Positions 1-64,000 of a DNA stretch of 64,000 nucleotides are shown here, one piece after another. Positions within the stretch are counted from its first letter, which is position 1, and each line of letters starts with the position of its first letter. A model generated the notes under the pieces. It made no database searches and was not told the DNA's origin. It saw nothing but the letters and a program-made list of their open reading frames with translations. The position numbers were made by a program, and so were the translations under genes. The stretch lies in the NCBI RefSeq assembly GCF_011045215.1, contig NZ_CP049201.1. One strand, 5' to 3'. The DNA comes from Escherichia coli. GTDB taxonomy: Bacteria; Pseudomonadota; Gammaproteobacteria; Enterobacterales; Enterobacteriaceae.

Positions 1-1408
1 CATTAGGATAGTAATGGTCGATCATGTAACGCGAATTTAACTGTGTCGCGACCAGAGCATCAAGTTCACCTTCCTTGACCTTGTGAAATGCAGCGCTGGC
101 GTTATCGACTTTTATCCACTCTACCTCCGGATACATCTCTTTTAATTGCGAATGAAGCTCATAATAATATGGAATGGCAACTTTCATTCCTTTTTTTAAT
201 GTTTGTTCACTGTCAGGCGCTTTTTGCATGACAAAAACGTAAGGCGTTGTTATGAAGGCTTCAGCAAATAAAACATTATTTTCTCTATCTTCACTATAAA
301 TAGCACCGGGTAATATATCCCATCCGCCGGGATTCAGCTGTGTTCCAGCATGGATATTGTGTGAAACGGTGATCGGAGAAAAATTTAAACCTGTTTGCAA
401 AGTAATAATATTAAGAATATCCCCCATAACGCCCCGAACCGAGCCATTTTCATCCGTCATAGAATAGGGAGGAGAGTAAGGATTTTCCAGCACCTTTAAA
501 TCGGGATGCTGCTTAATCCACTGTTTTTCATGTTCAGTGAGTTCTAATGGTTTGTTCAGAAAGGCCAGGTTTCCTGTATCAAGCCAATTTTGTGATACTT
601 CATAGCGAACTTCATTTGTTAAAGCATCAACAAATCGATTGAGTACTTCATTAAGAACGACAGATTCTTTTCTGGTCAAGAAAAAATTATATTGACGCGG
701 TGAGTTATAATATTTCACTACATTTAAGGAGTGAGTGAAATAGCGGGAAATCATACTGCTGGTAATGATGTTACTACCAATAAAGTAATCATTCTGTCCG
801 GCTGAGACGGATGCTAATGCCTGATATAAATTTGTAAAAGAGATAATTGTTGCTTTTGGAAATGATTGATGAATTACCTCGTCAGGGGGATAATTTGCTA
901 CTCGAGCAATATTTACTGGTTTTGATGAGGTAAGCGGTCGCATTGAATCGTGAAGGGTGGTGACCAGCGCCGGAAAGGTAATTATCAGTGGTTTGGTTGC
1001 AGCAATGTCATCATTAAGAGGCGGCGAAGTAACTAAATGTGATAACACTATATCGACTTCACCTTCTTCCAGCGCGTCCATTGCTTTTTGATGATCGGCG
1101 TATTCCCGGAGTGTTAATTTGATATTTAACGCTCTTTTTAAAAGATTTAAATAATCAGCATTAATACCACGAACCCGTTGCTGCGAATCGGTATGCAACA
1201 ACGTAGCCGTTTGGGACTTATGTACTGCAATCACAAGATTTTTTTTGCTCGCTAACCAACGTAATTCCTTGTTGCTCAGACGTAGTGGATCAAGTGTGAC
1301 ACGGTTGTTACTACTGATGCCACGATATTCGATGTAATCTTCGTCTGCGAAACTTATGGTCGACCAAAGACCACAACAGAGAAGAAAAATATAGGGTAAA
1401 AACTTCAT
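1..1408 (-). CDS. evgS: Sensor histidine kinase EvgS, N-terminal periplasmic portion (partial; 3' end lies beyond window start)
   Basis: Reverse-strand frame open to window edge; start ATG at 1408 gives MKFLPYIFLL..., matching recalled EvgS N-terminus; sits 5 bp downstream of evgA as in the evgAS operon. Confidence 0.88.
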   Translation of the reverse strand, partial: MKFLPYIFLLCCGLWSTISFADEDYIEYRGISSNNRVTLDPLRLSNKELRWLASKKNLVIAVHKSQTATLLHTDSQQRVRGINADYLNLLKRALNIKLTLREYADHQKAMDALEEGEVDIVLSHLVTSPPLNDDIAATKPLIITFPALVTTLHDSMRPLTSSKPVNIARVANYPPDEVIHQSFPKATIISFTNLYQALASVSAGQNDYFIGSNIITSSMISRYFTHSLNVVKYYNSPRQYNFFLTRKESVVLNEVLNRFVDALTNEVRYEVSQNWLDTGNLAFLNKPLELTEHEKQWIKQHPDLKVLENPYSPPYSMTDENGSVRGVMGDILNIITLQTGLNFSPITVSHNIHAGTQLNPGGWDILPGAIYSEDRENNVLFAEAFITTPYVFVMQKAPDSEQTLKKGMKVAIPYYYELHSQLKEMYPEVEWIKVDNASAAFHKVKEGELDALVATQLNSRYMIDHYYPN

Positions 1409-1412
1409 GTGG

Positions 1413-2027
1413 TTAGCCGATTTTGTTACGTTGTGCGAATGTGTAAAGATCCATCAGTGATTTACATTCTAATTTTTCCATCAGGCGACTTTTATAAGTG
1501 CTGACAGTTTTGTTGCTGATGAACATTTTTTCAGCAATGTCATTATTATCCTTGCCATCAAGAATATAGCGCATGACACTAATTTCTTGTTTCGATAAGG
1601 AGTCGAGTTTTTGCTGGTCGGACGTTAAACTTCCAACAAACCGGTTGAGAGAGAAGGGGAAATAGCAGTAGCCATTTTTTGCAGCTTCAATAGCCGCAAT
1701 GATATTGTTCATGCCTTCTTTTTTACTCACGAAACCATTAGCGCCAGCATCAGCACAATGTTTCCCGTAAAAATGGTCATTTTTAGCGGAGACGATAATA
1801 ATAATTCCGCTATATTGGCGCTTCCTCAGCGTTTCTAACACCTGGATACCGTTAACTCCGGGGATATCGACATCAATGATGACGATATCAGGCTTAAGTG
1901 TTTCCACCCGCTGAACGGCACTTCCGCCTTCAGTCAACTCTGCTAAGATTTCAATATCGTTTTTGATCAATAAATTACGAATTGCTGCGATAGCAAGAGG
2001 ATGGTCATCAATAATTATTGCGTTCAT
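1413..2027 (-). CDS. evgA: Response regulator EvgA (NarL/LuxR family)
   Basis: 204-aa ORF with receiver domain and C-terminal LuxR-type HTH; matches recalled EvgA; divergent from emrK. Confidence 0.93.
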   Translation of the reverse strand: MNAIIIDDHPLAIAAIRNLLIKNDIEILAELTEGGSAVQRVETLKPDIVIIDVDIPGVNGIQVLETLRKRQYSGIIIIVSAKNDHFYGKHCADAGANGFVSKKEGMNNIIAAIEAAKNGYCYFPFSLNRFVGSLTSDQQKLDSLSKQEISVMRYILDGKDNNDIAEKMFISNKTVSTYKSRLMEKLECKSLMDLYTFAQRNKIG

Positions 2028-2251
2028 AGATTATTCCCTTTGCAATGAAGCATCTCCCTTCTCCCTGTAGTAATACAGACATAAGGCATCATCTCATTTT
2101 CTCAATAAAAATAAGAAAATTTGAGCTTCCTTTAAGATAATTCGACAAGTATACCATATAAATAGTCGGCATATATGAAATGTCAACAATAAAATCAGGG
2201 ATTATACCGATGATTTATAGTTTCACATTAGCACTATAAGTCTTCTCACTA

Positions 2252-2270
2252 ATCCTACAGGCGTAAGAAT
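2252..2270. promoter_or_regulatory. Candidate EvgA box in the evgA-emrK divergent promoter region
   Basis: Imperfect inverted repeat ATCCTACAGGCGTAAGAAT resembling the recalled EvgA consensus; located in the 415-bp AT-rich intergenic region. Confidence 0.3.
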
Positions 2271-2442
2271 TGTATTGCAAAAGCCACGGTTTAGTCCTCT
2301 GTTGTTTTTTTTGCACCTCATTTAAATTAGGCCTCCAACGTTCCTGGGATAATGTGCAACACATGCACTGTGTTTGATATGAAGAATGAATACTCTTTTC
2401 ATTCAATTCATAAATTTCATCTATGCGAAATGAGAGATAATA

Positions 2443-3606
2443 GTGGAACAGATTAATTCAAATAAAAAACACTCTAACAGAAGAAAATACTTTTCTTTAT
2501 TGGCGATAGTTTTATTTATTGCGTTTTCAGGTGCTTATGCCTATTGGTCAATGGAATTAGAAGACATGATTAGTACAGATGACGCCTATGTCACGGGGAA
2601 TGCAGATCCAATTTCTGCACAAGTCTCAGGTAGTGTCACTGTCGTTAATCATAAAGATACGAACTACGTTCGACAGGGTGACATTTTAGTTTCACTGGAT
2701 AAAACTGATGCCACTATCGCACTCAATAAAGCTAAAAATAATCTGGCAAATATTGTTCGGCAAACGAATAAACTGTACTTACAGGATAAACAATACAGTG
2801 CCGAAGTCGCTTCAGCACGTATTCAGTATCAACAATCTTTAGAAGATTATAACCGTCGTGTGCCTTTAGCGAAGCAGGGGGTTATTTCAAAAGAAACGCT
2901 GGAGCATACCAAAGATACGTTAATAAGTAGCAAAGCGGCATTGAATGCCGCTATCCAGGCTTATAAAGCGAATAAAGCTTTAGTAATGAACACACCATTA
3001 AACCGTCAGCCACAAGTCGTTGAAGCTGCGGATGCAACCAAAGAAGCCTGGTTGGCGCTTAAACGTACGGATATTAAGAGTCCGGTTACCGGCTATATTG
3101 CCCAGCGAAGTGTTCAGGTCGGCGAAACAGTGAGTCCCGGACAATCGTTAATGGCTGTCGTACCAGCACGTCAAATGTGGGTTAATGCCAACTTTAAAGA
3201 AACACAACTCACGGATGTACGGATTGGTCAATCGGTCAATATTATCAGCGATCTTTATGGTGAGAATGTTGTGTTTCATGGCCGGGTGACAGGGATCAAT
3301 ATGGGAACCGGCAATGCGTTCTCCTTATTACCTGCACAAAATGCGACAGGGAACTGGATCAAAATCGTTCAGCGTGTACCGGTTGAAGTTTCTCTTGATC
3401 CAAAAGAACTCATGGAACACCCCTTGCGCATTGGTTTATCGATGACTGCAACTATTGATACGAAGAACGAAGACATTGCTGAGATGCCTGAGCTGGCTTC
3501 AACCGTGACGTCCATGCCGGCTTATACCAGTAAGGCTTTAGTTATCGATACCAGTCCGATAGAAAAAGAAATTAGCAACATTATTTCGCATAATGGACAA
3601 CTTTAA
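2443..3606 (+). CDS. emrK: Multidrug efflux membrane fusion protein EmrK
   Basis: 387-aa ORF, EmrA-like periplasmic adaptor with N-terminal membrane anchor; 1-bp overlap with emrY. Confidence 0.92.
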   Translation: MEQINSNKKHSNRRKYFSLLAIVLFIAFSGAYAYWSMELEDMISTDDAYVTGNADPISAQVSGSVTVVNHKDTNYVRQGDILVSLDKTDATIALNKAKNNLANIVRQTNKLYLQDKQYSAEVASARIQYQQSLEDYNRRVPLAKQGVISKETLEHTKDTLISSKAALNAAIQAYKANKALVMNTPLNRQPQVVEAADATKEAWLALKRTDIKSPVTGYIAQRSVQVGETVSPGQSLMAVVPARQMWVNANFKETQLTDVRIGQSVNIISDLYGENVVFHGRVTGINMGTGNAFSLLPAQNATGNWIKIVQRVPVEVSLDPKELMEHPLRIGLSMTATIDTKNEDIAEMPELASTVTSMPAYTSKALVIDTSPIEKEISNIISHNGQL

Positions 3607-5144
3607 TGGCAATCACTAAATCAACTCCGGCACCATTAACCGGTGGGACGTTATGGTGCGTCACTATTGCATTGTCATTAGCGACGTTTATGCAAATGTT
3701 GGATTCCACTATTTCTAACGTCGCAATACCGACAATATCTGGCTTTCTGGGAGCATCAACAGACGAAGGCACCTGGGTTATCACCTCGTTTGGCGTAGCA
3801 AATGCCATTGCTATCCCTGTTACCGGCAGGCTGGCACAAAGAATAGGCGAATTAAGGTTATTTTTACTTTCAGTCACTTTTTTTTCGCTGTCTTCCTTAA
3901 TGTGTAGTTTATCGACCAATCTTGATGTGCTGATATTTTTTAGAGTCGTTCAGGGGTTAATGGCAGGGCCGTTAATTCCACTGTCACAGAGTTTATTATT
4001 AAGGAATTATCCACCAGAAAAAAGAACATTTGCTCTGGCATTATGGTCAATGACCGTGATTATCGCTCCGATATGTGGGCCGATATTGGGCGGTTATATT
4101 TGTGATAACTTTAGCTGGGGTTGGATATTTTTAATCAATGTCCCTATGGGGATTATCGTCCTGACATTATGCTTAACCTTACTTAAAGGAAGAGAAACTG
4201 AGACTTCACCGGTCAAAATGAATCTACCAGGACTGACCCTGTTAGTGCTCGGTGTTGGTGGCTTGCAAATTATGCTTGATAAAGGGCGCGATCTGGATTG
4301 GTTCAACTCGAATACAATAATAATATTAACAGTAGTATCAGTTATTTCTCTGATCTCTTTAGTCATTTGGGAGTCGACCTCAGAGAACCCGATTCTTGAT
4401 CTCAGTTTGTTTAAGTCCCGTAATTTCACCATTGGTATTGTGAGTATCACATGCGCGTATTTATTTTACTCTGGAGCGATCGTCCTTATGCCGCAGTTAC
4501 TCCAGGAAACGATGGGGTATAATGCGATATGGGCCGGACTTGCTTATGCGCCCATCGGCATCATGCCACTATTAATTTCACCTTTGATAGGACGTTATGG
4601 CAACAAAATAGACATGCGGGTGTTGGTGACATTCAGTTTTTTGATGTATGCGGTTTGCTATTACTGGCGTTCTGTGACATTTATGCCAACGATTGATTTT
4701 ACAGGTATCATTTTGCCGCAGTTTTTTCAGGGATTCGCCGTTGCCTGTTTCTTTTTACCCTTAACAACGATTTCGTTTTCAGGCTTGCCAGATAATAAAT
4801 TTGCCAATGCCTCGAGTATGAGTAATTTTTTTCGTACCTTGTCAGGATCAGTTGGTACGTCGTTGACAATGACGCTGTGGGGACGACGCGAATCGTTACA
4901 CCATAGTCAGTTGACAGCAACCATCGATCAATTTAACCCCGTGTTTAATTCATCGTCACAAATTATGGATAAATACTATGGTTCGCTTTCAGGAGTTCTT
5001 AATGAAATTAATAATGAAATAACCCAGCAGTCACTTTCTATTTCTGCAAATGAGATTTTCCGTATGGCGGCTATTGCTTTTATCTTACTTACGGTTTTGG
5101 TTTGGTTTGCGAAACCGCCGTTTACAGCGAAAGGCGTTGGGTGA
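3606..5144 (+). CDS. emrY: MFS multidrug efflux pump EmrY
   Basis: 512-aa ORF, 14-TMS MFS (EmrB-like); translationally coupled to emrK. Confidence 0.92.
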   Translation: MAITKSTPAPLTGGTLWCVTIALSLATFMQMLDSTISNVAIPTISGFLGASTDEGTWVITSFGVANAIAIPVTGRLAQRIGELRLFLLSVTFFSLSSLMCSLSTNLDVLIFFRVVQGLMAGPLIPLSQSLLLRNYPPEKRTFALALWSMTVIIAPICGPILGGYICDNFSWGWIFLINVPMGIIVLTLCLTLLKGRETETSPVKMNLPGLTLLVLGVGGLQIMLDKGRDLDWFNSNTIIILTVVSVISLISLVIWESTSENPILDLSLFKSRNFTIGIVSITCAYLFYSGAIVLMPQLLQETMGYNAIWAGLAYAPIGIMPLLISPLIGRYGNKIDMRVLVTFSFLMYAVCYYWRSVTFMPTIDFTGIILPQFFQGFAVACFFLPLTTISFSGLPDNKFANASSMSNFFRTLSGSVGTSLTMTLWGRRESLHHSQLTATIDQFNPVFNSSSQIMDKYYGSLSGVLNEINNEITQQSLSISANEIFRMAAIAFILLTVLVWFAKPPFTAKGVG

Positions 5145-5251
5145 TGGTAAAAGCAGGGGGTTATAGCGGGTAAGACCGGGGATCTTAAGTCTGCGCCATC
5201 GGCAGCATCGCTCACCCAGGGAAAGGATTGCGATGCTGCGTTGAAACGTTA

Positions 5252-6580
5252 TTAACGGCCTTTTGCCAGATATTGCTCCATCTCTTCTTCCGGCACCATT
5301 CCACCTCCCGTCGCCCACACCAGATGAGTGGCATTACGCAGTTGTTCTGCGCTGAAACCGTGCATCTGTTGGTAACTTACTGATGCACACACGCGCTGAG
5401 GTCCGGCCATACCCGCCAGTGCCGAAGGTTCAAGACGAATACCTTCTTCCTGCGCCAGCCAGCCAAGCATGTCATACATGGTTTGATCGCTAAGGGTATA
5501 GAAGCCATCCAGCAGACGCTCCATTGCCCGCCCGACAAAGCCTGATGCGCGACCAACTGCAAGGCCATCCGCTGCGGTAAGGTTGTCGATACCAATATCC
5601 TGAACAGAAATCTGATCGTGTAATCCTGTATGGACGCCTAACAACATACAAGGGGAGTGCGTTGGTTCGGCAAAAAAGCAGTGAACATGATCGCCAAACG
5701 CCAGTTTAAGCCCGAATGCGACGCCACCAGGACCACCGCCAACACCACACGGCAGATAGACAAACAGAGGGTTATCAGCATCGACGATACGGCCTTGCTG
5801 GGCAAATTGCGCTTTAAGACGCTGGCCAGCGACGGAATACCCAAGGAACAACGTGCGGGAATTTTCGTCATCAATAAAGAAACAGTTCGGGTCAGACTGC
5901 GCTGCTTTACGTCCTTCCTCGACGGCAACACCATAATCTTGCTCATATTCCACGACCGTAACGCCATGGCTGCGCAGTTTCGCTTTTTTCCATGCCCGGG
6001 CATCAGCAGACATATGCACTGTCACCTTAAAGCCAATGCGGGCGCTCATAATGCCGATTGATAACCCCAGATTTCCGGTTGAGCCCACAGCAATGCTGTA
6101 TTGGCTAAAGAACTGTTTAAACTCCGGAGAAAGCAGTTTGCTGTAGTCATCATCAAGCGTCAGCAACCCCGCTTCCAGAGCCGGTTTTTCTGCATGTGCC
6201 AGGACTTCATAAATCCCGCCGCGTGCTTTTATGGAGCCGGAAATGGGCAAATGGCTATCTTTTTTCAGTAACAGTTGCCCGCTGATCGGTTGTTGATATT
6301 CCTTTTCCAGCCGTTTTTGCATAGCCGGAATGGCAACCAGTTCTGATTCAATAATCCCCCCAGTGGTAGCAGTTTCAGGAAATGCTTTTGCCAGATAGGG
6401 TGCAAAACGGGATAAGCGCGCATGGGCGTCCTGAACATCCTGTTCGGTCAGGCCAACATAAGGTAAACCTTCAGCCAATGAGGTCGTGCCAGGATTAAAC
6501 CAGGTGGTTTCTTTAAGAGCAACCAGATCCTTTACCAACGGATACTGGGCGATGAGCGAGTTCATTTTAGCGTTTTCCAT
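5252..6580 (-). CDS. dsdA: D-serine dehydratase (PLP-dependent)
   Basis: 442-aa ORF starting [19 protein letters not shown]..., matches recalled DsdA. Confidence 0.93.
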
Positions 6581-6597
6581 AGTACGTCTCTTTGCGC

Positions 6598-6816
6598 TTA
6601 GATGATAAATGACAGCAGGAATGTGCCCGCCAGAGCGACGACTGAAGCGATAAATGTCGCTGTCGTATAGTATTTAAATGTTTCATTGAGCGTAGCGCCG
6701 CAATATTGCTTCACCAGCCAGAAAAGCGAGTCCGTAACGATCGTGCAGCCAATCGCGCCTGAACCGATAGCAATCGCAATAATTTCCGGGATGATGTCGG
6801 GATACAGCGGCAGCAC
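6598..6816 (-). pseudogene. dsdX: Remnant of D-serine permease dsdX (only about 72 C-terminal codons retained)
   Basis: 72-aa hydrophobic ORF directly upstream of dsdA, matching the C-terminus of a GntP-family permease; similarity ends near 6820 where the csc sequence begins. Confidence 0.75.
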
Positions 6817-7046
6817 AATGATCCATATTTATATTTTCTTCTCCAGGTTGGCGATGCCAGTTGGCATGTTTTACTTACTTGCCTATATGGTTACTCGTTG
6901 GCGAGAACAGAGGCGGAATTGGGGACAATTGTCCGGGAATTATTGTTATTTTTTATTGTATTGCCGTGTCAGGTGATAGGGCGTTGGATCTCGCCAGTGA
7001 CGTCTGTTTCTGCTACAGTGCCCGTTTTACGGCAAACGGCTTGGGT

Positions 7047-8042
7047 ATGGCTTCATTAAAGGATGTCGCACGCCTGGCGGGAGTGTCGATGATGACAGTC
7101 TCCCGGGTGATGCATAATGCAGAATCTGTGCGTCCTGCAACGCGTGACCGCGTATTGCAGGCAATCCAGACCCTGAATTATGTTCCTGATCTTTCCGCCC
7201 GTAAGATGCGCGCTCAAGGACGTAAGCCGTCGACTCTCGCCGTGCTGGCGCAGGACACTGCTACCACTCCTTTCTCTGTTGATATTCTGCTTGCCATTGA
7301 GCAAACCGCCAGCGAGTTCGGCTGGAATAGTTTTTTAATCAATATTTTTTCTGAAGATGACGCTGCCCGCGCGGCACGTCAGCTGCTTGCCCACCGTCCG
7401 GATGGCATTATCTATACTACAATGGGGCTGCGACATATCACGCTACCCGAGTCTCTGTATGGTGAAAATATTGTATTGGCGAACTGTGTGGCGGATGACC
7501 CAGCGTTACCCAGTTATATCCCTGATGATTACACTGCACAATATGAATCAACACAGCATTTGCTCGCGGCGGGCTATCGTCAACCGTTATGCTTCTGGCT
7601 ACCGGAAAGTGCGTTGGCAACAGGGTATCGTCGGCAGGGATTTGAGCAGGCCTGGCGTGATGCTGGACGAGATCTGGCTGAGGTGAAACAATTTCACATG
7701 GCAACAGGTGATGATCACTACACCGATCTCGCAAGTTTACTCAATGACCACTTCAAATCGGGCAAACCAGATTTTGATGTTCTGATATGTGGTAACGATC
7801 GCGCAGCCTTTGTGGCTTATCAGGTTCTCCTGGCTAAGGGGGTACGTATCCCGCAGGATGTCGCCGTAATGGGCTTTGATAATCTGGTTGGCGTCGGGCA
7901 TCTTTTTTTACCGCCGCTGACCACAATTCAGCTTCCACATGACATTATCGGGCGGGAAGCTGCATTGCATATTATTGAAGGTCGTGAAGGGGGAAGTGTG
8001 ACGCGGATCCCTTGCCCGCTGTTGATCCGTTGTTCCACCTGA
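7047..8042 (+). CDS. cscR: Sucrose operon repressor CscR (LacI/GalR family)
   Basis: N-terminal HTH MASLKDVARLAGVSMMTVSRV then periplasmic-binding-like domain; start chosen at internal ATG 7047 (331 aa) rather than ORF-track 6861. Confidence 0.85.
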   Translation: MASLKDVARLAGVSMMTVSRVMHNAESVRPATRDRVLQAIQTLNYVPDLSARKMRAQGRKPSTLAVLAQDTATTPFSVDILLAIEQTASEFGWNSFLINIFSEDDAARAARQLLAHRPDGIIYTTMGLRHITLPESLYGENIVLANCVADDPALPSYIPDDYTAQYESTQHLLAAGYRQPLCFWLPESALATGYRRQGFEQAWRDAGRDLAEVKQFHMATGDDHYTDLASLLNDHFKSGKPDFDVLICGNDRAAFVAYQVLLAKGVRIPQDVAVMGFDNLVGVGHLFLPPLTTIQLPHDIIGREAALHIIEGREGGSVTRIPCPLLIRCST

Positions 8043-8049
8043 TATTATG

Positions 8050-9483
8050 TTAACCCAGTTGCCAGAGTGCTCCATGTTGCACCACAGCCACTCCGTGGGA
8101 GGCATAAAGCGACAGTTCCCGTTCTTCTGGCTGCGGATAGATTCGACTACTCATCACCGCTTCCCCGTCGTTAATAAATACTTCCACGGATGATGTATCG
8201 ATAAATATCCTTAGGGCGAGCGTGTCACGCTGCGGGAGGGGAATACTACGGTAGCCGTCTAAATTCTCGTGTGGGTAATACCGCCACAAAACAAGTCGCT
8301 CAGATTGGTTATCAATATACAGCCGCATTCCAGTGCCGAGCTGTAATCCGTAATGTTCGGCATCACTGTTCTTCAGCGCCCACTGCAACTGAATCTCAAC
8401 TGCTTGCGCGTTTTCCTGCAAAACATATTTATTGCTGATTGTGCGGGGAGAGATAGATTGATGCTGCTGGCGTAACGACTCAGCTTCGTGTACCGGGCGT
8501 TGTAGGAGTTTGCCATTGCTCTCTGATAGCTCGCGCGCCAGCGTCATGCAGCCTGCCCAGCCTTCACGTTTTGAGGGCATTGGCGATTCCCACATATCCA
8601 TCCAGCCGATAACAATACGCCGACCATCCTTCGCTACAAAGCTTTGTGGTGCATAAAAGTCATGCCCGTTATCAAGTTCAGTAAAATGCCCGGATTGTGC
8701 AAAAAGTCGTCCTGGCGACCACATTCCGGGTATTACGCCACTTTGAAAGCGATTTCGGTAACTGTATCCCTCGGCATTCATTCCCTGCGGGGAAAACATC
8801 AGATAATGCTGATCGCCAAGGCTGAAAAAGTCCGGACATTCCCACATATAGCTTTCACCCGCATCAGCGTGGGCCAGTACGCGATCGAAAGTCCATTCAC
8901 GTAATGAACTGCCGCGATAAAGCAGGATCTGCCCCGTGTTGCCTGGGTCTTTCGCCCCGACTACCATCCACCATGTGTCGGCTTCACGCCACACTTTAGG
9001 ATCGCGGAAGTGCATGATTCCTTCTGGTGGAGTGAGGATCACACCCTGTTTCTCGAAATGAATACCATCCCGACTGGTAGCCAGACATTGTACTTCGCGA
9101 ATTGCATCGTCATTACCTGCACCATCGAGCCAGACGTGTCCGGTGTAGATAAGTGAGAGGACACCATTGTCATCGACAGCACTACCTGAAAAACACCCGT
9201 CTTTGTCATTATCGTCTCCTGGCGCTAGCGCAATAGGCTCATGCTGCCAGTGGATCATATCGTCGCTGGTGGCATGTCCCCAGTGCATTGGCCCCCAGTG
9301 TTCGCTCATTGGGTGATGTTGATAAAACGCGTGATAACGATCGTTAAACCAGATCAGGCCGTTTGGATCGTTCATCCACCCGGCAGGAGGCGCGAGGTGA
9401 AAATGGGGATAGAAAGTGTTACCCCGGTGCTCATGAAGTTTTGCTAGTGCGTTTTGCGCCGCATGCAATCGAGATTGCGTCAT
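8050..9483 (-). CDS. cscA: Sucrose-6-phosphate hydrolase / invertase CscA (GH32)
   Basis: GH32 N-terminal motif WMNDPNG and overall match to recalled CscA; start taken at MTQSRL (ORF-track start 9492 also possible). Confidence 0.88.
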   Translation of the reverse strand: MTQSRLHAAQNALAKLHEHRGNTFYPHFHLAPPAGWMNDPNGLIWFNDRYHAFYQHHPMSEHWGPMHWGHATSDDMIHWQHEPIALAPGDDNDKDGCFSGSAVDDNGVLSLIYTGHVWLDGAGNDDAIREVQCLATSRDGIHFEKQGVILTPPEGIMHFRDPKVWREADTWWMVVGAKDPGNTGQILLYRGSSLREWTFDRVLAHADAGESYMWECPDFFSLGDQHYLMFSPQGMNAEGYSYRNRFQSGVIPGMWSPGRLFAQSGHFTELDNGHDFYAPQSFVAKDGRRIVIGWMDMWESPMPSKREGWAGCMTLARELSESNGKLLQRPVHEAESLRQQHQSISPRTISNKYVLQENAQAVEIQLQWALKNSDAEHYGLQLGTGMRLYIDNQSERLVLWRYYPHENLDGYRSIPLPQRDTLALRIFIDTSSVEVFINDGEAVMSSRIYPQPEERELSLYASHGVAVVQHGALWQLG

Positions 9484-9517
9484 TTTAATCATCCTGGTTA
9501 AGCAAATTTGGTGAATT

Positions 9518-9593
9518 GTTAACGTTAACTTTTATAAAAATAAAGTCCCTTACTTTCATAAATGCGATGAATATCACAAATGTTAACGTTAAC
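9518..9593. promoter_or_regulatory. Two copies of the perfect 12-bp palindrome GTTAACGTTAAC in the cscA-cscK divergent promoter region; candidate CscR operators
   Basis: Palindromes at 9518-9529 and 9582-9593 in an AT-rich 206-bp intergenic region; LacI-family operators are typically palindromic. Confidence 0.45.
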
Positions 9594-9698
9594 TATGACA
9601 TTTTGTGATCGAATATGCATGTTTTAGTTAATCCATGACGATTTTGCGAAAAAGAGGTTTATCACTATGCGTAAGTCAGATGAATTTAAGGGAAAAAA

Positions 9699-10613
9699 AT
9701 GTCAGCCAAAGTATGGGTTTTAGGGGATGCGGTAGTAGATCTCTTGCCAGAATCAGACGGGCGCCTACTGCCTTGTCCTGGCGGCGCGCCAGCTAACGTT
9801 GCGGTGGGAATCGCCAGATTAGGCGGAATAAGTGGGTTTATAGGTCGGGTCGGTGATGATCCTTTTGGTGCATTAATGCAAAGAACGCTGCTAACTGAGG
9901 GAGTCGATATCACGTATCTGAAGCAAGATGAATGGCACCGGACATCCACGGTGCTTGTCGATCTGAACGATCAAGGGGAACGTTCATTTACGTTTATGGT
10001 CCGCCCCAGTGCCGATCTTTTTTTAGAGACGACAGACTTGCCCTGCTGGCGACATGGCGAATGGTTACATCTCTGTTCAATTGCGTTGTCTGCCGAGCCT
10101 TCGCGTACCAGCGCATTTACTGCGATGACGGCGATCCGGCATGCCGGAGGTTTTGTCAGCTTCGATCCCAATATTCGTGAAGATCTATGGCAAGACGAGC
10201 ATTTGCTCCGCTTGTGTTTGCGGCAGGCGCTACAACTGGCGGATGTCGTCAAGCTCTCGGAAGAAGAATGGCGACTTATCAGTGGAAAAACACAGAACGA
10301 TCGGGATATATGCGCCCTGGCAAAAGAGTATGAGATCGCCATGCTGTTGGTGACTAAAGGTGCAGAAGGGGTGGTGGTCTGTTATCGAGGACAAGTTCAC
10401 CATTTTGCTGGAATGTCTGTGAATTGTGTTGATAGCACGGGGGCGGGAGATGCGTTCGTTGCCGGGTTACTCACAGGTCTGTCCTCTACGGGATTATCTA
10501 CAGATGAGAGAGAAATGCGACGAATTATCGATCTCGCTCAACGTTGCGGAGCGCTTGCAGTAACAGCGAAAGGGGCAATGACAGCGCTGCCATGTCGACA
10601 AGAACTGGAATAG
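9699..10613 (+). CDS. cscK: Fructokinase CscK (ribokinase/pfkB family)
   Basis: 304-aa ORF with pfkB-family motifs (GGAPANVA near N-terminus, DSTGAGDAF near C-terminus). Confidence 0.88.
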   Translation: MSAKVWVLGDAVVDLLPESDGRLLPCPGGAPANVAVGIARLGGISGFIGRVGDDPFGALMQRTLLTEGVDITYLKQDEWHRTSTVLVDLNDQGERSFTFMVRPSADLFLETTDLPCWRHGEWLHLCSIALSAEPSRTSAFTAMTAIRHAGGFVSFDPNIREDLWQDEHLLRLCLRQALQLADVVKLSEEEWRLISGKTQNDRDICALAKEYEIAMLLVTKGAEGVVVCYRGQVHHFAGMSVNCVDSTGAGDAFVAGLLTGLSSTGLSTDEREMRRIIDLAQRCGALAVTAKGAMTALPCRQELE

Positions 10614-10684
10614 TGAGAAGTAAATGGCGAAGTCGCTCTTATCTCTAAATAGGACGTGAATTTTTTAACGACAGGCAGGTAATT

Positions 10685-33472: not shown

Positions 33473-34281
33473 TGGAAACGTTTAATAGCCTGTTTATGGT
33501 TTCCCCGCTGTTGCTGGGAGTTCTCTTTTTTGTCGCCATGCTGGCGGGATTTATCGACTCGATTGCCGGTGGTGGTGGGTTACTCACGATTCCGGCATTA
33601 ATGGCAGCGGGGATGTCTCCCGCTAATGCGCTGGCAACCAATAAACTGCAAGCCTGCGGCGGCTCTATTTCCGCCACTATCTACTTTATTCGCCGCAAAG
33701 TGGTTAGTTTAAGCGATCAGAAACTCAATATCGCCATGACCTTTATCGGCTCAATGAGCGGCGCACTGCTGGTGCAATACGTTCAGGCTGATGTCTTACG
33801 GCAGATTTTGCCCATTCTGGTGATTTGTATCGGCCTCTATTTCTTGCTGATGCCAAAGCTGGGTGAAGAAGATCGCCAGCGCCGGATGTACGGTTTACCC
33901 TTCGCGTTAATTGCCGGTGGCTGCGTCGGTTTTTATGACGGATTCTTTGGTCCGGCAGCCGGATCGTTTTACGCGCTGGCATTTGTTACGCTGTGCGGAT
34001 TCAACCTCGCCAAAGCCACGGCTCACGCCAAATTACTCAACGCAACGTCAAACATCGGCGGTTTACTGCTGTTTATTCTCGGCGGCAAAGTGATTTGGGC
34101 GACGGGCTTTGTGATGCTAGTGGGGCAGTTCCTCGGCGCGCGCATGGGTTCAAGACTGGTGTTGAGCAAAGGACAAAAACTGATCCGCCCGATGATCGTT
34201 ATCGTCTCGGCGGTGATGAGTGCCAAATTACTTTATGATAGCCACGGACAGGAGATCCTCCACTGGTTGGGGATGAACTAA
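33472..34281 (+). CDS. yfcA: TauE/SafE-family inner membrane protein YfcA
   Basis: 269-aa polytopic membrane protein; 1-bp overlap with mepA. Confidence 0.85.
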   Translation: METFNSLFMVSPLLLGVLFFVAMLAGFIDSIAGGGGLLTIPALMAAGMSPANALATNKLQACGGSISATIYFIRRKVVSLSDQKLNIAMTFIGSMSGALLVQYVQADVLRQILPILVICIGLYFLLMPKLGEEDRQRRMYGLPFALIAGGCVGFYDGFFGPAAGSFYALAFVTLCGFNLAKATAHAKLLNATSNIGGLLLFILGGKVIWATGFVMLVGQFLGARMGSRLVLSKGQKLIRPMIVIVSAVMSAKLLYDSHGQEILHWLGMN

Positions 34282-34829
34282 TGAACAGTACACACCACTA
34301 TGAGCAGTTGATTGAAATTTTTAATAGCTGCTTTGCCGATGATTTTAATACCCGTCTGATTAAAGGCGACGACGAACCGATCTATCTTCCTGCTGATGCG
34401 GAAGTACCGTATAACCGAATCGTCTTTGCTCATGGCTTTTATGCCAGCGCAATTCATGAGATTTCGCACTGGTGTATTGCCGGAAAAGCGCGCCGTGAGC
34501 TGGTTGATTTCGGCTACTGGTATTGCCCGGACGGACGCGATGCCCAAACGCAAAGCCAGTTTGAAGATGTTGAAGTGAAGCCGCAGGCGCTCGACTGGTT
34601 GTTCTGCGTGGCGGCTGGATATCCGTTTAACGTCAGTTGCGACAATCTGGAAGGCGACTTCGAACCGGACCGCGTGGTGTTTCAACGGCGAGTACATGCG
34701 CAGGTGATGGATTATCTAACAAATGGCATTCCGGAACGCCCGGCACGTTTCATTAAAGCACTACAAAATTATTATCACACGCCGGAACTTACGGCGGAAC
34801 AGTTCCCGTGGCCGGAAGCGCTCAACTGA
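34281..34829 (+). CDS. epmC: Elongation factor P hydroxylase EpmC
   Basis: 182-aa ORF matching recalled EpmC (YfcM). Confidence 0.85.
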   Translation: MNSTHHYEQLIEIFNSCFADDFNTRLIKGDDEPIYLPADAEVPYNRIVFAHGFYASAIHEISHWCIAGKARRELVDFGYWYCPDGRDAQTQSQFEDVEVKPQALDWLFCVAAGYPFNVSCDNLEGDFEPDRVVFQRRVHAQVMDYLTNGIPERPARFIKALQNYYHTPELTAEQFPWPEALN

Positions 34830-34862
34830 AGCCAGCGCCACGTTTTACAATGAGGAAAGAAG

Positions 34863-35141
34863 ATGATCGCGGAGTTTGAATCACGCATTCTGGCATTAAT
34901 CGACGGTATGGTTGACCATGCCAGTGATGATGAGTTGTTTGCCAGTGGGTATTTGCGTGGCCACCTGACATTAGCCATCGCAGAACTGGAAAGTGGTGAT
35001 GACCACTCCGCTCAGGCGGTGCATACGACCGTTAGCCAGAGTCTGGAAAAAGCCATTGGTGCTGGTGAATTGTCGCCGCGTGACCAGGCGCTGGTGACCG
35101 ATATGTGGGAAAACCTGTTTCAGCAGGCGTCACAGCAGTAA
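34863..35141 (+). CDS. yfcL: Small conserved protein YfcL
   Basis: 92-aa acidic ORF in conserved synteny. Confidence 0.8.
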
Positions 35142-35147
35142 GTTGCG

Positions 35148-35250
<103 letters not shown>

Positions 35251-35261
35251 GCGAGAGCAGA

Positions 35262-37334
<2,073 letters not shown>

Positions 37335-37426
37335 CTATTAATTGGCTGATCGGACTTGTTCGGCGTACAAGTGTACGCTATTGTGCATTCGAAACTTACT
37401 CTATGTGCGACTTACAGAGGTATTGA

Positions 37427-38647
37427 ATGAAACGTGCAGTGATTACTGGCCTGGGCATTGTTTCCAGCATCGGTAATAACCAGCAGGAAGTCCTGGCATC
37501 TCTGCGTGAAGGACGTTCAGGGATCACTTTCTCTCAGGAGCTGAAGGATTCCGGCATGCGTAGCCACGTCTGGGGCAACGTAAAACTGGATACCACTGGC
37601 CTCATTGACCGCAAAGTTGTGCGCTTTATGAGCGACGCATCCATTTATGCATTCCTTTCTATGGAGCAGGCAATCGCAGATGCGGGCCTCTCTCCGGAAG
37701 CTTACCAGAATAATCCGCGCGTTGGCCTGATTGCAGGTTCTGGCGGCGGTTCCCCGCGTTTCCAGGTGTTCGGCGCTGACGCAATGCGCGGCCCGCGCGG
37801 CCTGAAAGCGGTTGGCCCGTATGTGGTCACCAAAGCGATGGCATCCGGCGTTTCTGCCTGCCTCGCCACCCCGTTTAAAATTCATGGCGTTAACTACTCC
37901 ATCAGCTCCGCGTGTGCGACTTCCGCACACTGTATCGGTAACGCAGTAGAGCAGATCCAACTGGGCAAACAGGACATCGTGTTTGCTGGCGGCGGCGAAG
38001 AGCTGTGCTGGGAAATGGCTTGCGAATTCGACGCAATGGGTGCGCTGTCTACTAAATACAACGACACCCCGGAAAAAGCCTCCCGTACTTACGACGCTCA
38101 CCGTGACGGTTTCGTTATCGCTGGCGGCGGCGGTATGGTGGTGGTTGAAGAGCTGGAACACGCGCTGGCGCGTGGTGCTCATATCTATGCTGAAATCGTT
38201 GGCTACGGCGCAACGTCTGATGGCGCAGACATGGTTGCTCCGTCTGGCGAAGGCGCAGTACGTTGTATGCAGATGGCGATGCATGGCGTTGATACCCCAA
38301 TCGATTACCTGAACTCCCACGGCACTTCGACTCCGGTTGGCGACGTGAAAGAGCTGGCAGCTATCCGTGAAGTGTTCGGCGATAAGAGCCCGGCGATTTC
38401 TGCAACCAAAGCCATGACCGGTCACTCTCTGGGCGCTGCTGGCGTACAGGAAGCTATCTACTCTCTGTTGATGCTGGAACACGGCTTTATCGCCCCGAGC
38501 ATCAACATTGAAGAGCTGGACGAGCAGGCTGCGGGTCTGAACATCGTGACCGAAACGACCGATCGCGAACTGACCACTGTTATGTCTAACAGCTTCGGCT
38601 TCGGCGGCACCAACGCCACGCTGGTAATGCGCAAGCTGAAGGATTAA
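37427..38647 (+). CDS. fabB: 3-oxoacyl-ACP synthase I (KAS I) FabB
   Basis: 406-aa condensing enzyme; matches recalled FabB. Confidence 0.95.
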
Positions 38648-38649
38648 TT

Positions 38650-38745
38650 CGCAGTAGGCCGGAGTAGGTCGGATAAGACGCGTCAGCGTCGCATCCGACG
38701 TTACGCGCCAATGCGGCCTCCGGCACTAACGCCAAAGGGAACCCG
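38650..38745. repeat. REP (BIME) element
   Basis: GTAGGCCGGAGTAGGTCGGATAAGACGCGTCAGCGTCGCATCCGAC... immediately after fabB. Confidence 0.6.
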
Positions 38746-38918
38746 ATGGTTCCCTTTTTCACATCATTGACAATCGCCGCCTGTTCCAGGCAAACTTCCC
38801 GCTTTGTCGATTTCCTTCTGAAAAGACGTACGCGTTAAATCCTGCCAACGCACCGTAACCCTGAAACCAGAGAGATGAGACGGGGATACTCCTCGCCTTG
38901 CGCTGCATTCTGGAGTAA

Positions 38919-41092
<2,174 letters not shown>

Positions 41093-41321
41093 TACGTATC
41101 CTTATACCTGAAATCTTCGCAAGTATGCCTGGCCGCGAGATTATGGCACACTTGTCCGGTTAACTCTCGTCTCATACAGGTAACACAAACGTGAAAATCC
41201 TTGTTGATGAAAAAAACAAAGATTTAATTTATTGATATAAAAGGATTTGTATCAGCGTATGTCCACGCGGTGACCACATTTTCGAGAGGTAGAGTAAGCC
41301 CGCAACATTGCGGGCTTTGTC

Positions 41322-42113
41322 TTATGGTTCGATCGCCGTTTTGAGACGTTGTGTTGCTACATCAAAATAATGATCACTGGTTTCTATACCAATAAATTTG
41401 CGTCCTGCTTTCAGTGCAGCCACACCCGTTGTCCCTGACCCCATAAAAGGATCAAGGACTGTTCCACCACTATTCGCAGTCCTGACCAGCTCTGCCATAA
41501 GTTCTTCTGGCTTTCCGGTCGGGTGCATTTTCTTTGACGGGATAACCGGGAACGTCATGCAGCCGTCGAACGGACCTGAAGGCGATTTATCTAAATGGCC
41601 TTTGCTGCCCCAGACGATGTATTCACACTGATGCCGGAAATACCCCGTATGGGGTGTTCGTGACCCCCTTCCTTTGTTCCACACAATGATTCCACGCCAT
41701 GTAAAACCGCTGGCCTGAAACGCATCGGTTAAAGCTGGTAGTTGTCGCCAGTCAGTAAATACCAGGGCATAACCGCCCGGTCTGACCGCGCGGTGTGCCT
41801 GTGCCATCCATAATTGTGTCCAGTAAGCCCACGAACGGGCGTCCATGTTTTCACCCGCGAACCCATCAAAGCGGTGAAGGTTCCCGCCGTTCAGATATTT
41901 TGCATGGCTGCCCTGGTTGGTGCGTCCGGCCTTGTGTGTCGCACCCGAACTGTAAGGCGGGTCAGTGATTAAAGCATCAATGCTTTCTGGCTCAATCAGC
42001 GGCAATATTTCCAGCGCATTCCCACGACAGAGCGTGGCATTGTCAGTCTGATAAACCTTAGTGTGTTCCGGTGTATGTGCTGGTTGGTGCTGGATTGCGA
42101 TCCCCACGGTCAT
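41322..42113 (-). CDS. Phage-borne beta-class DNA amino-methyltransferase (N6-adenine or N4-cytosine)
   Basis: 263-aa ORF with DPPY (motif IV) near the N-terminus and FMGSGTT (motif I) near the C-terminus; 5' end overlaps the com-like gene. Confidence 0.8.
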   Translation of the reverse strand: MTVGIAIQHQPAHTPEHTKVYQTDNATLCRGNALEILPLIEPESIDALITDPPYSSGATHKAGRTNQGSHAKYLNGGNLHRFDGFAGENMDARSWAYWTQLWMAQAHRAVRPGGYALVFTDWRQLPALTDAFQASGFTWRGIIVWNKGRGSRTPHTGYFRHQCEYIVWGSKGHLDKSPSGPFDGCMTFPVIPSKKMHPTGKPEELMAELVRTANSGGTVLDPFMGSGTTGVAALKAGRKFIGIETSDHYFDVATQRLKTAIEP

Positions 42114-42255
42114 AACTCCTCATGTGTGTGGGGTGCTCGATGGCTCTCGTTATCTGGTTAAGTGTTTTGCAGCGCGGACATTTTATTTCAATGTAGTGAA
42201 ATGAGGCGCGGGCAAGTAGTTTGTTGCAATTTTTGCATCGTACATTTTGCGTCAT
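42058..42255 (-). CDS. Com-like zinc-finger translational activator (phage Mu Com family)
   Basis: RCKNCNKLL...IEIKCPRCK...EHPT matches the recalled Mu Com C4 zinc finger; AGAGG RBS about 8 nt upstream of ATG 42255; 56-nt overlap with methyltransferase start as com overlaps mom in Mu. Confidence 0.75.
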   Translation of the reverse strand: MTQNVRCKNCNKLLARASFHYIEIKCPRCKTLNQITRAIEHPTHMRSYDRGDRNPAPTSTYTGTH

Positions 42256-42302
42256 TTGCGGCACCTCTTGTGTGGTTACTGCTGCCGATATGATAGCAAA
42301 TC

Positions 42303-42337
42303 GATCGTTTTTATCGATCGGATTTATTGCATCGATC
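42303..42337. promoter_or_regulatory. Cluster of three GATC (Dam) sites upstream of the com-like gene
   Basis: Three copies of ATCGATC(G/T) at 42303, 42316 and 42334 within 35 bp, 48-82 bp upstream of the com start. Confidence 0.4.
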
Positions 42338-42362
42338 TGTTATGTCTATTGCTCATGGATGG

Positions 42363-42402
42363 GGATACCAAAAAGAAAACCCGCAGTTTTTACGCTGCGG
42401 GC
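42363..42402 (-). terminator. Rho-independent terminator downstream of the hok-like ORF
   Basis: Minus strand reads CCCGCAG-CGTAAAAA-CTGCGGG followed by TTTTCTTTTT. Confidence 0.55.
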
Positions 42403-42490
42403 TTGTTGTTCATGTCTGTGAGATAGGGTGCCTTATCGACCTTACCCTGACAACCGATTGACGGGGGATTGCTCCCCCGTCGCGGTTTCC

Positions 42491-42631
42491 TTACTGCTTA
42501 CACTGTAAGAACGCCGCAAACTCCGCTCCCCAGAAGCTCATCCGTATTTCGCATAGCGAACCGTGCAGCATCCAGATGATGAGGATTGCCGTCACGCAGA
42601 ACGTGATGGCCGTAAGCGATTTTTGCGACAT
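42491..42631 (-). CDS. Hok/Gef-family type I toxin-like small membrane protein (46 aa)
   Basis: Manual translation MSQKSLTAITFCVTAILIIWMLHGSLCEIRMSFWGAEFAAFLQCKQ; AAGGAG RBS 8 nt upstream; single TMS then SLCEIR...G.E.AAF motif as in recalled Hok/Gef; not in ORF track (<60 aa). Confidence 0.5.
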   Translation of the reverse strand: MSQKSLTAITFCVTAILIIWMLHGSLCEIRMSFWGAEFAAFLQCKQ

Positions 42632-42821
42632 AGCACTTGCTCCTTTTCCGGAGAGGCGCTAACCTTTCACTTGTCAAGGTAATGCGGTTAGGGCCTCGGT
42701 TAAACAGAGATGTTTTCCGGGGCCTTTCCACATCTGGCCTTCGGGTATTCCCTCCGACCATCAGCCGAAAGGCACCCGCGCGTAATCTATCGCTTTTTTG
42801 TTACTCCGGCAATTCTGCCTG

Positions 42822-43082
42822 TTAATTCTGAGGTAAAGGCAAACTCATCTGATTGTTTCCCCTGTGTGAAGCTGGCAGATCATGCCATGGGATACCTTCT
42901 GATGAGTGAACGCCGGAGGCGTGTTTCGATGTAAATTTATGGAAAGCTTCCAGTGTTGAGAAGCATACGCCGCATTCCAGGTTGTTACACTGGTAATACT
43001 TTTGCCGCACGGTGTTTGAATCATTTTCCGGACGACTGGTGCGGATACGGGCAGATGCGCCACAAAGCGGACAACGGAACAT
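42822..43082 (-). CDS. ogr: Ogr/Delta-family zinc-finger late-gene transcriptional activator
   Basis: MFRCPLCGASARIRTSR...YYQCNNLECGVCFST matches the recalled P2 Ogr C4 zinc finger. Confidence 0.85.
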   Translation of the reverse strand: MFRCPLCGASARIRTSRPENDSNTVRQKYYQCNNLECGVCFSTLEAFHKFTSKHASGVHSSEGIPWHDLPASHRGNNQMSLPLPQN

Positions 43083-43124
43083 AGCGACCTCCCTTAACGT
43101 GGTGCTGTCGCTATTCTAAGTTCC

Positions 43125-44234
43125 TCACTCTGTTTCCGCTATCCATTCCGGGATTTTTGCCTCAAGCTCAAGCTGTGTGGTAAAGCCACTGTTATCAATG
43201 GTGTGCTCGGCTTTTGCAATAATCCAGTCCTGATTATCAATCTCGCTTTTAAATCCTGTTACCGTGCCATGCATTTCGGGGTAGAGTTCTGCGCGTCCGC
43301 GTGCCAGTGTGATGGAGAATGATGCGGCTCCGCGTTGTAGTTGTTGCCACTTTGCCGCCGCTGCGCGTCTTGCTGCCTGCTCGTTCTGATAAGTCTTGCG
43401 TAACACAAACACATTGCCTTCCGCGCCTTCCATATAATCACCTTCACGGCTGCTGCTTTTCTCTTTTTTCGGTTTTGGCGGTTTGCGGCGTTTCACGCTG
43501 ACTTTTTTCTTTTTCCCGTAATTAAGATCAAGCCAGTAAGCGCGTACCCCCGTATACGCCTCGCGGTCAGCAATGCGGAACTGATGGCGATCGCCGCTGC
43601 TGCGTGTGATGGCGAACGAGGGCAACGGCTGGCCCTGTGCGTTCACGCCACCGCCGGGCATGATGAATAACAGATTACCGCTTTTTACCGTGGTGATTGC
43701 GCCCAGCATTTCCGCCATGCGCGTAAGGAAGGACATGTCACTTTCTTCGGTCTGGTCGGCGTGGTCGATTTCGATATCCATCAGCATTTCGCTGATTTGC
43801 GGTTTCAGACCGTACCGATGAGCGATGGCGGATACCACACGCTCAACGGTCACATCATGCCAGGACATCTCACGTTTAACGTTAAATTCATCCCGAAAAT
43901 CTGCGCTTCTGGCTGAAACAGTCAGCCTGTCCGGCGGTCCTTCGTGAGCGATTTCATCAACAATGTAAGTGCCTTTTTCTGTCAGCGGTTCTCCTTTCCA
44001 GCCAATGAGAACCGTCAGGCGCGCGCCCCGTGGCGGTAGCTGCAACTGACCATCCGCATCATCCAGCGTGATGGTGAGCTGGTCCGCCTCAAATCCCCGG
44101 TTGTCGGTCAGTGACAGGCTCATCAGGCGCTCGGCCACGCCTGACAGCGTTTTACCCTCCGCGAGAATATCAAAATCCGGCATTTTCACGGGGTCTGTGC
44201 CCTGACTGAGCAATTGCATGGTGGTATCGGTCAT
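43125..44234 (-). CDS. P2 gpD-like tail protein
   Basis: Start at MTDTTMQLLSQGTDPVKMPDFDILAEGKTLSGVAERLMSL (GGGAGG RBS); matches recalled P2 gpD; ORF-track start 44366 rejected. Confidence 0.85.
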   Translation of the reverse strand: MTDTTMQLLSQGTDPVKMPDFDILAEGKTLSGVAERLMSLSLTDNRGFEADQLTITLDDADGQLQLPPRGARLTVLIGWKGEPLTEKGTYIVDEIAHEGPPDRLTVSARSADFRDEFNVKREMSWHDVTVERVVSAIAHRYGLKPQISEMLMDIEIDHADQTEESDMSFLTRMAEMLGAITTVKSGNLLFIMPGGGVNAQGQPLPSFAITRSSGDRHQFRIADREAYTGVRAYWLDLNYGKKKKVSVKRRKPPKPKKEKSSSREGDYMEGAEGNVFVLRKTYQNEQAARRAAAAKWQQLQRGAASFSITLARGRAELYPEMHGTVTGFKSEIDNQDWIIAKAEHTIDNSGFTTQLELEAKIPEWIAETE

Positions 44235-44391
44235 CTGTTCCCTCCCTGTGCGGCATGGTCGCATGTGCGTGCGGAGGGGGTTACTGCTTTTTGTTGTCGC
44301 CGTGGCGGGAGAACGGCGCAGGGGTGAGATTACGCGCGTGGTGGGTGATGATTGTTGCCGAATCATTTAACGGATACAAGGGGCTGAAGCT

Positions 44392-45576
44392 ATGAGTGAA
44401 ACTCGTTTTCATGGTGCCCGTGTTACGGAAAATACCGACCTGGTAACAGCGATTAACGATGTTGATTCCAGCGTTATCGGTATCGTGGCAACGGCGGATG
44501 ATGCGGACGCGAAGCTGTTCCCGCTGAACAAGCCCACACTGCTGACCCGCGTCAATGACGTGCTGGGAAAATGCGGGACAACGGGGACGCTTTATCGTGC
44601 GCTTAAGGCCATCGCAGACCAGGTGAGCACAAAGGTGATCGTCGTTCGCGTGGCTGAACACAAAGAAGAAGACGGAAAAACGCAGGATCAACTGGTTATC
44701 GGTGGTTCTGAATCTGACGGCAGCTATACGGGGATGTATGCGCTGCTTGTTGCAGAGCAGGATGAAAGCATCGGATACCGTCCGCGTATTCTGGCCGCGC
44801 CGGAGCTGGACACGGAGGCGGTAACAAAATCCCTGTGCGTGATTGCGGGTAAACTGCGCGCGTTTGTGTATGCCTCATGTCACGGCTGTAACACGATGGC
44901 TGAGGCGATTACCTACCGCCAGAAATTCAACGAACGTGAGGTGATGCTCTTATGGCCGGACTTCATCGCCTACAACCCGAAAAGTGGCAAAAACGAAACG
45001 TTCCCCGCGCCTGCCTATGCGTGCGGCCTTCGTGCGTACATTGACCATGAGCAGGGATGGCACAAATCACTGTCCAACGTTCCGGTTAAAAATGTGCTGG
45101 GGATGTCGAGGCATGTGTTCTGGTCGTTGCAGGCCGAAGACAGCGATGCCAACAGCCTCAACAACAAAGAAATCACGACCATTATTCGTCGCAACGGGTT
45201 CCGCTTCTGGGGCAACCGCACACCGGAAACGAACGCCTACATCTTTGAGGTGTATACCCGAACCGCACAGGTGCTGGCTGATTCAATTGCGGAAGCGCAG
45301 TTTGAAACCATCGACAGTCCACTGACGCCTGCGAACGTGAAGGATGTTATCAGTGCCATCAGGGCAAAACTGGATTCACTGGTTACTGCCGGGAAACTGA
45401 TTGGCGCGGAGTGCTGGTATGACGTGGTGGATAACAGCACCACGGATTTACGTCAGGGGCGTGTGCGTATTCGCTACAAATATACGCCTGTTCCCCCGCT
45501 GGAAGACATGGAGCTTTACCAGACGTTTACTGATGAATACTTTGAACCCGCATTTGCGGTGCTGGGAGGTGCCTGA
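44392..45576 (+). CDS. Contractile tail sheath protein (P2 gpFI-like)
   Basis: 394-aa ORF; matches recalled gpFI (e.g. RTAQVLADSIAEAQ, YKYTPVPPLE). Confidence 0.9.
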   Translation: MSETRFHGARVTENTDLVTAINDVDSSVIGIVATADDADAKLFPLNKPTLLTRVNDVLGKCGTTGTLYRALKAIADQVSTKVIVVRVAEHKEEDGKTQDQLVIGGSESDGSYTGMYALLVAEQDESIGYRPRILAAPELDTEAVTKSLCVIAGKLRAFVYASCHGCNTMAEAITYRQKFNEREVMLLWPDFIAYNPKSGKNETFPAPAYACGLRAYIDHEQGWHKSLSNVPVKNVLGMSRHVFWSLQAEDSDANSLNNKEITTIIRRNGFRFWGNRTPETNAYIFEVYTRTAQVLADSIAEAQFETIDSPLTPANVKDVISAIRAKLDSLVTAGKLIGAECWYDVVDNSTTDLRQGRVRIRYKYTPVPPLEDMELYQTFTDEYFEPAFAVLGGA

Positions 45577-46088
45577 TGGCTGTGCCAAAACATCTTCGCT
45601 TTTTTACGCTGTTTGTGGATGGTGAAAACGAAGTGGGTAAGGTGACGTCCGTCACTCTGCCTAAGCTGACGCGCAAAACCGACAGCTACCGGGGTGGCGG
45701 CATGATGGGTGCGGTAAGTATTGATCTCGGTCTGGACGACTCCGCGCTTGATGCGAGCTTTGTCATGGGGGGCGCAGTTCGTGAGCTGTTCCTTAAGTAT
45801 GGCGGCACGATTGACGGCACGCTGCTGCGTTTTGCGGGTGAATACTACACCGATGCAGAAAGCGACCTGTATGAAGTCGAAATGCGCGGACGTGTGACGG
45901 AAATTGATATGGGGGAAGCCAAACAGGGCGAAGCCACATCACACACTTACGCCATTAAAAACACCTACTACAAGCTGAGTGTTAACGATCGCCCGTTGTG
46001 GGAGATTGACCTGCTGAACTTCATTTACCGGAAGGACGGCAAGGACATTGTGCCCGATCGCATCCGTTCCGCGCTTGGGCTTGGCTGA
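45576..46088 (+). CDS. Tail tube protein (P2 gpFII-like)
   Basis: 170-aa ORF immediately after sheath gene with 1-bp overlap. Confidence 0.85.
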   Translation: MAVPKHLRFFTLFVDGENEVGKVTSVTLPKLTRKTDSYRGGGMMGAVSIDLGLDDSALDASFVMGGAVRELFLKYGGTIDGTLLRFAGEYYTDAESDLYEVEMRGRVTEIDMGEAKQGEATSHTYAIKNTYYKLSVNDRPLWEIDLLNFIYRKDGKDIVPDRIRSALGLG

Positions 46089-46142
46089 TAAGTAATATGC
46101 AGGCGGCGCAGTGCGTCGCCTCTGACTGAAAGGAGTTTCCTG

Positions 46143-46508
46143 ATGAAAGAGACGAAAAACATCGATACCGAAAACACGGTAGTTACTGACACTGTGAAAG
46201 AAACCAGTGAGCGTGGCGTAAAACTTACCCAACCAATTGAGCGAGGCGGCGAAAAAATCACGTATGTGGAGATCACCGGGGCTATTGAGCAGGCTGGATC
46301 TCTGCGAGATTTGTCGCTGTCTGATGTGCTGAATCTGAAAGCGGAATCCATGTTTACGCTGCTGTCACGCGTGACATCACCGCGACTGGATGAAGTGACG
46401 ATCAAAAAAATGGCATCCCGTGACTTTATTCAGTTATGTGTGGTTGCCGTAAATTTTTTGAGCGGTGCGGACTCTGGCGGGAAGAACGAACAGGCGACGG
46501 AAGCCTGA
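46143..46508 (+). CDS. Tail assembly chaperone gpE; the -1 frameshift product E+E' extends to 46672
   Basis: 121-aa ORF followed by an overlapping -1 frame ORF (to 46672) whose sequence (PAEIFMMTPGEVVSWRERAA) resembles gpE' extensions; position between tube and tape-measure genes. Confidence 0.7.
   Translation: MKETKNIDTENTVVTDTVKETSERGVKLTQPIERGGEKITYVEITGAIEQAGSLRDLSLSDVLNLKAESMFTLLSRVTSPRLDEVTIKKMASRDFIQLCVVAVNFLSGADSGGKNEQATEA
46454..46460 (+). other. Slippery heptamer TTTTTTG for programmed -1 ribosomal frameshift (E to E+E')
   Basis: Zero frame reads AAT TTT TTG (N F L); shifting -1 at T TTT TTG gives FFERCGLW..., identical to the downstream overlapping ORF. Confidence 0.55.
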
Positions 46509-46658
46509 TCACGGTTGTGTGCTTTGAGCACATAGAAGACTTTGTGGCGGATATTGCCGCCATTTTTAACTGGTCGCCCGCCGAAATCTTCATGATGACG
46601 CCCGGCGAAGTGGTTAGCTGGCGTGAGCGGGCGGCACTTCGCAGCGGGAATGCAGACA

Positions 46659-49466
46659 ATGAAGACTCTTGATATCCGGGTCGCTTTCAGCGCCGTTGAC
46701 AGGCTGACCCGGCCTGCCGAAAACGCCCGCCGCCTGATGGGGCAGTTTGGTGACTCCATCCAGCGAACGCAGGGGGCGATCAAAAATCTCGAGCGTCAGG
46801 CGCGTTCATTTGAGCGCGCCCGTGACGCTGTCAGTAAAGCGGATGCTGGCATATTGAAAGCACGACGCCAGCTTAACGCCCTTAATCAGTTACAACGCAC
46901 GGGTACAGTGCTCAGCGAAAAACAACAAAAGCTGATGCAGCAGTTAAGCACCCGGCTTGAACGCCTGAATGAATCGCGCACACGTGAAATTCAGAAAATG
47001 CGGGAGCTTGGCGGAGAGCTGAAACGCCACGGCATTTCCCTGACAGGCAGCGATAACACCATCCAGCAGGCCATCAGACGCACCGAACAGTACAACAACC
47101 AGCTTGAACGCGAACGGCAGGCGCTTGCGCGTGTAACGCGGGCGCGTGAGCGGTATTCGCGCGTGCAGGAAACCGCGGGAAAACTGAAAACAGGTGGTGC
47201 GCTGGCAATTGGTGCGGCAGCGGCGGGCGGCTATGCTGCCGGGCGTTTTTTGCAGCCTGCGATCGGGTTCGGGAAAGAGATGTCCCGCGTTCAGGCGCTG
47301 ACGCGAATCGACCAGAACAGCCCACAGTTTAAGGCGCTGCGTGAGCAGGCGTTAAAACTTGGCTCTGAAACGCAGTTCACCGCTGGAGATGCCGCCAGTG
47401 GACAGGCATTTCTTGCAATGGCTGGCTTCACACCACAGGCCATTCAGGCTGCGCTTCCCGGTGTGCTGAGCATGGCAACGGCTGGCGGTATGGATCTCGG
47501 TGAGACGGCGGATATTGGCTCAAACATCCTGACGCAGTTCGGCCTTTCTGCCGACCAGATGGACCGGGTCGGTGACACGCTCACCGCAGCGTTTACCCGT
47601 ACCAACACTGACCTTCGCGCACTGGGCGAAACCATGAAATATGCAGGTCCGGTGGCGGGCAAGCTGGGAATATCGCTGGAGCAGGCCGCAGCGATGGCGG
47701 GCGTGCTGGCGAATATGGGTATCAGGGGAAGTGATGCCGGGACGGCAATGCGTGCCAGCCTGGCTCGTCTGGCATCACCGCCAAAGGCGGCAGCAGAGGC
47801 GCTGAAAGAGCTTGGTGTGGCAGTCTCTGACGCGAACGGCAAAATGCGCCCGATGGAGGATGTGCTGGCCGACCTTTATAAAGCCACCCGCAAATACGGG
47901 GAAGTTGACCGGGTATCGTTCTTTAAGGACATTGCCGGAGAAGAGGCTTTCACATCGTTTATGGCGCTCGTTGATGCAGCGGGTGACGGTTCCTTACCTA
48001 AACTGAGAAAAGAACTTGAAGGCGCGCGCGGTGAGGCTGAACGCACAGCAAAGGTTATGGCCAACAACCTTGACGGCGATCTGAAATCACTCGGCAGTGC
48101 ATGGGAAGGGTTGCGCATCCGCATTGCAGATCTGATTGACGGTCCGCTGCGTTCTGTCACGCAGTGGCTCACACGGGTGGTATCAAGGGTGACGGCGCTG
48201 GCGCAGGCCCATCCGACACTGACGCGCCAGCTACTGATAGCAGGCGGTGCGTTGCTGGCAATGACTGCAACGGTTGGCTCGTTGTCGCTGGCTATTGGTG
48301 TGCTTGCTGGCCCGCTGGCAAAACTGCGTCTTGGTTTTTCTCTCCTGACCGGATCAATGAATGCTGTCAGGGTCCTGCCAGCACTATGGGGAATGGTGAC
48401 GGGTTCCGTTTCTTTGCTGGGAGGTGCTATCGGGGCGCTGTTCAGTCCGGTTGGTCTTATCGTGGCTGCGCTTGCCGGAGCTGCCGTTCTTATCTGGAAA
48501 TACTGGGATCCCATCAGGGCATTTTTTGCCGGGGTGTTCAGCGGGATTATGGAAAGGCTGATCCCGTTGCGCGAAACCTTTGAACAGTTTGGTCCTGTTT
48601 TTGACGCAATCGGAAGCGGGATCAGCCAGGTGTTTAACTGGTTTAAATCGCTGCTGTCACCGATGGAGTCCAGCAAGGAAACGCTGGATAAATGTACCAG
48701 TGCTGGCGAGATATTCGGTAACGTTCTTGGTGGCGCGTTACAGCTTGTTCTGACGCCTGCAAAAATGTTGCTGGATACGCTGGCGTGGATACTTGAAAAA
48801 CTCGGTGTTCTTCCGGATGAAGCGGAAAGGGCGAGAAAGAAAATCGAAGACGCACAGCGTGCGGCCATTCTTCAGGACAAGGTTGCCTTGCTTCAGGGGG
48901 ACCTGGCGAAAATCAATCCGCCGAAGCCTGTGGAAAATGGCAATGGCACCGGAGGTGATAAACCCAAAGACAACAAACCGCTCACAGACAGCAATACCGG
49001 GACGCTACGCAGACTCAGCAAAATTGCTGATAACACAGGTAAGCTGGTTGATGAGACGAAAAAACGCATTGGCCCCGGCGATATTGTCTTTAAGAACCTG
49101 CCCCGCGCACTTGCTGTTCGTGGGGAGTGGCAGGAGCGGAAGATTGCGCAGGTCAGTAAGCCTGCCCCCGCAATTAATATCACACCCGTGGTCCCGGCTC
49201 CGCTGCCTCCGGCGCTGGTCCCTGTTGTTGCGGCCAGCTCCCGCCCGGTGGCGGAGGCTATACGATCTCCAGTGGCATCAGTTCCTGTAACTTCCCGTAA
49301 CCGGGAGCCTGTTGCCTCCGGATTTGGTGGTGAAATTCATGTTCATCTGCATAACGTTGTTACGCAGAATCCCCGCGAACTGGCGAAACTAGTCGGTGAA
49401 ATGGTCAGGGCAGAAATGGAACGGCGCGCCCGTGCCGGGCGTGGCAGTTTTTACGATAAAGATTGA
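46659..49466 (+). CDS. Tail tape measure protein (P2 gpT-like)
   Basis: About 935-aa coiled-coil / Gly-Ala-rich protein; start taken at MKTLDIR overlapping the E' stop (ORF-track start 46623 alternative). Confidence 0.85.
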   Translation: MKTLDIRVAFSAVDRLTRPAENARRLMGQFGDSIQRTQGAIKNLERQARSFERARDAVSKADAGILKARRQLNALNQLQRTGTVLSEKQQKLMQQLSTRLERLNESRTREIQKMRELGGELKRHGISLTGSDNTIQQAIRRTEQYNNQLERERQALARVTRARERYSRVQETAGKLKTGGALAIGAAAAGGYAAGRFLQPAIGFGKEMSRVQALTRIDQNSPQFKALREQALKLGSETQFTAGDAASGQAFLAMAGFTPQAIQAALPGVLSMATAGGMDLGETADIGSNILTQFGLSADQMDRVGDTLTAAFTRTNTDLRALGETMKYAGPVAGKLGISLEQAAAMAGVLANMGIRGSDAGTAMRASLARLASPPKAAAEALKELGVAVSDANGKMRPMEDVLADLYKATRKYGEVDRVSFFKDIAGEEAFTSFMALVDAAGDGSLPKLRKELEGARGEAERTAKVMANNLDGDLKSLGSAWEGLRIRIADLIDGPLRSVTQWLTRVVSRVTALAQAHPTLTRQLLIAGGALLAMTATVGSLSLAIGVLAGPLAKLRLGFSLLTGSMNAVRVLPALWGMVTGSVSLLGGAIGALFSPVGLIVAALAGAAVLIWKYWDPIRAFFAGVFSGIMERLIPLRETFEQFGPVFDAIGSGISQVFNWFKSLLSPMESSKETLDKCTSAGEIFGNVLGGALQLVLTPAKMLLDTLAWILEKLGVLPDEAERARKKIEDAQRAAILQDKVALLQGDLAKINPPKPVENGNGTGGDKPKDNKPLTDSNTGTLRRLSKIADNTGKLVDETKKRIGPGDIVFKNLPRALAVRGEWQERKIAQVSKPAPAINITPVVPAPLPPALVPVVAASSRPVAEAIRSPVASVPVTSRNREPVASGFGGEIHVHLHNVVTQNPRELAKLVGEMVRAEMERRARAGRGSFYDKD

Positions 49467-49472
49467 GGAGTC

Positions 49473-49967
49473 ATGGCCATGATGATGATCTACGGCATGT
49501 TTGTTTTTGAGCTGCGCACGCTGCCGCATCAGCAGTTACAGCAAAACAAAAGCTGGCGGCATGTGAAAAATGAACGCGTTAACCGTTCAGCAAGCTGGCA
49601 GTATATCGGTGCAGGTGATGATCGCATCGTTCTTTCTGGTGTGCTTTATCCTGAAATTACAGGTGGCGAAGTGTCGCTGTCGCTGCTGACCACGCAGGCG
49701 TATACAGGACGACCCTGGCCTTTGATTGATGGTGTCGGGCAGATTTACGGCATGTATGTCCTGACCGGAACGAATACGACCCGTTCCGAGTTTGATCGCT
49801 ACGGTAAGGCGAAAAAGATAGAATTTTCACTGACCCTTGAACGCTGTGATGAGGATTTGCGGGAGCGCCTGCAATCCTCATCGTTCAGTGATATGCTGTC
49901 CGGCTTCAAAGATAAGGTCACATCATCCCTTAACAGCGCGGCCAGCTCCGTTAAAGGGCTGTTTTGA
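49473..49967 (+). CDS. Tail protein gpU-like
   Basis: 164-aa ORF after tape measure; matches recalled P2 gpU pattern. Confidence 0.8.
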   Translation: MAMMMIYGMFVFELRTLPHQQLQQNKSWRHVKNERVNRSASWQYIGAGDDRIVLSGVLYPEITGGEVSLSLLTTQAYTGRPWPLIDGVGQIYGMYVLTGTNTTRSEFDRYGKAKKIEFSLTLERCDEDLRERLQSSSFSDMLSGFKDKVTSSLNSAASSVKGLF

Positions 49968-49974
49968 TTAACGC

Positions 49975-50004
49975 AAAACCGCTAATGGTCAGATTAGCGG
50001 TTTT
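49975..50004. terminator. Hairpin between convergent gpU and invertase genes; probable bidirectional terminator, overlaps the last invertase codons
   Basis: AAAACCGCTAAT-GGTCAG-ATTAGCGGTTTT, 12-bp perfect stem flanked by A/T runs. Confidence 0.45.
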
Positions 50005-50611
50005 CATTTTCCTGAGTCTGCCTGGTTGTTTCTTCAGCCTGTATATCGCCTACAGGGTGATAACGATAAATCGTCGATATGCCGATGCCGTAAATGATCG
50101 CCAGTTGTTTCCTGTCATGACCGTTTTTGATCAGCCTTGCTATTTGCTCATGCTGTTCTTTTGTCAGCTTCGGGCGACGTCCGCCTGTGCGCCCCCGTGC
50201 GCGCGCTGCCGCCAGTCCGGCCAGTGTACGTTCAACAATTAATTCACGTTCCATTTCAGCCAGGGCACCCATCACGTGGAAGAAAAAACGCCCCATTGGA
50301 GAAGATGTATCTATGCTGTCGGTCAGACTGCGAAAATTAATCCCTCGCTCCCGTAGTTCTCCGACGAGAGAAATCAGATGTTTCATGCTTCGCCCAAGGC
50401 GATCCAGTTTCCAGACAACCAGCGTGTCACCTTTTTGAAGCCGCTTTAAAGCGCGTTTTAATCCCGGTCGGTCTGTCTTTGTCCCGCTTAATTTATCTTC
50501 AAATATTTGTTCACATCCTGCACAAACAAGAGCGTTTCGTTGCAGGTCTGTATTCTGGTCATTTGTTGATACCCTTACATAACCAATCAGCACACTGAAT
50601 CTCCCGTCCAA
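49994..50611 (-). CDS. Site-specific DNA invertase, serine recombinase of the Gin/Pin/Hin/Cin family
   Basis: LIGYVRVSTNDQNTDLQRNAL N-terminus with catalytic Ser and C-terminal HTH; true start may be the GTG at 50593. Confidence 0.9.
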   Translation of the reverse strand: MDGRFSVLIGYVRVSTNDQNTDLQRNALVCAGCEQIFEDKLSGTKTDRPGLKRALKRLQKGDTLVVWKLDRLGRSMKHLISLVGELRERGINFRSLTDSIDTSSPMGRFFFHVMGALAEMERELIVERTLAGLAAARARGRTGGRRPKLTKEQHEQIARLIKNGHDRKQLAIIYGIGISTIYRYHPVGDIQAEETTRQTQENENR

Positions 50612-50657
50612 AAGCGCAAATCATGCCATGCAGGCCGGAAACGGCCATTATCTAAAA

Positions 50658-50683
50658 CCTCGGTTTACAGGAAACGGTAAATC
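50658..50683. other. Inversion crossover site (gix/pix-like), left boundary of the invertible segment
   Basis: TTATCTAAAACCTCGGTTTACAGGAA; 12-bp half-sites around a 2-bp core; inverted copy at 53717-53742. Confidence 0.65.
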
Positions 50684-51618
50684 AGGCTTCTGGCGCATTA
50701 CAGAAAAACCAGAACGGCGCAGATATTCCGGGAAAAGATACCTTCACCAAAAATATTGGGGCCTGCCGCGCATATAGCGCATGGCTGGATATTGGTGGCG
50801 ATAGTCAGGTCTGGACAACCGCGCAATTTATTTCGTGGCTGGAGAGTCAGGGAGCATTTAACCATCCTTACTGGATGTGCAAAGGCTCATGGGCTTATGC
50901 AAATAATAAGGTCATTACAGATACAGGTTGCGGAAATATTTGTCTTGCAGGTGCTGTGGTGGAAGTTATTGGCACTCGCGGCGCAATGACCATACGCGTT
51001 ACCACGCCGAGCACGTCCAGCGGTGGAGGAATTACTAACGCTCAATTCACTTATATTAATCATGGTGATGCTTACGCTCCTGGCTGGCGACGAGACTACA
51101 ACACGAAAAATCAACAACCTGCATTTGCTTTAGGGCAAACAGGAAGCACTGTCGGAAATGATAAAGCTGTTGGCTGGAACTGGAATAGCGGGGTCTATAA
51201 CGCAAATATTGGTGGCGCATCGACATTAATCCTCCACTTCAATATGAATACGGGGAGCTGCCCTGCTGCACAGTTCCGCGTGAATTACAGAAATGGCGGA
51301 ATCTTTTATCGTTCAGCGCGTGATGGTTATGGCTTTGAAGCTGACTGGTCAGAGTTTTACACCACAACCCGCAAACCCTCTGCGGGAGATGTTGGTGCAT
51401 ATACGCAGGCAGAATGTAACTCAAGGTTTATTACAGGTATTCGCCTTGGCGGTCTGTCATCTGTTCAGACATGGAATGGTCCCGGCTGGTCTGACAGGTC
51501 AGGTTATGTCGTTACGGGTTCAGTTAACGGAAACCGTGATGAATTAATTGATACAACTCAGGCAAGGCCAATTCAGTATTGCATTAATGGGACGTGGTAT
51601 AACGCGGGGAGTATTTAA
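50684..51618 (+). CDS. Alternative tail fibre C-terminal receptor-binding domain (silent in this orientation; no start codon of its own)
   Basis: Frame open from the crossover site ([10 protein letters not shown]...) to stop at 51618, in the same codon phase relative to the site as the expressed copy; ends ...[12 protein letters not shown] like the expressed fibre. Confidence 0.7.
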
Positions 51619-51620
51619 CG

Positions 51621-52154
51621 ATGATGCACTTAAAAAACATTACTGCTGGCAACCCTAAAACAAAAGAGCAATACCAGCTAACGAAACAATTTAACATCAA
51701 ATGGCTTTATTCAGAGGATGGAAAAAACTGGTATGAGGAACAAAAGAATTTCCAGCCAGACACTTTGAAAATGGTCTATGACCATAACGGCGTTATTATT
51801 TGTATTGAAAAGGATGTTTCAGCAATTAATCCGGAAGGCGCAAGCGTCGTTGAATTACCTGATATTACAGCAAATCGCCGTGCTGACATTTCGGGTAAAT
51901 GGATGTTCAAAGATGGCGTAGTGGTAAAGCGAACTTATACCGAGGAAGAGCAGAGGCAGCAGGCGGAAAATGAAAAGCAAAGCCTGCTACAGCTCGTCAG
52001 GGATAAAACCCAGCTATGGGACTCACAGCTACGGCTGGGCATCATTTCCGACGAGAATAAACAAAAATTAACCGAGTGGATGCTCTATGCGCAGAAAGTC
52101 GAATCCACAGACACCTCCAGCCTGCCAGTAACGTTTCCAGGACAACCAGAATGA
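51621..52154 (+). CDS. Alternative tail fibre assembly chaperone (U'-like)
   Basis: 177-aa ORF starting [22 protein letters not shown], paralogous to the minus-strand chaperone at 52183-52710. Confidence 0.8.
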
Positions 52155-52182
52155 GACAAGGCCCGCTATCGGGCCTTAATTT

Positions 52183-52710
52183 TTATTCAGGCTTTTGTGG
52201 CCATTCAGGATTTGCCGTATCCACACGGCTGACCAGAACACTGTAGCGTTCCCATGACTCCAGTCGTGTGCGTTCCTCATCCGTCGCCATATTCAGCCTG
52301 ACAGCGCGTTCCAGTGGCTGAATAACGCTTTCAGCTTCGGAAAGTAACGCAGCCTTTTGTGATTCGGCCTGTTGTTGTTGCTCGTCTGCCGTATAAATCC
52401 GTTTAACTACAGCTCCATCCTTAAACATCCACTTTCCTGAACCATCAGCGCGGCGGTTGGCTGTAATATCGGGAACCTCAACGACGCTAAAACCTTCAGG
52501 GTTAAGCGTGGAGGCATCTTTAGTAATGGCGACAATAATATTATTTGCATCGTAAACAATCTTTATTGTGTCTGGCTGAAAGTTTTTCACTTCCTCATAC
52601 CAGTTTTTTCCGTCCTCAGAGTAAAGCCAGATAACTCCGTGTTTCTTTGTTAACTCATACTGTTCCAGTGTTTTAGCGTTACCCGCTTTTATGTTCTTTA
52701 AGTGCATCAT
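52183..52710 (-). CDS. Tail fibre assembly chaperone (P2 gpG / Mu U-like), currently expressed orientation
   Basis: 175-aa ORF starting [22 protein letters not shown] directly downstream of the tail fibre gene. Confidence 0.8.
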
Positions 52711-52711
52711 A

Positions 52712-54874
52712 TTAAACGCTCGCTACATTATACCAGGTGCCATTTATATACTTTTGAACGGGTCTGTAATAAACGCCCGCTATATTATCGGCAGAGTTGG
52801 AGCCTGTATCCTGAACATTAATACCAGACAATACATGACCTGACGGGCACTGGAAATTCCATGTTTGCCAGTTGTTCACTCCATAATATTGCTGTGAACC
52901 AAGTCGAACATCTTTCACATATCTGGAATCAAAATTGCCATAATTGCCGGGAATAACTTGCGCACCGCAAAGCCAGTTCCCGTTATTATCCATGTACGCC
53001 TGACCATCGGTGCCATTGGCTGTCCTTGAGTTATTAATCATGTAGATGCCAAATTGCTTATTTCCCAGACCGCCAATCATAAATTTTCGGTCGGCATGGT
53101 CCTGACGGAGCAAGGCCTGGGCGCTATCAGTGTTAACTATATTTTTCCCAAAGATAGCGTTGTTATCGCGCATCTGAATCCACATACCATTACCGCTGTT
53201 AATAGCAAAACGGTCTGAAAGTGTTTCTCCTGAAACATTAAGGCCACGCCCCATCGAAACAGCGCCAGTAGCGTTATTAATCCATAATGGCCTTAATCCG
53301 TTATAAGTCCCCATGTTGTCACCGGAGTTTGTCAACATGAAGTATGTATTTGAACCATCATTACGAATAAAGAATCCGTAACTACCATAAGCAATACGTA
53401 GGCCGTTTGCTGATTTTGATATGACTTCGCCATTTACAATGGCATTGACAAGAACATACAAAGCATCCCATTTAAGATTCATCAGGTCTTTTGTTGTGGT
53501 GCCTTGTTTGCTTCTCCATTTGAAATATTCATTGCCGTTGTCGCCTGTTTCAAACCACATGTATGAATCAGTATCGCTGTCGGCATCATTTTTAAATCCA
53601 ATCTTTGCCCAGTCAGTATTTCGAATCCAGGCAAGGATTGAGTCGTTTTCAAAAGTAAGTCCACCGGACAAGGTATCGCCTGTCTTTTGAACGGCGTTAC
53701 CAGCCTTGTTTACCGTTTCCTGTAAACCGAGGTATTCGATAACGGCGGCAACGGTCGATTTCGCAAGAATATCCCGCCCAACTTTTGTCAGGGTTGCCAA
53801 GCTGGCAACATCATTCCCCGTAAAATACGGAAACCTGTCTGCCGCAGTAGCAAGCCCGGCCAGCGCCGTCAGGGTGGCATCTTTCGGTTGCTTACCCGCA
53901 AGCGCGTTAGTCATGGTGGTCGCAAAATTCGGGTCGTTGCCCAACGCCGCAGCCAGCTCGTTCAGCGTATTCAGTGCGTCAGGCGACGAGTCCACGAGGG
54001 CAGCGATCGCAGCCATAACATAAGCCGTGCTTGCGATCTGAGTATTGTTAGTACCTTTTGGCGCAGTTGGTGTTGTTGGTGTTCCGGTCAGTGCCGGGCT
54101 GTTTAATGGGGCTTTCTTGTTCGTTTCATCCATTACCGCCTTAACCGCTTTTGGTGTCGCTGCCAGCGTTTCAGACGTGCTGTTGGTTGCACTACTAAGC
54201 TGGACAAGGCCTTTTCGCGTTGTAGTGGCGTCCTGAGCGGTATATTTTCCGTTAGCCAGGTCATACGCGGCCTTTACTGCTTTCGGCGTTGCAGCCTGCG
54301 TTTCAGAATCGTTGTTAGTGGCGCTACTGAGTTGAACAAAGCCTTTTGCGGTCAGCGAGGCATCCGGGTGACGTCGTGACTGTTCATGCTCTTTCAGTTT
54401 GTCATTCACGTAATCCACTGTGGCCATAACCATGGTGTTATCCACGGTAAGCGCCACGGTGGCAGTGCTGGATACGGTCAGAATGGTGCGAAATGTTTGT
54501 GCACGTCCGGACCCTTCGGCAACGGCTGGCTTGTAACTTTCGGCAGTATTGCCCACCGCGATCAAATCGCCGTGCTCATCAAACACACCAATTTCCCGGA
54601 TCCAGAATCCGCCCGTTTCAGGAGGAATAACCAGCTCTGCAATAATGCGGTTCTGATGTGTTGCGTCCAGGATGATGCGATTAACAGTATGTCGCCACAC
54701 CTCATGCACCAGACGGGTCTGCTTACTGTCTGGTGTGGGCAATGTACCGCCACCGTCGCCCACGGCCATATGAGTCAGGCGGACAGGCTTACCATCTGGC
54801 GCGGCTGCCTGAGCTAATTTTTTGGCACCCGTATCGGTGATAACGGTTTTAAATTTTCGTGTTGTGGTACTCAT
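52712..54874 (-). CDS. Tail fibre protein (P2 gpH-like) with constant N-terminal part and invertible C-terminal part
   Basis: 720-aa ORF; N-terminal region matches recalled P2 gpH; the crossover site falls at ...[13 protein letters not shown]... Confidence 0.9.
53717..53742. other. Inversion crossover site (gix/pix-like), right boundary, inside the tail fibre gene
   Basis: TTCCTGTAAACCGAGGTATTCGATAA, inverted relative to 50658-50683 with 17 of 17 identical bases from the outer end and minor divergence in the other half-site. Confidence 0.65.
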
Positions 54875-54876
54875 GC

Positions 54877-55407
54877 TTAATCGTCCGGATAAATGGTAAT
54901 GACTTCGCCGTCGTAAGTTGCTGCCGCCGCGAAAATATCTCCCTGAATCTCCTGAATGATATTCAGCCCTGTCATGTGGCGGCTGACCGGGCGGGCATCA
55001 GCAATCAACCGCTCCATTTCCAGATACATTTCCTCGGTCACACCACTGTCCAGCGTGCCGACTTCAACGGTAAATGTTCCCGGTTCTCCGCCGAACTCCC
55101 ACCACTCAGACACACGAATGAGGTATCCCAGCGGCTCAATGGCCCGGCGCAGTGCGCTGATGGTCCCTTTGTGTCGGTGTATCAGCCATGCATCACGAAT
55201 CACCTGTCGTTTTGTCTCTTCCGGCCAGTTGCGATCCCAGCGGTCAACGGAAAATGCCCAGGCGAGATAAGGCAGCAGGTGCACCGGGCAGGTGTCCGGC
55301 GACCACAGCGTGTTGAGGTCTACCGGAATGTCTGTAATGCGTGTTCCGACGGCTTCGGCACAACGCATGAAACTGCTGGCTGATGGCGGTAACAGTGAAT
55401 TACTCAT
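54877..55407 (-). CDS. Baseplate protein gpI-like
   Basis: Position between J and H; start taken at MSNSLLPPSASSF (176 aa); ORF-track start 55440 alternative. Confidence 0.8.
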   Translation of the reverse strand: MSNSLLPPSASSFMRCAEAVGTRITDIPVDLNTLWSPDTCPVHLLPYLAWAFSVDRWDRNWPEETKRQVIRDAWLIHRHKGTISALRRAIEPLGYLIRVSEWWEFGGEPGTFTVEVGTLDSGVTEEMYLEMERLIADARPVSRHMTGLNIIQEIQGDIFAAAATYDGEVITIYPDD

Positions 55408-56296
55408 TGCGCCCACCTTCGCTGATGGTGAATGACTCACAGCGCGCCGCCTGTATGTCGCTGATGGCCATATTCTGTGTGGGTTCGATTATCTCCACGC
55501 GTTGCACACCGTGCACATGCAGTGCGGCAGCAATGGCGGACAACGCCACGTCCTGACCGATAAGCCCCTGCTCAGCCAGCCACTTCCTGAACGACGATTC
55601 CGCCGCCGCCAGAATAGGTTCGGATTCCGGACCGGGGTAAAAGTACAGTTTTGCATTCAGCCGCCATGTCACGATTCTGGCGCTCTGTACGGTCAGGCGG
55701 TCGGCCACCGGGCGGGTATCCTCTGCATTCAGAACGGCGCGAACGGTATTAAGCAACGCCTCCGTTGCTGTGCCGTCGCCTTCAGTGGACAGGATGGAAA
55801 CCGTCACATTTGCCGGAGACGGACTGATAGCCCGCGCATCACGCACCAGACCGCTGGCGCTGCGGGCAAAATACTCGTATGCACCTGACGGGCCAGCAAC
55901 ACTCAGGCCGTCGTACGCCCGTTGCGCCCGCAGTCTCAGCGAGGTGTCGCTTTCCATCACCGCGTCGGTGGTATCCGTTGCCGGAGTGATAACCAGGCGC
56001 TTTGTGTTCATATTGCCCGCGAGGTTGTCCAGGTCTGTCCCGGCGCTGTGGCTTAACATGCAGGCGCGTGCACCCTCGTTAACCCGCTGGCGTAACAGCA
56101 TTTCACGAAACGACATGGTTTGAGCGATAACGTTAAGGGGTTCCGATTCCAGCTCCAGCGCGGCGGAAACGGCTTCACGCTGTTCGGCGGGATAAGCCGC
56201 AATCATCATGGCCTTTGTGTCAGCCAGAATTGCCTCAAAGTCAGGCTCCGCGATGATGGCGGGGTCCGGTAACTGTGAAAGGTCAACGGCGGGCAT
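55400..56296 (-). CDS. Baseplate wedge protein gpJ-like
   Basis: 298-aa ORF in conserved V-W-J-I order. Confidence 0.85.
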   Translation of the reverse strand: MPAVDLSQLPDPAIIAEPDFEAILADTKAMMIAAYPAEQREAVSAALELESEPLNVIAQTMSFREMLLRQRVNEGARACMLSHSAGTDLDNLAGNMNTKRLVITPATDTTDAVMESDTSLRLRAQRAYDGLSVAGPSGAYEYFARSASGLVRDARAISPSPANVTVSILSTEGDGTATEALLNTVRAVLNAEDTRPVADRLTVQSARIVTWRLNAKLYFYPGPESEPILAAAESSFRKWLAEQGLIGQDVALSAIAAALHVHGVQRVEIIEPTQNMAISDIQAARCESFTISEGGRNE

Positions 56297-56299
56297 GAT

Positions 56300-56650
56300 T
56301 TACTCCCTCAGCGTGATGGTTAATTCAACATTCTGCATGGTCTGCATGACAGTGCCCGACAGCGTCACCCCGGCGCGGCCTCCCGCTTTCCAGACAACGT
56401 CGATGGCATCCAGGGCAATGCGGGGTTCCCATCGTGTCAGCGCAATCACGGCAGCACTCATGCATTGCAGACGCGTGGTGTTATTCATGGGTTCGTCAAT
56501 CAAATCAGGCACAAGGCTGCCATATTCCCGTCGCATAACCCGGCTTGCCAGCGGGGTGGTCAGGATATCCCTGACTGACTGTTTCAGGTGCTCCATATCG
56601 TTCAGGTTTCCCGTCCCGTCCGGATTCATTCCTGTGTAGCGGGTTGTCAC
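56300..56650 (-). CDS. Baseplate protein gpW-like
   Basis: 116-aa ORF; 4-bp overlap with gpV gene. Confidence 0.8.
   Translation of the reverse strand: MTTRYTGMNPDGTGNLNDMEHLKQSVRDILTTPLASRVMRREYGSLVPDLIDEPMNNTTRLQCMSAAVIALTRWEPRIALDAIDVVWKAGGRAGVTLSGTVMQTMQNVELTITLRE

Positions 56651-64000: not shown

Follow-up and report, generated by a model that had tools for sequence, protein, structure and literature searches.

The evgA-emrK intergenic region

In Escherichia coli the response regulator gene evgA and the efflux operon emrKY diverge from a common spacer. This arrangement raises the question of where in the spacer EvgA acts, and whether it acts from there on emrKY only or on its own operon as well. 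We examined a 64,000-nucleotide stretch of an E. coli genome (the window), which begins inside evgS and continues with evgA, a spacer of 415 bp, emrK and emrY. A sequence-only reading of this DNA had placed a candidate EvgA box in the spacer. The flanking genes are:

1413-2027, minus strand: evgA, response regulator (Pfam Response_reg and GerE; RefSeq annotation), encoding the protein expected to read the box
2443-3606, plus strand: emrK, membrane-fusion subunit of the EmrKY-TolC efflux pump, predicted to be activated from the box (RefSeq annotation, 100% identical genome)
3606-5144: emrY, directly after emrK

The cognate regulator, with a GerE/LuxR-type helix-turn-helix, is encoded by the neighbouring evgA, and evgS lies upstream. 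The evgA product has 204 aa, with a receiver domain and a GerE/LuxR helix-turn-helix (Pfam), and it matches the PDB entries for EvgA, 5F64 and 8ZWN, over essentially its full length (E ~1e-132). Its closest solved relatives other than EvgA are NarL (1A04, E = 5.5e-23) and RcsB (5O8Y). The emrK product is a HlyD-type membrane-fusion protein of 387 aa with Pfam HlyD/CusB-type domains. The spacer itself (2028-2442) has 33.5% G+C, compared with 50.7% for the window. Over 2.3 kb the locus is 100% identical to that of E. coli O125ac:H10 strain C 236-04A, and the evgA-emrK locus was found in 5,381 of 5,426 complete E. coli genomes.

We judged an RNA element in the spacer to be unlikely. An Rfam search of positions 1900-2600 with E values up to 1 returned no family, and the fold of the predicted emrK leader was ordinary, no better than that of shuffled sequences (z = -0.44).

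An EvgA-type dyad in the spacer

The 19-mer picked out by the sequence-only reading, ATCCTACAGGCGTAAGAAT, is present at 2252-2270 in the 415-bp AT-rich spacer, as had been claimed. The functional register is one base shorter, an 18-mer of 8-2-8 architecture, and T2270, the nineteenth base, falls outside the dyad:

2252-2269, no strand assigned: EvgA box, 18-bp dyad ATCCTACA-GG-CGTAAGAA

Read in the orientation of evgA, the box is TTCTTACG-CC-TGTAGGAT. It had been described as an imperfect inverted repeat, and this description proved weak in one sense and informative in another. The self-complementarity of the box is not above chance, with 5/8 arm pairs complementary and 1,773 of the 63,983 18-mers in the window equally good, and because of this pairing we rejected the reading of the site as a cruciform or structural inverted repeat. 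The same 18 bp are informative when compared with the EvgA consensus. That consensus, TTCYTACA-NN-TGTARGAA, is an 18-bp inverted-repeat motif attributed to Masuda & Church 2003 and Itou 2009; its validation here is by its behaviour on K-12 promoters only. Compared with TTCYTACANNTGTARGAA, the box has 2 mismatches and agrees at 14/16 specified positions.

We considered whether the dyad could be a chance match in AT-rich intergenic DNA, with EvgA acting elsewhere in the spacer. The poor arm pairing would fit such a match, as would the number of single half-sites TTCYTAC in the window, 8 where 8.9 are expected. Since half-sites occur at chance frequency, however, the information lies in the dyad, and the dyad is not at chance frequency: the box is the sole match with 2 or fewer mismatches on both strands of the 64 kb, where shuffles give an expectation of 0.03, and this single match precedes a gene already known to be targeted by EvgA. 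The remaining 18-mers of the spacer do not come within 6 mismatches of the consensus. We also built a position weight matrix from five other K-12 sites (ydeP, safA, yfdX, frc and yegR), leaving the box out. This matrix ranked the box first of ~64,000 window positions, with 18.7 bits against 9.4 for the runner-up, some 9 bits above the rest of the window, and a mean of -27.9. Together with the substitutions in a divergent genome described below, these results make a chance match very improbable.

A further half-site-like sequence adjoins the box:

2243-2249, plus strand: half-site-like heptamer TTCTCAC, 2 nt upstream of the box; polymorphic, relevance doubtful

In K-12 this heptamer is an exact TTCTTAC, making a direct repeat with the left half-site. 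The polymorphism is at alignment column 220, with C in the window and most strains and T in K-12.

The sites of related regulators offer two comparisons. BvgA/BvgS of Bordetella corresponds to EvgA/EvgS of E. coli, and the BvgA sites are inverted heptads like TTTCCTA at the fha, bvg and ptx promoters. They have the same half-site core (TTCCTA/TTCTTA) as the EvgA box, bound by a GerE-type dimer on an inverted repeat. BvgA promoters typically carry arrays of several dimers reaching down to the -35 region, whereas emrK has one dyad and at most one extra half-site, the polymorphic heptamer at 2243-2249. NarL belongs to the same protein family as EvgA and uses 7-2-7 heptamer pairs, so that its two half-sites stand 2 bp apart as in the EvgA box. 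The half-sites themselves differ (TACYYMT for NarL, TTCYTACA for EvgA), and no NarL-type heptamer pair was evident in the box.

These family ties bear on whether the dyad might be read by another NarL/FixJ-family regulator, such as RcsB or NarL/NarP, instead of or besides EvgA. The GerE helix-turn-helix is common to the family, NarL and RcsB are the next-closest solved relatives, and TAAGAAT at 2264-2270 resembles the left half of an RcsAB box. By sequence reading, however, the right half of the RcsAB box is absent, and the full 18-bp pattern is specific to EvgA-induced promoters. Moreover, emrKY and ydeP share no known regulator but EvgA (PMC8174306). We think it very improbable that another family member reads this dyad, though marginally less so than a chance match.

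Neither the consensus nor the sequence of the site had a relevant match in a full-text literature search. Judged by its sequence, 2252-2269 is the EvgA box, namely the already-described evgA-emrK copy, and is ordinary for the locus.

EvgA boxes at other K-12 promoters

When we applied the consensus to K-12 MG1655, exactly one site with 0-2 mismatches was found upstream of each of ydeP, safA, yfdX, frc, yegR and evgA/emrK. The upstream regions of ydeO, gadE and mdtE in K-12 had no site with 0-2 mismatches, their best having 6-7. The next best sites in the scanned K-12 regions had 5-7 mismatches, the one exception being a further yfdX site with 3 mismatches. Masuda & Church 2003 reportedly speak of "six upstream regions" with the motif in their abstract, a figure that the six K-12 regions picked by the consensus reproduce. 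The evgA-emrK copy belongs to the published EvgA sites.

The boxes at ydeP, safA-ydeO, yfdX, frc (yfdW) and yegR have the same 8-2-8 dyad as the emrK box, with 0-2 mismatches each. Within this set of six, the evgA-emrK box is the least perfect, jointly with ydeP (2 mismatches), and has the lowest matrix score, its 18.7 bits comparing with 21.6-28.0 for the others. One of its mismatches is the outermost base of a half-site, and the second is innermost in the opposite half-site. Among the six, this copy alone is flanked by the regulator's own gene.

Conservation of the box

The sequence-only reading had suggested comparing the candidate with the K-12 site. In the alignment, the box of K-12 MG1655 (2483513-2483530, equivalent to window 2252-2269) is base-for-base identical to that of the window, while the spacer as a whole differs at 11 of 415 positions, 0 of them in the box. 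This identity, and the match to the dyad common to EvgA-activated promoters, bear out the earlier identification of an EvgA box between the divergent evgA and emrK, and also the remark that it is ordinary for the locus, an already known feature.

We extended the alignment to 11 Escherichia sequences: the window, K-12, eight sampled E. coli genomes and one divergent species representative, L006, the GTDB species-representative genome labelled E. coli SCPM-O-B-8794. Three box columns vary among them, and all consensus-matching positions are invariant. One varying column lies in the N2 spacer, where a single strain differs. The remaining two coincide with the non-consensus positions, and both change to the consensus base in L006, giving a perfect-consensus box TTCTTACACCTGTAGGAA (L006 1256-1273) in a spacer ~12% diverged from that of the window, which argues against a chance match. 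About 15% of columns are variable, so 14 invariant columns would be expected ~10% of the time. Because E. coli diversity is shallow, we regard conservation as supporting and not decisive.

On a larger scale, we searched the 5,426 E. coli genomes by megablast with two adjoining 60-bp segments. The segment holding the box and the predicted -10 (2240-2299) was found in 5,378 of them. With the same megablast setting, the segment on the evgA side, 2180-2239, was recovered in 1,468/5,426, fewer because it is highly polymorphic. This segment separates the box from the evgA promoters and is a hot spot of polymorphism.

A scan of genome contigs with a degenerate evgA 5' pattern gave only four loci, one of them a probable contaminant and none of them from E. 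albertii or E. fergusonii. In Klebsiella pneumoniae ATCC 13883 (L008, 1175-1192) and Buttiauxella sp. B2 (L009, 4244-4261), an evgA-like gene is accompanied by an identical 18-mer, TTCCTACAGCTGTCATCC. This 18-mer has one good EvgA-type half-site and lies ~170 bp (L008) and 296 bp (L009) upstream of the evgA-like gene; apart from it, the two spacers barely align. TTCCTACAGCTGTCATCC may be an operator of the KvgA-type regulator. A 398-bp contig of a Rhizobium cauense assembly (L007, NZ_JAEUAT010000078.1) holds an evgA 5' end with an E. coli-like leader, TTCTCCCTGTAGTAATAC, as at window 2060-2077, and is probably E. coli contamination of that assembly.

Proposed geometry of the emrK promoter

The box precedes the emrK start codon by 182.5 bp, and so lies upstream of an operon reported to depend on EvgA (PMC8174306, PMC5706723, PMC6393483). 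Direct binding of EvgA to the emrKY promoter, with activation, has been described (PMC5706723; Kato 2000, as PMC8174306 cites that work), and in a Shigella evgA deletion mutant emrK-gfp was without induction (PMC6393483). That EvgA activates emrKY, as the sequence-only reading had stated, accordingly stands on published work.

To place the box relative to the promoter, we anchored the six EvgA-target promoters on their boxes, each oriented towards the activated gene. The five K-12 boxes and the emrK box present the same orientation-independent palindrome at the same distance from T and C columns on the target-gene side, the invariant columns after the box being T at nt 26, C at nt 27 and T at nt 31. 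The hexamers at nt 21-26 include TATAAT at yegR, TTTAGT at emrK, CAGAGT at ydeP and ACCAGT at safA, while L006 has at emrK a better -10-like hexamer, TTTAAT. On this alignment we predict:

2290-2295, plus strand: -10-like hexamer TTTAGT of emrK, from the box-anchored alignment

If nt 21-26 are the -10 element, the box would span -50 to -33 (centre -41.5) and the emrK start would lie at ~2302, with 2300-2310 plausible. The apparently constant distance from the box to a promoter-like hexamer points to promoter-proximal, class II-like activation of emrKY. We only infer this geometry, with the exact start, the position at -41.5 and the RNA polymerase contact, because most of the hexamers at nt 21-26 are poor as -10 elements (CAGAGT, ACCAGT, CTCTCT; A at -11 in 2/6), because ydeP/safA and yfdX/frc look pairwise related in the spacing alignment, and because a second candidate promoter exists. 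This is the conserved extended -10-like TGGGATAAT at 2345-2353, which would put the box near -100.

Directly after TGGGATAAT there is an inverted repeat, GTGCA-ACACA-TGCAC (2354-2368), with a T-rich tail, which a scan flagged as terminator-like. In L006 one stem pair changes from C, G to A, T, a compensatory-looking substitution, and there is a 1-nt deletion besides. For the whole of 2345-2368 there are three candidate roles: another emrK promoter, a hairpin in the leader, or a site for a different protein.

A generic sigma-70 promoter scan found none on the emrK side. Its sole plus-strand hit, 2166-2195, was discounted as at or below shuffle expectation. The start list of Kim 2012 holds nothing for emrK and has one odd start 613 bp upstream of evgA.

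Taking 2290-2295 as the -10 element, we propose the following course of activation. EvgS, activated under aerobic conditions by mild acidity and alkali metals, would phosphorylate EvgA. An EvgA dimer would then bind with its two GerE-type helix-turn-helix domains to the half-sites ATCCTACA and the complement of CGTAAGAA, adjoining or covering the -35 region of a weak emrK promoter with the -10-like TTTAGT. Standing in place of a -35 element in a class II-like manner, the dimer would recruit RNA polymerase, and emrK-emrY would be transcribed from ~2302. We consider it highly probable that 2252-2269 is the EvgA operator of the emrKY promoter.

An operator at this position would connect acid sensing through the EvgS/EvgA phosphorelay with the EmrKY-TolC efflux pump, a link already in the literature for K-12 and Shigella. 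In Shigella, this link has been reported to contribute to survival in macrophages (PMC6393483). Because the box is intact in the O125ac:H10-like strain studied here, emrKY should be EvgA-inducible there too. The box is real, correctly identified and already known, and it matters little beyond correct annotation. The apparently fixed distance from box to promoter in six regulon members bears on the question of autoregulation, as does the difference between an emrK side that is conserved and an evgA side that is hypervariable.

The evgA side of the spacer and autoregulation

Two features of the evgA side are needed to place the box relative to evgA transcription:

2024-2053, minus strand: evgL, intact leader ORF of 9 codons (MLHCKGNNL*) with its stop overlapping the ATG of evgA
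2148-2153, minus strand: putative evgA -10 hexamer TATACT, preceded by TGG (extended -10)

The K-12 annotation lists evgL as b4781; RefSeq genomes annotated by PGAP have nothing marked in the spacer. This leader ORF belongs to the same spacer as the box but lies outside it. It makes translation of evgA subject to repression by CsrA through coupling, and the evgA leader extends from -114 to +7 relative to the start codon, counted from a sigma-S start (PMC11210196). A 114-nt leader puts the evgA start at ~2141, in agreement with the extended -10 TGG-TATACT at 2153-2148, and the centre of the box at ~-119.5.

Besides activating emrKY, EvgA had been said in the sequence-only reading to autoregulate evgAS. 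This second part of the claim is contested: the papers conflict on it, and the position of the box is unfavourable. In its favour, the box lies within a region shared by the two divergent operons, and a review of work on EHEC states that phosphorylated EvgA activates evgS and evgA through positive autoregulation (PMC11644481). The evgA strand also reads TATAAT at 2206-2201 in the window and in O157, which would give a start at ~2194 and put the box at ~-66.5.

Several lines of evidence stand against the box working in both directions and also serving positive autoregulation of evgAS. The Utsumi/Eguchi group reports for K-12 that evgAS is not autoregulated (PMC8174306, citing Eguchi 2003), and EvgS levels were constant across inducing conditions (PMC8174306). 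In Shigella within macrophages, evgA expression was unchanged while emrK was induced (PMC6393483). With the evgA start of PMC11210196, the box lies ~119.5 bp upstream, a position that does not favour autoregulation, and the counterpart of nt 21-26 towards evgA, where the -10 would fall, is within the most polymorphic, hypervariable stretch of the spacer. As for the hypothetical promoter at 2206-2201, it has AATGTG where a -35 element would be, and we found no evidence for it. Given the conflicting papers and the unfavourable geometry, autoregulation is unproven, and we regard the box as primarily the operator of emrKY, probably acting little, if at all, directly on the main evgA promoter. A bidirectional operator is in our view unlikely, although it deserves more weight than the other alternatives considered here.

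The conflict in the literature, with no autoregulation in K-12 and autoregulation reported in EHEC, might itself stem from variation in the spacer. The hexamer at 2206-2201 is TATAAT in the window and O157 and TACAAT in K-12, and with the hot spot at 2180-2239 this makes lineage-dependent autoregulation conceivable. We nevertheless think it quite improbable that the operator is unidirectional in some lineages and bidirectional in others, albeit less far-fetched than a chance match or another regulator at the dyad.

Other observations in the window

The evgA-emrK region (window 1400-3700) was also present on ~20 plasmid records of the complete E. coli genome collection. These may reflect large chromosomal segments carried on plasmids, or mislabelling of assemblies.

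Farther along, within 6598-11936, dsdX is reduced to a 3' fragment (6598-6816), and a sucrose (csc) cluster stands in place of dsdC and the 5' part of dsdX. The features there are:

7047-8042: LacI-family regulator of the csc cluster
8050-9483: cscA, csc cluster
9699-10613: kinase of the csc cluster (the cluster also holds a truncated MFS transporter)
10956-11936: IS5-like ISKpn26 transposase, after the csc cluster

We take this replacement of dsdC and dsdX by csc genes to be a known arrangement in some E. coli lineages.

Follow-up and report, generated by a model that had tools for sequence, protein, structure and literature searches.

The closest described relative of the locus analysed here is the csc regulon of Escherichia coli EC3132 and W, in which the same element, two 12-bp inverted repeats plus cAMP-Crp sites between cscA and cscK, is reported in two papers (PMC11251922; PMC3938415). 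As both relay, the two copies of the inverted repeat in the cscA-cscK intergenic region were described as putative CscR operators by Jahreis et al. (2002), and a mutation in one of these putative operators raised expression (Jahreis et al., 2002, via PMC11251922). The operators are placed on either side of the -35/-10 region, with the downstream one overlapping the transcription start and a Crp-cAMP site adjoining the cscA -35 region, and the inverted repeats are stated to be conserved in five species (PMC11251922). The other account speaks of a bidirectional csc promoter with two cAMP-Crp sites and of distinct cscA and cscKB operator sites, the cscKB operator being subject to a recurrent spontaneous derepressing mutation (PMC3938415). 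The sources disagree on whether the mutated operator is that of cscA or that of cscKB (PMC11251922; PMC3938415), and repression of the csc regulon by CscR and dependence of its expression on cAMP-Crp are reported (PMC11251922; PMC3938415). A literature search for CscR mobility-shift, footprinting or motif data returned only general comparative work on the LacI family and nothing on direct binding of CscR to DNA. The 12-mer GTTAACGTTAAC, searched as text, matched only unrelated primers and cloning work, and the csc literature consulted, which covers five species, holds no discussion of an interplay between CscR and CRP at the distal site.

A like arrangement is known for the ScrR operators at the scrY promoter of pUR400, where two inverted repeats likewise bracket the -35/-10 region with the downstream one over the start, and where an upstream CRP site and a LacI-family repressor are also present (Cowan, 1991; Jahreis and Lengeler, 1993; both as summarised in PMC11251922). 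The scr system, in that summary, differs from csc in its non-orthologous repressor and operator sequence, its 14-bp repeats, its PTS-based nature and a promoter that is not divergent. The gal and lac control regions can also be set beside csc. In gal, the operator OE for a LacI-family dimer lies near -60, directly upstream of a CRP site at -41.5, and a second operator downstream, at +53.5, takes part in a DNA loop with the help of HU; GalR is a dimer and loops without a tail of the LacI type. The OE/CRP layout resembles that of csc, in which the second operator would, from the geometry derived below, lie at the transcription start. In lac, O1 and O3 flank the CRP site (at -61.5) and the promoter, on the same helical face and with a spacing of 92 bp, and LacI is a tetramer by virtue of its C-terminal helix; csc likewise has operators flanking a CRP site and a promoter, but CscR is without the LacI C-terminal helix.

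The window, by which we mean the whole 64,000-nt stretch of DNA that was analysed, carries the chromosomal csc sucrose regulon of E. coli, differs in nothing substantive from the loci of EC3132 and W, and represents another E. coli-type allele. The cscA gene, for sucrose hydrolase (a GH32 invertase; TIGR01322, 1.3e-143), occupies 8050-9483 on the minus strand when its start is taken from the RefSeq annotation, and the longest cscA ORF on that strand runs from 8050 to 9492. Of the control region proposed in the initial annotation, 9493-9698, the end at 9698 stands, whereas 9493 is the edge of the longest ORF, and the RefSeq start of cscA at 9483 places the intergenic region at 9484-9698. On the plus strand, cscK (9699-10613), for fructokinase (NF006957, 4.7e-152, above the curated cut-off), is followed by cscB (10685-11932), for sucrose permease, an oligosaccharide transporter of the MFS type (TIGR00882, 1.7e-178). 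In most E. coli genomes RefSeq calls the cscK product 'aminoimidazole riboside kinase', the NCBIfam assignment being fructokinase above cut-off, and in O157:H7 strain 1130 cscK is flagged as a truncated pseudogene.

The regulator gene, cscR, is convergent with cscA and gives LacI-family matches. Its mechanically called ORF starts with a TTG at 6861 and would encode 393 aa; since homology to the family sets in only at about residue 62, the likely cscR start is the ATG at 7047, which yields a gene at 7047-8042 on the plus strand and a product of 331 aa beginning with MASLKDVARLAGVSMMTVSR. The nearest solved structure to CscR is 6NDI (1.3e-113, ~334 aa). Beyond cscR lies dsdA (5252-6580, minus strand), and 466 bp separate these two genes.

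Within the intergenic region, the 12-mer GTTAACGTTAAC occurs as an exact palindrome at 9518-9529, the putative proximal CscR operator (O1, centre 9523.5), and at 9582-9593, the putative distal one (O2, centre 9587.5). The copies are 64 bp apart from start to start, with 52 bp between them, in exact accord with the positions that the initial annotation gave for a self-complementary 12-mer present twice between the divergent cscA and cscK genes. The sequence reads identically on both strands, with CG at its centre, can also be parsed as a tandem pair of GTTAAC hexamers, and lies, in both copies, within a 17-nt direct repeat, AAWTGTTAACGTTAACT. Its central AACGTT is common to several LacI-family operators. 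The window has no further exact copy, 100 dinucleotide-preserving shuffles of it yielded none at all, and 0.0036 copies per 64 kb would be expected from base composition. With up to 2 mismatches allowed there are 6 matches against 2.1 expected, so that only the exact pair stands out, the remaining closest matches having at least 2 mismatches and lying elsewhere in the window. The centre of O1 precedes the cscA start codon of RefSeq by ~40 bp; O2 is the sole operator near the cscKB promoter side and sits between two CRP-like boxes.

A third operator inside or beside cscR, cscA, cscK or cscB was sought at up to 2 mismatches to GTTAACGTTAAC and none was found; the likely cscK start region and the sequence downstream of it likewise hold none. 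For the comparison that the initial annotation had suggested, with a site preceding cscB or cscR, the window offers no candidate at this threshold, and there is thus no sign of cscR autoregulation through the 12-mer in E. coli. Matches with 3 mismatches at 7573 and 11952 were considered as operators and judged unconvincing.

Two CRP sites are predicted in the same region. CRP box 1 (TGCGAtgaataTCACA, 9563-9578, centre 9570.5) has 1 mismatch to TGTGA-N6-TCACA and lies, centre to centre, 17 bp from O2 and 47 bp from O1. CRP-like box 2 (TGTGAtcgaatATGCA, 9604-9619, centre 9611.5) is on the cscK side, 24 bp from the centre of O2, and in E. coli has 3 mismatches and one good half-site only. Measured towards cscA, exactly 41.5 bp separate the centre of box 1 from the first O1 base, a distance that would fit, though it is suggestive only, a CRP class II position at the cscA promoter. 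With box 1 at -41.5, the putative cscA -10 region would fall at 9531-9542 on the minus strand, where TATTTT (9542-9537) and TATAAA (9536-9531) are present. A consensus scan of 9400-9800 for sigma-70 promoters and terminators found none, and the empty promoter scan is as expected for a weak, activator-dependent promoter. On the cscK side, the -10 candidates picked by eye (GATTTT near 9640 and TATCAC at 9660) were not convincing. A block upstream of cscK, AAAAAGnGGTTTATCAnTnTGCGTAAG at 9650-9675, is conserved between Escherichia and Citrobacter amalonaticus and may contain the cscK -10 region or 5' leader elements.

Of 5426 complete E. coli genomes, 2663 carry the csc control region, at 95-100% identity, and variation within the species is therefore too low to be informative on its own, so the comparison was moved to loci in other genera. 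A search with CscR as query, limited to one genome per species, returned 80 loci, among which 73 (L001-L073) encode CscR relatives of 48-96% identity from ~20 genera: Escherichia, Citrobacter, Pluralibacter, Tatumella, Pectobacterium, Samsonia, Rosenbergiella, Rahnella, Providencia, Proteus, Enterobacter, Klebsiella, Raoultella, Serratia, Kosakonia, Erwinia, Yersinia, Silvania, Aeromonas and Gilliamella/Orbaceae. At each locus the csc genes were placed by tblastn and ~13 kb were then scanned for the 12-mer. The initial annotation had named conservation of the palindromes in other csc loci as a check on their function, and they are indeed found in csc-like loci of ~20 genera: almost all of the 73 loci have GTTAACGTTAAC at the csc promoter, with 0-1 mismatch, and exact copies away from this promoter are almost absent from the ~13 kb scanned at each.

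The spacing of the pair is 63 or 64 bp in 17 genera, and it is kept across differing gene orders. The pair is present where cscA diverges from cscK, as in E. coli; where cscA diverges from cscB, as in Rosenbergiella; where an operon of a cscB-like gene and cscA diverges from cscR, as in the Enterobacter/Klebsiella/Serratia type; and where cscA-cscK-cscB diverges from cscR, as in the Yersinia/Aeromonas type. Exceptions are found in Gilliamella (57 bp) and Proteus (69 bp), and loci of Providencia carry one site instead of two. Where a pair is present, the centre of the proximal operator mostly precedes the initial start codon of the operon on the cscA side by ~20-55 bp, the distal operator lies ~64 bp farther upstream, and the distance from its centre to the far-side gene is mostly ~106-146 bp. 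Since these neighbouring distances vary, insertions and deletions are tolerated in the adjacent DNA and not between the operators. When the loci of 17 genera are anchored on the operators, the operator columns carry ~2 bits each and the ~33 columns between CRP box 1 and O1 carry ~0 bits; a conserved length with an unconserved sequence indicates that it is the length of the spacer, and not its sequence, that is constrained. An alignment of Escherichia with Citrobacter amalonaticus gives a similar picture, in that neither operator varies, nor do the bases immediately flanking it, and substitutions gather between the two operators.

The predicted CRP boxes share in this conservation. At an offset of +15 from the distal operator, box 1 has at most 3 mismatches in 17 of 19 genera and at most 2 in 15, and box 2, at an offset of -26, has at most 3 in 15 of 19 and at most 2 in 11, against rates of CRP box matches in shuffled sequence of 0.3% at up to 2 mismatches and 2.6% at up to 3. 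The extended consensus of the operator across genera is AtGTTAACGTTAACAaT, and the region as a whole reads, towards cscA, TGtgAtct.gaTCaCA (the consensus of box 2), 10 nt, GTTAACGTTAAC, 3 nt, TGTGATTAaCATCa, a variable stretch and GTTAACGTTAaC; the boxes on either side of the distal operator are both similar to the CRP consensus. In the regulators, the recognition helix VS(M/L)MTVSR(V/A) is kept in all CscR relatives, a sample that may be partly selected for this helix by MMTVSRVM, one of the six peptide patterns used in the search.

We place at roughly 0.85 the probability that the two 12-mers are CscR operators within a compact, CRP-dependent divergent control region. They have what is characteristic of LacI/GalR operators, namely a palindrome in the ~12-20 bp range with a central CG step, a position in a catabolic promoter region with a LacI-family regulator gene, cscR, adjacent to it, and co-occurrence with orthologous regulators while the surrounding non-coding DNA diverges. 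The proposal in the initial annotation of paired operators for CscR as a LacI-family repressor is thus supported by the conservation among csc loci and by earlier work (Jahreis et al., 2002, via PMC11251922 and PMC3938415). The operator pair was already described, as putative sites, in 2002, and its recovery here is a correct but ordinary finding, to which the present analysis adds only the breadth of conservation and the fixed geometry of CRP boxes and operators.

A mechanism can be drawn from this geometry, in which the order of elements towards cscA is CRP-like box 2, O2, CRP box 1, a weak promoter, O1 and cscA. Each operator would most likely be bound by one CscR dimer. With CRP box 1 at the class II position of -41.5, O1 would span +1 to +12 of the cscA promoter, where bound CscR could block RNA polymerase directly. 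O2 would be centred near -58.5 and abut the CRP site, and CscR bound there might hinder CRP binding or the contact made by the polymerase alpha-subunit; the divergent cscKB promoter would, moreover, have no operator but O2. Adding 17, 41.5 and 5.5 bp gives 64 bp, which explains the conserved spacing so that no DNA loop is required. We tentatively suggest, while rating it well below even odds, that the composite of CRP box, distal operator, CRP box, weak promoter and proximal operator is an old module of fixed geometry, which has passed intact through at least 17 Enterobacterales genera, and Aeromonas as well, in three gene orders. CscR bound at its distal site would then act on both divergent promoters through interference with CRP or with docking of the alpha-subunit, and not by looping.

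A related possibility, on which we would likewise not wager, is that CscR acts in the manner of CytR. In that case CscR at O2 would work mainly through CRP, standing between two CRP dimers with centres 41 bp apart, competing or cooperating with them and so controlling both promoters. CytR sites are weak and need CRP, whereas the CscR operators are perfect palindromes, and box 2 is weak in E. coli, features which count against a close analogy. On the other side, most genera keep both CRP-like boxes at fixed distances (17 and 24 bp) from the centre of O2, no operator lies in the likely cscK start region or downstream of it, and the published accounts state that csc expression needs cAMP-Crp (PMC11251922; PMC3938415). 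An action of this kind would largely overlap with the best explanation, that of two CscR operators in a CRP-dependent control region; it is compatible with it and not exclusive of it.

Looping or cooperative binding, with two CscR dimers or a tetramer bridging O1 and O2 and enclosing the cscA promoter and CRP box 1, appears unlikely to us. Its appeal lies in the spacing, since 63-64 bp is strictly kept in 17 genera despite an unconserved intervening sequence and 64 bp at 10.5 bp per turn makes ~6.1 turns, which would put both operators on the same helical face. This spacing is, however, fully accounted for by the geometry of operator, CRP site and promoter, and the 57 bp of Gilliamella and 69 bp of Proteus are half-turn offsets that would place the operators on opposite faces, while the Providencia loci have one site only. 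The protein also argues against a tetramer of the LacI type, since residues 3-331 of CscR align to residues 5-329 of LacI, with nothing that matches the tetramerisation helix at 330-360, and the nearest solved homologue, 6NDI, is of similar length (~334 aa). Regions with more than one LacI-family site are common, and such sites are frequently read as a sign of cooperativity (PMC4052901). A loop is not needed to explain the pair, and we regard it as disfavoured and not as the simplest reading.

Despite the central AACGTT that the 12-mer has in common with operators of related proteins, it is highly improbable that the sites belong to Cra/FruR or another LacI-family protein with this core, or are a functionless duplication of an HpaI-type hexamer, and these readings were rejected on co-occurrence with cscR and on conservation, for the motif accompanies a CscR-like gene in ~20 genera and in three gene orders, occurs nowhere else in the window and tracks the conserved recognition helix, and mutation of an operator derepresses the regulon in the published accounts (PMC11251922; PMC3938415). 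The two 12-mers are accordingly best read as operators for CscR.

As a discovery the pair matters little, since the sites were described in 2002 and have since been used to explain derepressed E. coli mutants that grow fast on sucrose. The value of the analysis lies rather in the engineering of sucrose-fed production strains, for which the operators and CRP boxes form a tightly spaced, widely conserved unit that shows which bases to alter where csc expression is to be freed from CscR or from catabolite repression. With its conserved geometry, the region is also a clean natural system in which to test how CRP shares a divergent promoter with a dimeric repressor of the LacI family.

Some further observations concern individual lineages. 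In loci of Enterobacter, Klebsiella, Raoultella, Serratia and their relatives (L027, L029-L031, L034-L036, L038, L040-L041, L043, L045, L047-L054, L056, L058, L069 and L072-L073), a cscB-like MFS gene (38-41% identity) followed by a GH32 hydrolase gene (54-57%) is divergent from a CscR-like regulator (53-57%), and the same operator pair and CRP boxes are present; this csc-like locus is not the PTS scr regulon. In Proteus myxofaciens (L068) an extra exact GTTAACGTTAAC is found at 7027, in the few bases that separate cscR from the convergent cscA and with no promoter nearby. The Gilliamella loci L028, L033, L039, L042, L044, L064 and L071 contain a second near-consensus pair, at ~5820-5850 and 14 bp apart, between the cscB-like gene and cscR, which suggests a different, possibly autoregulatory, arrangement.

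More distant regulators with the same helix were also returned by the search. Loci L074-L079, from Lachnospiraceae and other Firmicutes MAGs, encode LacI-family proteins that are 25-28% identical to CscR and have an identical helix, VSMMTVSRVM. Related palindromes, GTTAGCGCTAAC and ATTAGCGTTAAC, lie ~30-230 bp upstream of the regulator gene in these loci, for example at 5773 and 5967 in L074. In these sites the outer half-site GTTA is kept, and the central bases and the hinge helix of the protein (SARSLA in place of SARKMR) differ together.

Follow-up and report, generated by a model that had tools for sequence, protein, structure and literature searches.

[quoted passage not shown] Such reuse was the core of the original prediction for this locus, and homology and in-silico structure support it at the sequence level within the 64 kb stretch of DNA analysed (hereafter the window). 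All of the sequence elements are present and arranged as in Mu, and relatives conserve them. Purifying selection acts on the methyltransferase, as judged by a dN/dS of 0.10-0.14 against its relatives. Taken as one joint explanation, we consider it probable that the segment 42404-41296 on the minus strand, about 1 kb in size, is an optional cassette complete in itself (a 'moron'), which derives by descent or recombination from the Mu mom regulatory module and joins it to a beta-class, probably N6-adenine, methyltransferase placed under two-layer control. The features of the locus, all on the minus strand, are as follows:

42377..42404, minus strand: intrinsic terminator at the 3' end of the upstream hok-like transcript, bounding the cassette on the left (in the terminator scan, a 10-bp stem with a T run behind it)
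42304..42349, minus strand: putative OxyR operator with three Dam sites (G of the minus-strand GATC at 42337, 42319 and 42306)
42290..42317, minus strand: predicted sigma-70 promoter, with -35 TCGATA (42317-42312), a 16-bp spacer and extended -10 TGcTATCAT (42298-42290)
42058..42255, minus strand: com, encoding a 65-aa C4 zinc-ribbon protein, predicted translational activator (ATG start, AGAGG Shine-Dalgarno upstream)
42132..42148, minus strand: predicted Com RNA-binding site, GAGAGCC-AUC-GAGCACC (GAGAGCCATCGAGCACC), matching the bipartite SELEX motif
42102..42133, minus strand: predicted translation-inhibition hairpin, in which CCCCAC (42133-42128) pairs with GUGGGG (42107-42102)
41322..42113, minus strand: beta-class DNA amino-methyltransferase (PF01555), 263 aa from the ATG at 42113 or 261 aa from the GTG at 42107
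41296..41317, minus strand: hairpin immediately downstream of the methyltransferase stop codon, taken to be its terminator; it bounds the cassette on the right, adjoining the host flk side

The Com protein, whose ends read MTQNVRCKNCNKLL...IEIKCPRCK, had been predicted to be a C4 zinc finger of the Com type, and it matched Pfam Zn_ribbon_Com (PF10122, E 1.3e-11) and the PHROG family 'gpCom control of modification' (phrog_13819, E 2e-17). Over 42 aa it shares 60% identity with Mu Com, the four cysteines all aligning. An identical 65-aa Com was found on at least 998 contigs, recorded as 'Com family'; RefSeq names already exist for both genes, and the locus is already annotated as Com plus methyltransferase. 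The second gene had been described as a beta-class amino-methyltransferase, which was confirmed: DPPY lies near residue 52 and is followed by FMGSGTT near residue 222, which is the beta-class order, and the protein matched PF01555 in two segments (E 1e-19 and 5e-11) and phrog_67 (E 1e-81), its nearest solved structures being an H. pylori adenine methyltransferase (deposited as DpnA) and CcrM (E 1e-20). The D12 class, to which Dam and M1.DpnII belong in the standard (alpha-class) classification, did not fit, as PF02086 gave an E of 0.93 over 37 residues only. A BLASTP classification of the cargo against three references assigned it to the N6_N4 class and not to that of Mom. The DPPY motif favours N6-adenine, which is probably the target base. 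A literature search found neither a methylome or specificity report on this methyltransferase nor undermethylated GATC at such loci.

The RNA layer was examined at the junction of the two genes, where com overlaps the 5' end of its cargo and a scan found no terminator-like site between them. Mu-type Com binds RNA, and its target, set by SELEX and footprinting, is the bipartite motif NGAGNNCC(N)2-3GAGNNCC (i.e. GAGNNCC(N)2-3GAGNNCC), in which CC(N)2-3GAG is essential (PMC6483171). The full motif occurred once in the 64 kb, both strands considered (0.1 expected by chance per window), and this single occurrence lies directly 5' of the start-codon hairpin, as it does in Mu. Among the 80 related loci that were fetched, the minimal motif was present in all and the full motif in 64, and distant Neisseria-type Com loci keep a GAAUGCC-NNN-GAGCAUCC site. 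By analogy with Mu, the CC-AUC-GAG core can also be drawn in a short hairpin with a GAGC/GCAC stem and one A-A mismatch, which is not the predicted minimum-energy fold.

RNA folding returned the start-codon-sequestering structure that had been anticipated. In the partition function both candidate starts (GUG and AUG) were paired, with a probability of 0.00 for the GUG being unpaired; an inner helix (CAUGA/UUAUG) takes up the AUG, and the AGGAG Shine-Dalgarno (42120-42116) falls mostly in the loop, its first A closing the inner helix. The minimum-energy fold of the hairpin reached -13.2 kcal/mol, compared with -6.8 for that of Mu, and its z score in a 63-nt context was -2.8. CCCAC...GTGGG was found in 80/80 related loci as well as in Mu, whose GUG start likewise lies within the stem, and the loop has wholly diverged while the stem has not changed. 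As no base of the 6-bp stem varies across the 82 sequences, covariation neither supports nor refutes the hairpin, and the conservation of the stem could partly stem from the two overlapping reading frames. Two distant loci with a C5-cytosine methyltransferase as cargo (L089 and L090) carry a start hairpin of another sequence, GCAUCC/AUGGAUGC. It is such distant loci, with a different stem, that help here: the principle of a start hairpin is conserved and not merely its letters. An Rfam search of the com/hairpin region gave no family match, the sole hit being a sub-threshold sok match upstream.

The RefSeq product name of com, 'Com family DNA-binding transcriptional regulator', implies that the protein is a transcription factor acting on DNA and not on RNA. 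We regard this as extremely improbable, given the RNA binding of Mu-type Com (PMC6483171), the presence and conservation here of both the RNA motif and the start-codon hairpin, and the fact that the GATC operator provided the only repeated DNA sites seen.

The GTG at 42107 is more likely than the ATG at 42113 to be the true methyltransferase start, because it is present in 80/80 related loci and in Mu, because the relative L029 lacks the ATG, and because AGGAG lies 8 nt upstream of it. The overlap between com and the methyltransferase, originally given as 56 nt, has that length when counted from the ATG and is 50 nt from the likelier GTG. For annotation, the rule that follows is to place the cargo start at the conserved GUG inside the hairpin and not at the upstream ATG.

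The Dam layer was sought upstream of com, where three ATCGATC repeats had been reported. All three are there (starting at plus-strand 42300, 42313 and 42331), spanning 38 bp and not the 35 bp first stated. Their GATC sites are spaced 18 and 13 bp apart, exactly as in Mu, and align in register with the Mu sites. The sequence that contains them fits two overlapping 37-bp registers of the OxyR consensus (42349-42313 and 42340-42304), and the ATAGNTNNNANCTAT-N7-ATAGNTNNNANCTAT score of 15/20 was the highest obtained from either strand of the window (128,000 positions scanned), the same scoring giving 13 for Mu mom and 14 for agn43. The GATC-N9-GATC form is that of the validated OxyR half-site in gtr and agn43. 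With 220 GATC in the window, about two triples were expected (Poisson estimate), and two others were indeed found, at 9339-9366 and 32500-32582, inside coding regions (a cscA-like gene and aroC). A GATC triple is therefore not rare by itself, and the GATC count alone is weak evidence. What does exceed chance is the clustering of ATCGATC (three of the seven such 7-mers of the window fall within 38 bp), the Mu-identical spacing, the top OxyR score, and the retention of all three sites in 23 of 27 related methyltransferase loci.

Beneath the operator lie the -35 and the spacer of a predicted sigma-70 extended -10 promoter, the only promoter-like match on the minus strand within 41200-43200; a TG precedes its -10, and the predicted transcription start is near 42283. 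Every methyltransferase-type relative retains the TATCAT -10, even where the GATC sites have been lost. A search for an Ogr-dependent late promoter gave no usable candidate: a near-match, TGA-N12-ACA at 42355-42338, is not conserved, reading TAA in L003 and L010, and no Ogr-type site was found at the com promoter in a search with the P2 consensus. Between 41 and 64 kb, that consensus (TGT-N12-ACA) was found twice, once inside com, compared with about 5.6 occurrences expected by chance, so that the motif is unusable for this phage. When the com promoter was compared with the other intergenic regions of the prophage, the only shared sequence was a 10-mer, AGCAGTAACC, upstream of gene D (p ~0.04).

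A comparison of loci by cargo showed that the same cassette carries Mom (phrog_1384) in 45 cases, the present methyltransferase in 28 and a C5-cytosine methyltransferase in 9. A Mom locus and a C5 locus were 85-100% identical from about -250 to +10 relative to the GUG and random beyond, placing the apparent cargo swap point some 10 nt after the start codon. The GATC pair and the cassette are common to the Mom, methyltransferase and C5 loci, and the operator therefore belongs to the regulator and not to the cargo. These data also bear on the idea that the ATCGATC repeats are the methyltransferase's own target (e.g. ATCGAT or GATC), through which it would autoregulate its promoter. The repeats do lie in the promoter, and some database entries call members of the cluster 'DpnIIB', after a GATC methylase; that label, however, rests on weak family similarity, and the same GATC pair stands upstream of the Mom and C5-cytosine methyltransferase cargos, as well as in Mu. 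Because cargos of those two types share the operator, the enzyme's own target was ruled out as the source of the repeats, and we hold this reading to be very improbable. It is also not the case that the methyltransferase family is always accompanied by com, as vB_SBP21, a Burkholderia phage related to KS5, encodes a 42%-identical enzyme but no com.

The cassette is optional, as indicated by a cassette-free prophage (L085) that occupies the same attachment site and in which both terminators lie within about 32 bp, with neither com nor the methyltransferase; the downstream sequence at 41296..41317 is kept there. That sequence forms a palindromic 9-bp stem with 6 G-C pairs, for which the scan called a T-rich tail on the plus strand. 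Its minus-strand tail is not T-rich, and its role as a methyltransferase terminator is thus deduced from position. The host gene flk lies at 40097..41092. On the other side, the original prediction had placed the locus at the prophage end next to ogr; an ogr-like gene is indeed nearby (42822..43082), separated from com, however, by a hok-like toxin gene and a terminator. The cassette was present in 170 of 5,426 complete E. coli genomes (~3%). Phage Chuche is 97% identical to the present prophage across this locus.

The presence of the GATC cluster in related prophages, which the original prediction required, was found in most loci but not in all. Three methyltransferase-type loci (L026-L028) have lost the whole cluster by deletion between repeats, and L010 has lost the middle site, yet com and the methyltransferase are intact in each, so that the Dam layer is dispensable. 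These losses, the retention of only two of the three sites in the Mom and C5 groups, and the fact that GATC triples are not rare in the window would fit a cluster that is an inherited vestige with no present role, in which case the Com/hairpin layer alone, or neither layer, would matter. On the other hand, three sites persist in the 23 methyltransferase-type loci mentioned above, and the divergent locus L029 (Com 71% and methyltransferase 74% identical) retains the triple at 18/13 bp with an OxyR score of 15/20, although the bases between the GATC sites have changed. A vestigial cluster is therefore, in our estimation, improbable.

The likeness to Mu com-mom covers several features: the Com zinc ribbons are 60% identical, com overlaps the 5' end of its cargo in both, the Com site immediately precedes a hairpin whose loop contains GGAG or has it at its edge and whose 3' arm holds the GUG, and three GATC at 18/13 bp stand in register in an OxyR-like site. 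CGAGCAyCCCAC is common to both, and CCCCAC...GGAG...GUGGGG matches the translation-inhibition structure of Mu. The differences are that the cargo is a beta-class methyltransferase and not Mom, that the hairpin has roughly twice the stability and contains an additional inner helix, that the element is a P2-like prophage and not a transposable phage, and that some 40 bp which in Mu separate the operator from the Shine-Dalgarno of com have no counterpart here, a sigma-70 extended -10 promoter (TGnTATCAT) lying directly under the operator. That Mu segment is the C-activated weak promoter (-10 TAAGAT, T6 run), and this locus lacks such a C-activator-dependent promoter between operator and com. Because this segment is missing and the operator overlaps the promoter, the timing of expression may differ from that of Mu.

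What we infer from this likeness, for the binding of OxyR and of Com, for the sense and timing of regulation and for what is methylated, is the following mechanism. OxyR would bind the operator when the GATC sites are unmethylated and occlude the sigma-70 extended -10 promoter, and Dam methylation of the three sites would prevent OxyR binding. In a dam+ lysogen, the com promoter might just be active. As homology to a system studied by experiment suggests, the mRNA of com and the methyltransferase would then fold the GUG/AUG start into a stable hairpin, and Com translated from the same mRNA would bind GAGAGCC-AUC-GAGCACC 5' of the hairpin and open it; methyltransferase would therefore be made only after Com accumulates. 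The likely job of the enzyme would be to modify phage DNA against host restriction.

The absence of the C-activated promoter segment of Mu also means that the cassette may not serve a late lytic function, and it could be an epigenetic ON/OFF switch acting in lysogens, of the kind described for agn43 of E. coli and gtr of P22/Salmonella. In both of these, GATC sites 13 bp apart lie inside ATCG...CGAT half-sites; agn43 likewise has three GATC, at the near-identical spacing of 19/13 bp, in one OxyR site, and in gtr the OxyR site overlaps the promoter and gives the OFF state. Competition between Dam and OxyR for these sites after each replication would generate heritable methyltransferase-ON and methyltransferase-OFF lineages. 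An operator that covers a sigma-70 extended -10 promoter from its -35 into the spacer, with no activator site found, is consistent with such a switch, and a promoter of its own between two terminator-like hairpins is the classical layout of a moron expressed in the lysogen. The agn43 and gtr systems control surface structures and are proven to be phase-variable, whereas the target here is a com-methyltransferase operon. Against a switch, the retained Com/hairpin gate suggests tight expression; other prophage methyltransferases of E. coli were found silent in lysogens (PMC5778455; PMC4659465); and in the literature phase variation is not established even for Mu mom. A switch of the agn43/gtr type in lysogens thus seems unlikely, and its fuller form, in which a Dam/OxyR switch turns an orphan methyltransferase heritably on and off and Com sharpens the response, a shade less likely again. 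If true, carrier E. coli strains would split into lineages differing in genome-wide methylation, and the prophage would bear a 'phasevarion' driven by Dam/OxyR and not by repeat slippage. Better supported than the epigenetic switch is a portable cassette, consisting of the operator, promoter, com, hairpin and GUG plus three codons, that has been recombined onto three unrelated DNA-modifying enzymes.

That the cargo is a methyltransferase instead of Mom was correctly anticipated, but a Com-gated methyltransferase is not new in kind, having been published for several phages (FluMu, Pnm1, Hia5, B3 and KS5). Mu-like prophages with com and a DNA adenine methyltransferase include FluMu (HI1522.1/Hin1523), Pnm1 (Nma1821), H. 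aegyptius (ComHia/Hia5) and Pseudomonas B3 (ORF47/48), all with a Com homologue directly upstream of the methyltransferase in the mom position, for which that study put forward regulation of the Com type and described them as silent in the lysogen (PMC3299994). Those enzymes are nearly non-specific and were aligned with Dam and M1.DpnII (PMC3299994), whereas the enzyme described here, unlike the Hia5/Hin1523 type, is a beta-class PF01555 protein. No GATC operator was found in the distant D12- and C5-cargo Com loci examined, a set that lies apart from FluMu, Pnm1, Hia5 and B3. The closest precedent in phage type is the Burkholderia P2-like phage KS5, with gp21 a 'Com translational regulator' and gp20 an N-4/N-6 DNA methylase (PMC3091744); there too com overlaps a PF01555 methyltransferase (gp20, 42% identical, E 1e-59), but the pair lies between tail fibre and sheath genes, the hairpin has another sequence, and the region upstream of com has no GATC. 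The non-specific beta-class enzyme M.EcoGII, compared by length alone, has 349 aa against 261 aa here.

The control circuit of Mu mom is thus not peculiar to Mu, as this locus shows it in a P2-like prophage. The circuit appears to be mobile, with enterobacterial P2-like prophages attaching the cassette to Mom, to an amino-methyltransferase or to a C5-cytosine methyltransferase. Should its promoter work in lysogens, the cassette could give rise to heterogeneous methylation, and it may help to explain the silent-looking prophage methyltransferases of methylome surveys. Cassettes that have or lack the GATC operator, and that have or lack the Mu C-dependent promoter segment, form a natural comparison that could address the purpose of the Dam/OxyR layer.

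The cassette lies on the minus strand at the end of the P2-like prophage, in an order that can be listed as follows:

43082..42822, minus strand: ogr-like zinc-finger gene
42631..42491, minus strand: hok-like toxin gene (phrog_251)
42404-42377, minus strand: terminator, 3' of the hok-like gene and 5' of the regulatory region
between the 42404-42377 terminator and com, minus strand: regulatory region of 120 bp
42255..42058, minus strand: com
42113 or 42107..41322, minus strand: methyltransferase gene
41317-41296, minus strand: terminator-like hairpin after the methyltransferase gene
end at 41092: host gene flk, just past which the prophage starts

Over this locus the match to E. coli strain KSC9 was 100%. 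The related prophage L085, which occupies the same attachment site, has hok and the two hairpins, these about 32 bp from each other, but neither com nor methyltransferase, indicating that the ~1.04-kb unit is a discrete optional cassette. Of 5,426 complete E. coli genomes, 170 carried it, and phage Chuche has it at 97% identity, with com annotated as 'gpCom control of modification' and its partner as 'DNA methyltransferase'.

The prophage end is known in at least three states, its accessory gene content being variable: hok only (L085, E. coli F1022, 1500-1720), hok plus com-methyltransferase (the window), and hok plus a TM2-domain gene plus com-methyltransferase (L094, E. coli 504838, 426-722), with raiA next to the cassette on its methyltransferase side. 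The hok-like ORF encodes 46 aa and matched phrog_251 'MokW-like host killing' (E 1e-22). An overlapping Rfam sok match stayed below threshold (E 3e-9; 48.4 bits, gathering score 59). The region between ogr and com (window 42491-42777, minus strand) thus resembles a toxin-antitoxin module of hok/sok type, which would be another accessory unit of the prophage end. The minus strand carries gene D and ogr (window 43125-45576), and the tail sheath operon diverges on the plus strand from 44392, as in phage Chuche; this order differs from that of P2.

Both genes named in the original prediction, a Com-type zinc finger and a beta-class methyltransferase, were recognized as such. The 65-aa Com matched Pfam Zn_ribbon_Com (E 1.3e-11) and the Mu gpCom PHROG (E 2e-17), and its zinc ribbon is 60% identical to that of Mu Com; in the methyltransferase, which matched PF01555, DPPY precedes FMGSGTT, as is typical of the beta class. 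Its closest solved structures were an H. pylori adenine methyltransferase and CcrM, and its dN/dS against relatives (0.10-0.14) revealed purifying selection. RefSeq names both genes, but 'DNA-binding transcriptional regulator' is a doubtful label, poorly suited to an RNA-binding protein. The noted overlap of the two genes was present, although its length of 56 nt becomes 50 nt with the likely start: the conserved GUG, an AGGAG 8 nt away and comparison locus L029, which has no ATG, indicate GTG 42107 (261 aa), a start already used in some database entries.

The RNA target of Com determined by SELEX is NGAGNNCC(N)2-3GAGNNCC (Nowacka et al. 2019, PMC6483171). The bipartite motif GAGAGCC-ATC-GAGCACC was found at 42148-42132, its single occurrence on both strands of the window (chance expectation 0.1 per window), directly followed by a hairpin at 42133-42102, CCCCAC-(20 nt including AGGAG and AUG)-GUGGGG. 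The proposed sequestering fold was thus recovered, at -13.2 kcal/mol versus -6.8 for the CCCAC-GGAGAAACAUU-GUGGG of Mu, with the methyltransferase start codon predicted to be paired (probability ~1.0). Among 80 comparison loci fetched by Com similarity (identity 100% to 52%), all had CCCAC...GTGGG and the minimal Com motif, and 64 the full bipartite motif, while the loop between the arms had diverged completely; the stem was invariant in relatives, so that covariation was not usable as support. Two distant Com loci, L089 and L090 (probably Neisseria-type, with C5 cargo), retained the Com site as GAAUGCC-NNN-GAGCAUCC, yet another stem, GCAUCC/AUGGAUGC, pairs their start codon, which argues for conservation of the Com/start-hairpin mechanism beyond mere inherited letters. 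The hairpin of these two loci is made from the second half of their Com site, and com is followed by tandem methyltransferases, C5 (PF00145) then D12 (PF02086).

The three clustered GATC sites noted just upstream were also there, with minus-strand G's at 42337, 42319 and 42306. Their spacing of 18 and 13 bp is that of the three sites upstream of com in Mu (L002; 660, 678 and 691), whereas agn43 has 19 and 13 bp, and the window, the other cassettes and Mu aligned in register across the operator. A putative OxyR site scored 15/20 against ATAGNTNNNANCTAT-N7-ATAGNTNNNANCTAT, the top score over all window positions on both strands (Mu mom region, 13; agn43, 14), and the proximal pair, GATCGATAAAAACGATC, is a GATC-N9-GATC, the form of experimentally validated OxyR half-sites in gtr and agn43. 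The GATC count by itself is weak evidence, with two other triple clusters in the window, both in coding DNA, and about two expected by chance (an estimate); what carries the case is the 7-mer repeat, a spacing identical to that of Mu, the OxyR score and conservation. One of these two clusters, with six GATC in 83 bp denser than the com operator, occupies the aroC 3' end (window 32500-32582), directly upstream of the next ORF, taken to be mepA.

Presence of the cluster in related prophages held for 23 of the 27 methyltransferase-type loci, which retained all three sites, and failed in L026-L028, where the whole cluster was gone, and in L010, where the middle site was gone. L029 retained all three although its Com is only 71% identical and the inter-site bases are changed; the Mom and C5 groups retained two. 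In L026-L028 (IMG/VR contigs) the loss, ~60 bp upstream of com, was a deletion between GATCGAT repeats, with the TGtTATCAT -10, com and the methyltransferase intact.

The sole sigma-70-like promoter predicted on the minus strand of the region, TCGATA-16-TGcTATCAT (42317-42290), has GATC 2 within its -35 and GATC 3 within its spacer, so OxyR bound at the operator would occlude it directly, as in the gtr OFF state. In Mu, ~40 bp without counterpart in the window cassette separate the operator from the com Shine-Dalgarno; this segment is the C-activated promoter of Mu (-10 TAAGAT and a T6 run). No Ogr-type activator site was found for the com promoter, the P2 late-promoter consensus being uninformative for this phage; this consensus, TGT-N12-ACA, occurred only twice in 41-64 kb, once inside com. 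Expression may not be confined to lytic growth, which gives some scope for an agn43-like ON/OFF switching of the cassette in lysogens, though this seems rather unlikely. The 10-mer AGCAGTAACC, common to the com 5' leader (42283-42274) and the region upstream of tail gene D (~44285-44276), both minus strand (p ~0.04 for this comparison), may be chance or a common leader/promoter element.

Cargo genes of the 80 loci, the window and Mu, translated from that conserved GUG, fell into three classes: Mom (45), the methyltransferase family of the window (28) and a C5-cytosine methyltransferase (9), with the Mom identity confirmed by phrog_1384 and the C5 identity by TIGR00675 above cut-off. L030 (Mom) and L039 (C5) were 85-100% identical from about -250 to +10 of the GUG and random after it; the L059/L060 pair showed the same breakpoint pattern, with identity from about -170. 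Across a wider range of taxa, com is followed by a D12-class methyltransferase or by a tandem of C5 and D12 enzymes. The operator being common to unrelated cargos, its GATC repeats were ruled out as the methyltransferase's own recognition target. In the C5 cassettes (L039, L048, L052 and L060-L066, IMG/VR contigs) the cargo (~2655-3707, 350 aa) starts at GUG GGG AAC, identical to the Mom versions; Com combined with a C5-cytosine methyltransferase was not found described for enterobacterial phages.

FluMu, Pnm1, the Hia5 locus and Pseudomonas phage B3 are published cases of a methyltransferase in Mom's place behind com, with Com-type control proposed (PMC3299994), and in KS5, a P2-like phage of Burkholderia, a gene annotated as 'Com translational regulator' overlaps that of an N-4/N-6 methylase (PMC3091744), 42% identical to that of the window (E 1e-59). 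No published description was found of the Mu Dam/OxyR operator kept in register in enterobacterial P2-like cassettes, of its direct joining to a sigma-70 promoter without the Mu C-dependent segment, or of the sharp cargo breakpoint. The Mu com/mom-style architecture in front of a methyltransferase is confirmed as an observation, and its interpretation is supported at the sequence level; the window locus is one more case of an already known kind, the methyltransferase in Mom's place behind com, for which L026-L028 provide a ready natural control of the Dam/OxyR layer.

Follow-up and report, generated by a model that had tools for sequence, protein, structure and literature searches.

A probable hok/sok-type toxin-antitoxin cassette, of a subfamily without a conserved mok frame, in a P2-like prophage of Escherichia coli

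The segment from approximately 42812 to 42368 of the window, by which we mean the whole 64,000-nucleotide stretch of E. coli chromosome analysed here, very probably makes up an entire type I toxin-antitoxin cassette of the hok/sok type, which a P2-like prophage carries at its right end as accessory cargo. The minus strand encodes a 46-residue Hok-family membrane peptide, and around its gene we have placed previously unannotated RNA parts, all of them predicted: the ends of the mRNA, the elements by which these ends pair, and the promoter and position of an antisense RNA. The toxin itself is already known, since it is annotated, catalogued and included in a toxicity panel. The only mildly new angle is that, on sequence comparison, the Hok subfamily found in the window seems to do without mok. 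The interpretation in a first-pass annotation of this DNA is partly supported: most of it holds, and the part on mok does not.

The toxin gene (42491 to 42631, minus strand) consists of 46 codons plus a stop, with its ATG at 42631 and its stop at 42491, and is preceded by an AAGGAG ribosome site at 42645-42640, 8 nt 5' of the ATG; both the reading frame and its strong ribosome site are exactly where the first-pass annotation had put them. The translated peptide is MSQKSLTAITFCVTAILIIWMLHGSLCEIRMSFWGAEFAAFLQCKQ, of which residues 6-22 (LTAITFCVTAILIIWML) are hydrophobic and carry no charge. The claim that it belongs to the Hok/Gef family holds in a profile search, with a significant match to Pfam PF01848 (HOK_GEF; E 4.8e-7, 29.7 bits) that places residues 7-44 on model positions 5-42 of 42. 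PHROG_251, labelled "MokW-like host killing", matches with an E-value of 1.3e-22. The top NCBIfam model is HokA (NF007290; E 2.2e-8), and neither of the two NCBIfam Hok models reaches its curated cut-off with this peptide: 34 bits against 89 for NF007290, an equivalog model, and 21.6 bits against 73 for the Hok family toxin model NF007279. We therefore dropped the assignment to HokA; the toxin belongs to a separate subfamily of 46-residue peptides. Seven positions, C12, T14, L26, C27, E28, E37 and C44, correspond at a constant offset of 4 to the residues C16, T18, L30, C31, E32, E41 and C/Y48, whose reported conservation exceeds 80% across 1,264 Hok peptides. A search of 5.8 billion proteins returned 67 clusters of homologs, nearly all exactly 46 residues long, from E. 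coli, Shigella, Salmonella and Klebsiella oxytoca; these clusters carry precomputed PF01848 annotations, and the 46-residue relatives are all labelled Hok/Gef by NCBI. Given the Pfam and PHROG_251 matches, the 67 homologous clusters and an Rfam match to the leader (E 5e-9, described below), the 46-codon frame is, as judged by homology, a real Hok/Gef toxin gene, far beyond what chance would produce in so small an ORF.

The first-pass annotation had regarded this ORF as unlisted, which does not stand. RefSeq names the identical ORF (WP_000078916.1, "Hok/Gef family protein") in genomes that are 100% identical in DNA over our 601-nt query, and phage records name it too, with the label "MokW-like host killing". 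The locus is common: approximately 1,185 of 5,426 complete E. coli genomes, roughly a fifth, carry it when at least 80% of the 601-nt query is required. It is also present at 94-98% identity in the P2-like phages Chuche, P88, Xuanwuvirus P884B11 and 500465-2, and Stx-converting phages have an 80%-identical copy that encodes a member of the same 46-residue subfamily. Table S2 of a 2026 preprint by Escalera-Maurer et al. (bioRxiv 10.1101/2025.08.07.668861) lists the peptide of the window as 72_1621, a member of the "high-abundance cluster" 72. An overexpression panel of Hok homologs in the same study included 72_1621 and found 42 of 45 toxic, the 3 non-toxic ones being 19_179, 60_1482 and 69_1540, so that 72_1621 is not among them; this preprint result refers to overexpression from a constant ribosome site and not to native regulation (bioRxiv 10.1101/2025.08.07.668861). 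The same work reports an approximately four-fold enrichment of hok genes in prophages (bioRxiv 10.1101/2025.08.07.668861).

The window holds the right-hand portion of the prophage. The chromosomal gene flk lies at 40097-41092, followed by a DNA methyltransferase gene (41322-42113), a com-like zinc-finger gene (42058-42264), the cassette, ogr (42822-43082) and gpD (43125-44366), with tail and head genes continuing past gpD to the end of the window. In E. coli SCU-152, a P2-like prophage of approximately 36 kb that is identical over the 601-nt query sits between flk and pdxB. The location proposed earlier, on the prophage between ogr and com, is thus borne out, with ogr on one side and the com-like and methyltransferase genes (41322-42264) on the other. 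The order ogr-hok is found in phages Chuche and P88 as well. It recurs in a Salmonella P2-like prophage beside ihfA/pheT (L009), where peptide identity is only 61%; since the order is kept at this distance, the site just downstream of ogr is a recurrent cargo site.

To compare the locus with its relatives, we assembled 71 unique copies, 68 of which have an intact 46-codon ORF. They were gathered from contigs encoding protein homologs and by an exact DNA pattern in IMG/VR; as that pattern served to select loci, 42526-42504 is invariant among them partly by construction. The 5' region is missing from one Salmonella copy (L006). As a reference we used an R1-type locus (L011), chosen through a match to R1 Hok at 100% identity.

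Directly after the ogr stop codon, and 7 nt upstream of a conserved GGGTGCC, a putative hok promoter can be read from the sequence (42784 to 42812, minus strand), with a -35 of TTGCCG (42812-42807), a 17-nt spacer and a -10 of TAGATT (42789-42784). Nearly all relatives have TAGATT, TAGAAT or TAAATT as their -10. With 8 of 12 consensus matches this promoter falls under the threshold of the promoter scan, which reported neither it nor the antisense promoter described below; both were placed by alignment with the relatives and R1. Transcription probably starts at the conserved 5' end, which would give a hok-like mRNA of approximately 406 nt (42372 to 42777, minus strand) running from GGGUGCC to an intrinsic terminator (42368 to 42404, minus strand) composed of a 10-bp stem (42404-42377), an 8-nt loop and a T-run, 87 nt past the hok stop. 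A perfect and conserved hairpin, GACGGGGGAGCAATCCCCCGTC (42460 to 42481, minus strand), begins 10 nt past the same stop. A hairpin at the 3' end of the ORF and a terminator approximately 90 nt downstream had both been noted from the letters of this DNA, and both are confirmed. The span then assigned to the module, 42363-42761, does contain the features described for it and misses the promoter and the first 16 nt of the predicted mRNA. In the aligned relatives, conservation extends from approximately 42790 to 42424 and drops right after the fbi-like element discussed below.

A covariance search gives a full-length match (model positions 1-157) of the Rfam family RF01794 ("sok") to 42777-42618 on the minus strand, with an E-value of 5e-9. 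Its 48.4 bits remain under the gathering score of 59, and at gathering thresholds a search of the whole window reports only a tRNA. Relatives score 38-57 bits with RF01794, compared with 87 for the R1-type locus. Despite the name of the family, we rejected this match as the antisense RNA itself, because the model lies on the hok-sense strand here and in the R1-type locus, where it ends at the hok ATG. What the match establishes is therefore homology of the leader; it does not show which strand the small RNA is read from.

The predicted mRNA has a minimum free energy (MFE) of -178 kcal/mol (z = -7.3 versus shuffles), and in this fold the 5' end is paired with the 3' region. Its first 15 nt, a tac-like element GGGUGCCUUUCGGCU (42763 to 42777, minus strand), form 15 pairs with GGUCGA.AAGGCACCC at 42441-42426, i.e., with an fbi-like element GGUCGAUAAGGCACCC (42426 to 42441, minus strand) that is complementary to the 5' end. 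Pairing of tac with fbi in this manner is the defining trait of hok mRNAs. The same tac-like element has an alternative partner, GGUCGGAGGGAAUACCC (42744 to 42760, minus strand), with which a 3'-truncated RNA lacking the fbi-like element is predicted to fold into a 5' hairpin. Among 35 distinct combinations of 5' and 3' sequences, the end-to-end duplex has -22 to -29 kcal/mol in 33 despite differing fbi sequences (shuffled mean approximately -10), and the 5' hairpin has -14 to -21 kcal/mol in 33. As modelled, this choice between end pairing and a 5' hairpin that excludes it follows the logic of the 3'-processing switch in R1. The ribosome site and start codon lie in local helices of a translation-control region (42640 to 42661, minus strand): AAGGAG (42645-42640) forms a small hairpin with CUCC (42653-42650), and a second helix joins UAGCGC (42661-42656) to GUGCUA (42636-42631), whose last base is the A of the hok start codon.

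This architecture persists in a consensus fold computed from 63 distinct sequences. Each position in the core of the tac-fbi duplex is paired in 61-63 of the 63, and each position of the ribosome-site and start-codon helices in 62-63. Also retained are the post-stop hairpin, the hairpin that forms the complement of the Sok terminator, and a helix joining the distant segments 42673-42667 and 42451-42457. Several of these helices carry compensatory changes; in the post-stop hairpin they affect three pairs, with counts of 55:7 for GC/CG, 47:14 for GC/AU and 47:10:4 for AU/CG/GC. Copies from E. coli through to Klebsiella preserve all of the regulatory RNA elements.

An antisense Sok-like RNA had been expected by the first-pass annotation without being located, and homology now supplies a predicted position for it on the plus strand. 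Its putative promoter (42637 to 42665) combines a TTGCTC -35 (42637-42642), which overlaps the hok ribosome site as read on the other strand, with a -10 of TAACCT (42660-42665) at a spacing of 17 nt. Among the 68 relatives, 50 share the TTGCTC hexamer, 65 have the 17-nt spacing, and the -10 reads TAACCT in 64 and TATCCT, the R1 sequence, in 3. The R1-type locus has the same layout, TTGCGC-17-TATCCT. The RNA itself would be approximately 57-62 nt long and extend from around 42672 to 42730, with both ends assigned by prediction (the 3' end near 42728-42733), and would consist of a variable, single-stranded 5' tail of approximately 20 nt followed by the hairpin GGGCCUCGGUUAAACAGAGAUGUUUUCCGGGGCCU. 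This hairpin has -30.2 kcal/mol (z = -3.7), and its helix is backed by the consensus fold; no clear U-run follows it, and the terminator scan reported none there. The tail region occurs in 29 sequence variants among the 68 loci between fixed flanks, and such hypervariability would fit a determinant of specificity.

How these parts could work together can be proposed by analogy with R1. The mRNA of approximately 400 nt would be made in an inert form, with the tac-like element (42777-42763) paired to the fbi-like element (42441-42426) and the ribosome site and start codon buried. From the constitutive promoter in the leader, a short and unstable Sok-like RNA (approximately 42672-42730) would be produced, and its variable tail would recognise the leader, so that the message stays silent or is cleaved by RNase III. 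Slow trimming from the 3' end would remove the fbi-like element, allow the alternative 5' hairpin to form and open the message. Should the supply of antisense RNA then stop, Hok would be made and would damage the inner membrane. Plausible triggers would be loss of the element, a general shut-off of transcription caused by an infecting phage, or induction of the prophage. Our best guess for the role is maintenance of a selfish element triggered by transcription shut-off, possibly with phage exclusion or help in lysis.

In R1, translation of mok up to the hok ribosome site is the required part (PMC9841398), and the first-pass annotation saw a mok-like counterpart in a longer ORF that would span hok completely. 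Such an ORF exists (87 codons, 42498 to 42761, minus strand, in another frame), and it covers 134 of the 141 nt of hok, leaving the last 7 nt (42491-42497) beyond its end. If it were a true mok, needed for hok translation and targeted by the antisense RNA, the locus would be a canonical hok/mok/sok system. However, its ATG lies 16 nt from the 5' end of the mRNA, inside the tac-like helix and without a ribosome site, and approximately 30 nt upstream of the region complementary to the predicted antisense RNA. The full ORF with its start codon is kept in just 5 of the 68 unique intact relatives, and in 44 the frame has no ATG, GTG or TTG upstream of hok. In phage Chuche, 96% identical in DNA, the open stretch of this frame is confined to -43 to +83 and lacks a start codon. 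On comparative grounds we reject this ORF as mok; it is, judged by its distribution, a chance open frame, and the canonical reading, already largely refuted, is scarcely credible. A search of all three frames in the 68 relatives found no conserved leader ORF that reaches the hok ribosome site, and 36 of them have no leader ORF of any kind, starting with ATG, GTG or TTG, that does so. The R1 mechanism cannot be transferred unchanged to the window locus. Since the subfamily lacks a conserved mok, the link from antisense RNA to hok translation would be either direct, through structure or cleavage, or made via a short and poorly conserved ORF in the leader. This ORF (19 codons, 42674 to 42733, minus strand) starts with the ATG at 42733, preceded by AAGG at 42742-42739, ends with TGA at 42676-42674, and is a possible candidate for a mok substitute in view of its position: ribosomes translating it could open the helices at the hok start, with the antisense RNA blocking initiation. 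The ATG and the upstream AAGG are present in 56 of the 68 relatives, the ATG falls within approximately 3 nt of the 3' end of the antisense-complementary region, and in most relatives the ORF ends 27-57 nt before the hok ATG, near the helix formed by 42661-42656 and 42636-42631. Against this, the ORF is missing from 12 of 68, including five aligned Salmonella and Klebsiella loci that keep all other elements, and both its length (8 to 78 codons) and the position of its stop vary. In addition, the ATG at 42733 takes part in a conserved helix formed with the 5' element, and this helix alone could explain its conservation. We consider a mok-like role of the short ORF rather unlikely. Tentatively, and with less than even confidence, we suggest from these comparisons that the 46-residue Hok subfamily (cluster 72) may be a natural hok/sok system without mok, controlled by refolding or cleavage alone or through the short, non-overlapping ORF at 42733.

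The remaining alternatives concern function. In E. coli K-12, a number of hok loci on the chromosome are decayed or silent, and the locus in the window could likewise be a remnant without a current function, in line with the weak consensus matches of both promoters and with the loss of the 5' region from the Salmonella copy mentioned above. Yet 68 of the 71 unique copies retain an intact 46-codon ORF, the regulatory RNA elements are maintained across genera with compensatory changes, and the identical peptide stands outside the three non-toxic members of the overexpression panel (bioRxiv 10.1101/2025.08.07.668861). Decay is, on this evidence, very improbable. A different case is that of the same cassette serving the phage, by promoting lysis and the release of progeny upon induction instead of maintenance or exclusion. 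With hokW-sokW deleted, prophage Sp5 released half as much phage following mitomycin C treatment, and HokW appeared upon induction (PMC8621323); moreover, Stx phages, as noted, carry a copy of the 46-residue subfamily. HokW, however, belongs to another Hok cluster (51 residues, HokD-like), the Sp5 precedent does not come from a P2-like phage, and the locus in the window has its own putative promoter outside the lysis operon. We regard such a role as unlikely for the window cassette, and keep maintenance of a selfish element as our best guess.

Beyond correct annotation, the importance of the locus is small: the gene is named and common, its peptide is catalogued, and prophage-borne hok/sok has been described before. 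The added value lies in the predicted RNA parts and in a subfamily without a conserved mok, which offers a natural comparison to R1 for the coupling between antisense RNA and hok translation.

Among known systems, HokA of E. coli K-12 resembles the toxin of the window in the pattern W-M...SLCE...AAFL.CK and in a C-terminal cysteine. It is not an orthologue, given the 34 bits versus a cut-off of 89, and at 60% identity it falls into cluster 93 as opposed to 72. A working prophage-borne type I system has been demonstrated by experiment in hokW-sokW of the Stx2 prophage Sp5 of E. coli O157:H7 Sakai (PMC8621323), which shares with our locus the prophage location and the hok/sok type; pipelines moreover label the window ORF "MokW-like host killing". 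We rejected identity of the toxin with HokW, whose 51 residues (MKQQKAM...) place it in another cluster, the HokD-like cluster 35, and whose phage is lambdoid and not P2-like. In cluster 72 itself, 72_1621 is identical to the window peptide and 72_1589 is the Stx-phage variant (L003 in our set), both being part of the toxicity panel; that study dealt with coding sequences only and explicitly left Mok, Sok and the mRNA elements undefined (bioRxiv 10.1101/2025.08.07.668861). From hok/sok of R1, the cassette differs in the length of its toxin (46 versus 52 residues, with 39% identity over 31 residues by BLASTP and a shared core of C.T...SLCEIR...E.AAF), in having no conserved mok frame, in an Rfam score below the gathering threshold, and in being carried by a prophage and not a plasmid. 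With R1 it has in common a small Hok membrane toxin with the SLCEIR...E.AAF core, a leader (approximately 146 nt here) that is matched by the same Rfam model, the predicted pairing of tac and fbi with an alternative 5' hairpin, and an antisense promoter, predicted in our locus, with a -35 that overlaps the hok ribosome site on the opposite strand and is followed by a 17-nt spacer and a -10 of TA(A/T)CCT.

In the R1-type hok/sok plasmid locus used as reference (L011), the match to the Rfam "sok antitoxin" model, RF01794, is on the strand that encodes hok, at 332-503, and runs up to the hok start codon. The match in the window (42618-42777) likewise lies on the hok-sense strand and reaches the hok start codon. 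A match to this model thus identifies the hok leader and does not show which strand carries the antisense RNA. In the same plasmid locus, an IncFII hok/sok variant, the ATG that corresponds to the mok start precedes the hok ATG by 57 nt (444-503) and is in frame with it, with no intervening stop codon; the RefSeq annotation of the locus contains only a truncated Hok CDS. For R1, mutation coordinates give a mok-to-hok spacing of 58 nt (PMC9841398), so that mok is out of frame with hok there.

Related copies of the 46-aa hok subfamily occur in Salmonella enterica. Two loci (L004, 2501-3131, and L005, 2501-3135) hold them as a tandem pair approximately 490 nt apart, each copy with its own leader and its own fbi-like element, the 3' partner of the mRNA 5' end; in L005, a YafO-toxin gene adjoins the pair. 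A further locus (L006, 2331-2500) retains the hok ORF and fbi-like element, with unrelated sequence in place of the hok promoter and the 5' tac-like element, and this hok probably represents a copy in decay at the edge of a prophage. In a Salmonella P2-like prophage (L009), the enterobacterial sRNA STnc540 gives a strong Rfam match (171.6 bits, 2795-2992), which directly follows the hok cassette on its downstream side, where the prophage meets ihfA.

Elsewhere in the P2-like prophage of the window, a recombinase gene (49994-50611, minus strand) adjoins oppositely oriented tail-fibre and tail-fibre-assembly genes (50875-52154, plus strand; 52183-54874, minus strand), and the whole of 49994-54874 looks like an invertible host-range segment. 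Past the window end, the E. coli SCU-152 prophage (L132) has ParM-like and partition/stability-like genes at 28732-30007, together with a frameshifted DUF3800 gene; this stretch is placed between the portal and replication genes of the P2-like prophage.

From ogr to flk, where the prophage ends, extends a cargo block made up of hok, a com-like zinc-finger gene, and a DNA methyltransferase gene (263-aa product), the latter two at 41322-42264 on the minus strand, with the com-like gene overlapping the methyltransferase start. Upstream of the com-like gene, 3 of the 7 GATCGAT sites in the window are packed into 38 nt (42300-42337) on the minus strand, at 42337-42331, 42319-42313, and 42306-42300. 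These sites overlap small palindromes, and the cluster also overlaps the sole promoter-like site returned by the scan (42317-42290). The Mu com-mom operon is controlled by Dam methylation and OxyR, and the arrangement of GATCGAT sites before a com-like gene recalls that control. Unlike in Mu com-mom, however, the enzyme encoded downstream in the window is an ordinary DNA methyltransferase.

Follow-up and report, generated by a model that had tools for sequence, protein, structure and literature searches.

Organization of the tail genes in the window

The window, the whole 64-kb stretch of E. coli DNA that was analysed, contains a block of tail genes (FI to U) on the plus strand, while D and ogr to its left and, to its right, the invertase gene, G, H, I, J, W, V and the remaining late genes lie on the minus strand. 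This strand arrangement, proposed in the initial annotation, was confirmed by ORF layout combined with family scans. NCBIfam profiles named only the tube, the tape measure and the recombinase, and the remaining genes were assigned through PHROGs. The features at and around the block are:

42822-43082, minus strand: ogr, Ogr/Delta-type zinc-finger late-gene activator (translation MFRCPLCG...CNNLEC; PHROG 603 transcriptional regulator, E 3.9e-15)
43125-44234, minus strand: D, tail/baseplate hub protein, 369 aa (PHROG 52, E 2e-166)
44235-44391: D/FI intergenic spacer, 157 bp, left junction of the inverted block (from the sequence)
44392-45576, plus strand: FI, tail sheath (PHROG 23, E 1e-127; 46% identical to P2 FI)
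45576-46088, plus strand: FII, tail tube (TIGR01611 tail_tube, 122.8 bits, exceeding the cut-off)
46143-46508, plus strand: E, tail assembly chaperone (PHROG 103)
46143-46672, plus strand: E+E', tail assembly chaperones (-1 frameshift at T_TTT_TTG 46454-46460, end at 46672)
46623/46659-49466, plus strand: T, tape measure (TIGR01760, 293 bits; PHROG 28)
49473-49967, plus strand: U, tail protein, final gene of the inverted block (PHROG 76, E 8e-75)
49968-49993: U/invertase spacer, right junction
49975-50004: terminator-like hairpin, 12-bp stem, AAAACCGCTAAT-GGTCAG-ATTAGCGGTTTT, scored on the plus strand (terminator scan and sequence)
49994-50593, minus strand: Gin-like serine DNA invertase (PHROG 125, E 2e-94; N-terminus VLIGYVRVSTNDQ)

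The ogr gene follows D on the same strand. The longest ORF of D reaches 44366, and its start was set at 44234 from homologues and a GGGAGGG ribosome-binding site; the D protein is 49% identical to P2 D and 99% identical to P88 D. The -1 frame ORF of E' spans 46436-46672 and includes the TTTTTTG slippery heptamer. The start of T was placed at the ATG at 46659 following the P88 annotation, and for the invertase the GTG at 50593 is the probable start. The terminator-like hairpin sits between the convergent U and invertase genes, and the A run on its left arm suggests that it may act both ways. A search of positions 41000-64000 against Rfam at the gathering threshold gave no match.

By its sequence, the element is a P88-like prophage (genus Xuanwuvirus, Peduoviridae) in the E. 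coli chromosome. The closest known systems are Escherichia phage P88 (NC_026014; Xuanwuvirus P88) and its relatives Shae_phiSM and P884B11. Positions 42370-64000 are collinear with P88 13437-35188 in two long blocks of 96.7% and 97.9% nucleotide identity, a comparison covering the late half of the prophage, the early half falling outside the window. The P88 annotation reads fibre genes, invertase (+), U-T-E'-E-FII-FI (-) and D (+), and the order characteristic of Xuanwuvirus (fibre genes, opposite-strand U-T-E-FII-FI, then D-ogr) is that of the window. The two agree fully in gene order and strands, including the divergent D/FI and the U/invertase junctions; they differ in the H tail-fibre protein, only 78% identical, and in places within the invertible-segment region. 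P88 can be induced and is lytic, and PhiSM shows spontaneous activity (PMC6456863).

Comparison with P2 bore out that the FI-U block is inverted relative to the P2 gene order, with breakpoints where they had been placed, in the D/FI and U/invertase spacers. The F operon of P2 (PF-FI-FII-E/E'-T-U-D-ogr) contains the same genes in the same internal order, encoding proteins 32-49% identical to those of the window. Both also have the T6G -1 frameshift site for E/E', the dyad-hexamer geometry of the FI promoter and ogr downstream of D. They differ in the orientation of the FI-U part, whose flip leaves D and ogr as a divergent unit of their own, and in the loss of the overlap that P2 has between the U stop and the D start. 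The initial annotation was therefore right that D is divergently transcribed and must have a promoter of its own. Where P2 has its non-essential Z/fun region, the window has the invertase and the invertible fibre segment, and some relatives have nothing.

Distribution of the inverted order

A total of 13 phage records (P88 and 12 others) span 8 kb over both junctions in one piece, and 1,355 of the 5,426 complete E. coli genomes carry an uninterrupted copy of the 1-kb D/FI junction. The inverted order was found in all 80 IMG/VR loci with a D at least 99% identical and in all 74 further loci with a D 63-100% identical. These 154 loci include Senquatrovirus and Reginaelenavirus types, and none of them carries the block in the opposite orientation. 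SEN5 and Kp4871-3, from the sister genera Senquatrovirus and Reginaelenavirus, also have the inverted order; order was inspected in three of about 48 phage records with D identity of at least 60%, D homologues being present in about 526 phage records overall.

The co-directional order is found in P2, Wadgaonvirus, Tigrvirus, Citexvirus, VP58.5 and Arya. In Wadgaonvirus 500465-1 it is shared by all 70 of its informative relatives, and phiE202 and BR319a have it like VP58.5 and Arya. The phages described in a paper on Burkholderia P2-like phages likewise have the canonical order. The distribution of the two orders indicates an old inversion that became fixed in one clade and does not prevent a phage from being infectious.

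The block orientation opposite to P2 is thus the normal, long-fixed order of common P88-like E. coli prophages. The initial annotation had implied an unusual event in this genome or a possible misassembly, and had named a divergent D/FI arrangement as the common state of reference P2-like genomes as the observation that would count against it; this is the state found in the P88-like clade. A recent strain-private inversion, or an assembly error flipping a 5.6-kb contig piece, would account for the departure from the textbook P2 map and for two junctions in short intergenic spacers, but is refuted, and retains practically no probability, because the junctions are identical base for base in the 1,355 genomes, 13 phage records and 154 IMG/VR loci and relatives with protein identities of only 55-70% still have the order. 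As the normal map of a very common prophage family, the feature does not warrant a flag as a rearrangement or assembly problem. It is instead a rearrangement that cleanly sets one clade of Peduoviridae apart and can help to classify P2-like prophages.

Papers on P88, Citrobacter PhiSM and SEN4/SEN5 yielded no discussion of gene order, and a literature search found no description of a D/FI promoter or of the block rearrangement.

The invertase and the tail-fibre segment

The invertase gene, 92-96% identical in nucleotides to gin of Mu and D108, abuts the right junction of the block and adjoins a second feature:

50648-53742: invertible tail-fibre segment, bounded by gix-like sites at 50648-50673 and 53717-53742 (repeat pair and gix search)

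This segment carries alternative fibre tip and assembly genes, and with its inverted gix-like sites and adjoining invertase it resembles the segments of the Gin/Cin/Hin/Pin systems, such as G of Mu and C of P1. Such a system accounts for 50648-53742 only. The FI-U block could in principle be a second segment inverted by the same enzyme and present in both orientations in the population, since Gin-family enzymes invert DNA between inverted sites and the gene lies next to the junction. A Gin-type segment has crossover sites at both ends and occurs in both orientations among relatives; neither is seen for FI-U. Even with three mismatches allowed, only two gix-like sites occur in the 64 kb, both around the fibre segment, in agreement with the earlier observation of no such site at either block junction, and no inverted repeat links 44235-44391 to 49968-49993. 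The block is never flipped within the clade, SEN5 and many contigs have it inverted without any invertase, and 500465-1 combines an invertase with the canonical order. A second invertible segment is accordingly very improbable, and the invertase was rejected as the cause of the inversion, contrary to the tie implied in the initial annotation. The same presence and absence patterns indicate that the invertase and the invertible segment are, by sequence comparison, a separate insertion at the G/U junction and not a breakpoint marker.

A candidate two-way late promoter between D and FI

The D/FI spacer had been singled out as a place for Ogr-dependent late-promoter motifs. An exact search of the window for the P2 box TGT-N12-ACA gave no match in this spacer, where the right half reads AGA; comparison of the P/O and D/FI spacers nevertheless detected a dyad differing by one base, with a hexamer on either side. 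The predicted elements, with a second copy of the dyad, are:

44295-44312: predicted activator dyad TGTCGCCGTGGCGGGAGA (TGT-N12-AGA), one-base variant of the P2 TGT-N12-ACA box
44347-44352, plus strand: -10-like hexamer GATGAT, FI-ward candidate promoter (PF equivalent), 34 nt past the dyad
44255-44260, minus strand: -10-like hexamer GACCAT, proposed D-ward late promoter, 34 nt from the other dyad end
63204-63221: second dyad copy TGTAAGAAAACGGCCAGA, in the P/O spacer 63132-63285

The longer form TTGT-N12-AGAAC occurs exactly twice in the window, in these two spacers. Among 112 unique relatives the dyad stands at the aligned place in 111, with the exact TGT-N12-ACA in 35, and the D-ward dyad-hexamer spacing is 34-35 nt in 103 of 110 scored sequences. 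Many of the sampled sequences are closely related, so these raw counts overstate independence and 19 diverged representatives are a fairer test. The pattern nAnnAT peaks at offset 34 in 14 of the 19 on the FI-ward side and is found there in 13 on the D-ward side, against a background of 0-3. The FI-side spacing is the same in canonical phages and in P2 PF; one canonical subgroup has nAnnAT at offset 33 on the side away from FI, which makes the control imperfect. Overall, the footprint of the spacer is conserved over 20 diverged relatives, and a scan for sigma-70 consensus promoters found none in its 157 bp.

Late promoters of this type have a TGT-N12-ACA dyad whose centre lies about 55 nt before the start, a -10-like hexamer at a fixed distance without a good -35, and an Ogr/Delta-family zinc-finger activator encoded by the element. 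In the window the dyad has one mismatch and a position given relative to predicted starts, the hexamers lie 34 nt away on both sides, and the activator is encoded by ogr. The D/FI spacer thus looks like a two-way Ogr-dependent late promoter. Ogr would bind at the dyad, with predicted transcription starts near 44359 (plus strand) toward FI and near 44248 (minus strand) toward D, the latter leaving a predicted D leader of only about 14 nt. The D-ward promoter is a conserved footprint only.

A known parallel is the PP/PO pair of P2, where one central dyad has a hexamer 34 nt from each end; these distances follow from the -10 positions that the annotated starts of PP and PO imply. The two spacers are of similar length (about 155-175 bp), and in each, one of the two intervals between dyad and hexamer contains a CG-rich stretch (the P-ward one in P2, the D-ward one in the window). 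The D/FI spacer differs in the genes controlled (tail, not head and packaging), in the AGA right half of its dyad and in that its function is predicted. In the P/O spacer of the window itself, the P-ward hexamer TAATCT (63256-63261) is 34 nt from the dyad and the O-ward CATCAT 35 nt.

When the D/FI spacers of Kp4871-3 and SEN5 are aligned to the P/O spacer of the same genome in flipped orientation, the match is better than in all 300 shuffles, whereas the two spacers of the window have no significant overall similarity. A duplication of the P/O spacer was not retained as the origin of the D/FI spacer, the significant similarity in Kp4871-3 and SEN5 extending across the functional motifs only; shared constraint and common origin cannot be separated from these sequences.

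Next to the D-ward hexamer there is also a conserved alternating CG tract.

Origin of the inverted block and control of D

P2-like genomes are mosaic, and the order could also have arisen if a foreign myovirus module (sheath, tube and tape measure) had replaced the original one and been inserted oppositely, with no inversion in place. The T and E proteins are only about 32-33% identical to those of P2, below D (49%) and the baseplate proteins (54-61%). However, T and E evolve fast in all tailed phages. FI, FII and U each rank the relatives as D does (Kp4871-3 of Reginaelenavirus, then SEN5 of Senquatrovirus, 500465-1 of Wadgaonvirus and P2), and the FI-ward promoter is still laid out like PF, its -10 standing 34 nt from the dyad and the ATG following at a similar distance. 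Replacement by a foreign module is therefore unlikely.

A somewhat stronger challenge concerns D alone, which might be driven by another signal, such as a weak constitutive promoter, with the conserved hexamer incidental. GACCAT resembles a -10 poorly, the leader predicted for D is very short and the neighbouring CG tract is left unexplained. Yet the hexamer stays exactly 34 nt from the dyad in spite of divergence around it, the same composite layout recurs at P/O, divergent starts are annotated in the P2 P/O spacer, and the D/FI spacer lacks a sigma-70 consensus promoter. We regard a separate signal for D as improbable, though less so than a foreign module.

The explanation that best accounts for the whole, and that we hold with considerable confidence, is a single ancestral inversion that was inherited and is not a switch, the PF dyad serving, as we infer, two divergent late promoters. 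The segment comprising the PF promoter and FI-FII-E/E'-T-U would have been inverted once, in the common ancestor of the P88-like phages, Reginaelenavirus and Senquatrovirus, one end falling between PF and the tail-fibre genes and the other where U meets D. The resulting order would have been inherited since, unconnected with the Gin-like invertase, which would flip the tail-fibre segment only. Such an inversion would have brought the symmetric Ogr-binding dyad of PF beside D, where a single dyad could serve both FI-U and a clade-specific D-ogr unit, on the model of the single P2 activator site that serves PP and PO.

Somewhat favoured, but held with much less assurance, is a scenario in which the symmetry of the dyad, able to fire both ways, let the inversion first be tolerated and later become fixed. 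A PP-like half-promoter (the CG-rich tract and a hexamer at 34 nt) would have arisen or been copied beside D, giving the phage two two-way promoters, P/O and D/FI, and a short Ogr-activated D-ogr transcript that would feed back on ogr. If the two-way D/FI promoter is real, it would illustrate how a symmetric activator site permits an operon to be split and one part flipped without loss of co-regulation.

Gene organisation of the prophage

The part of the window from ~42370 to its right end matches Escherichia phage P88 (Xuanwuvirus, Peduoviridae) collinearly, with 96.7-97.9% identity, and is preceded on the left by flk, yfcJ, fabB and mnmC of the E. coli chromosome. The genus of this prophage is already known, and published reference genomes display the gene order: in the deposited P88 annotation, as in the window, the fibre genes are followed by the invertase on one strand, U-T-E'-E-FII-FI on the other, then D. 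An ORF map and family scans gave the layout listed here, in which the strands assigned by the initial annotation (ogr and D minus, FI to U plus, invertase and later genes minus) proved correct.

Genes of the tail region (ORF map; family or motif in brackets)
42822-43082, minus: ogr (PHROG 603; Ogr/Delta-type CxxC...CxxxxC motif in the product)
43125-44234, minus: D (PHROG 52)
44392-45576, plus: FI (PHROG 23)
45576-46088, plus: FII, tail tube (TIGR01611)
46143-46508, plus: E (PHROG 103)
46623/46659-49466, plus: T, tape measure (TIGR01760)
49473-49967, plus: U (PHROG 76)
49994-50593, minus: serine invertase (PHROG 125)
right of the invertase, minus: G, H, I, J, W, V and onward

The E/E' frameshift is supported by a T_TTT_TTG heptamer at 46454-46460 and a -1 frame ORF ending at 46672. 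A hairpin with a 12-bp stem (49975-50004), located 3' of U between the convergent U and invertase genes, looks like a terminator.

Distribution and origin of the inverted tail block

The inversion of the tail block FI-FII-E/E'-T-U had been taken as a departure from the common state, a view that did not hold, as P2-like reference genomes show the same divergent D/FI arrangement as the common state. An 8-kb query across both block junctions (D/FI spacer, 44235-44391; U/invertase spacer, 49968-49993) matched without interruption in 13 phage records. Of 5,426 complete E. coli genomes, 1,355 hold an intact copy of a 1-kb probe that reaches from the 5' part of D across the spacer into the 5' part of FI. 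FI-U is divergent from D in all 80 IMG/VR loci with D of at least 99% identity. A second IMG/VR scan, seeded on an alignment led by the D of Salmonella phage SEN5, yielded the inverted order in 74/74 further loci, with D 63-100% identical to that of the window. SEN5 (Senquatrovirus) and Klebsiella phage Kp4871-3 (Reginaelenavirus) share this order. P2, Wadgaonvirus 500465-1, Burkholderia phiE202, Pseudomonas BR319a, Vibrio VP58.5 and Enterobacter phage Arya have the co-directional order FI-FII-E-T-U-D, as do all 70 informative relatives of 500465-1. Among the phage records, identity to the window's D is at least 63% in inverted genomes and at most 53% in canonical ones, with none between.

By parsimony, the co-directional order is ancestral, with a single inversion at the base of this enterobacterial clade. 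D, FI, FII and U each rank the relatives identically, which fits inversion in place followed by vertical descent. Since P88 can be induced and is lytic, and PhiSM shows spontaneous activity (PMC6456863), the inverted arrangement is fully functional. The inversion is real but ordinary, and ranks low as an anomaly. Some P88-like prophages (e.g. NC_049344, NC_049341) carry IS100 (IS21-family) insertions within the tail block and one IMG/VR locus has an odd U/invertase order; both seem to be secondary disruptions of this arrangement.

The invertase and the tail-fibre segment

The absence of gix-like sites at the block breakpoints, noted initially, was borne out by a search allowing up to three mismatches: the sole two copies of the site TTCCTGTAAACCGAGGTWTTNGATAA, at 50648-50673 and 53717-53742 (repeat pair I2), bound the tail-fibre segment. 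No inverted repeat joining the two block junctions was found. The inverted block occurs without an invertase in SEN5 and many IMG/VR loci, and an invertase accompanies the canonical order in 500465-1, which makes the invertase cassette an independent insertion at the G/U junction. The invertible segment (50644-53746) is similar to Mu G and contains genes facing H/G. The adjacent invertase DNA is 92-96% identical to Mu and D108 gin, whereas the rest of the prophage is far less close to any Mu-like phage.

Genes of the tail-fibre region
50875-51618, plus: alternative fibre tip, within the invertible segment
51621-52154, plus: assembly gene, within the invertible segment
52183-54874, minus: H/G, facing the two preceding genes

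A putative two-way late promoter between D and FI

The 157-bp D/FI spacer contains no sigma-70 consensus promoter. Its comparison with the spacer between late genes P and O (63132-63285) revealed the motif TTGT-N12-AGAAC, present exactly twice in 64 kb (44294-44314 and 63203-63223) and one base different from TGT-N12-ACA, the late-promoter box of P2. This dyad occurs in 111 of 112 unique D/FI spacers (exact ACA in 35), and an alignment of 20 diverged spacers shows both halves conserved around 12 freely variable bases. Exactly 34 nt beyond the dyad, an nAnnAT hexamer is found on the FI side in 14/19 and on the D side in 13/19 diverged representatives; any other offset from 15 to 55 gives 0-3 of 19.

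Hexamers of the D/FI spacer
44347-44352, plus: FI-side hexamer GATGAT
44255-44260, minus: D-side hexamer GACCAT

The P2 record annotates a single activator site for both PP and PO, the promoters of P and O, with mapped starts at 3016 and 3127; each of these starts implies a hexamer 34 nt from the dyad (3063-3080), and the P/O spacer of the window has the same layout. In canonical relatives, the dyad is accompanied by the FI-ward hexamer at 34 nt, but the opposite side has no conserved hexamer at that distance; one subgroup has nAnnAT there at 33. For Kp4871-3 and SEN5, alignment of the FI/D spacer with the flipped P/O spacer was better than for any of 300 shuffles, the D-ward half matching the P-ward half, CGCGCGCG tract included; overall similarity between the two spacers of the window is not significant.

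Judging from these motifs, the D/FI spacer is probably a two-way Ogr-dependent late promoter, in which FI-U would have kept PF, the FI operon promoter, and D-ogr would have a PP-like promoter specific to the clade. Transcription would start near 44359 (FI-ward) and 44248 (D-ward). This putative shared-dyad promoter is the sole new element and would add a new case of a design known from P2; no published discussion of it or of the FI-U rearrangement was found in the literature searched, whose coverage is incomplete.

On the D-ward side of the dyad, before the hexamer, there is an alternating CG (or purine-pyrimidine) tract (window 44261-44274; aligned positions in relatives L086-L158). Its sequence is CGCGCGCG in most relatives and GCATGTGCGTGCGG in the window, and it ranks among the best-conserved portions of the spacer; the P/O spacer has a similar tract in its P-ward half in the window (~63245-63252), Kp4871-3, SEN5 and P2. 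Small hypothetical ORFs annotated in or across the D/FI spacer (window 44282-44413, minus; P88 gp50; SEN5 SEN5_27) differ in strand between records, overlap the proposed promoter and the FI start, and are probably spurious calls.

S and V overlap in the window, so that V (~57229) is preceded neither by an orf30 gap nor by a recognisable PV dyad, in contrast to P2. The 137-bp gap before R (58322-58458) likewise showed no dyad, so the genes from O to G may form a single long late transcript, leaving two dyads for the whole late regulon.

Prophage boundary and neighbouring features

P88 homology stops at 42370 and the boundary with the chromosome falls at ~42370-42410, where facing terminator-like hairpins (42377-42404) adjoin the flk side. 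This host junction and D/FI occur together in 288 complete E. coli genomes, which indicates a recurrent integration site. P88 has an annotated MokW-like hok/gef host-killing gene (gp52) located between ogr and the prophage end; the homologous place in the window is ~42500-42640 (minus), and Rfam gave no matching antisense RNA at the gathering threshold. Far outside the prophage, a tRNA-Arg(CCU) gene (12374-12448) adjoins a low-GC stretch (14001-16000, GC 0.33-0.42) that may be another island.

What the first reader, a model, noticed from the sequence alone, without database searches (positions are those of the whole stretch)
46143..46672. Programmed -1 frameshift site in the tail assembly chaperone gene (E to E+E')
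Seen in sequence: a TTTTTTG slippery heptamer at 46454-46460 where the zero frame (N F L S G A D...) terminates 16 codons later while the -1 frame continues for about 70 codons to a stop overlapping the tape-measure start. Established knowledge: tail chaperone frameshifting at this position is conserved (lambda G/GT, P2 E/E').
Basis: partly seen in the sequence, partly recalled or inferred. Interest (0 to 1): 0.3.

Follow-up and report, generated by a model that had tools for sequence, protein, structure and literature searches.

The report
Tail chaperone frameshift in P88-like prophage
This is the well-known ribosomal "slip back one base" signal that P2-type phages use to make a longer version of a tail-assembly helper protein, found here in a common E. 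coli prophage where public annotation misses it; it is ordinary biology with one small twist in which slippery motif is used.

Summary
TTTTTTG lies at 46454-46460 in the X XXY YYZ phase of a 121-codon gene (46143-46508) between the tail tube and tape-measure genes of a P88-like (Xuanwuvirus, P2 family) prophage. The zero frame stops at 46506-08. The -1 frame is open from 46424 to TGA 46670-72, overlapping the tape-measure ATG (46659). The -1 extension matches Pfam Phage_P2_GpE above threshold. The predicted 176-aa fusion aligns colinearly with P2 gpE+E' across the junction (E=3e-25). The slip site falls at one alignment column in 14 of 15 Peduoviridae. Purifying selection switches from frame 0 to frame -1 at the site. 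Neither candidate independent start has a ribosome-binding site. Refinement: the window carries two overlapping in-phase heptamers, A AAT TTT (46451-57) and T TTT TTG. All 84 genus relatives keep the first. About 600 E. coli records and the functional phage PhiSM have TTG->ATG, which removes T6G. Published E. coli data rank A_AAU_UUU-type motifs above U_UUU_UUG. RefSeq annotates E' as a separate 51-aa gene, which is probably wrong. This is a new member of a known kind, of low interest. No protein-level evidence exists for this lineage.

The parts
46128..46136 (+). Shine-Dalgarno region (GAAAGGAGU) of gene E
   Evidence: Anti-SD duplex of -8.2 kcal/mol, comparable to the other tail genes at -6.8 to -11.5
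46143..46508 (+). Gene E, the zero-frame tail assembly (tape-measure) chaperone: 121 aa, stop TGA 46506-08
   Evidence: ORF. PHROG 103 'tail protein' at 2.3e-35. Pfam Phage_TAC_7 at only 17.2 bits against a cut-off of 25. Aligns to P2 gpE.
46451..46457 (+). In-phase slippery heptamer 1, A AAT TTT (P site Asn AAU, A site Phe UUU). This is the genus-conserved candidate slip site.
   Evidence: Phase shown. Present in 84 of 84 Xuanwuvirus loci. It is the only heptamer left in the TTG->ATG allele. The H_HH.U_UU.Y class is efficient in E. coli (PMC4066793).
46454..46460 (+). In-phase slippery heptamer 2, T TTT TTG (P site Phe UUU, A site Leu UUG), identical to the P2 T6G site.
   Evidence: P2's annotated site is the same. 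Present in 80 of 84 genus loci.
46457..46672 (+). E' coding sequence in the -1 frame: 70-71 codons, stop TGA 46670-72. It is translated only as an extension of E. The fusion is join(46143..46460,46460..46672) or join(46143..46457,46457..46672), 176 aa either way.
   Evidence: Translation. PF06528 Phage_P2_GpE at 44.6 bits, residues 135-170. PHROG 1756 at 2.1e-38. Synonymous/non-synonymous codon changes are 10/6 in frame -1 against 1/13 in frame 0.
46461..46505 (+). Dual-coding overlap: the 15 C-terminal codons of E, and the start of the E' linker in frame -1
   Evidence: Window vs P88_4B11: frame -1 has 6 synonymous / 3-4 non-synonymous changes and frame 0 has 1/7
46517..46672 (+). Stand-alone 51-aa 'GpE family phage tail protein' CDS as annotated by RefSeq (GTG start). 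Probably not an independent gene.
   Evidence: Annotation. SD only -3.5 kcal/mol and not conserved. Frame -1 is conserved upstream of this start. The AF2 beta-hairpin at residues 112-126 would be cut off.
46659..49466 (+). Tape measure protein gene (T homologue); its start overlaps the E+E' stop by 14 nt
   Evidence: PF10145 at 2.3e-58; annotation
45576..46088 (+). Tail tube gene (FII homologue) immediately upstream
   Evidence: PF04985 at 7.5e-47
44392..45576 (+). Tail sheath gene (FI homologue), first gene of the operon
   Evidence: PF04984, PF22671 and PF17482

Best explanation
Gene E (46143-46508) encodes the abundant tail-assembly (tape-measure) chaperone of a P88-like, P2-family prophage. 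In a minority of translation events the ribosome slips back one nucleotide on the 10-nt run A AAT TTT TTG (46451-46460). It then continues in the -1 frame to TGA 46670-72 and makes a 176-aa fusion, E+E'. By analogy with P2 gpE/gpE+E' and lambda gpG/gpGT, the shared E part binds the tape-measure protein, and the E' part recruits tube subunits or otherwise completes the assembly complex. The slip rate fixes the ratio of the two products. Shown here: the anatomy, the homology of both parts, the homologous position of the slip site, the frame switch in selection, and the absence of an independent start. Inferred: that slippage occurs, its efficiency, which of the two overlapping heptamers is used (A_AAU_UUU gives ...VNF-F-ERC; U_UUU_UUG gives ...VNF-L-ERC), and the protein functions. 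No RNA stimulator appears to be involved, as in P2.
For: Heptamers in phase inside the 28-codon window where a -1 shift is productive. E' matches PF06528 above threshold and PHROG 1756 at 2e-38. The fusion is colinear with P2 gpE+E' at 31% identity, E=3e-25, with the junctions aligned. P2, Wphi, 186 and Milagro records annotate the same -1 shift. All 18 Peduoviridae examined have an E-overlapping -1 ORF plus an in-phase X XXY YYZ heptamer, and the heptamer sits at one alignment column in 14 of 15 aligned phages. Window vs P88_4B11: upstream of the site, frame 0 has 18 synonymous / 8 non-synonymous changes against 2/24 in frame -1 (p=8e-6); downstream, frame -1 has 10/6 against 1/13 in frame 0 (p=0.002); the 11 frame -1 codons just 5' of the site have 0/6. 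No SD precedes ATG 46436 (-1.5) or GTG 46517 (-3.5), against -8.2 for E. The AF2 model of the fusion has pLDDT 86 and pTM 0.75, with the junction in a helix and residues 107-125 folded at pLDDT about 93. Its viral-structure matches are tape-measure and tail assembly chaperones. The -1 ORF is intact in 81 of 84 genus loci. P88 and PhiSM make tailed infectious virions (PMC5285337; PMC6456863).
Against: There is no proteomic or reporter evidence for this lineage. The bare heptamer is not statistically rare. The Pfam match of the E domain is below threshold, and NCBIfam has no hit. No stimulatory structure or upstream SD was found. U_UUU_UUG is not among the efficient motifs in the E. coli heptamer survey. 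In other genera the short overlap region is variable in both frames, so the frame-switch statistic rests mainly on one lineage pair. The AF2 alignment was built from my own predicted fusions.
Confidence: 0.9

Rival explanations
1. E' is an independent small gene (51 aa from GTG 46517, as RefSeq annotates it, or 78 aa from ATG 46436), translated by its own initiation. No fusion is made.
For: PGAP and phage records annotate it that way in more than 1,300 E. coli records and in P88. Start codons exist in the -1 frame.
Against: Neither start has a usable SD (-3.5 and -1.5 kcal/mol). The GGAAG upstream of GTG 46517 is not conserved in the 84%-identical allele. ATG 46436 is GTG in relatives, and the frame -1 codons between it and the slip site show 0 synonymous / 6 non-synonymous changes. 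Frame -1 is under selection from the slip site onward, upstream of GTG 46517 (7/5). Residues 107-125 are predicted to be structured. In P2 the homologous E' lacks an RBS and is reported to be made as a frameshift extension (PMC3931495 citing Christie 2002; P2 annotation).
Confidence: 0.04
2. The same fusion is made by transcriptional slippage: RNA polymerase adds one U on the T6 run, so standard translation of the edited mRNA enters the E' frame.
For: A run of six T (46454-59) is present, and an extra U would give the same frame change. Homopolymer runs are known slippage sites (general knowledge; PMC4066793 notes U7/A7 under-representation).
Against: T6 is short for efficient slippage (own knowledge). 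The arrangement is kept where the run is only T4 (the ATG allele, about 600 E. coli records and functional PhiSM) or T3 (Kp4847-1, C CCT TTC). What is conserved is the in-phase X XXY YYZ pattern, not run length.
Confidence: 0.04
3. The overlap is a chance or decayed feature of a defective prophage: the heptamer is fortuitous and E' is a relic.
For: TTTTTTG occurs 31 times in the window. Some relatives in E. coli carry damaged neighbouring genes, such as the truncated gpD in strain GB089.
Against: The -1 ORF is intact in 81 of 84 genus loci and across 18 phages from seven or more host genera. There is purifying selection in frame -1. The Pfam hit is above threshold. Near-identical P88 is an inducible, plaque-forming phage.
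Confidence: 0.01

Closest known systems
Bacteriophage P2 gpE / gpE+E' programmed -1 frameshift in the FI-FII-E-E'-T-U-D tail operon (Christie et al. 2002, J Bacteriol 184:6522; RefSeq NC_001895 P2p25/P2p26)
   Same: Same gene order from sheath to gpU. Homologous E and E' domains (31% identity, colinear). The same T TTT TTG heptamer in the same phase and at the same alignment column. E' lacks an RBS, and the E+E' stop overlaps the start of T. No obvious RNA stimulator.
   Different: The window has an additional overlapping heptamer, A AAT TTT, which P2 lacks (P2 has GGT TTT TTG). The zero-frame tail after the site is 15 codons against 6, and the E'-side linker is about 10 residues longer with a predicted beta-hairpin. 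Part of the genus has lost T6G altogether. gpD and ogr are on the opposite strand upstream of the sheath gene, as in phage P88. The frameshift is not annotated in any Xuanwuvirus record seen.
Phage lambda gpG / gpGT, and the conserved tail-assembly-chaperone frameshift of dsDNA tailed phages (Levin et al. 1993; Xu, Hendrix & Duda 2004, 2013, 2014; reviewed in PMC5009743)
   Same: Two overlapping ORFs between the major tail (tube) gene and the tape-measure gene, joined by a low-level -1 slip on a heptamer without a strong stimulator. The expected role is setting a fixed ratio of short to long chaperone.
E. coli stimulated -1 frameshift signals (dnaX, IS3/IS911: heptamer plus upstream SD and/or downstream hairpin or pseudoknot)
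   Same: X XXY YYZ tandem-slippage logic. The motif hierarchy measured in E. coli applies (PMC4066793).
   Different: No SD-like element 6-17 nt upstream (best -2.2 kcal/mol). No significant downstream structure (z +0.3 to +1.3).

Membership tests
P2-type gpE / gpE+E' tail assembly chaperone pair | Located between the tail tube gene (FII) and the tape measure gene (T) in a sheath-tube-E-T-U operon | tested here: met
   Pfam assignments of the neighbouring genes; ORF map; RefSeq annotation
P2-type gpE / gpE+E' tail assembly chaperone pair | N-terminal (zero-frame) part homologous to gpE (Pfam PF10109 Phage_TAC_7) | tested here: inconclusive
   PF10109 scores 17.2 bits, below the 25-bit cut-off, and NCBIfam has no hit. 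Against that, BLASTP to P2 gpE+E' gives 3e-25 covering the E part, PHROG 103 gives 2.3e-35, and the E part aligns across 15 phages. Homology is met by direct comparison, not by Pfam's own threshold.
P2-type gpE / gpE+E' tail assembly chaperone pair | C-terminal part homologous to E' (Pfam PF06528 Phage_P2_GpE) | tested here: met
   44.6 bits against a cut-off of 23, residues 135-170 of the fusion, all encoded in frame -1; PHROG 1756 at 2.1e-38
P2-type gpE / gpE+E' tail assembly chaperone pair | E' lies in the -1 frame, overlaps the 3' end of E, and lacks its own ribosome-binding site | tested here: met
   Frame -1 is open from 46424 to 46672 and overlaps E by 28 codons. SD energies are -1.5 and -3.5 kcal/mol at the candidate starts.
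P2-type gpE / gpE+E' tail assembly chaperone pair | In-phase slippery heptamer within the overlap, at the position homologous to P2's T6G | tested here: met
   T TTT TTG at 46454-60 and A AAT TTT at 46451-57; same alignment column as P2
P2-type gpE / gpE+E' tail assembly chaperone pair | The E+E' stop overlaps the start of the tape measure gene | tested here: met
   TGA 46670-72 against ATG 46659; P2 shows 19857 against 19850
P2-type gpE / gpE+E' tail assembly chaperone pair | The fusion protein is actually produced by a -1 shift and is essential for tail assembly | not testable with these tools
   Needs proteomics, a reporter or genetics. Indirect support comes only from the selection pattern and the AF2 model.
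General tail assembly chaperone (lambda gpG / HK97 gp10-like) fold | Structural similarity of the short product to solved tail assembly chaperones | tested here: inconclusive
Stimulated bacterial -1 PRF signals (dnaX / IS3 type) | Upstream SD-like element and/or stable downstream hairpin or pseudoknot at 5-9 nt | tested here: not met
   Best upstream anti-SD pairing is -2.2 kcal/mol. Downstream 45-67 nt give z +0.3 to +1.3. The 100-nt fold gives z -1.96, but its stem lies about 55 nt away.

The most novel reading that the evidence does not exclude
In the P88-like genus the operative slip site is A_AAU_UUU (Asn-Phe), not the canonical P2 T6G. The common T/A polymorphism at 46458 (TTG vs ATG; roughly 790 vs 600 E. 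coli records) would then be a natural switch between a double and a single slippery site. It would change the E:E+E' ratio and might be offset in the ATG allele by a hairpin 4-8 nt downstream (-18.9 kcal/mol, z about -2).
Probability: 0.3. Interest if true: 0.35.

Novelty: new member of a known kind. Interest (0 to 1): 0.2.

Why it matters
The biology (a fixed-ratio pair of tail assembly chaperones made by a -1 slip) is textbook for P2 and lambda, so the finding mainly corrects annotation. A tail module present in about a quarter of complete E. coli genomes (1,373 of 5,426) is annotated with a probably non-existent 51-aa gene in place of a 176-aa frameshift product. The small scientific point is that this genus offers a natural pair of alleles, one with two overlapping heptamers and one with a single heptamer. 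That pair could be used to measure how slip-site choice tunes chaperone stoichiometry in a real phage.

Tried and rejected
1. I tested whether the heptamer alone is significant. It is not: 31 copies against about 21 expected.
2. I looked for a downstream stimulatory structure. None was found in the window and none is conserved across 16 phages. The hairpin in the ATG allele is only marginal (z -1.6 to -2.0 at 45-50 nt, -0.2 at 60 nt).
3. I looked for an upstream SD-like stimulator and found none.
4. I considered the A7 run at 46404-46410 as an alternative slip site. I rejected it because it is out of phase for X XXY YYZ, and frame -1 hits TGA at 46421-23.
5. I considered independent initiation at ATG 46436 or GTG 46517 and rejected it on SD strength, conservation and selection pattern.
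6. I first suspected that gpD and ogr on the minus strand upstream of the sheath gene reflected a rearrangement. It is the normal P88 genome order.
7. I extended the frame-selection test to pairs from other genera. The short overlap is too variable to discriminate between frames there (pooled p=0.29).
8. NCBIfam, a PDB sequence search and PDB Foldseek gave nothing.
9. Christie et al. 2002 is not in the held library, so its content is cited second-hand through PMC3931495 and from my own knowledge.
10. The first viral-contig scan returned almost only near-identical loci, so divergent relatives were fetched one at a time from phage records.
Full report
**Observation.**
The sequence reads gta aat ttt ttg agc around 46451-46463. 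The ORF from ATG 46143 to TGA 46506-08 (121 aa) places codons at AAT/TTT/TTG. The zero frame stops 15 sense codons after TTG. The -1 frame is open from 46424 (TGA at 46421-23) to TGA 46670-72, giving about 70 codons after the site. It ends 14 nt inside the tape-measure gene, whose start is ATG 46659. All parts of the observation are confirmed. The motif alone is not informative, with 31 copies in the window against 21.5 expected. The case rests on phase, location and conservation.

**Context.**
The window is E. coli chromosome carrying a P88-like prophage (genus Xuanwuvirus, family Peduoviridae) next to raiA/bamD. The local genes are:
- sheath, 44392-45576;
- tube, 45576-46088;
- E, 46143-46508;
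- tape measure, 46659-49466;
- gpU, 49473-49967;
- gpD and ogr, on the opposite strand upstream (Pfam).

This is the normal gene order of phage P88. P88 is an inducible, plaque-forming myovirus (PMC5285337). The 600-bp region is found in 1,373 of 5,426 complete E. coli genomes.

**Homology of the two parts.**
The -1 extension matches Pfam PF06528 'Phage P2 GpE' at 44.6 bits (cut-off 23), on residues 135-170 of the predicted fusion. It also matches PHROG 1756 at 2e-38. The zero-frame part matches PHROG 103 (2e-35), but reaches only 17 bits on Pfam Phage_TAC_7 (cut-off 25), and NCBIfam has no model for it. Direct BLASTP of the predicted fusion against P2 gpE+E' gives one colinear alignment over residues 23-172 (31% identity, E=3e-25). 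In it 'VNFL' lies over P2's 'VGFL', so the slip sites are homologous. The P2 RefSeq record annotates a -1 frameshift at ggT TTT TTG with E+E' ending inside T. Wphi, 186 and Milagro carry equivalent annotations. PMC3931495 summarises Christie et al. 2002: T6G slippery sequence, E' without a ribosome-binding site, E' overlapping T. From my own recollection of that paper, E' is essential and the shift frequency is about 10%. I could not read the paper here.

**Conservation.**
In 18 Peduoviridae from Escherichia, Citrobacter, Klebsiella, Serratia, Salmonella, Yersinia, Shewanella, Vibrio, Mannheimia, Burkholderia and Acidovorax, every E gene is overlapped at its 3' end by an E'-like -1 ORF. Every overlap holds an in-phase X XXY YYZ heptamer:
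- mostly T TTT TTG;
- T TTT TTT in two phages;
- C CCT TTC in Kp4847-1;
- G GGA AAG in Mannheimia.

In an alignment of predicted fusions the site falls at a single column (the nearly invariant F105) in 14 of 15 sequences. Among 84 Xuanwuvirus loci the -1 ORF is intact at 71 codons in 81; the other three have indels.

**Which frame is translated?**
I compared the window with the 84%-identical P88_4B11 allele.
- Upstream of the site, frame 0 shows 18 synonymous and 8 non-synonymous codon changes. Frame -1 shows 2 and 24 and contains stops (Fisher p=8e-6).
- The 11 frame -1 codons immediately 5' of the site show 0 and 6.
- From the site to the -1 stop, frame -1 shows 10 and 6, against 1 and 13 for frame 0 (p=0.002).
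- In the dual-coding overlap alone the counts are 6/3 against 1/7 (p=0.05).

Selection thus changes frame at the heptamer. That point is well upstream of GTG 46517, the start RefSeq uses for a stand-alone 51-aa 'GpE family' protein. Neither GTG 46517 nor ATG 46436 has a Shine-Dalgarno sequence (-3.5 and -1.5 kcal/mol, against -8.2 for E and -6.8 to -11.5 for the neighbouring genes). ATG 46436 is not conserved. An AlphaFold2 model of the fusion is confident (pLDDT 86, pTM 0.75). The junction lies at the end of helix 92-108, and residues 107-125 form part of a beta-hairpin at pLDDT about 93. A start at residue 126 would cut that element off. As a caveat, the alignment used for the model was made from my own predicted fusions. 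In pairs from other genera the overlap is short and variable in both frames, so this test does not generalise statistically.

**Refinement of the slip site.**
The window carries two overlapping in-phase heptamers: A AAT TTT (46451-57) and T TTT TTG (46454-60). All 84 genus loci keep A AAT TTT. Four have TTG->ATG, which removes T6G. About 600 E. coli records are at least 95% identical to that ATG allele, against about 790 for the window allele. The ATG allele occurs in PhiSM of Citrobacter rodentium, described as a fully functional temperate phage (PMC6456863). The Klebsiella relative Kp4847-1 has C CCT TTC at the same column, again with the Phe codon in the A site. The systematic E. coli heptamer survey lists H_HH.U_UU.Y, which includes A_AA.U_UU.U, among the efficient motifs. 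It finds UUY A-site codons better than UUG/UUA, and lists U_UU.U_UU.G as efficient only in the eukaryotic system (PMC4066793). So A_AAU_UUU is probably used in this genus, alone or together with T6G. The two routes give products differing at one residue (F or L at position 106). This is inference; only a junction peptide can settle it.

**Stimulators.**
No SD-like element lies upstream. There is no significant structure in the 45-67 nt downstream (z +0.3 to +1.3). Nothing is conserved across the family, P2 included. The ATG allele folds a hairpin 4-8 nt after its heptamer (-17.7 to -18.9 kcal/mol, z -1.6 to -2.0), but the signal disappears at 60 nt. I treat it as a lead only.

**Fold.**

**Rivals.**
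- Independent initiation of E' is contradicted by the missing ribosome-binding site, the selection pattern and the P2 precedent.
- Transcriptional slippage on T6 cannot explain conservation of the arrangement where the T run is only 3-4 long.
- A chance or relic origin is contradicted by conservation and purifying selection.

**Verdict.**
It is a new, unannotated member of a well-known kind, and interest is low. Two points are useful. The RefSeq and phage annotations of this very common prophage module should carry a joined E+E' CDS. The genus also offers natural double- and single-heptamer alleles for studying slip-site usage.

Noticed in passing
window 49994-54874: A serine recombinase (DNA invertase) gene at 49994-50611 (-) sits beside tail-fibre C-terminal and fibre-assembly cassettes in both orientations. 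A 62-nt inverted repeat (50644-50705 / 53685-53746, 79%) brackets about 3 kb that includes the 3' end of the 720-aa fibre gene 52712-54874 (-). It looks like a Gin/Cin/Pin-type invertible host-range switch.
   Followed up: partly
window 41322-42631: A Com-like zinc-finger ORF (42058-42264, -) overlaps the start of a DNA methyltransferase gene (41322-42113, -) by about 56 nt, and a Hok/Gef-family toxin ORF lies at 42491-42631 (-). All three sit at the prophage end next to raiA, and the names come from the RefSeq annotation of a near-identical strain.
   Followed up: no
window 43125-44366 (-): The gpD (baseplate hub) ORF is open for 413 aa from ATG 44366, with a long basic N-terminal extension. 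P88 annotates 366 aa, and in strain GB089 the homologue is truncated with a pseudogene fragment.
   Followed up: no
whole window: The P88 attP core reported in PMC5285337 (GCCACCCGAAGGTG) is absent from the window even at one mismatch, although the prophage abuts raiA as in other strains. The other prophage end lies beyond the window.
   Followed up: partly
L087:972-1021 (P88_4B11), compared with window 46461-46510: The allele lacking T6G (GTA AAT TTT ATG) folds a hairpin just downstream of its remaining heptamer (-18.9 kcal/mol, z -2.0), which the window allele cannot form (-10.8, z +0.7). The differences are mostly synonymous in the -1 frame. This could be compensation for a weaker slip site, or chance.
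   Followed up: partly
L007:1501-2031: This IMG/VR locus is a mosaic: the 5' half of E matches the window allele and the 3' half plus the slip site matches the 4B11 allele. This implies recombination within gene E between the two allele groups. It also carries a 1-nt indel that truncates E'.
   Followed up: no
window 46659 (also ATG 46650, GTG 46623): The tape-measure start has only a weak SD (-4.3 kcal/mol) and lies inside the end of E'. This suggests translational coupling to E+E' or E translation. Two further in-frame starts exist upstream.
   Followed up: no
L002 (NC_026014), L004 (NC_001895), L087, L088: There are annotation oddities in public records. The tail tube gene (Pfam Phage_tube, 7.5e-47) is labelled 'head closure' in the P88, P2, 186 and other RefSeq records. 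The gene preceding the tube gene in Shae_phiSM is labelled 'late control gene D protein'. PhiSM was described as a siphovirus with a non-contractile tail, although its genus encodes a sheath.
   Followed up: no
window 46404-46410: There is an A7 run inside E (I K K M). It is out of phase for X XXY YYZ, and a -1 shift there would terminate at TGA 46421-23, so it is a dead end rather than a second recoding site.
   Followed up: yes

Follow-up and report, generated by a model that had tools for sequence, protein, structure and literature searches.

Evidence for a two-state Gin/gix-type inversion switch in the tail-fibre locus of a P88-like Escherichia coli prophage

The tail-fibre locus described here lies in the window, i.e. 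the whole stretch of 64,000 nucleotides of E. coli DNA that was analysed. It raises the question whether the fibre gene is controlled by a DNA segment which can invert, and which proteins each orientation would provide. A reading of the DNA letters alone (the sequence-only reading) had proposed an invertase-controlled switch resembling the Mu G and P1 C segments. The segment and its ends are the following.

50648-50673, plus strand: invertase-proximal crossover site, gix-type, TTATCTAAAACCTCGGTTTACAGGAA; two 12-bp half-sites flank the core TC at 50660-50661
50661-53729, no strand assigned: invertible segment, homologue of the Mu/D108 G segment; 3,069 bp from one central TC/GA dinucleotide to the other (50660-61 / 53729-30)
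53717-53742, minus strand: crossover site within the tail-fibre gene H, TTATCGAATACCTCGGTTTACAGGAA, encoding ...IEYLGLQE; core dinucleotide at 53729-53730

Both inverted 26-bp sites are real. The right one had been placed correctly, whereas the left one had been put at 50658-50683, a slip of 10 nt. From outer end to outer end the sites span 3,095 bp, in agreement with the 3.1-kb segment initially described. The two sites differ at 2 positions, both in the outer halves, and the core dinucleotide is the same in inverted orientation (TC on the respective strands). Compared with Mu gix the left site has one mismatch and the right site two. Inverted 26-bp sites with 12-bp half-sites and an identical 2-bp core are what Fis/enhancer-dependent invertases use. 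The perfect identity of the arms is 25 nt, extending inward from the sites, and weaker inverted similarity surrounds them (50644-50705 / 53685-53746, about 60 nt, 79% identity). Sites of the gix type are kept in P88, phage 520873, WS1933D and Mu. A search of the 64 kb with the 26-mer, allowing up to 3 mismatches, returned these two sites and no third one (100 shuffles gave 0 matches), and the core AAACCNNGGTTT had no further match in the prophage. The locus is a two-site switch and does not belong to the multiple-inversion (shufflon-like) class, exemplified by p15B Min, which needs at least three sites for more than two arrangements.

The genes in and beside the segment are these.

50662-51618, plus strand: silent alternative C-terminal fibre part, Mu S'v type, without a start codon of its own at the site
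51621-52154, plus strand: alternative chaperone of the Mu U' type (97% identity), silent
52158-52177, no strand assigned: G+C-rich hairpin AAGGCCCGCTATCGGGCCTT between the convergent chaperone genes, a terminator-like match
52183-52710, minus strand: chaperone now co-expressed with H, Mu U / P2 G type (Pfam Caudo_TAP, E 3e-37)
52712-53729, minus strand: variable C-terminal part now joined to H, Mu Sv-like (Gp34_trimer domain, similarity to Mu S)
53730-54874, minus strand: constant N-terminal part of H (P2 H-type by Pfam), start codon included, outside the segment

The right site had been read as lying inside the tail-fibre gene, and it is indeed located within a 720-aa ORF. The exchange point is the Leu codon of EYL/GLQE. 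The constant part of H comprises a Phage_tail_fib N-terminal domain and two Phage_fiber_2 repeats. Inversion in silico fused the silent part in frame, as had been foreseen from its codon phase, and gave an uninterrupted fibre of 700 aa. The alternative proteins are identical through TVN and diverge beyond. Two alternative C-termini thus exist; their lengths following ...GLQE are 334 and 314 aa instead of the 335 and 311 aa first reported. The two chaperone ORFs are, as described earlier, paralogues in opposite orientations; they converge and are 59% identical. The hairpin between them is likely a terminator for whichever operon is on.

This is the layout of Mu G: a constant 5' fibre part outside, two convergent 3' parts with their cognate chaperones inside, and the silent copy in phase. 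The G segment and gin of Mu and D108 share 93-95% DNA identity with the window, over a stretch that starts at the fibre-side site and reaches roughly codon 115 of the window invertase. The correspondence holds gene for gene, with the constant fibre part outside, Sv-U and U'-S'v convergent inside, and the invertase gene adjoining the segment and co-oriented with the fibre gene. At the protein level the identities are 86% for Sv (C-terminal 337 aa of Mu S), 91% for U, 98% for S'v (322 aa of Mu S') and 97% for U', which bears out the alignment to S and S' that had been suggested as a check. The differences lie around the segment. The constant fibre part is P2 H-type in the window and Sc in Mu; the DNA-binding domain of the window invertase is not Gin-like (about 55% identity) and is nearer to Hin; tail gene U follows the invertase where Mu has com-mom; and the host is a P2-related integrating prophage whereas Mu is a transposable phage. 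The likeness to the P1 C segment amounts to about 91% DNA identity over the segment, and in the P1, P7 and D6 records the match stops short of the invertase gene (query from about 1291).

C-Cin of P1 and P7, P-Pin of e14 and Fin of Fels-2 (Salmonella) form the same family of invertase-controlled fibre switches, of which P1/P7/D6 were compared at the DNA level. Fels-2 is a P2-like prophage carrying such an invertase; Kutsukake 2006 is among the references of PMC4272514. In the P2-like prophages of EPEC E2348/69 tail-fibre segments flip constantly, as was demonstrated experimentally, and Hin homologues catalyse this (Goldberg et al. 2014, PMC4272514). By the description given there, one locus is a simple two-variant switch like that of the window, whereas another is a three-repeat shufflon and differs from the window with its two sites. 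The window switch is of an ordinary, already known kind; flipping in P2-like E. coli prophages was demonstrated in 2014 (PMC4272514).

Is the invertase competent? It and its surroundings comprise the following features.

49975-50004, no strand assigned: hairpin with a 12-bp stem where tail gene U and the invertase gene converge
49994-50593, minus strand: serine DNA invertase gene, 199 codons, GTG start, Resolvase and HTH_7 domains
50484-50581, no strand assigned: where the Fis-dependent recombinational enhancer would be expected, in the 5' part of the gene; 98 of 98 nt identical to Mu gin

The assignment as a Gin/Pin-type invertase was borne out. The 199-aa protein has an N-terminal resolvase domain (PF00239, E 2e-50) and a C-terminal HTH (HTH_7, PF02796, E 2e-12), as is typical of small serine recombinases of about 190 aa. 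The GTG start is the same as in Mu gin; a 205-aa form with a TTG start in the ORF list was rejected as an over-extension. The closest solved relative is Mu Gin (PDB 4m6f, E 4e-100), from which residues 1-113 of the alignment differ by a single K/R change. In Gin, S9 is the catalytic (linking) serine and M114V a Fis-independent mutant (PMC3575834). The window protein has Ser9 (VLIGYVRVS, aligned to Gin 4m6f/3uj3) and the wild-type Met114. In Hin, Gln151, Arg154 and Leu155 together with basic residues 47, 48 and 51 are specific to Fis/enhancer-dependent invertases (PMC3798978). Such residues are present here: the DNA-binding domain, aligned to Hin (1hcr), has EQIARL in helix 1 where Hin has EQISRL, so that the EQIxRL motif is kept, and the basic KRALK of helix B lies in a stretch identical to Gin (GLKRALKRL). 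DNA identity to Mu gin drops from about 95% to about 50% near 50245. Judged by its sequence, the invertase is a mosaic of a Gin-type catalytic domain and a more Hin-like DNA-binding domain. Because the latter is unlike Gin and the outer half-sites are unlike Mu gix, efficiency and bias of inversion could differ from Mu.

Enhancers of this class act in cis, contain two Fis sites and are situated within the invertase gene, some 100 bp away from one crossover site. The region 50484-50581 is the longest mismatch-free run in comparison with Mu gin. A strict Fis consensus search gave no match; loose Fis-like G-N13-C 15-mers shared with Mu have their centres 95-168 bp away from that of the site, and in one pair (50548-50534, 50500-50486) the centres are 48 bp apart. 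The region may function as the enhancer. The hairpin at 49975-50004 may serve as a bidirectional terminator.

Which element carries the switch? Its nearest phages are Escherichia phage P88 and other members of Xuanwuvirus (Peduoviridae), and by these similarities it can be assigned to a P88-like prophage of E. coli, consistent with the P2-like prophage originally suggested. The P2-type gene set (capsid N/O/M, V-W-J-I-H-G, FI-FII-E-T-U-D, ogr, cox, int) was read from the PGAP names in the near-identical prophage of strain KSC9. P88 and its relatives (e.g. phage 520873, Citrobacter phage phiSM) have the same backbone and gene order (94% coverage, 94.7% identity), and their annotation likewise lists a 'DNA invertase' together with two ORFs for fibres and two for assembly proteins. 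P88 differs in that the expressed variable region is partly unaligned (gaps at window 52757-52898 and 53209-53437) and in a fibre of 764 aa compared with 720 aa. The words 'invert' and 'inversion' do not occur in the P88 paper on engineering that fibre.

P2 shares the constant part of H, the chaperone G (89% identity) and the order J-I-H-G; over the whole of H the identity is 64%. It lacks an invertase, a second site and an alternative fibre/chaperone pair; in their place it has fun(Z). The invertase had been described as occupying the position of P2 Z/fun. This holds insofar as it follows the fibre and chaperone genes like fun(Z); the P2 order with a fun(Z) slot between G and FI is, however, absent from the window. 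Compared with P2, the window has the FI-FII-E-T-U block inverted; its orientation with respect to H-G is thus the opposite, and the invertase abuts the 3' end of U and not the FI promoter. P88 and Xuanwuvirus have this same arrangement, with the invertase flanked by the fibre segment and the 3' end of U.

Does the segment invert? Among complete E. coli genomes, 90 have the orientation of the window and 106 the flipped one; in each case the genome covers 80% or more, either of the region in its window form or of the version flipped in silico. Phage 520873 has the flipped arrangement, and the orientation is reversed between strain 2020N21-110 and its derivative isolates -15 and -24. The record of KSC9, whose 6.1-kb switch region is 100.0% identical to the window, retains an untrimmed end overlap of 32.9 kb. 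The two copies are collinear except for one inverted block which corresponds to window 50644-53746. WS1933D has an untrimmed terminal overlap of 11.2 kb, and its two copies differ by the same inversion only. In both strains the breakpoints lie inside the inverted repeats and one coincides with the invertase-proximal site. As the overlap copies differ only by inversion, both states were present in a single culture of KSC9 and of WS1933D.

This conclusion would fail if the copies were real tandem prophage duplications fixed in opposite states. The KSC9 offset of 32.8 kb is indeed close to one phage genome (P88, 35.8 kb). Yet the repeated block of KSC9 takes in the chromosomal flank flk-yfcJ and ends at the record end in a truncated gene, the record opens partway through a phage replication gene, and frameshifts abound at its two ends; WS1933D has an offset of just 11.2 kb, which begins within the sheath gene. 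This pattern is the signature of an untrimmed overlap of a circular assembly, and we regard tandem duplication as highly unlikely.

The polymorphism could also be ascribed to RecA-dependent homologous recombination between the short inverted repeats. The 25 nt over which the arms are perfectly identical are embedded in about 60 nt with 79% identity, and a BLAST block overlap of about 45 nt cannot by itself pin the exchange to the central dinucleotide. However, as is well established, the shortest substrate that RecA recombines efficiently is about as long as these 25 bp of identity or longer, and the repeats are bona fide gix sites adjoining a Gin homologue. In addition, a ratio of about 1:1 (90 versus 106) and coexistence in single cultures fit frequent site-specific flipping. 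A RecA origin is thus scarcely credible.

Might the window nevertheless hold a frozen relic, in which the features survive but the segment no longer inverts since the invertase is unexpressed or the prophage defective? Both orientations were seen in copies outside the window's own strain, and PGAP marks several genes of the related copies as frameshifted. Moreover, P2 H has an orphan copy of the H-side 26-bp site (one mismatch, same protein position) with neither partner nor invertase, which indicates that such switches do become fixed. Against this, the invertase ORF is intact and retains every catalytic and Fis-contact residue, neither site is damaged and their cores match, the 100%-identical region occurs in both orientations within the single KSC9 assembly, and the frameshifts are confined to error-rich assembly ends. 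A relic is therefore very unlikely. Both orientations exist, the sites are conserved in relatives and the catalytic serine is intact; these were the points on which the sequence-only reading had made itself depend. The switch in this prophage is evidently active, as identical or near-identical copies in other strains have flipped, and it probably flips in the window's own source strain as well.

Inversion may not depend on the adjacent gene. Another resident invertase, e.g. e14 Pin or a Gin/Cin homologue of another prophage, could act largely in trans and make it dispensable. Gin, Cin, Pin and Hin are known to cross-complement, and many E. coli genomes contain several places of homology (11 at most). 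Both WS1933D copies have an invertase annotated as frameshifted, and still both orientations exist; this hints at either a sequencing error or trans-acting invertases. The adjacent invertase of the window, in contrast, is intact and carries the putative cis enhancer region. Inversion mainly in trans appears unlikely, and it would alter the identity of the catalyst, not the nature of the element.

We thus consider it very probable that the locus serves a P88-like (P2-related) E. coli prophage as a two-state switch of phage host range, working by site-specific inversion of the Gin/gix type. Direct support comes from the sites, from the reading frames and homologies, from catalytic residues that are intact and from the two orientations, whose breakpoints lie in the sites. 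Mechanistically, the invertase would bind both sites as dimers and, with host Fis on an enhancer within the 5' portion of its gene, would synapse them. Ser9 would then cut at the central TC/GA dinucleotide, and rotation and religation by the invertase would invert the 3,069-bp segment. Gene H has its promoter, its start codon and its first 382 codons outside the segment. Consequently each orientation would fuse this constant part to a different receptor-binding C-terminus with its own chaperone: the Mu Sv/U-like pair, with the 720-aa fibre, in the orientation of the window and the Mu S'v/U'-like pair, with the 700-aa fibre, in the flipped one. The two orientations would be expected to differ in their actual host ranges. 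We propose that, by alternative expression of the fibres, lysogen populations may release particles with two adsorption specificities. A switch of tail-fibre tips, a textbook DNA switch, would in this way be the means by which the phage changes its host range.

The region 49994-54874 contains the parts described in the sequence-only reading, and the interpretation as an invertase-controlled tail-fibre switch was supported. Genes are from the ORF list, the invertase gene proper follows a start choice, and the sites come from sequence reading and a pattern search.

49975-50004, hairpin between the invertase gene and the convergent tail gene U
49994-50611, minus strand, serine-recombinase ORF as listed
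49994-50593, minus strand, invertase gene of 199 codons with a GTG start as in Mu gin
50648-50673, plus strand, left 26-bp site
50875-51618, plus strand, 247-aa ORF, its frame open back to the left repeat
51621-52154, plus strand, 177-aa paralogue of the 175-aa ORF
52158-52177, G+C-rich hairpin between the convergent chaperone genes
52183-52710, minus strand, 175-aa ORF, chaperone
52712-54874, minus strand, 720-aa tail-fibre ORF (H)
53717-53742, minus strand, right 26-bp site

The right site and the sequence of the left site had been read correctly; the left site had been misplaced by 10 nt, at 50658-50683. A repeat finder extended the inverted pair to 50644-50705 and 53685-53746. Two positions distinguish the sites from each other, and they lie in the outer half-sites. 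The central dinucleotides, TC at 50660-61 and GA (TC on the opposite strand) at 53729-30, enclose 3,069 bp. Within H the right site provides the codons for ...I-E-Y-L-G-L-Q-E, with the exchange point in the Leu codon. Identity of the arms runs inward through ...T-V-N; thus, the two fibre proteins diverge only after this tripeptide. When the segment was inverted in silico an uninterrupted fibre of 700 aa was obtained. The variable parts measured 334 and 314 aa, near the 335 and 311 first reported. A shufflon was considered and ruled out, as a third crossover site was looked for and not found. The pattern search of the 64 kb at up to three mismatches returned no further 26-bp site, and no shuffle gave a match. 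The core AAACCNNGGTTT had no further occurrence in the prophage, therefore this is a two-site system.

In a domain search the constant part of H had an N-terminal tail-collar domain of the P2 type as well as two fibre repeats, and the variable part had a Gp34_trimer domain. The chaperone is a member of Caudo_TAP. An NCBIfam scan of six proteins left the fibre and the chaperones without any match and yielded sub-threshold serine-recombinase matches for the invertase. Proteins were assigned instead by Pfam and by comparing them directly with those of Mu and P2. A sigma-70 promoter scan of the region produced fewer matches than shuffled sequences, none of them informative; the promoter of the H operon lies outside the scanned region.

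The whole 6.1-kb region is contained in Escherichia phage P88 and other Xuanwuvirus members of the Peduoviridae (megablast against phage records; coverage 81-94%, identity 93-95%). The P88 record carries the same arrangement, i.e. an annotated 'DNA invertase', two fibre ORFs and two assembly proteins. In Mu and D108 the match begins at the fibre-side site and extends into the invertase gene (93-95% identity), whereas P1, P7 and D6 share the segment alone (about 91-93%). At the protein level Mu Sv and U are 86% and 91% identical to the expressed variable part and its chaperone, and S'v and U' are 98% and 97% identical to the silent pair. Accordingly, in Mu terms the window is in a G(+)-like state. 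The switch belongs to the Gin/Hin/Cin/Pin invertase family and is directly homologous to the Mu G segment.

The constant part of the fibre and the neighbouring genes are P2-type. In P2 the order is J-I-H-G, fun(Z), FI-FII-E-T-U-D and every late gene is co-directional. In the window, by contrast, the FI-FII-E-T-U block (44392-49967, plus strand) is reversed and converges on the fibre/invertase region (50000-57869, minus strand); D and ogr retain the other orientation. This is the P88/Xuanwuvirus layout. Because of the inversion the invertase gene abuts the 3' end of U, and its supposed position in place of P2 Z/fun holds only approximately. The H gene of P2 also has an orphan gix-like 26-mer, TTATCGAATATCTCGGTTTACAGGAA; it differs from the right site by one mismatch and occupies the corresponding protein position (1858-1883 in L008, the phage P2 record; record 13857-13882). 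P2 has neither a partner site nor an invertase, as if its switch were fixed in one state.

A com-mom-like arrangement was seen at the end of the prophage (41322-42264, minus strand). A 263-aa DNA methyltransferase (41322-42113, minus strand) takes the place that Mom has in Mu, and its start is overlapped by a Com-like zinc-finger ORF (42058-42264, minus strand; identity to Mu Com 60% across 42 aa). The genes adjoining this pair are hok/gef (42491-42631) and ogr (42822-43082).

The invertase has the Pfam domains Resolvase and HTH_7, and its ORF is annotated by PGAP in the identical copy of E. coli strain KSC9. The top match among solved structures was Mu Gin (E 4e-100). Residues 1-113 equal Gin save for one K/R change, and Ser9, the catalytic residue, and Met114 are retained. 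In Gin, substitution of Met114 by V confers independence from Fis (PMC3575834). The DNA-binding domain has diverged from Gin, with a more Hin-like recognition helix. The Q-x-x-R-L of helix 1 and the basic residues of helix B are kept, features specific to Fis/enhancer-dependent invertases (PMC3798978). Over the initial ~115 codons (to ~50245) the DNA is about 95% identical with Mu gin; beyond that point identity falls abruptly to about 50%. Thus, the gene is a mosaic. Judged by sequence, the protein appears to be a natural domain swap: the catalytic core is that of Gin, Mu identity stops near codon 115, and the DNA-binding domain that follows is closer to Hin. A putative enhancer lies in a 98-nt run identical to Mu (50484-50581) in the 5' part of the gene. 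This is where Kahmann and colleagues are said to have located the Gin enhancer in 1985. The candidate was placed by identity with Mu gin and by loose G-N13-C motifs. These were the only Fis-like motifs identified, and the enhancer is therefore inferred rather than located; a scan with the strict Fis consensus gave zero matches in the window and likewise zero in Mu.

Does the segment flip? All complete E. coli genomes were searched with two queries, the region as found and the region flipped in silico, at a threshold of at least 80% coverage. The window orientation was present in 90 genomes, the flipped one in 106. Orientation also differed between strain 2020N21-110 and its derivatives -15 and -24, and the Xuanwuvirus phage 520873 has the flipped arrangement. 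That the switch is a frozen relic is very unlikely. The KSC9 chromosome record was 100.0% identical to both versions. There (NZ_CP018323.1), 1-32872 repeats 4822419-4855460, a terminal overlap of 32.9 kb with most of the prophage and flk-yfcJ. The repeated ends have many indels and are rich in frameshifts, as is typical of low-coverage assembly ends. The sole structural difference between the copies is an inverted block with ends corresponding to 50644-50688 and 53702-53746 of the window. In strain WS1933D (NZ_CP035836.1) an 11.2-kb overlap (1-11175 and 4972976-4984149) has the segment in opposite orientations, and the inverted block ends at the 26-bp sites. As a cause of the differing orientations, recombination by RecA between the short repeats is extremely improbable. 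Both duplications are untrimmed circular-assembly overlaps; real tandem duplications are most improbable. The opposite state of the overlapping copies implies that a single sequenced culture gave reads of both orientations. Active flipping can stop circularisation of long-read assemblies and leave duplicated, error-rich ends in 'complete genome' records such as these; in KSC9 the flipping segment probably blocked it.

In a BLAST of the whole window against KSC9 the chromosomal flank was only ~98% identical and lacked IS621; the yfc fimbrial cluster was 83% identical. The window thus stems from an E. coli lineage other than that of KSC9; the two have the prophage at the flk/pdxB locus in common. 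What has been demonstrated is flipping of copies identical or nearly identical to this switch, in other strains and not in the window's own. The flank (1-41100) carries evgA, emrKY, dsdA, the csc sucrose genes, fadL, fadIJ, yfc fimbriae, aroC, fabB and flk; the csc genes adjoin a tRNA-Arg(CCT) at 12374-12448.

The standard Gin/gix mechanism is very probably the best explanation. Invertase dimers would bind the two sites and be activated by enhancer-bound Fis. Ser9 would introduce double-strand cuts at the core dinucleotide, followed by rotation and religation. As a result, the constant fibre part would be fused to either of two receptor-binding tips, and each tip would be co-transcribed with a chaperone of its own. 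In WS1933D both copies of the adjacent invertase carry a frameshift in the annotation, which points to a sequencing error or to an invertase acting in trans. Both orientations despite this annotation fit trans action. Catalysis mainly by another resident invertase, at which the frameshift annotation hints, is unlikely, and would be compatible with the Gin/gix mechanism. Many E. coli genomes have other Gin/Pin-type segments, with up to 11 homologous places each, and the outer halves of the window's sites diverge from Mu gix as well as between the two sites. It is conceivable, at low probability, that the domain-swapped invertase has a changed site preference or bias and hence a different cross-talk with other Gin/Pin-type segments, the switches forming a cross-acting network instead of being autonomous.

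Host-range bet-hedging of phages by site-specific inversion is textbook knowledge from Mu G, P1 C and e14 P, and the system described here is already known. Constant flipping of tail-fibre segments in P2-like prophages of E. coli has been established by experiment (Goldberg et al., 2014; PMC4272514). Since occurrence and activity are published, our finding mainly confirms that the first reading was correct. The silent halves are annotated generically ('tail fiber protein', 'hypothetical protein') and the invertase as 'recombinase family protein', thus the switch is invisible in RefSeq records. Fibre-engineering work on P88 ignored it. In the P88 host-range study residues were swapped in the expressed fibre tip (PMC5285337). 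'Invert' and 'inversion' have no occurrence in that paper, and the invertase and the silent alternative tip are unmentioned. This is an oversight in one paper and not a gap in knowledge. Lysates of mixed orientation may be a source of the P88 host-range data.
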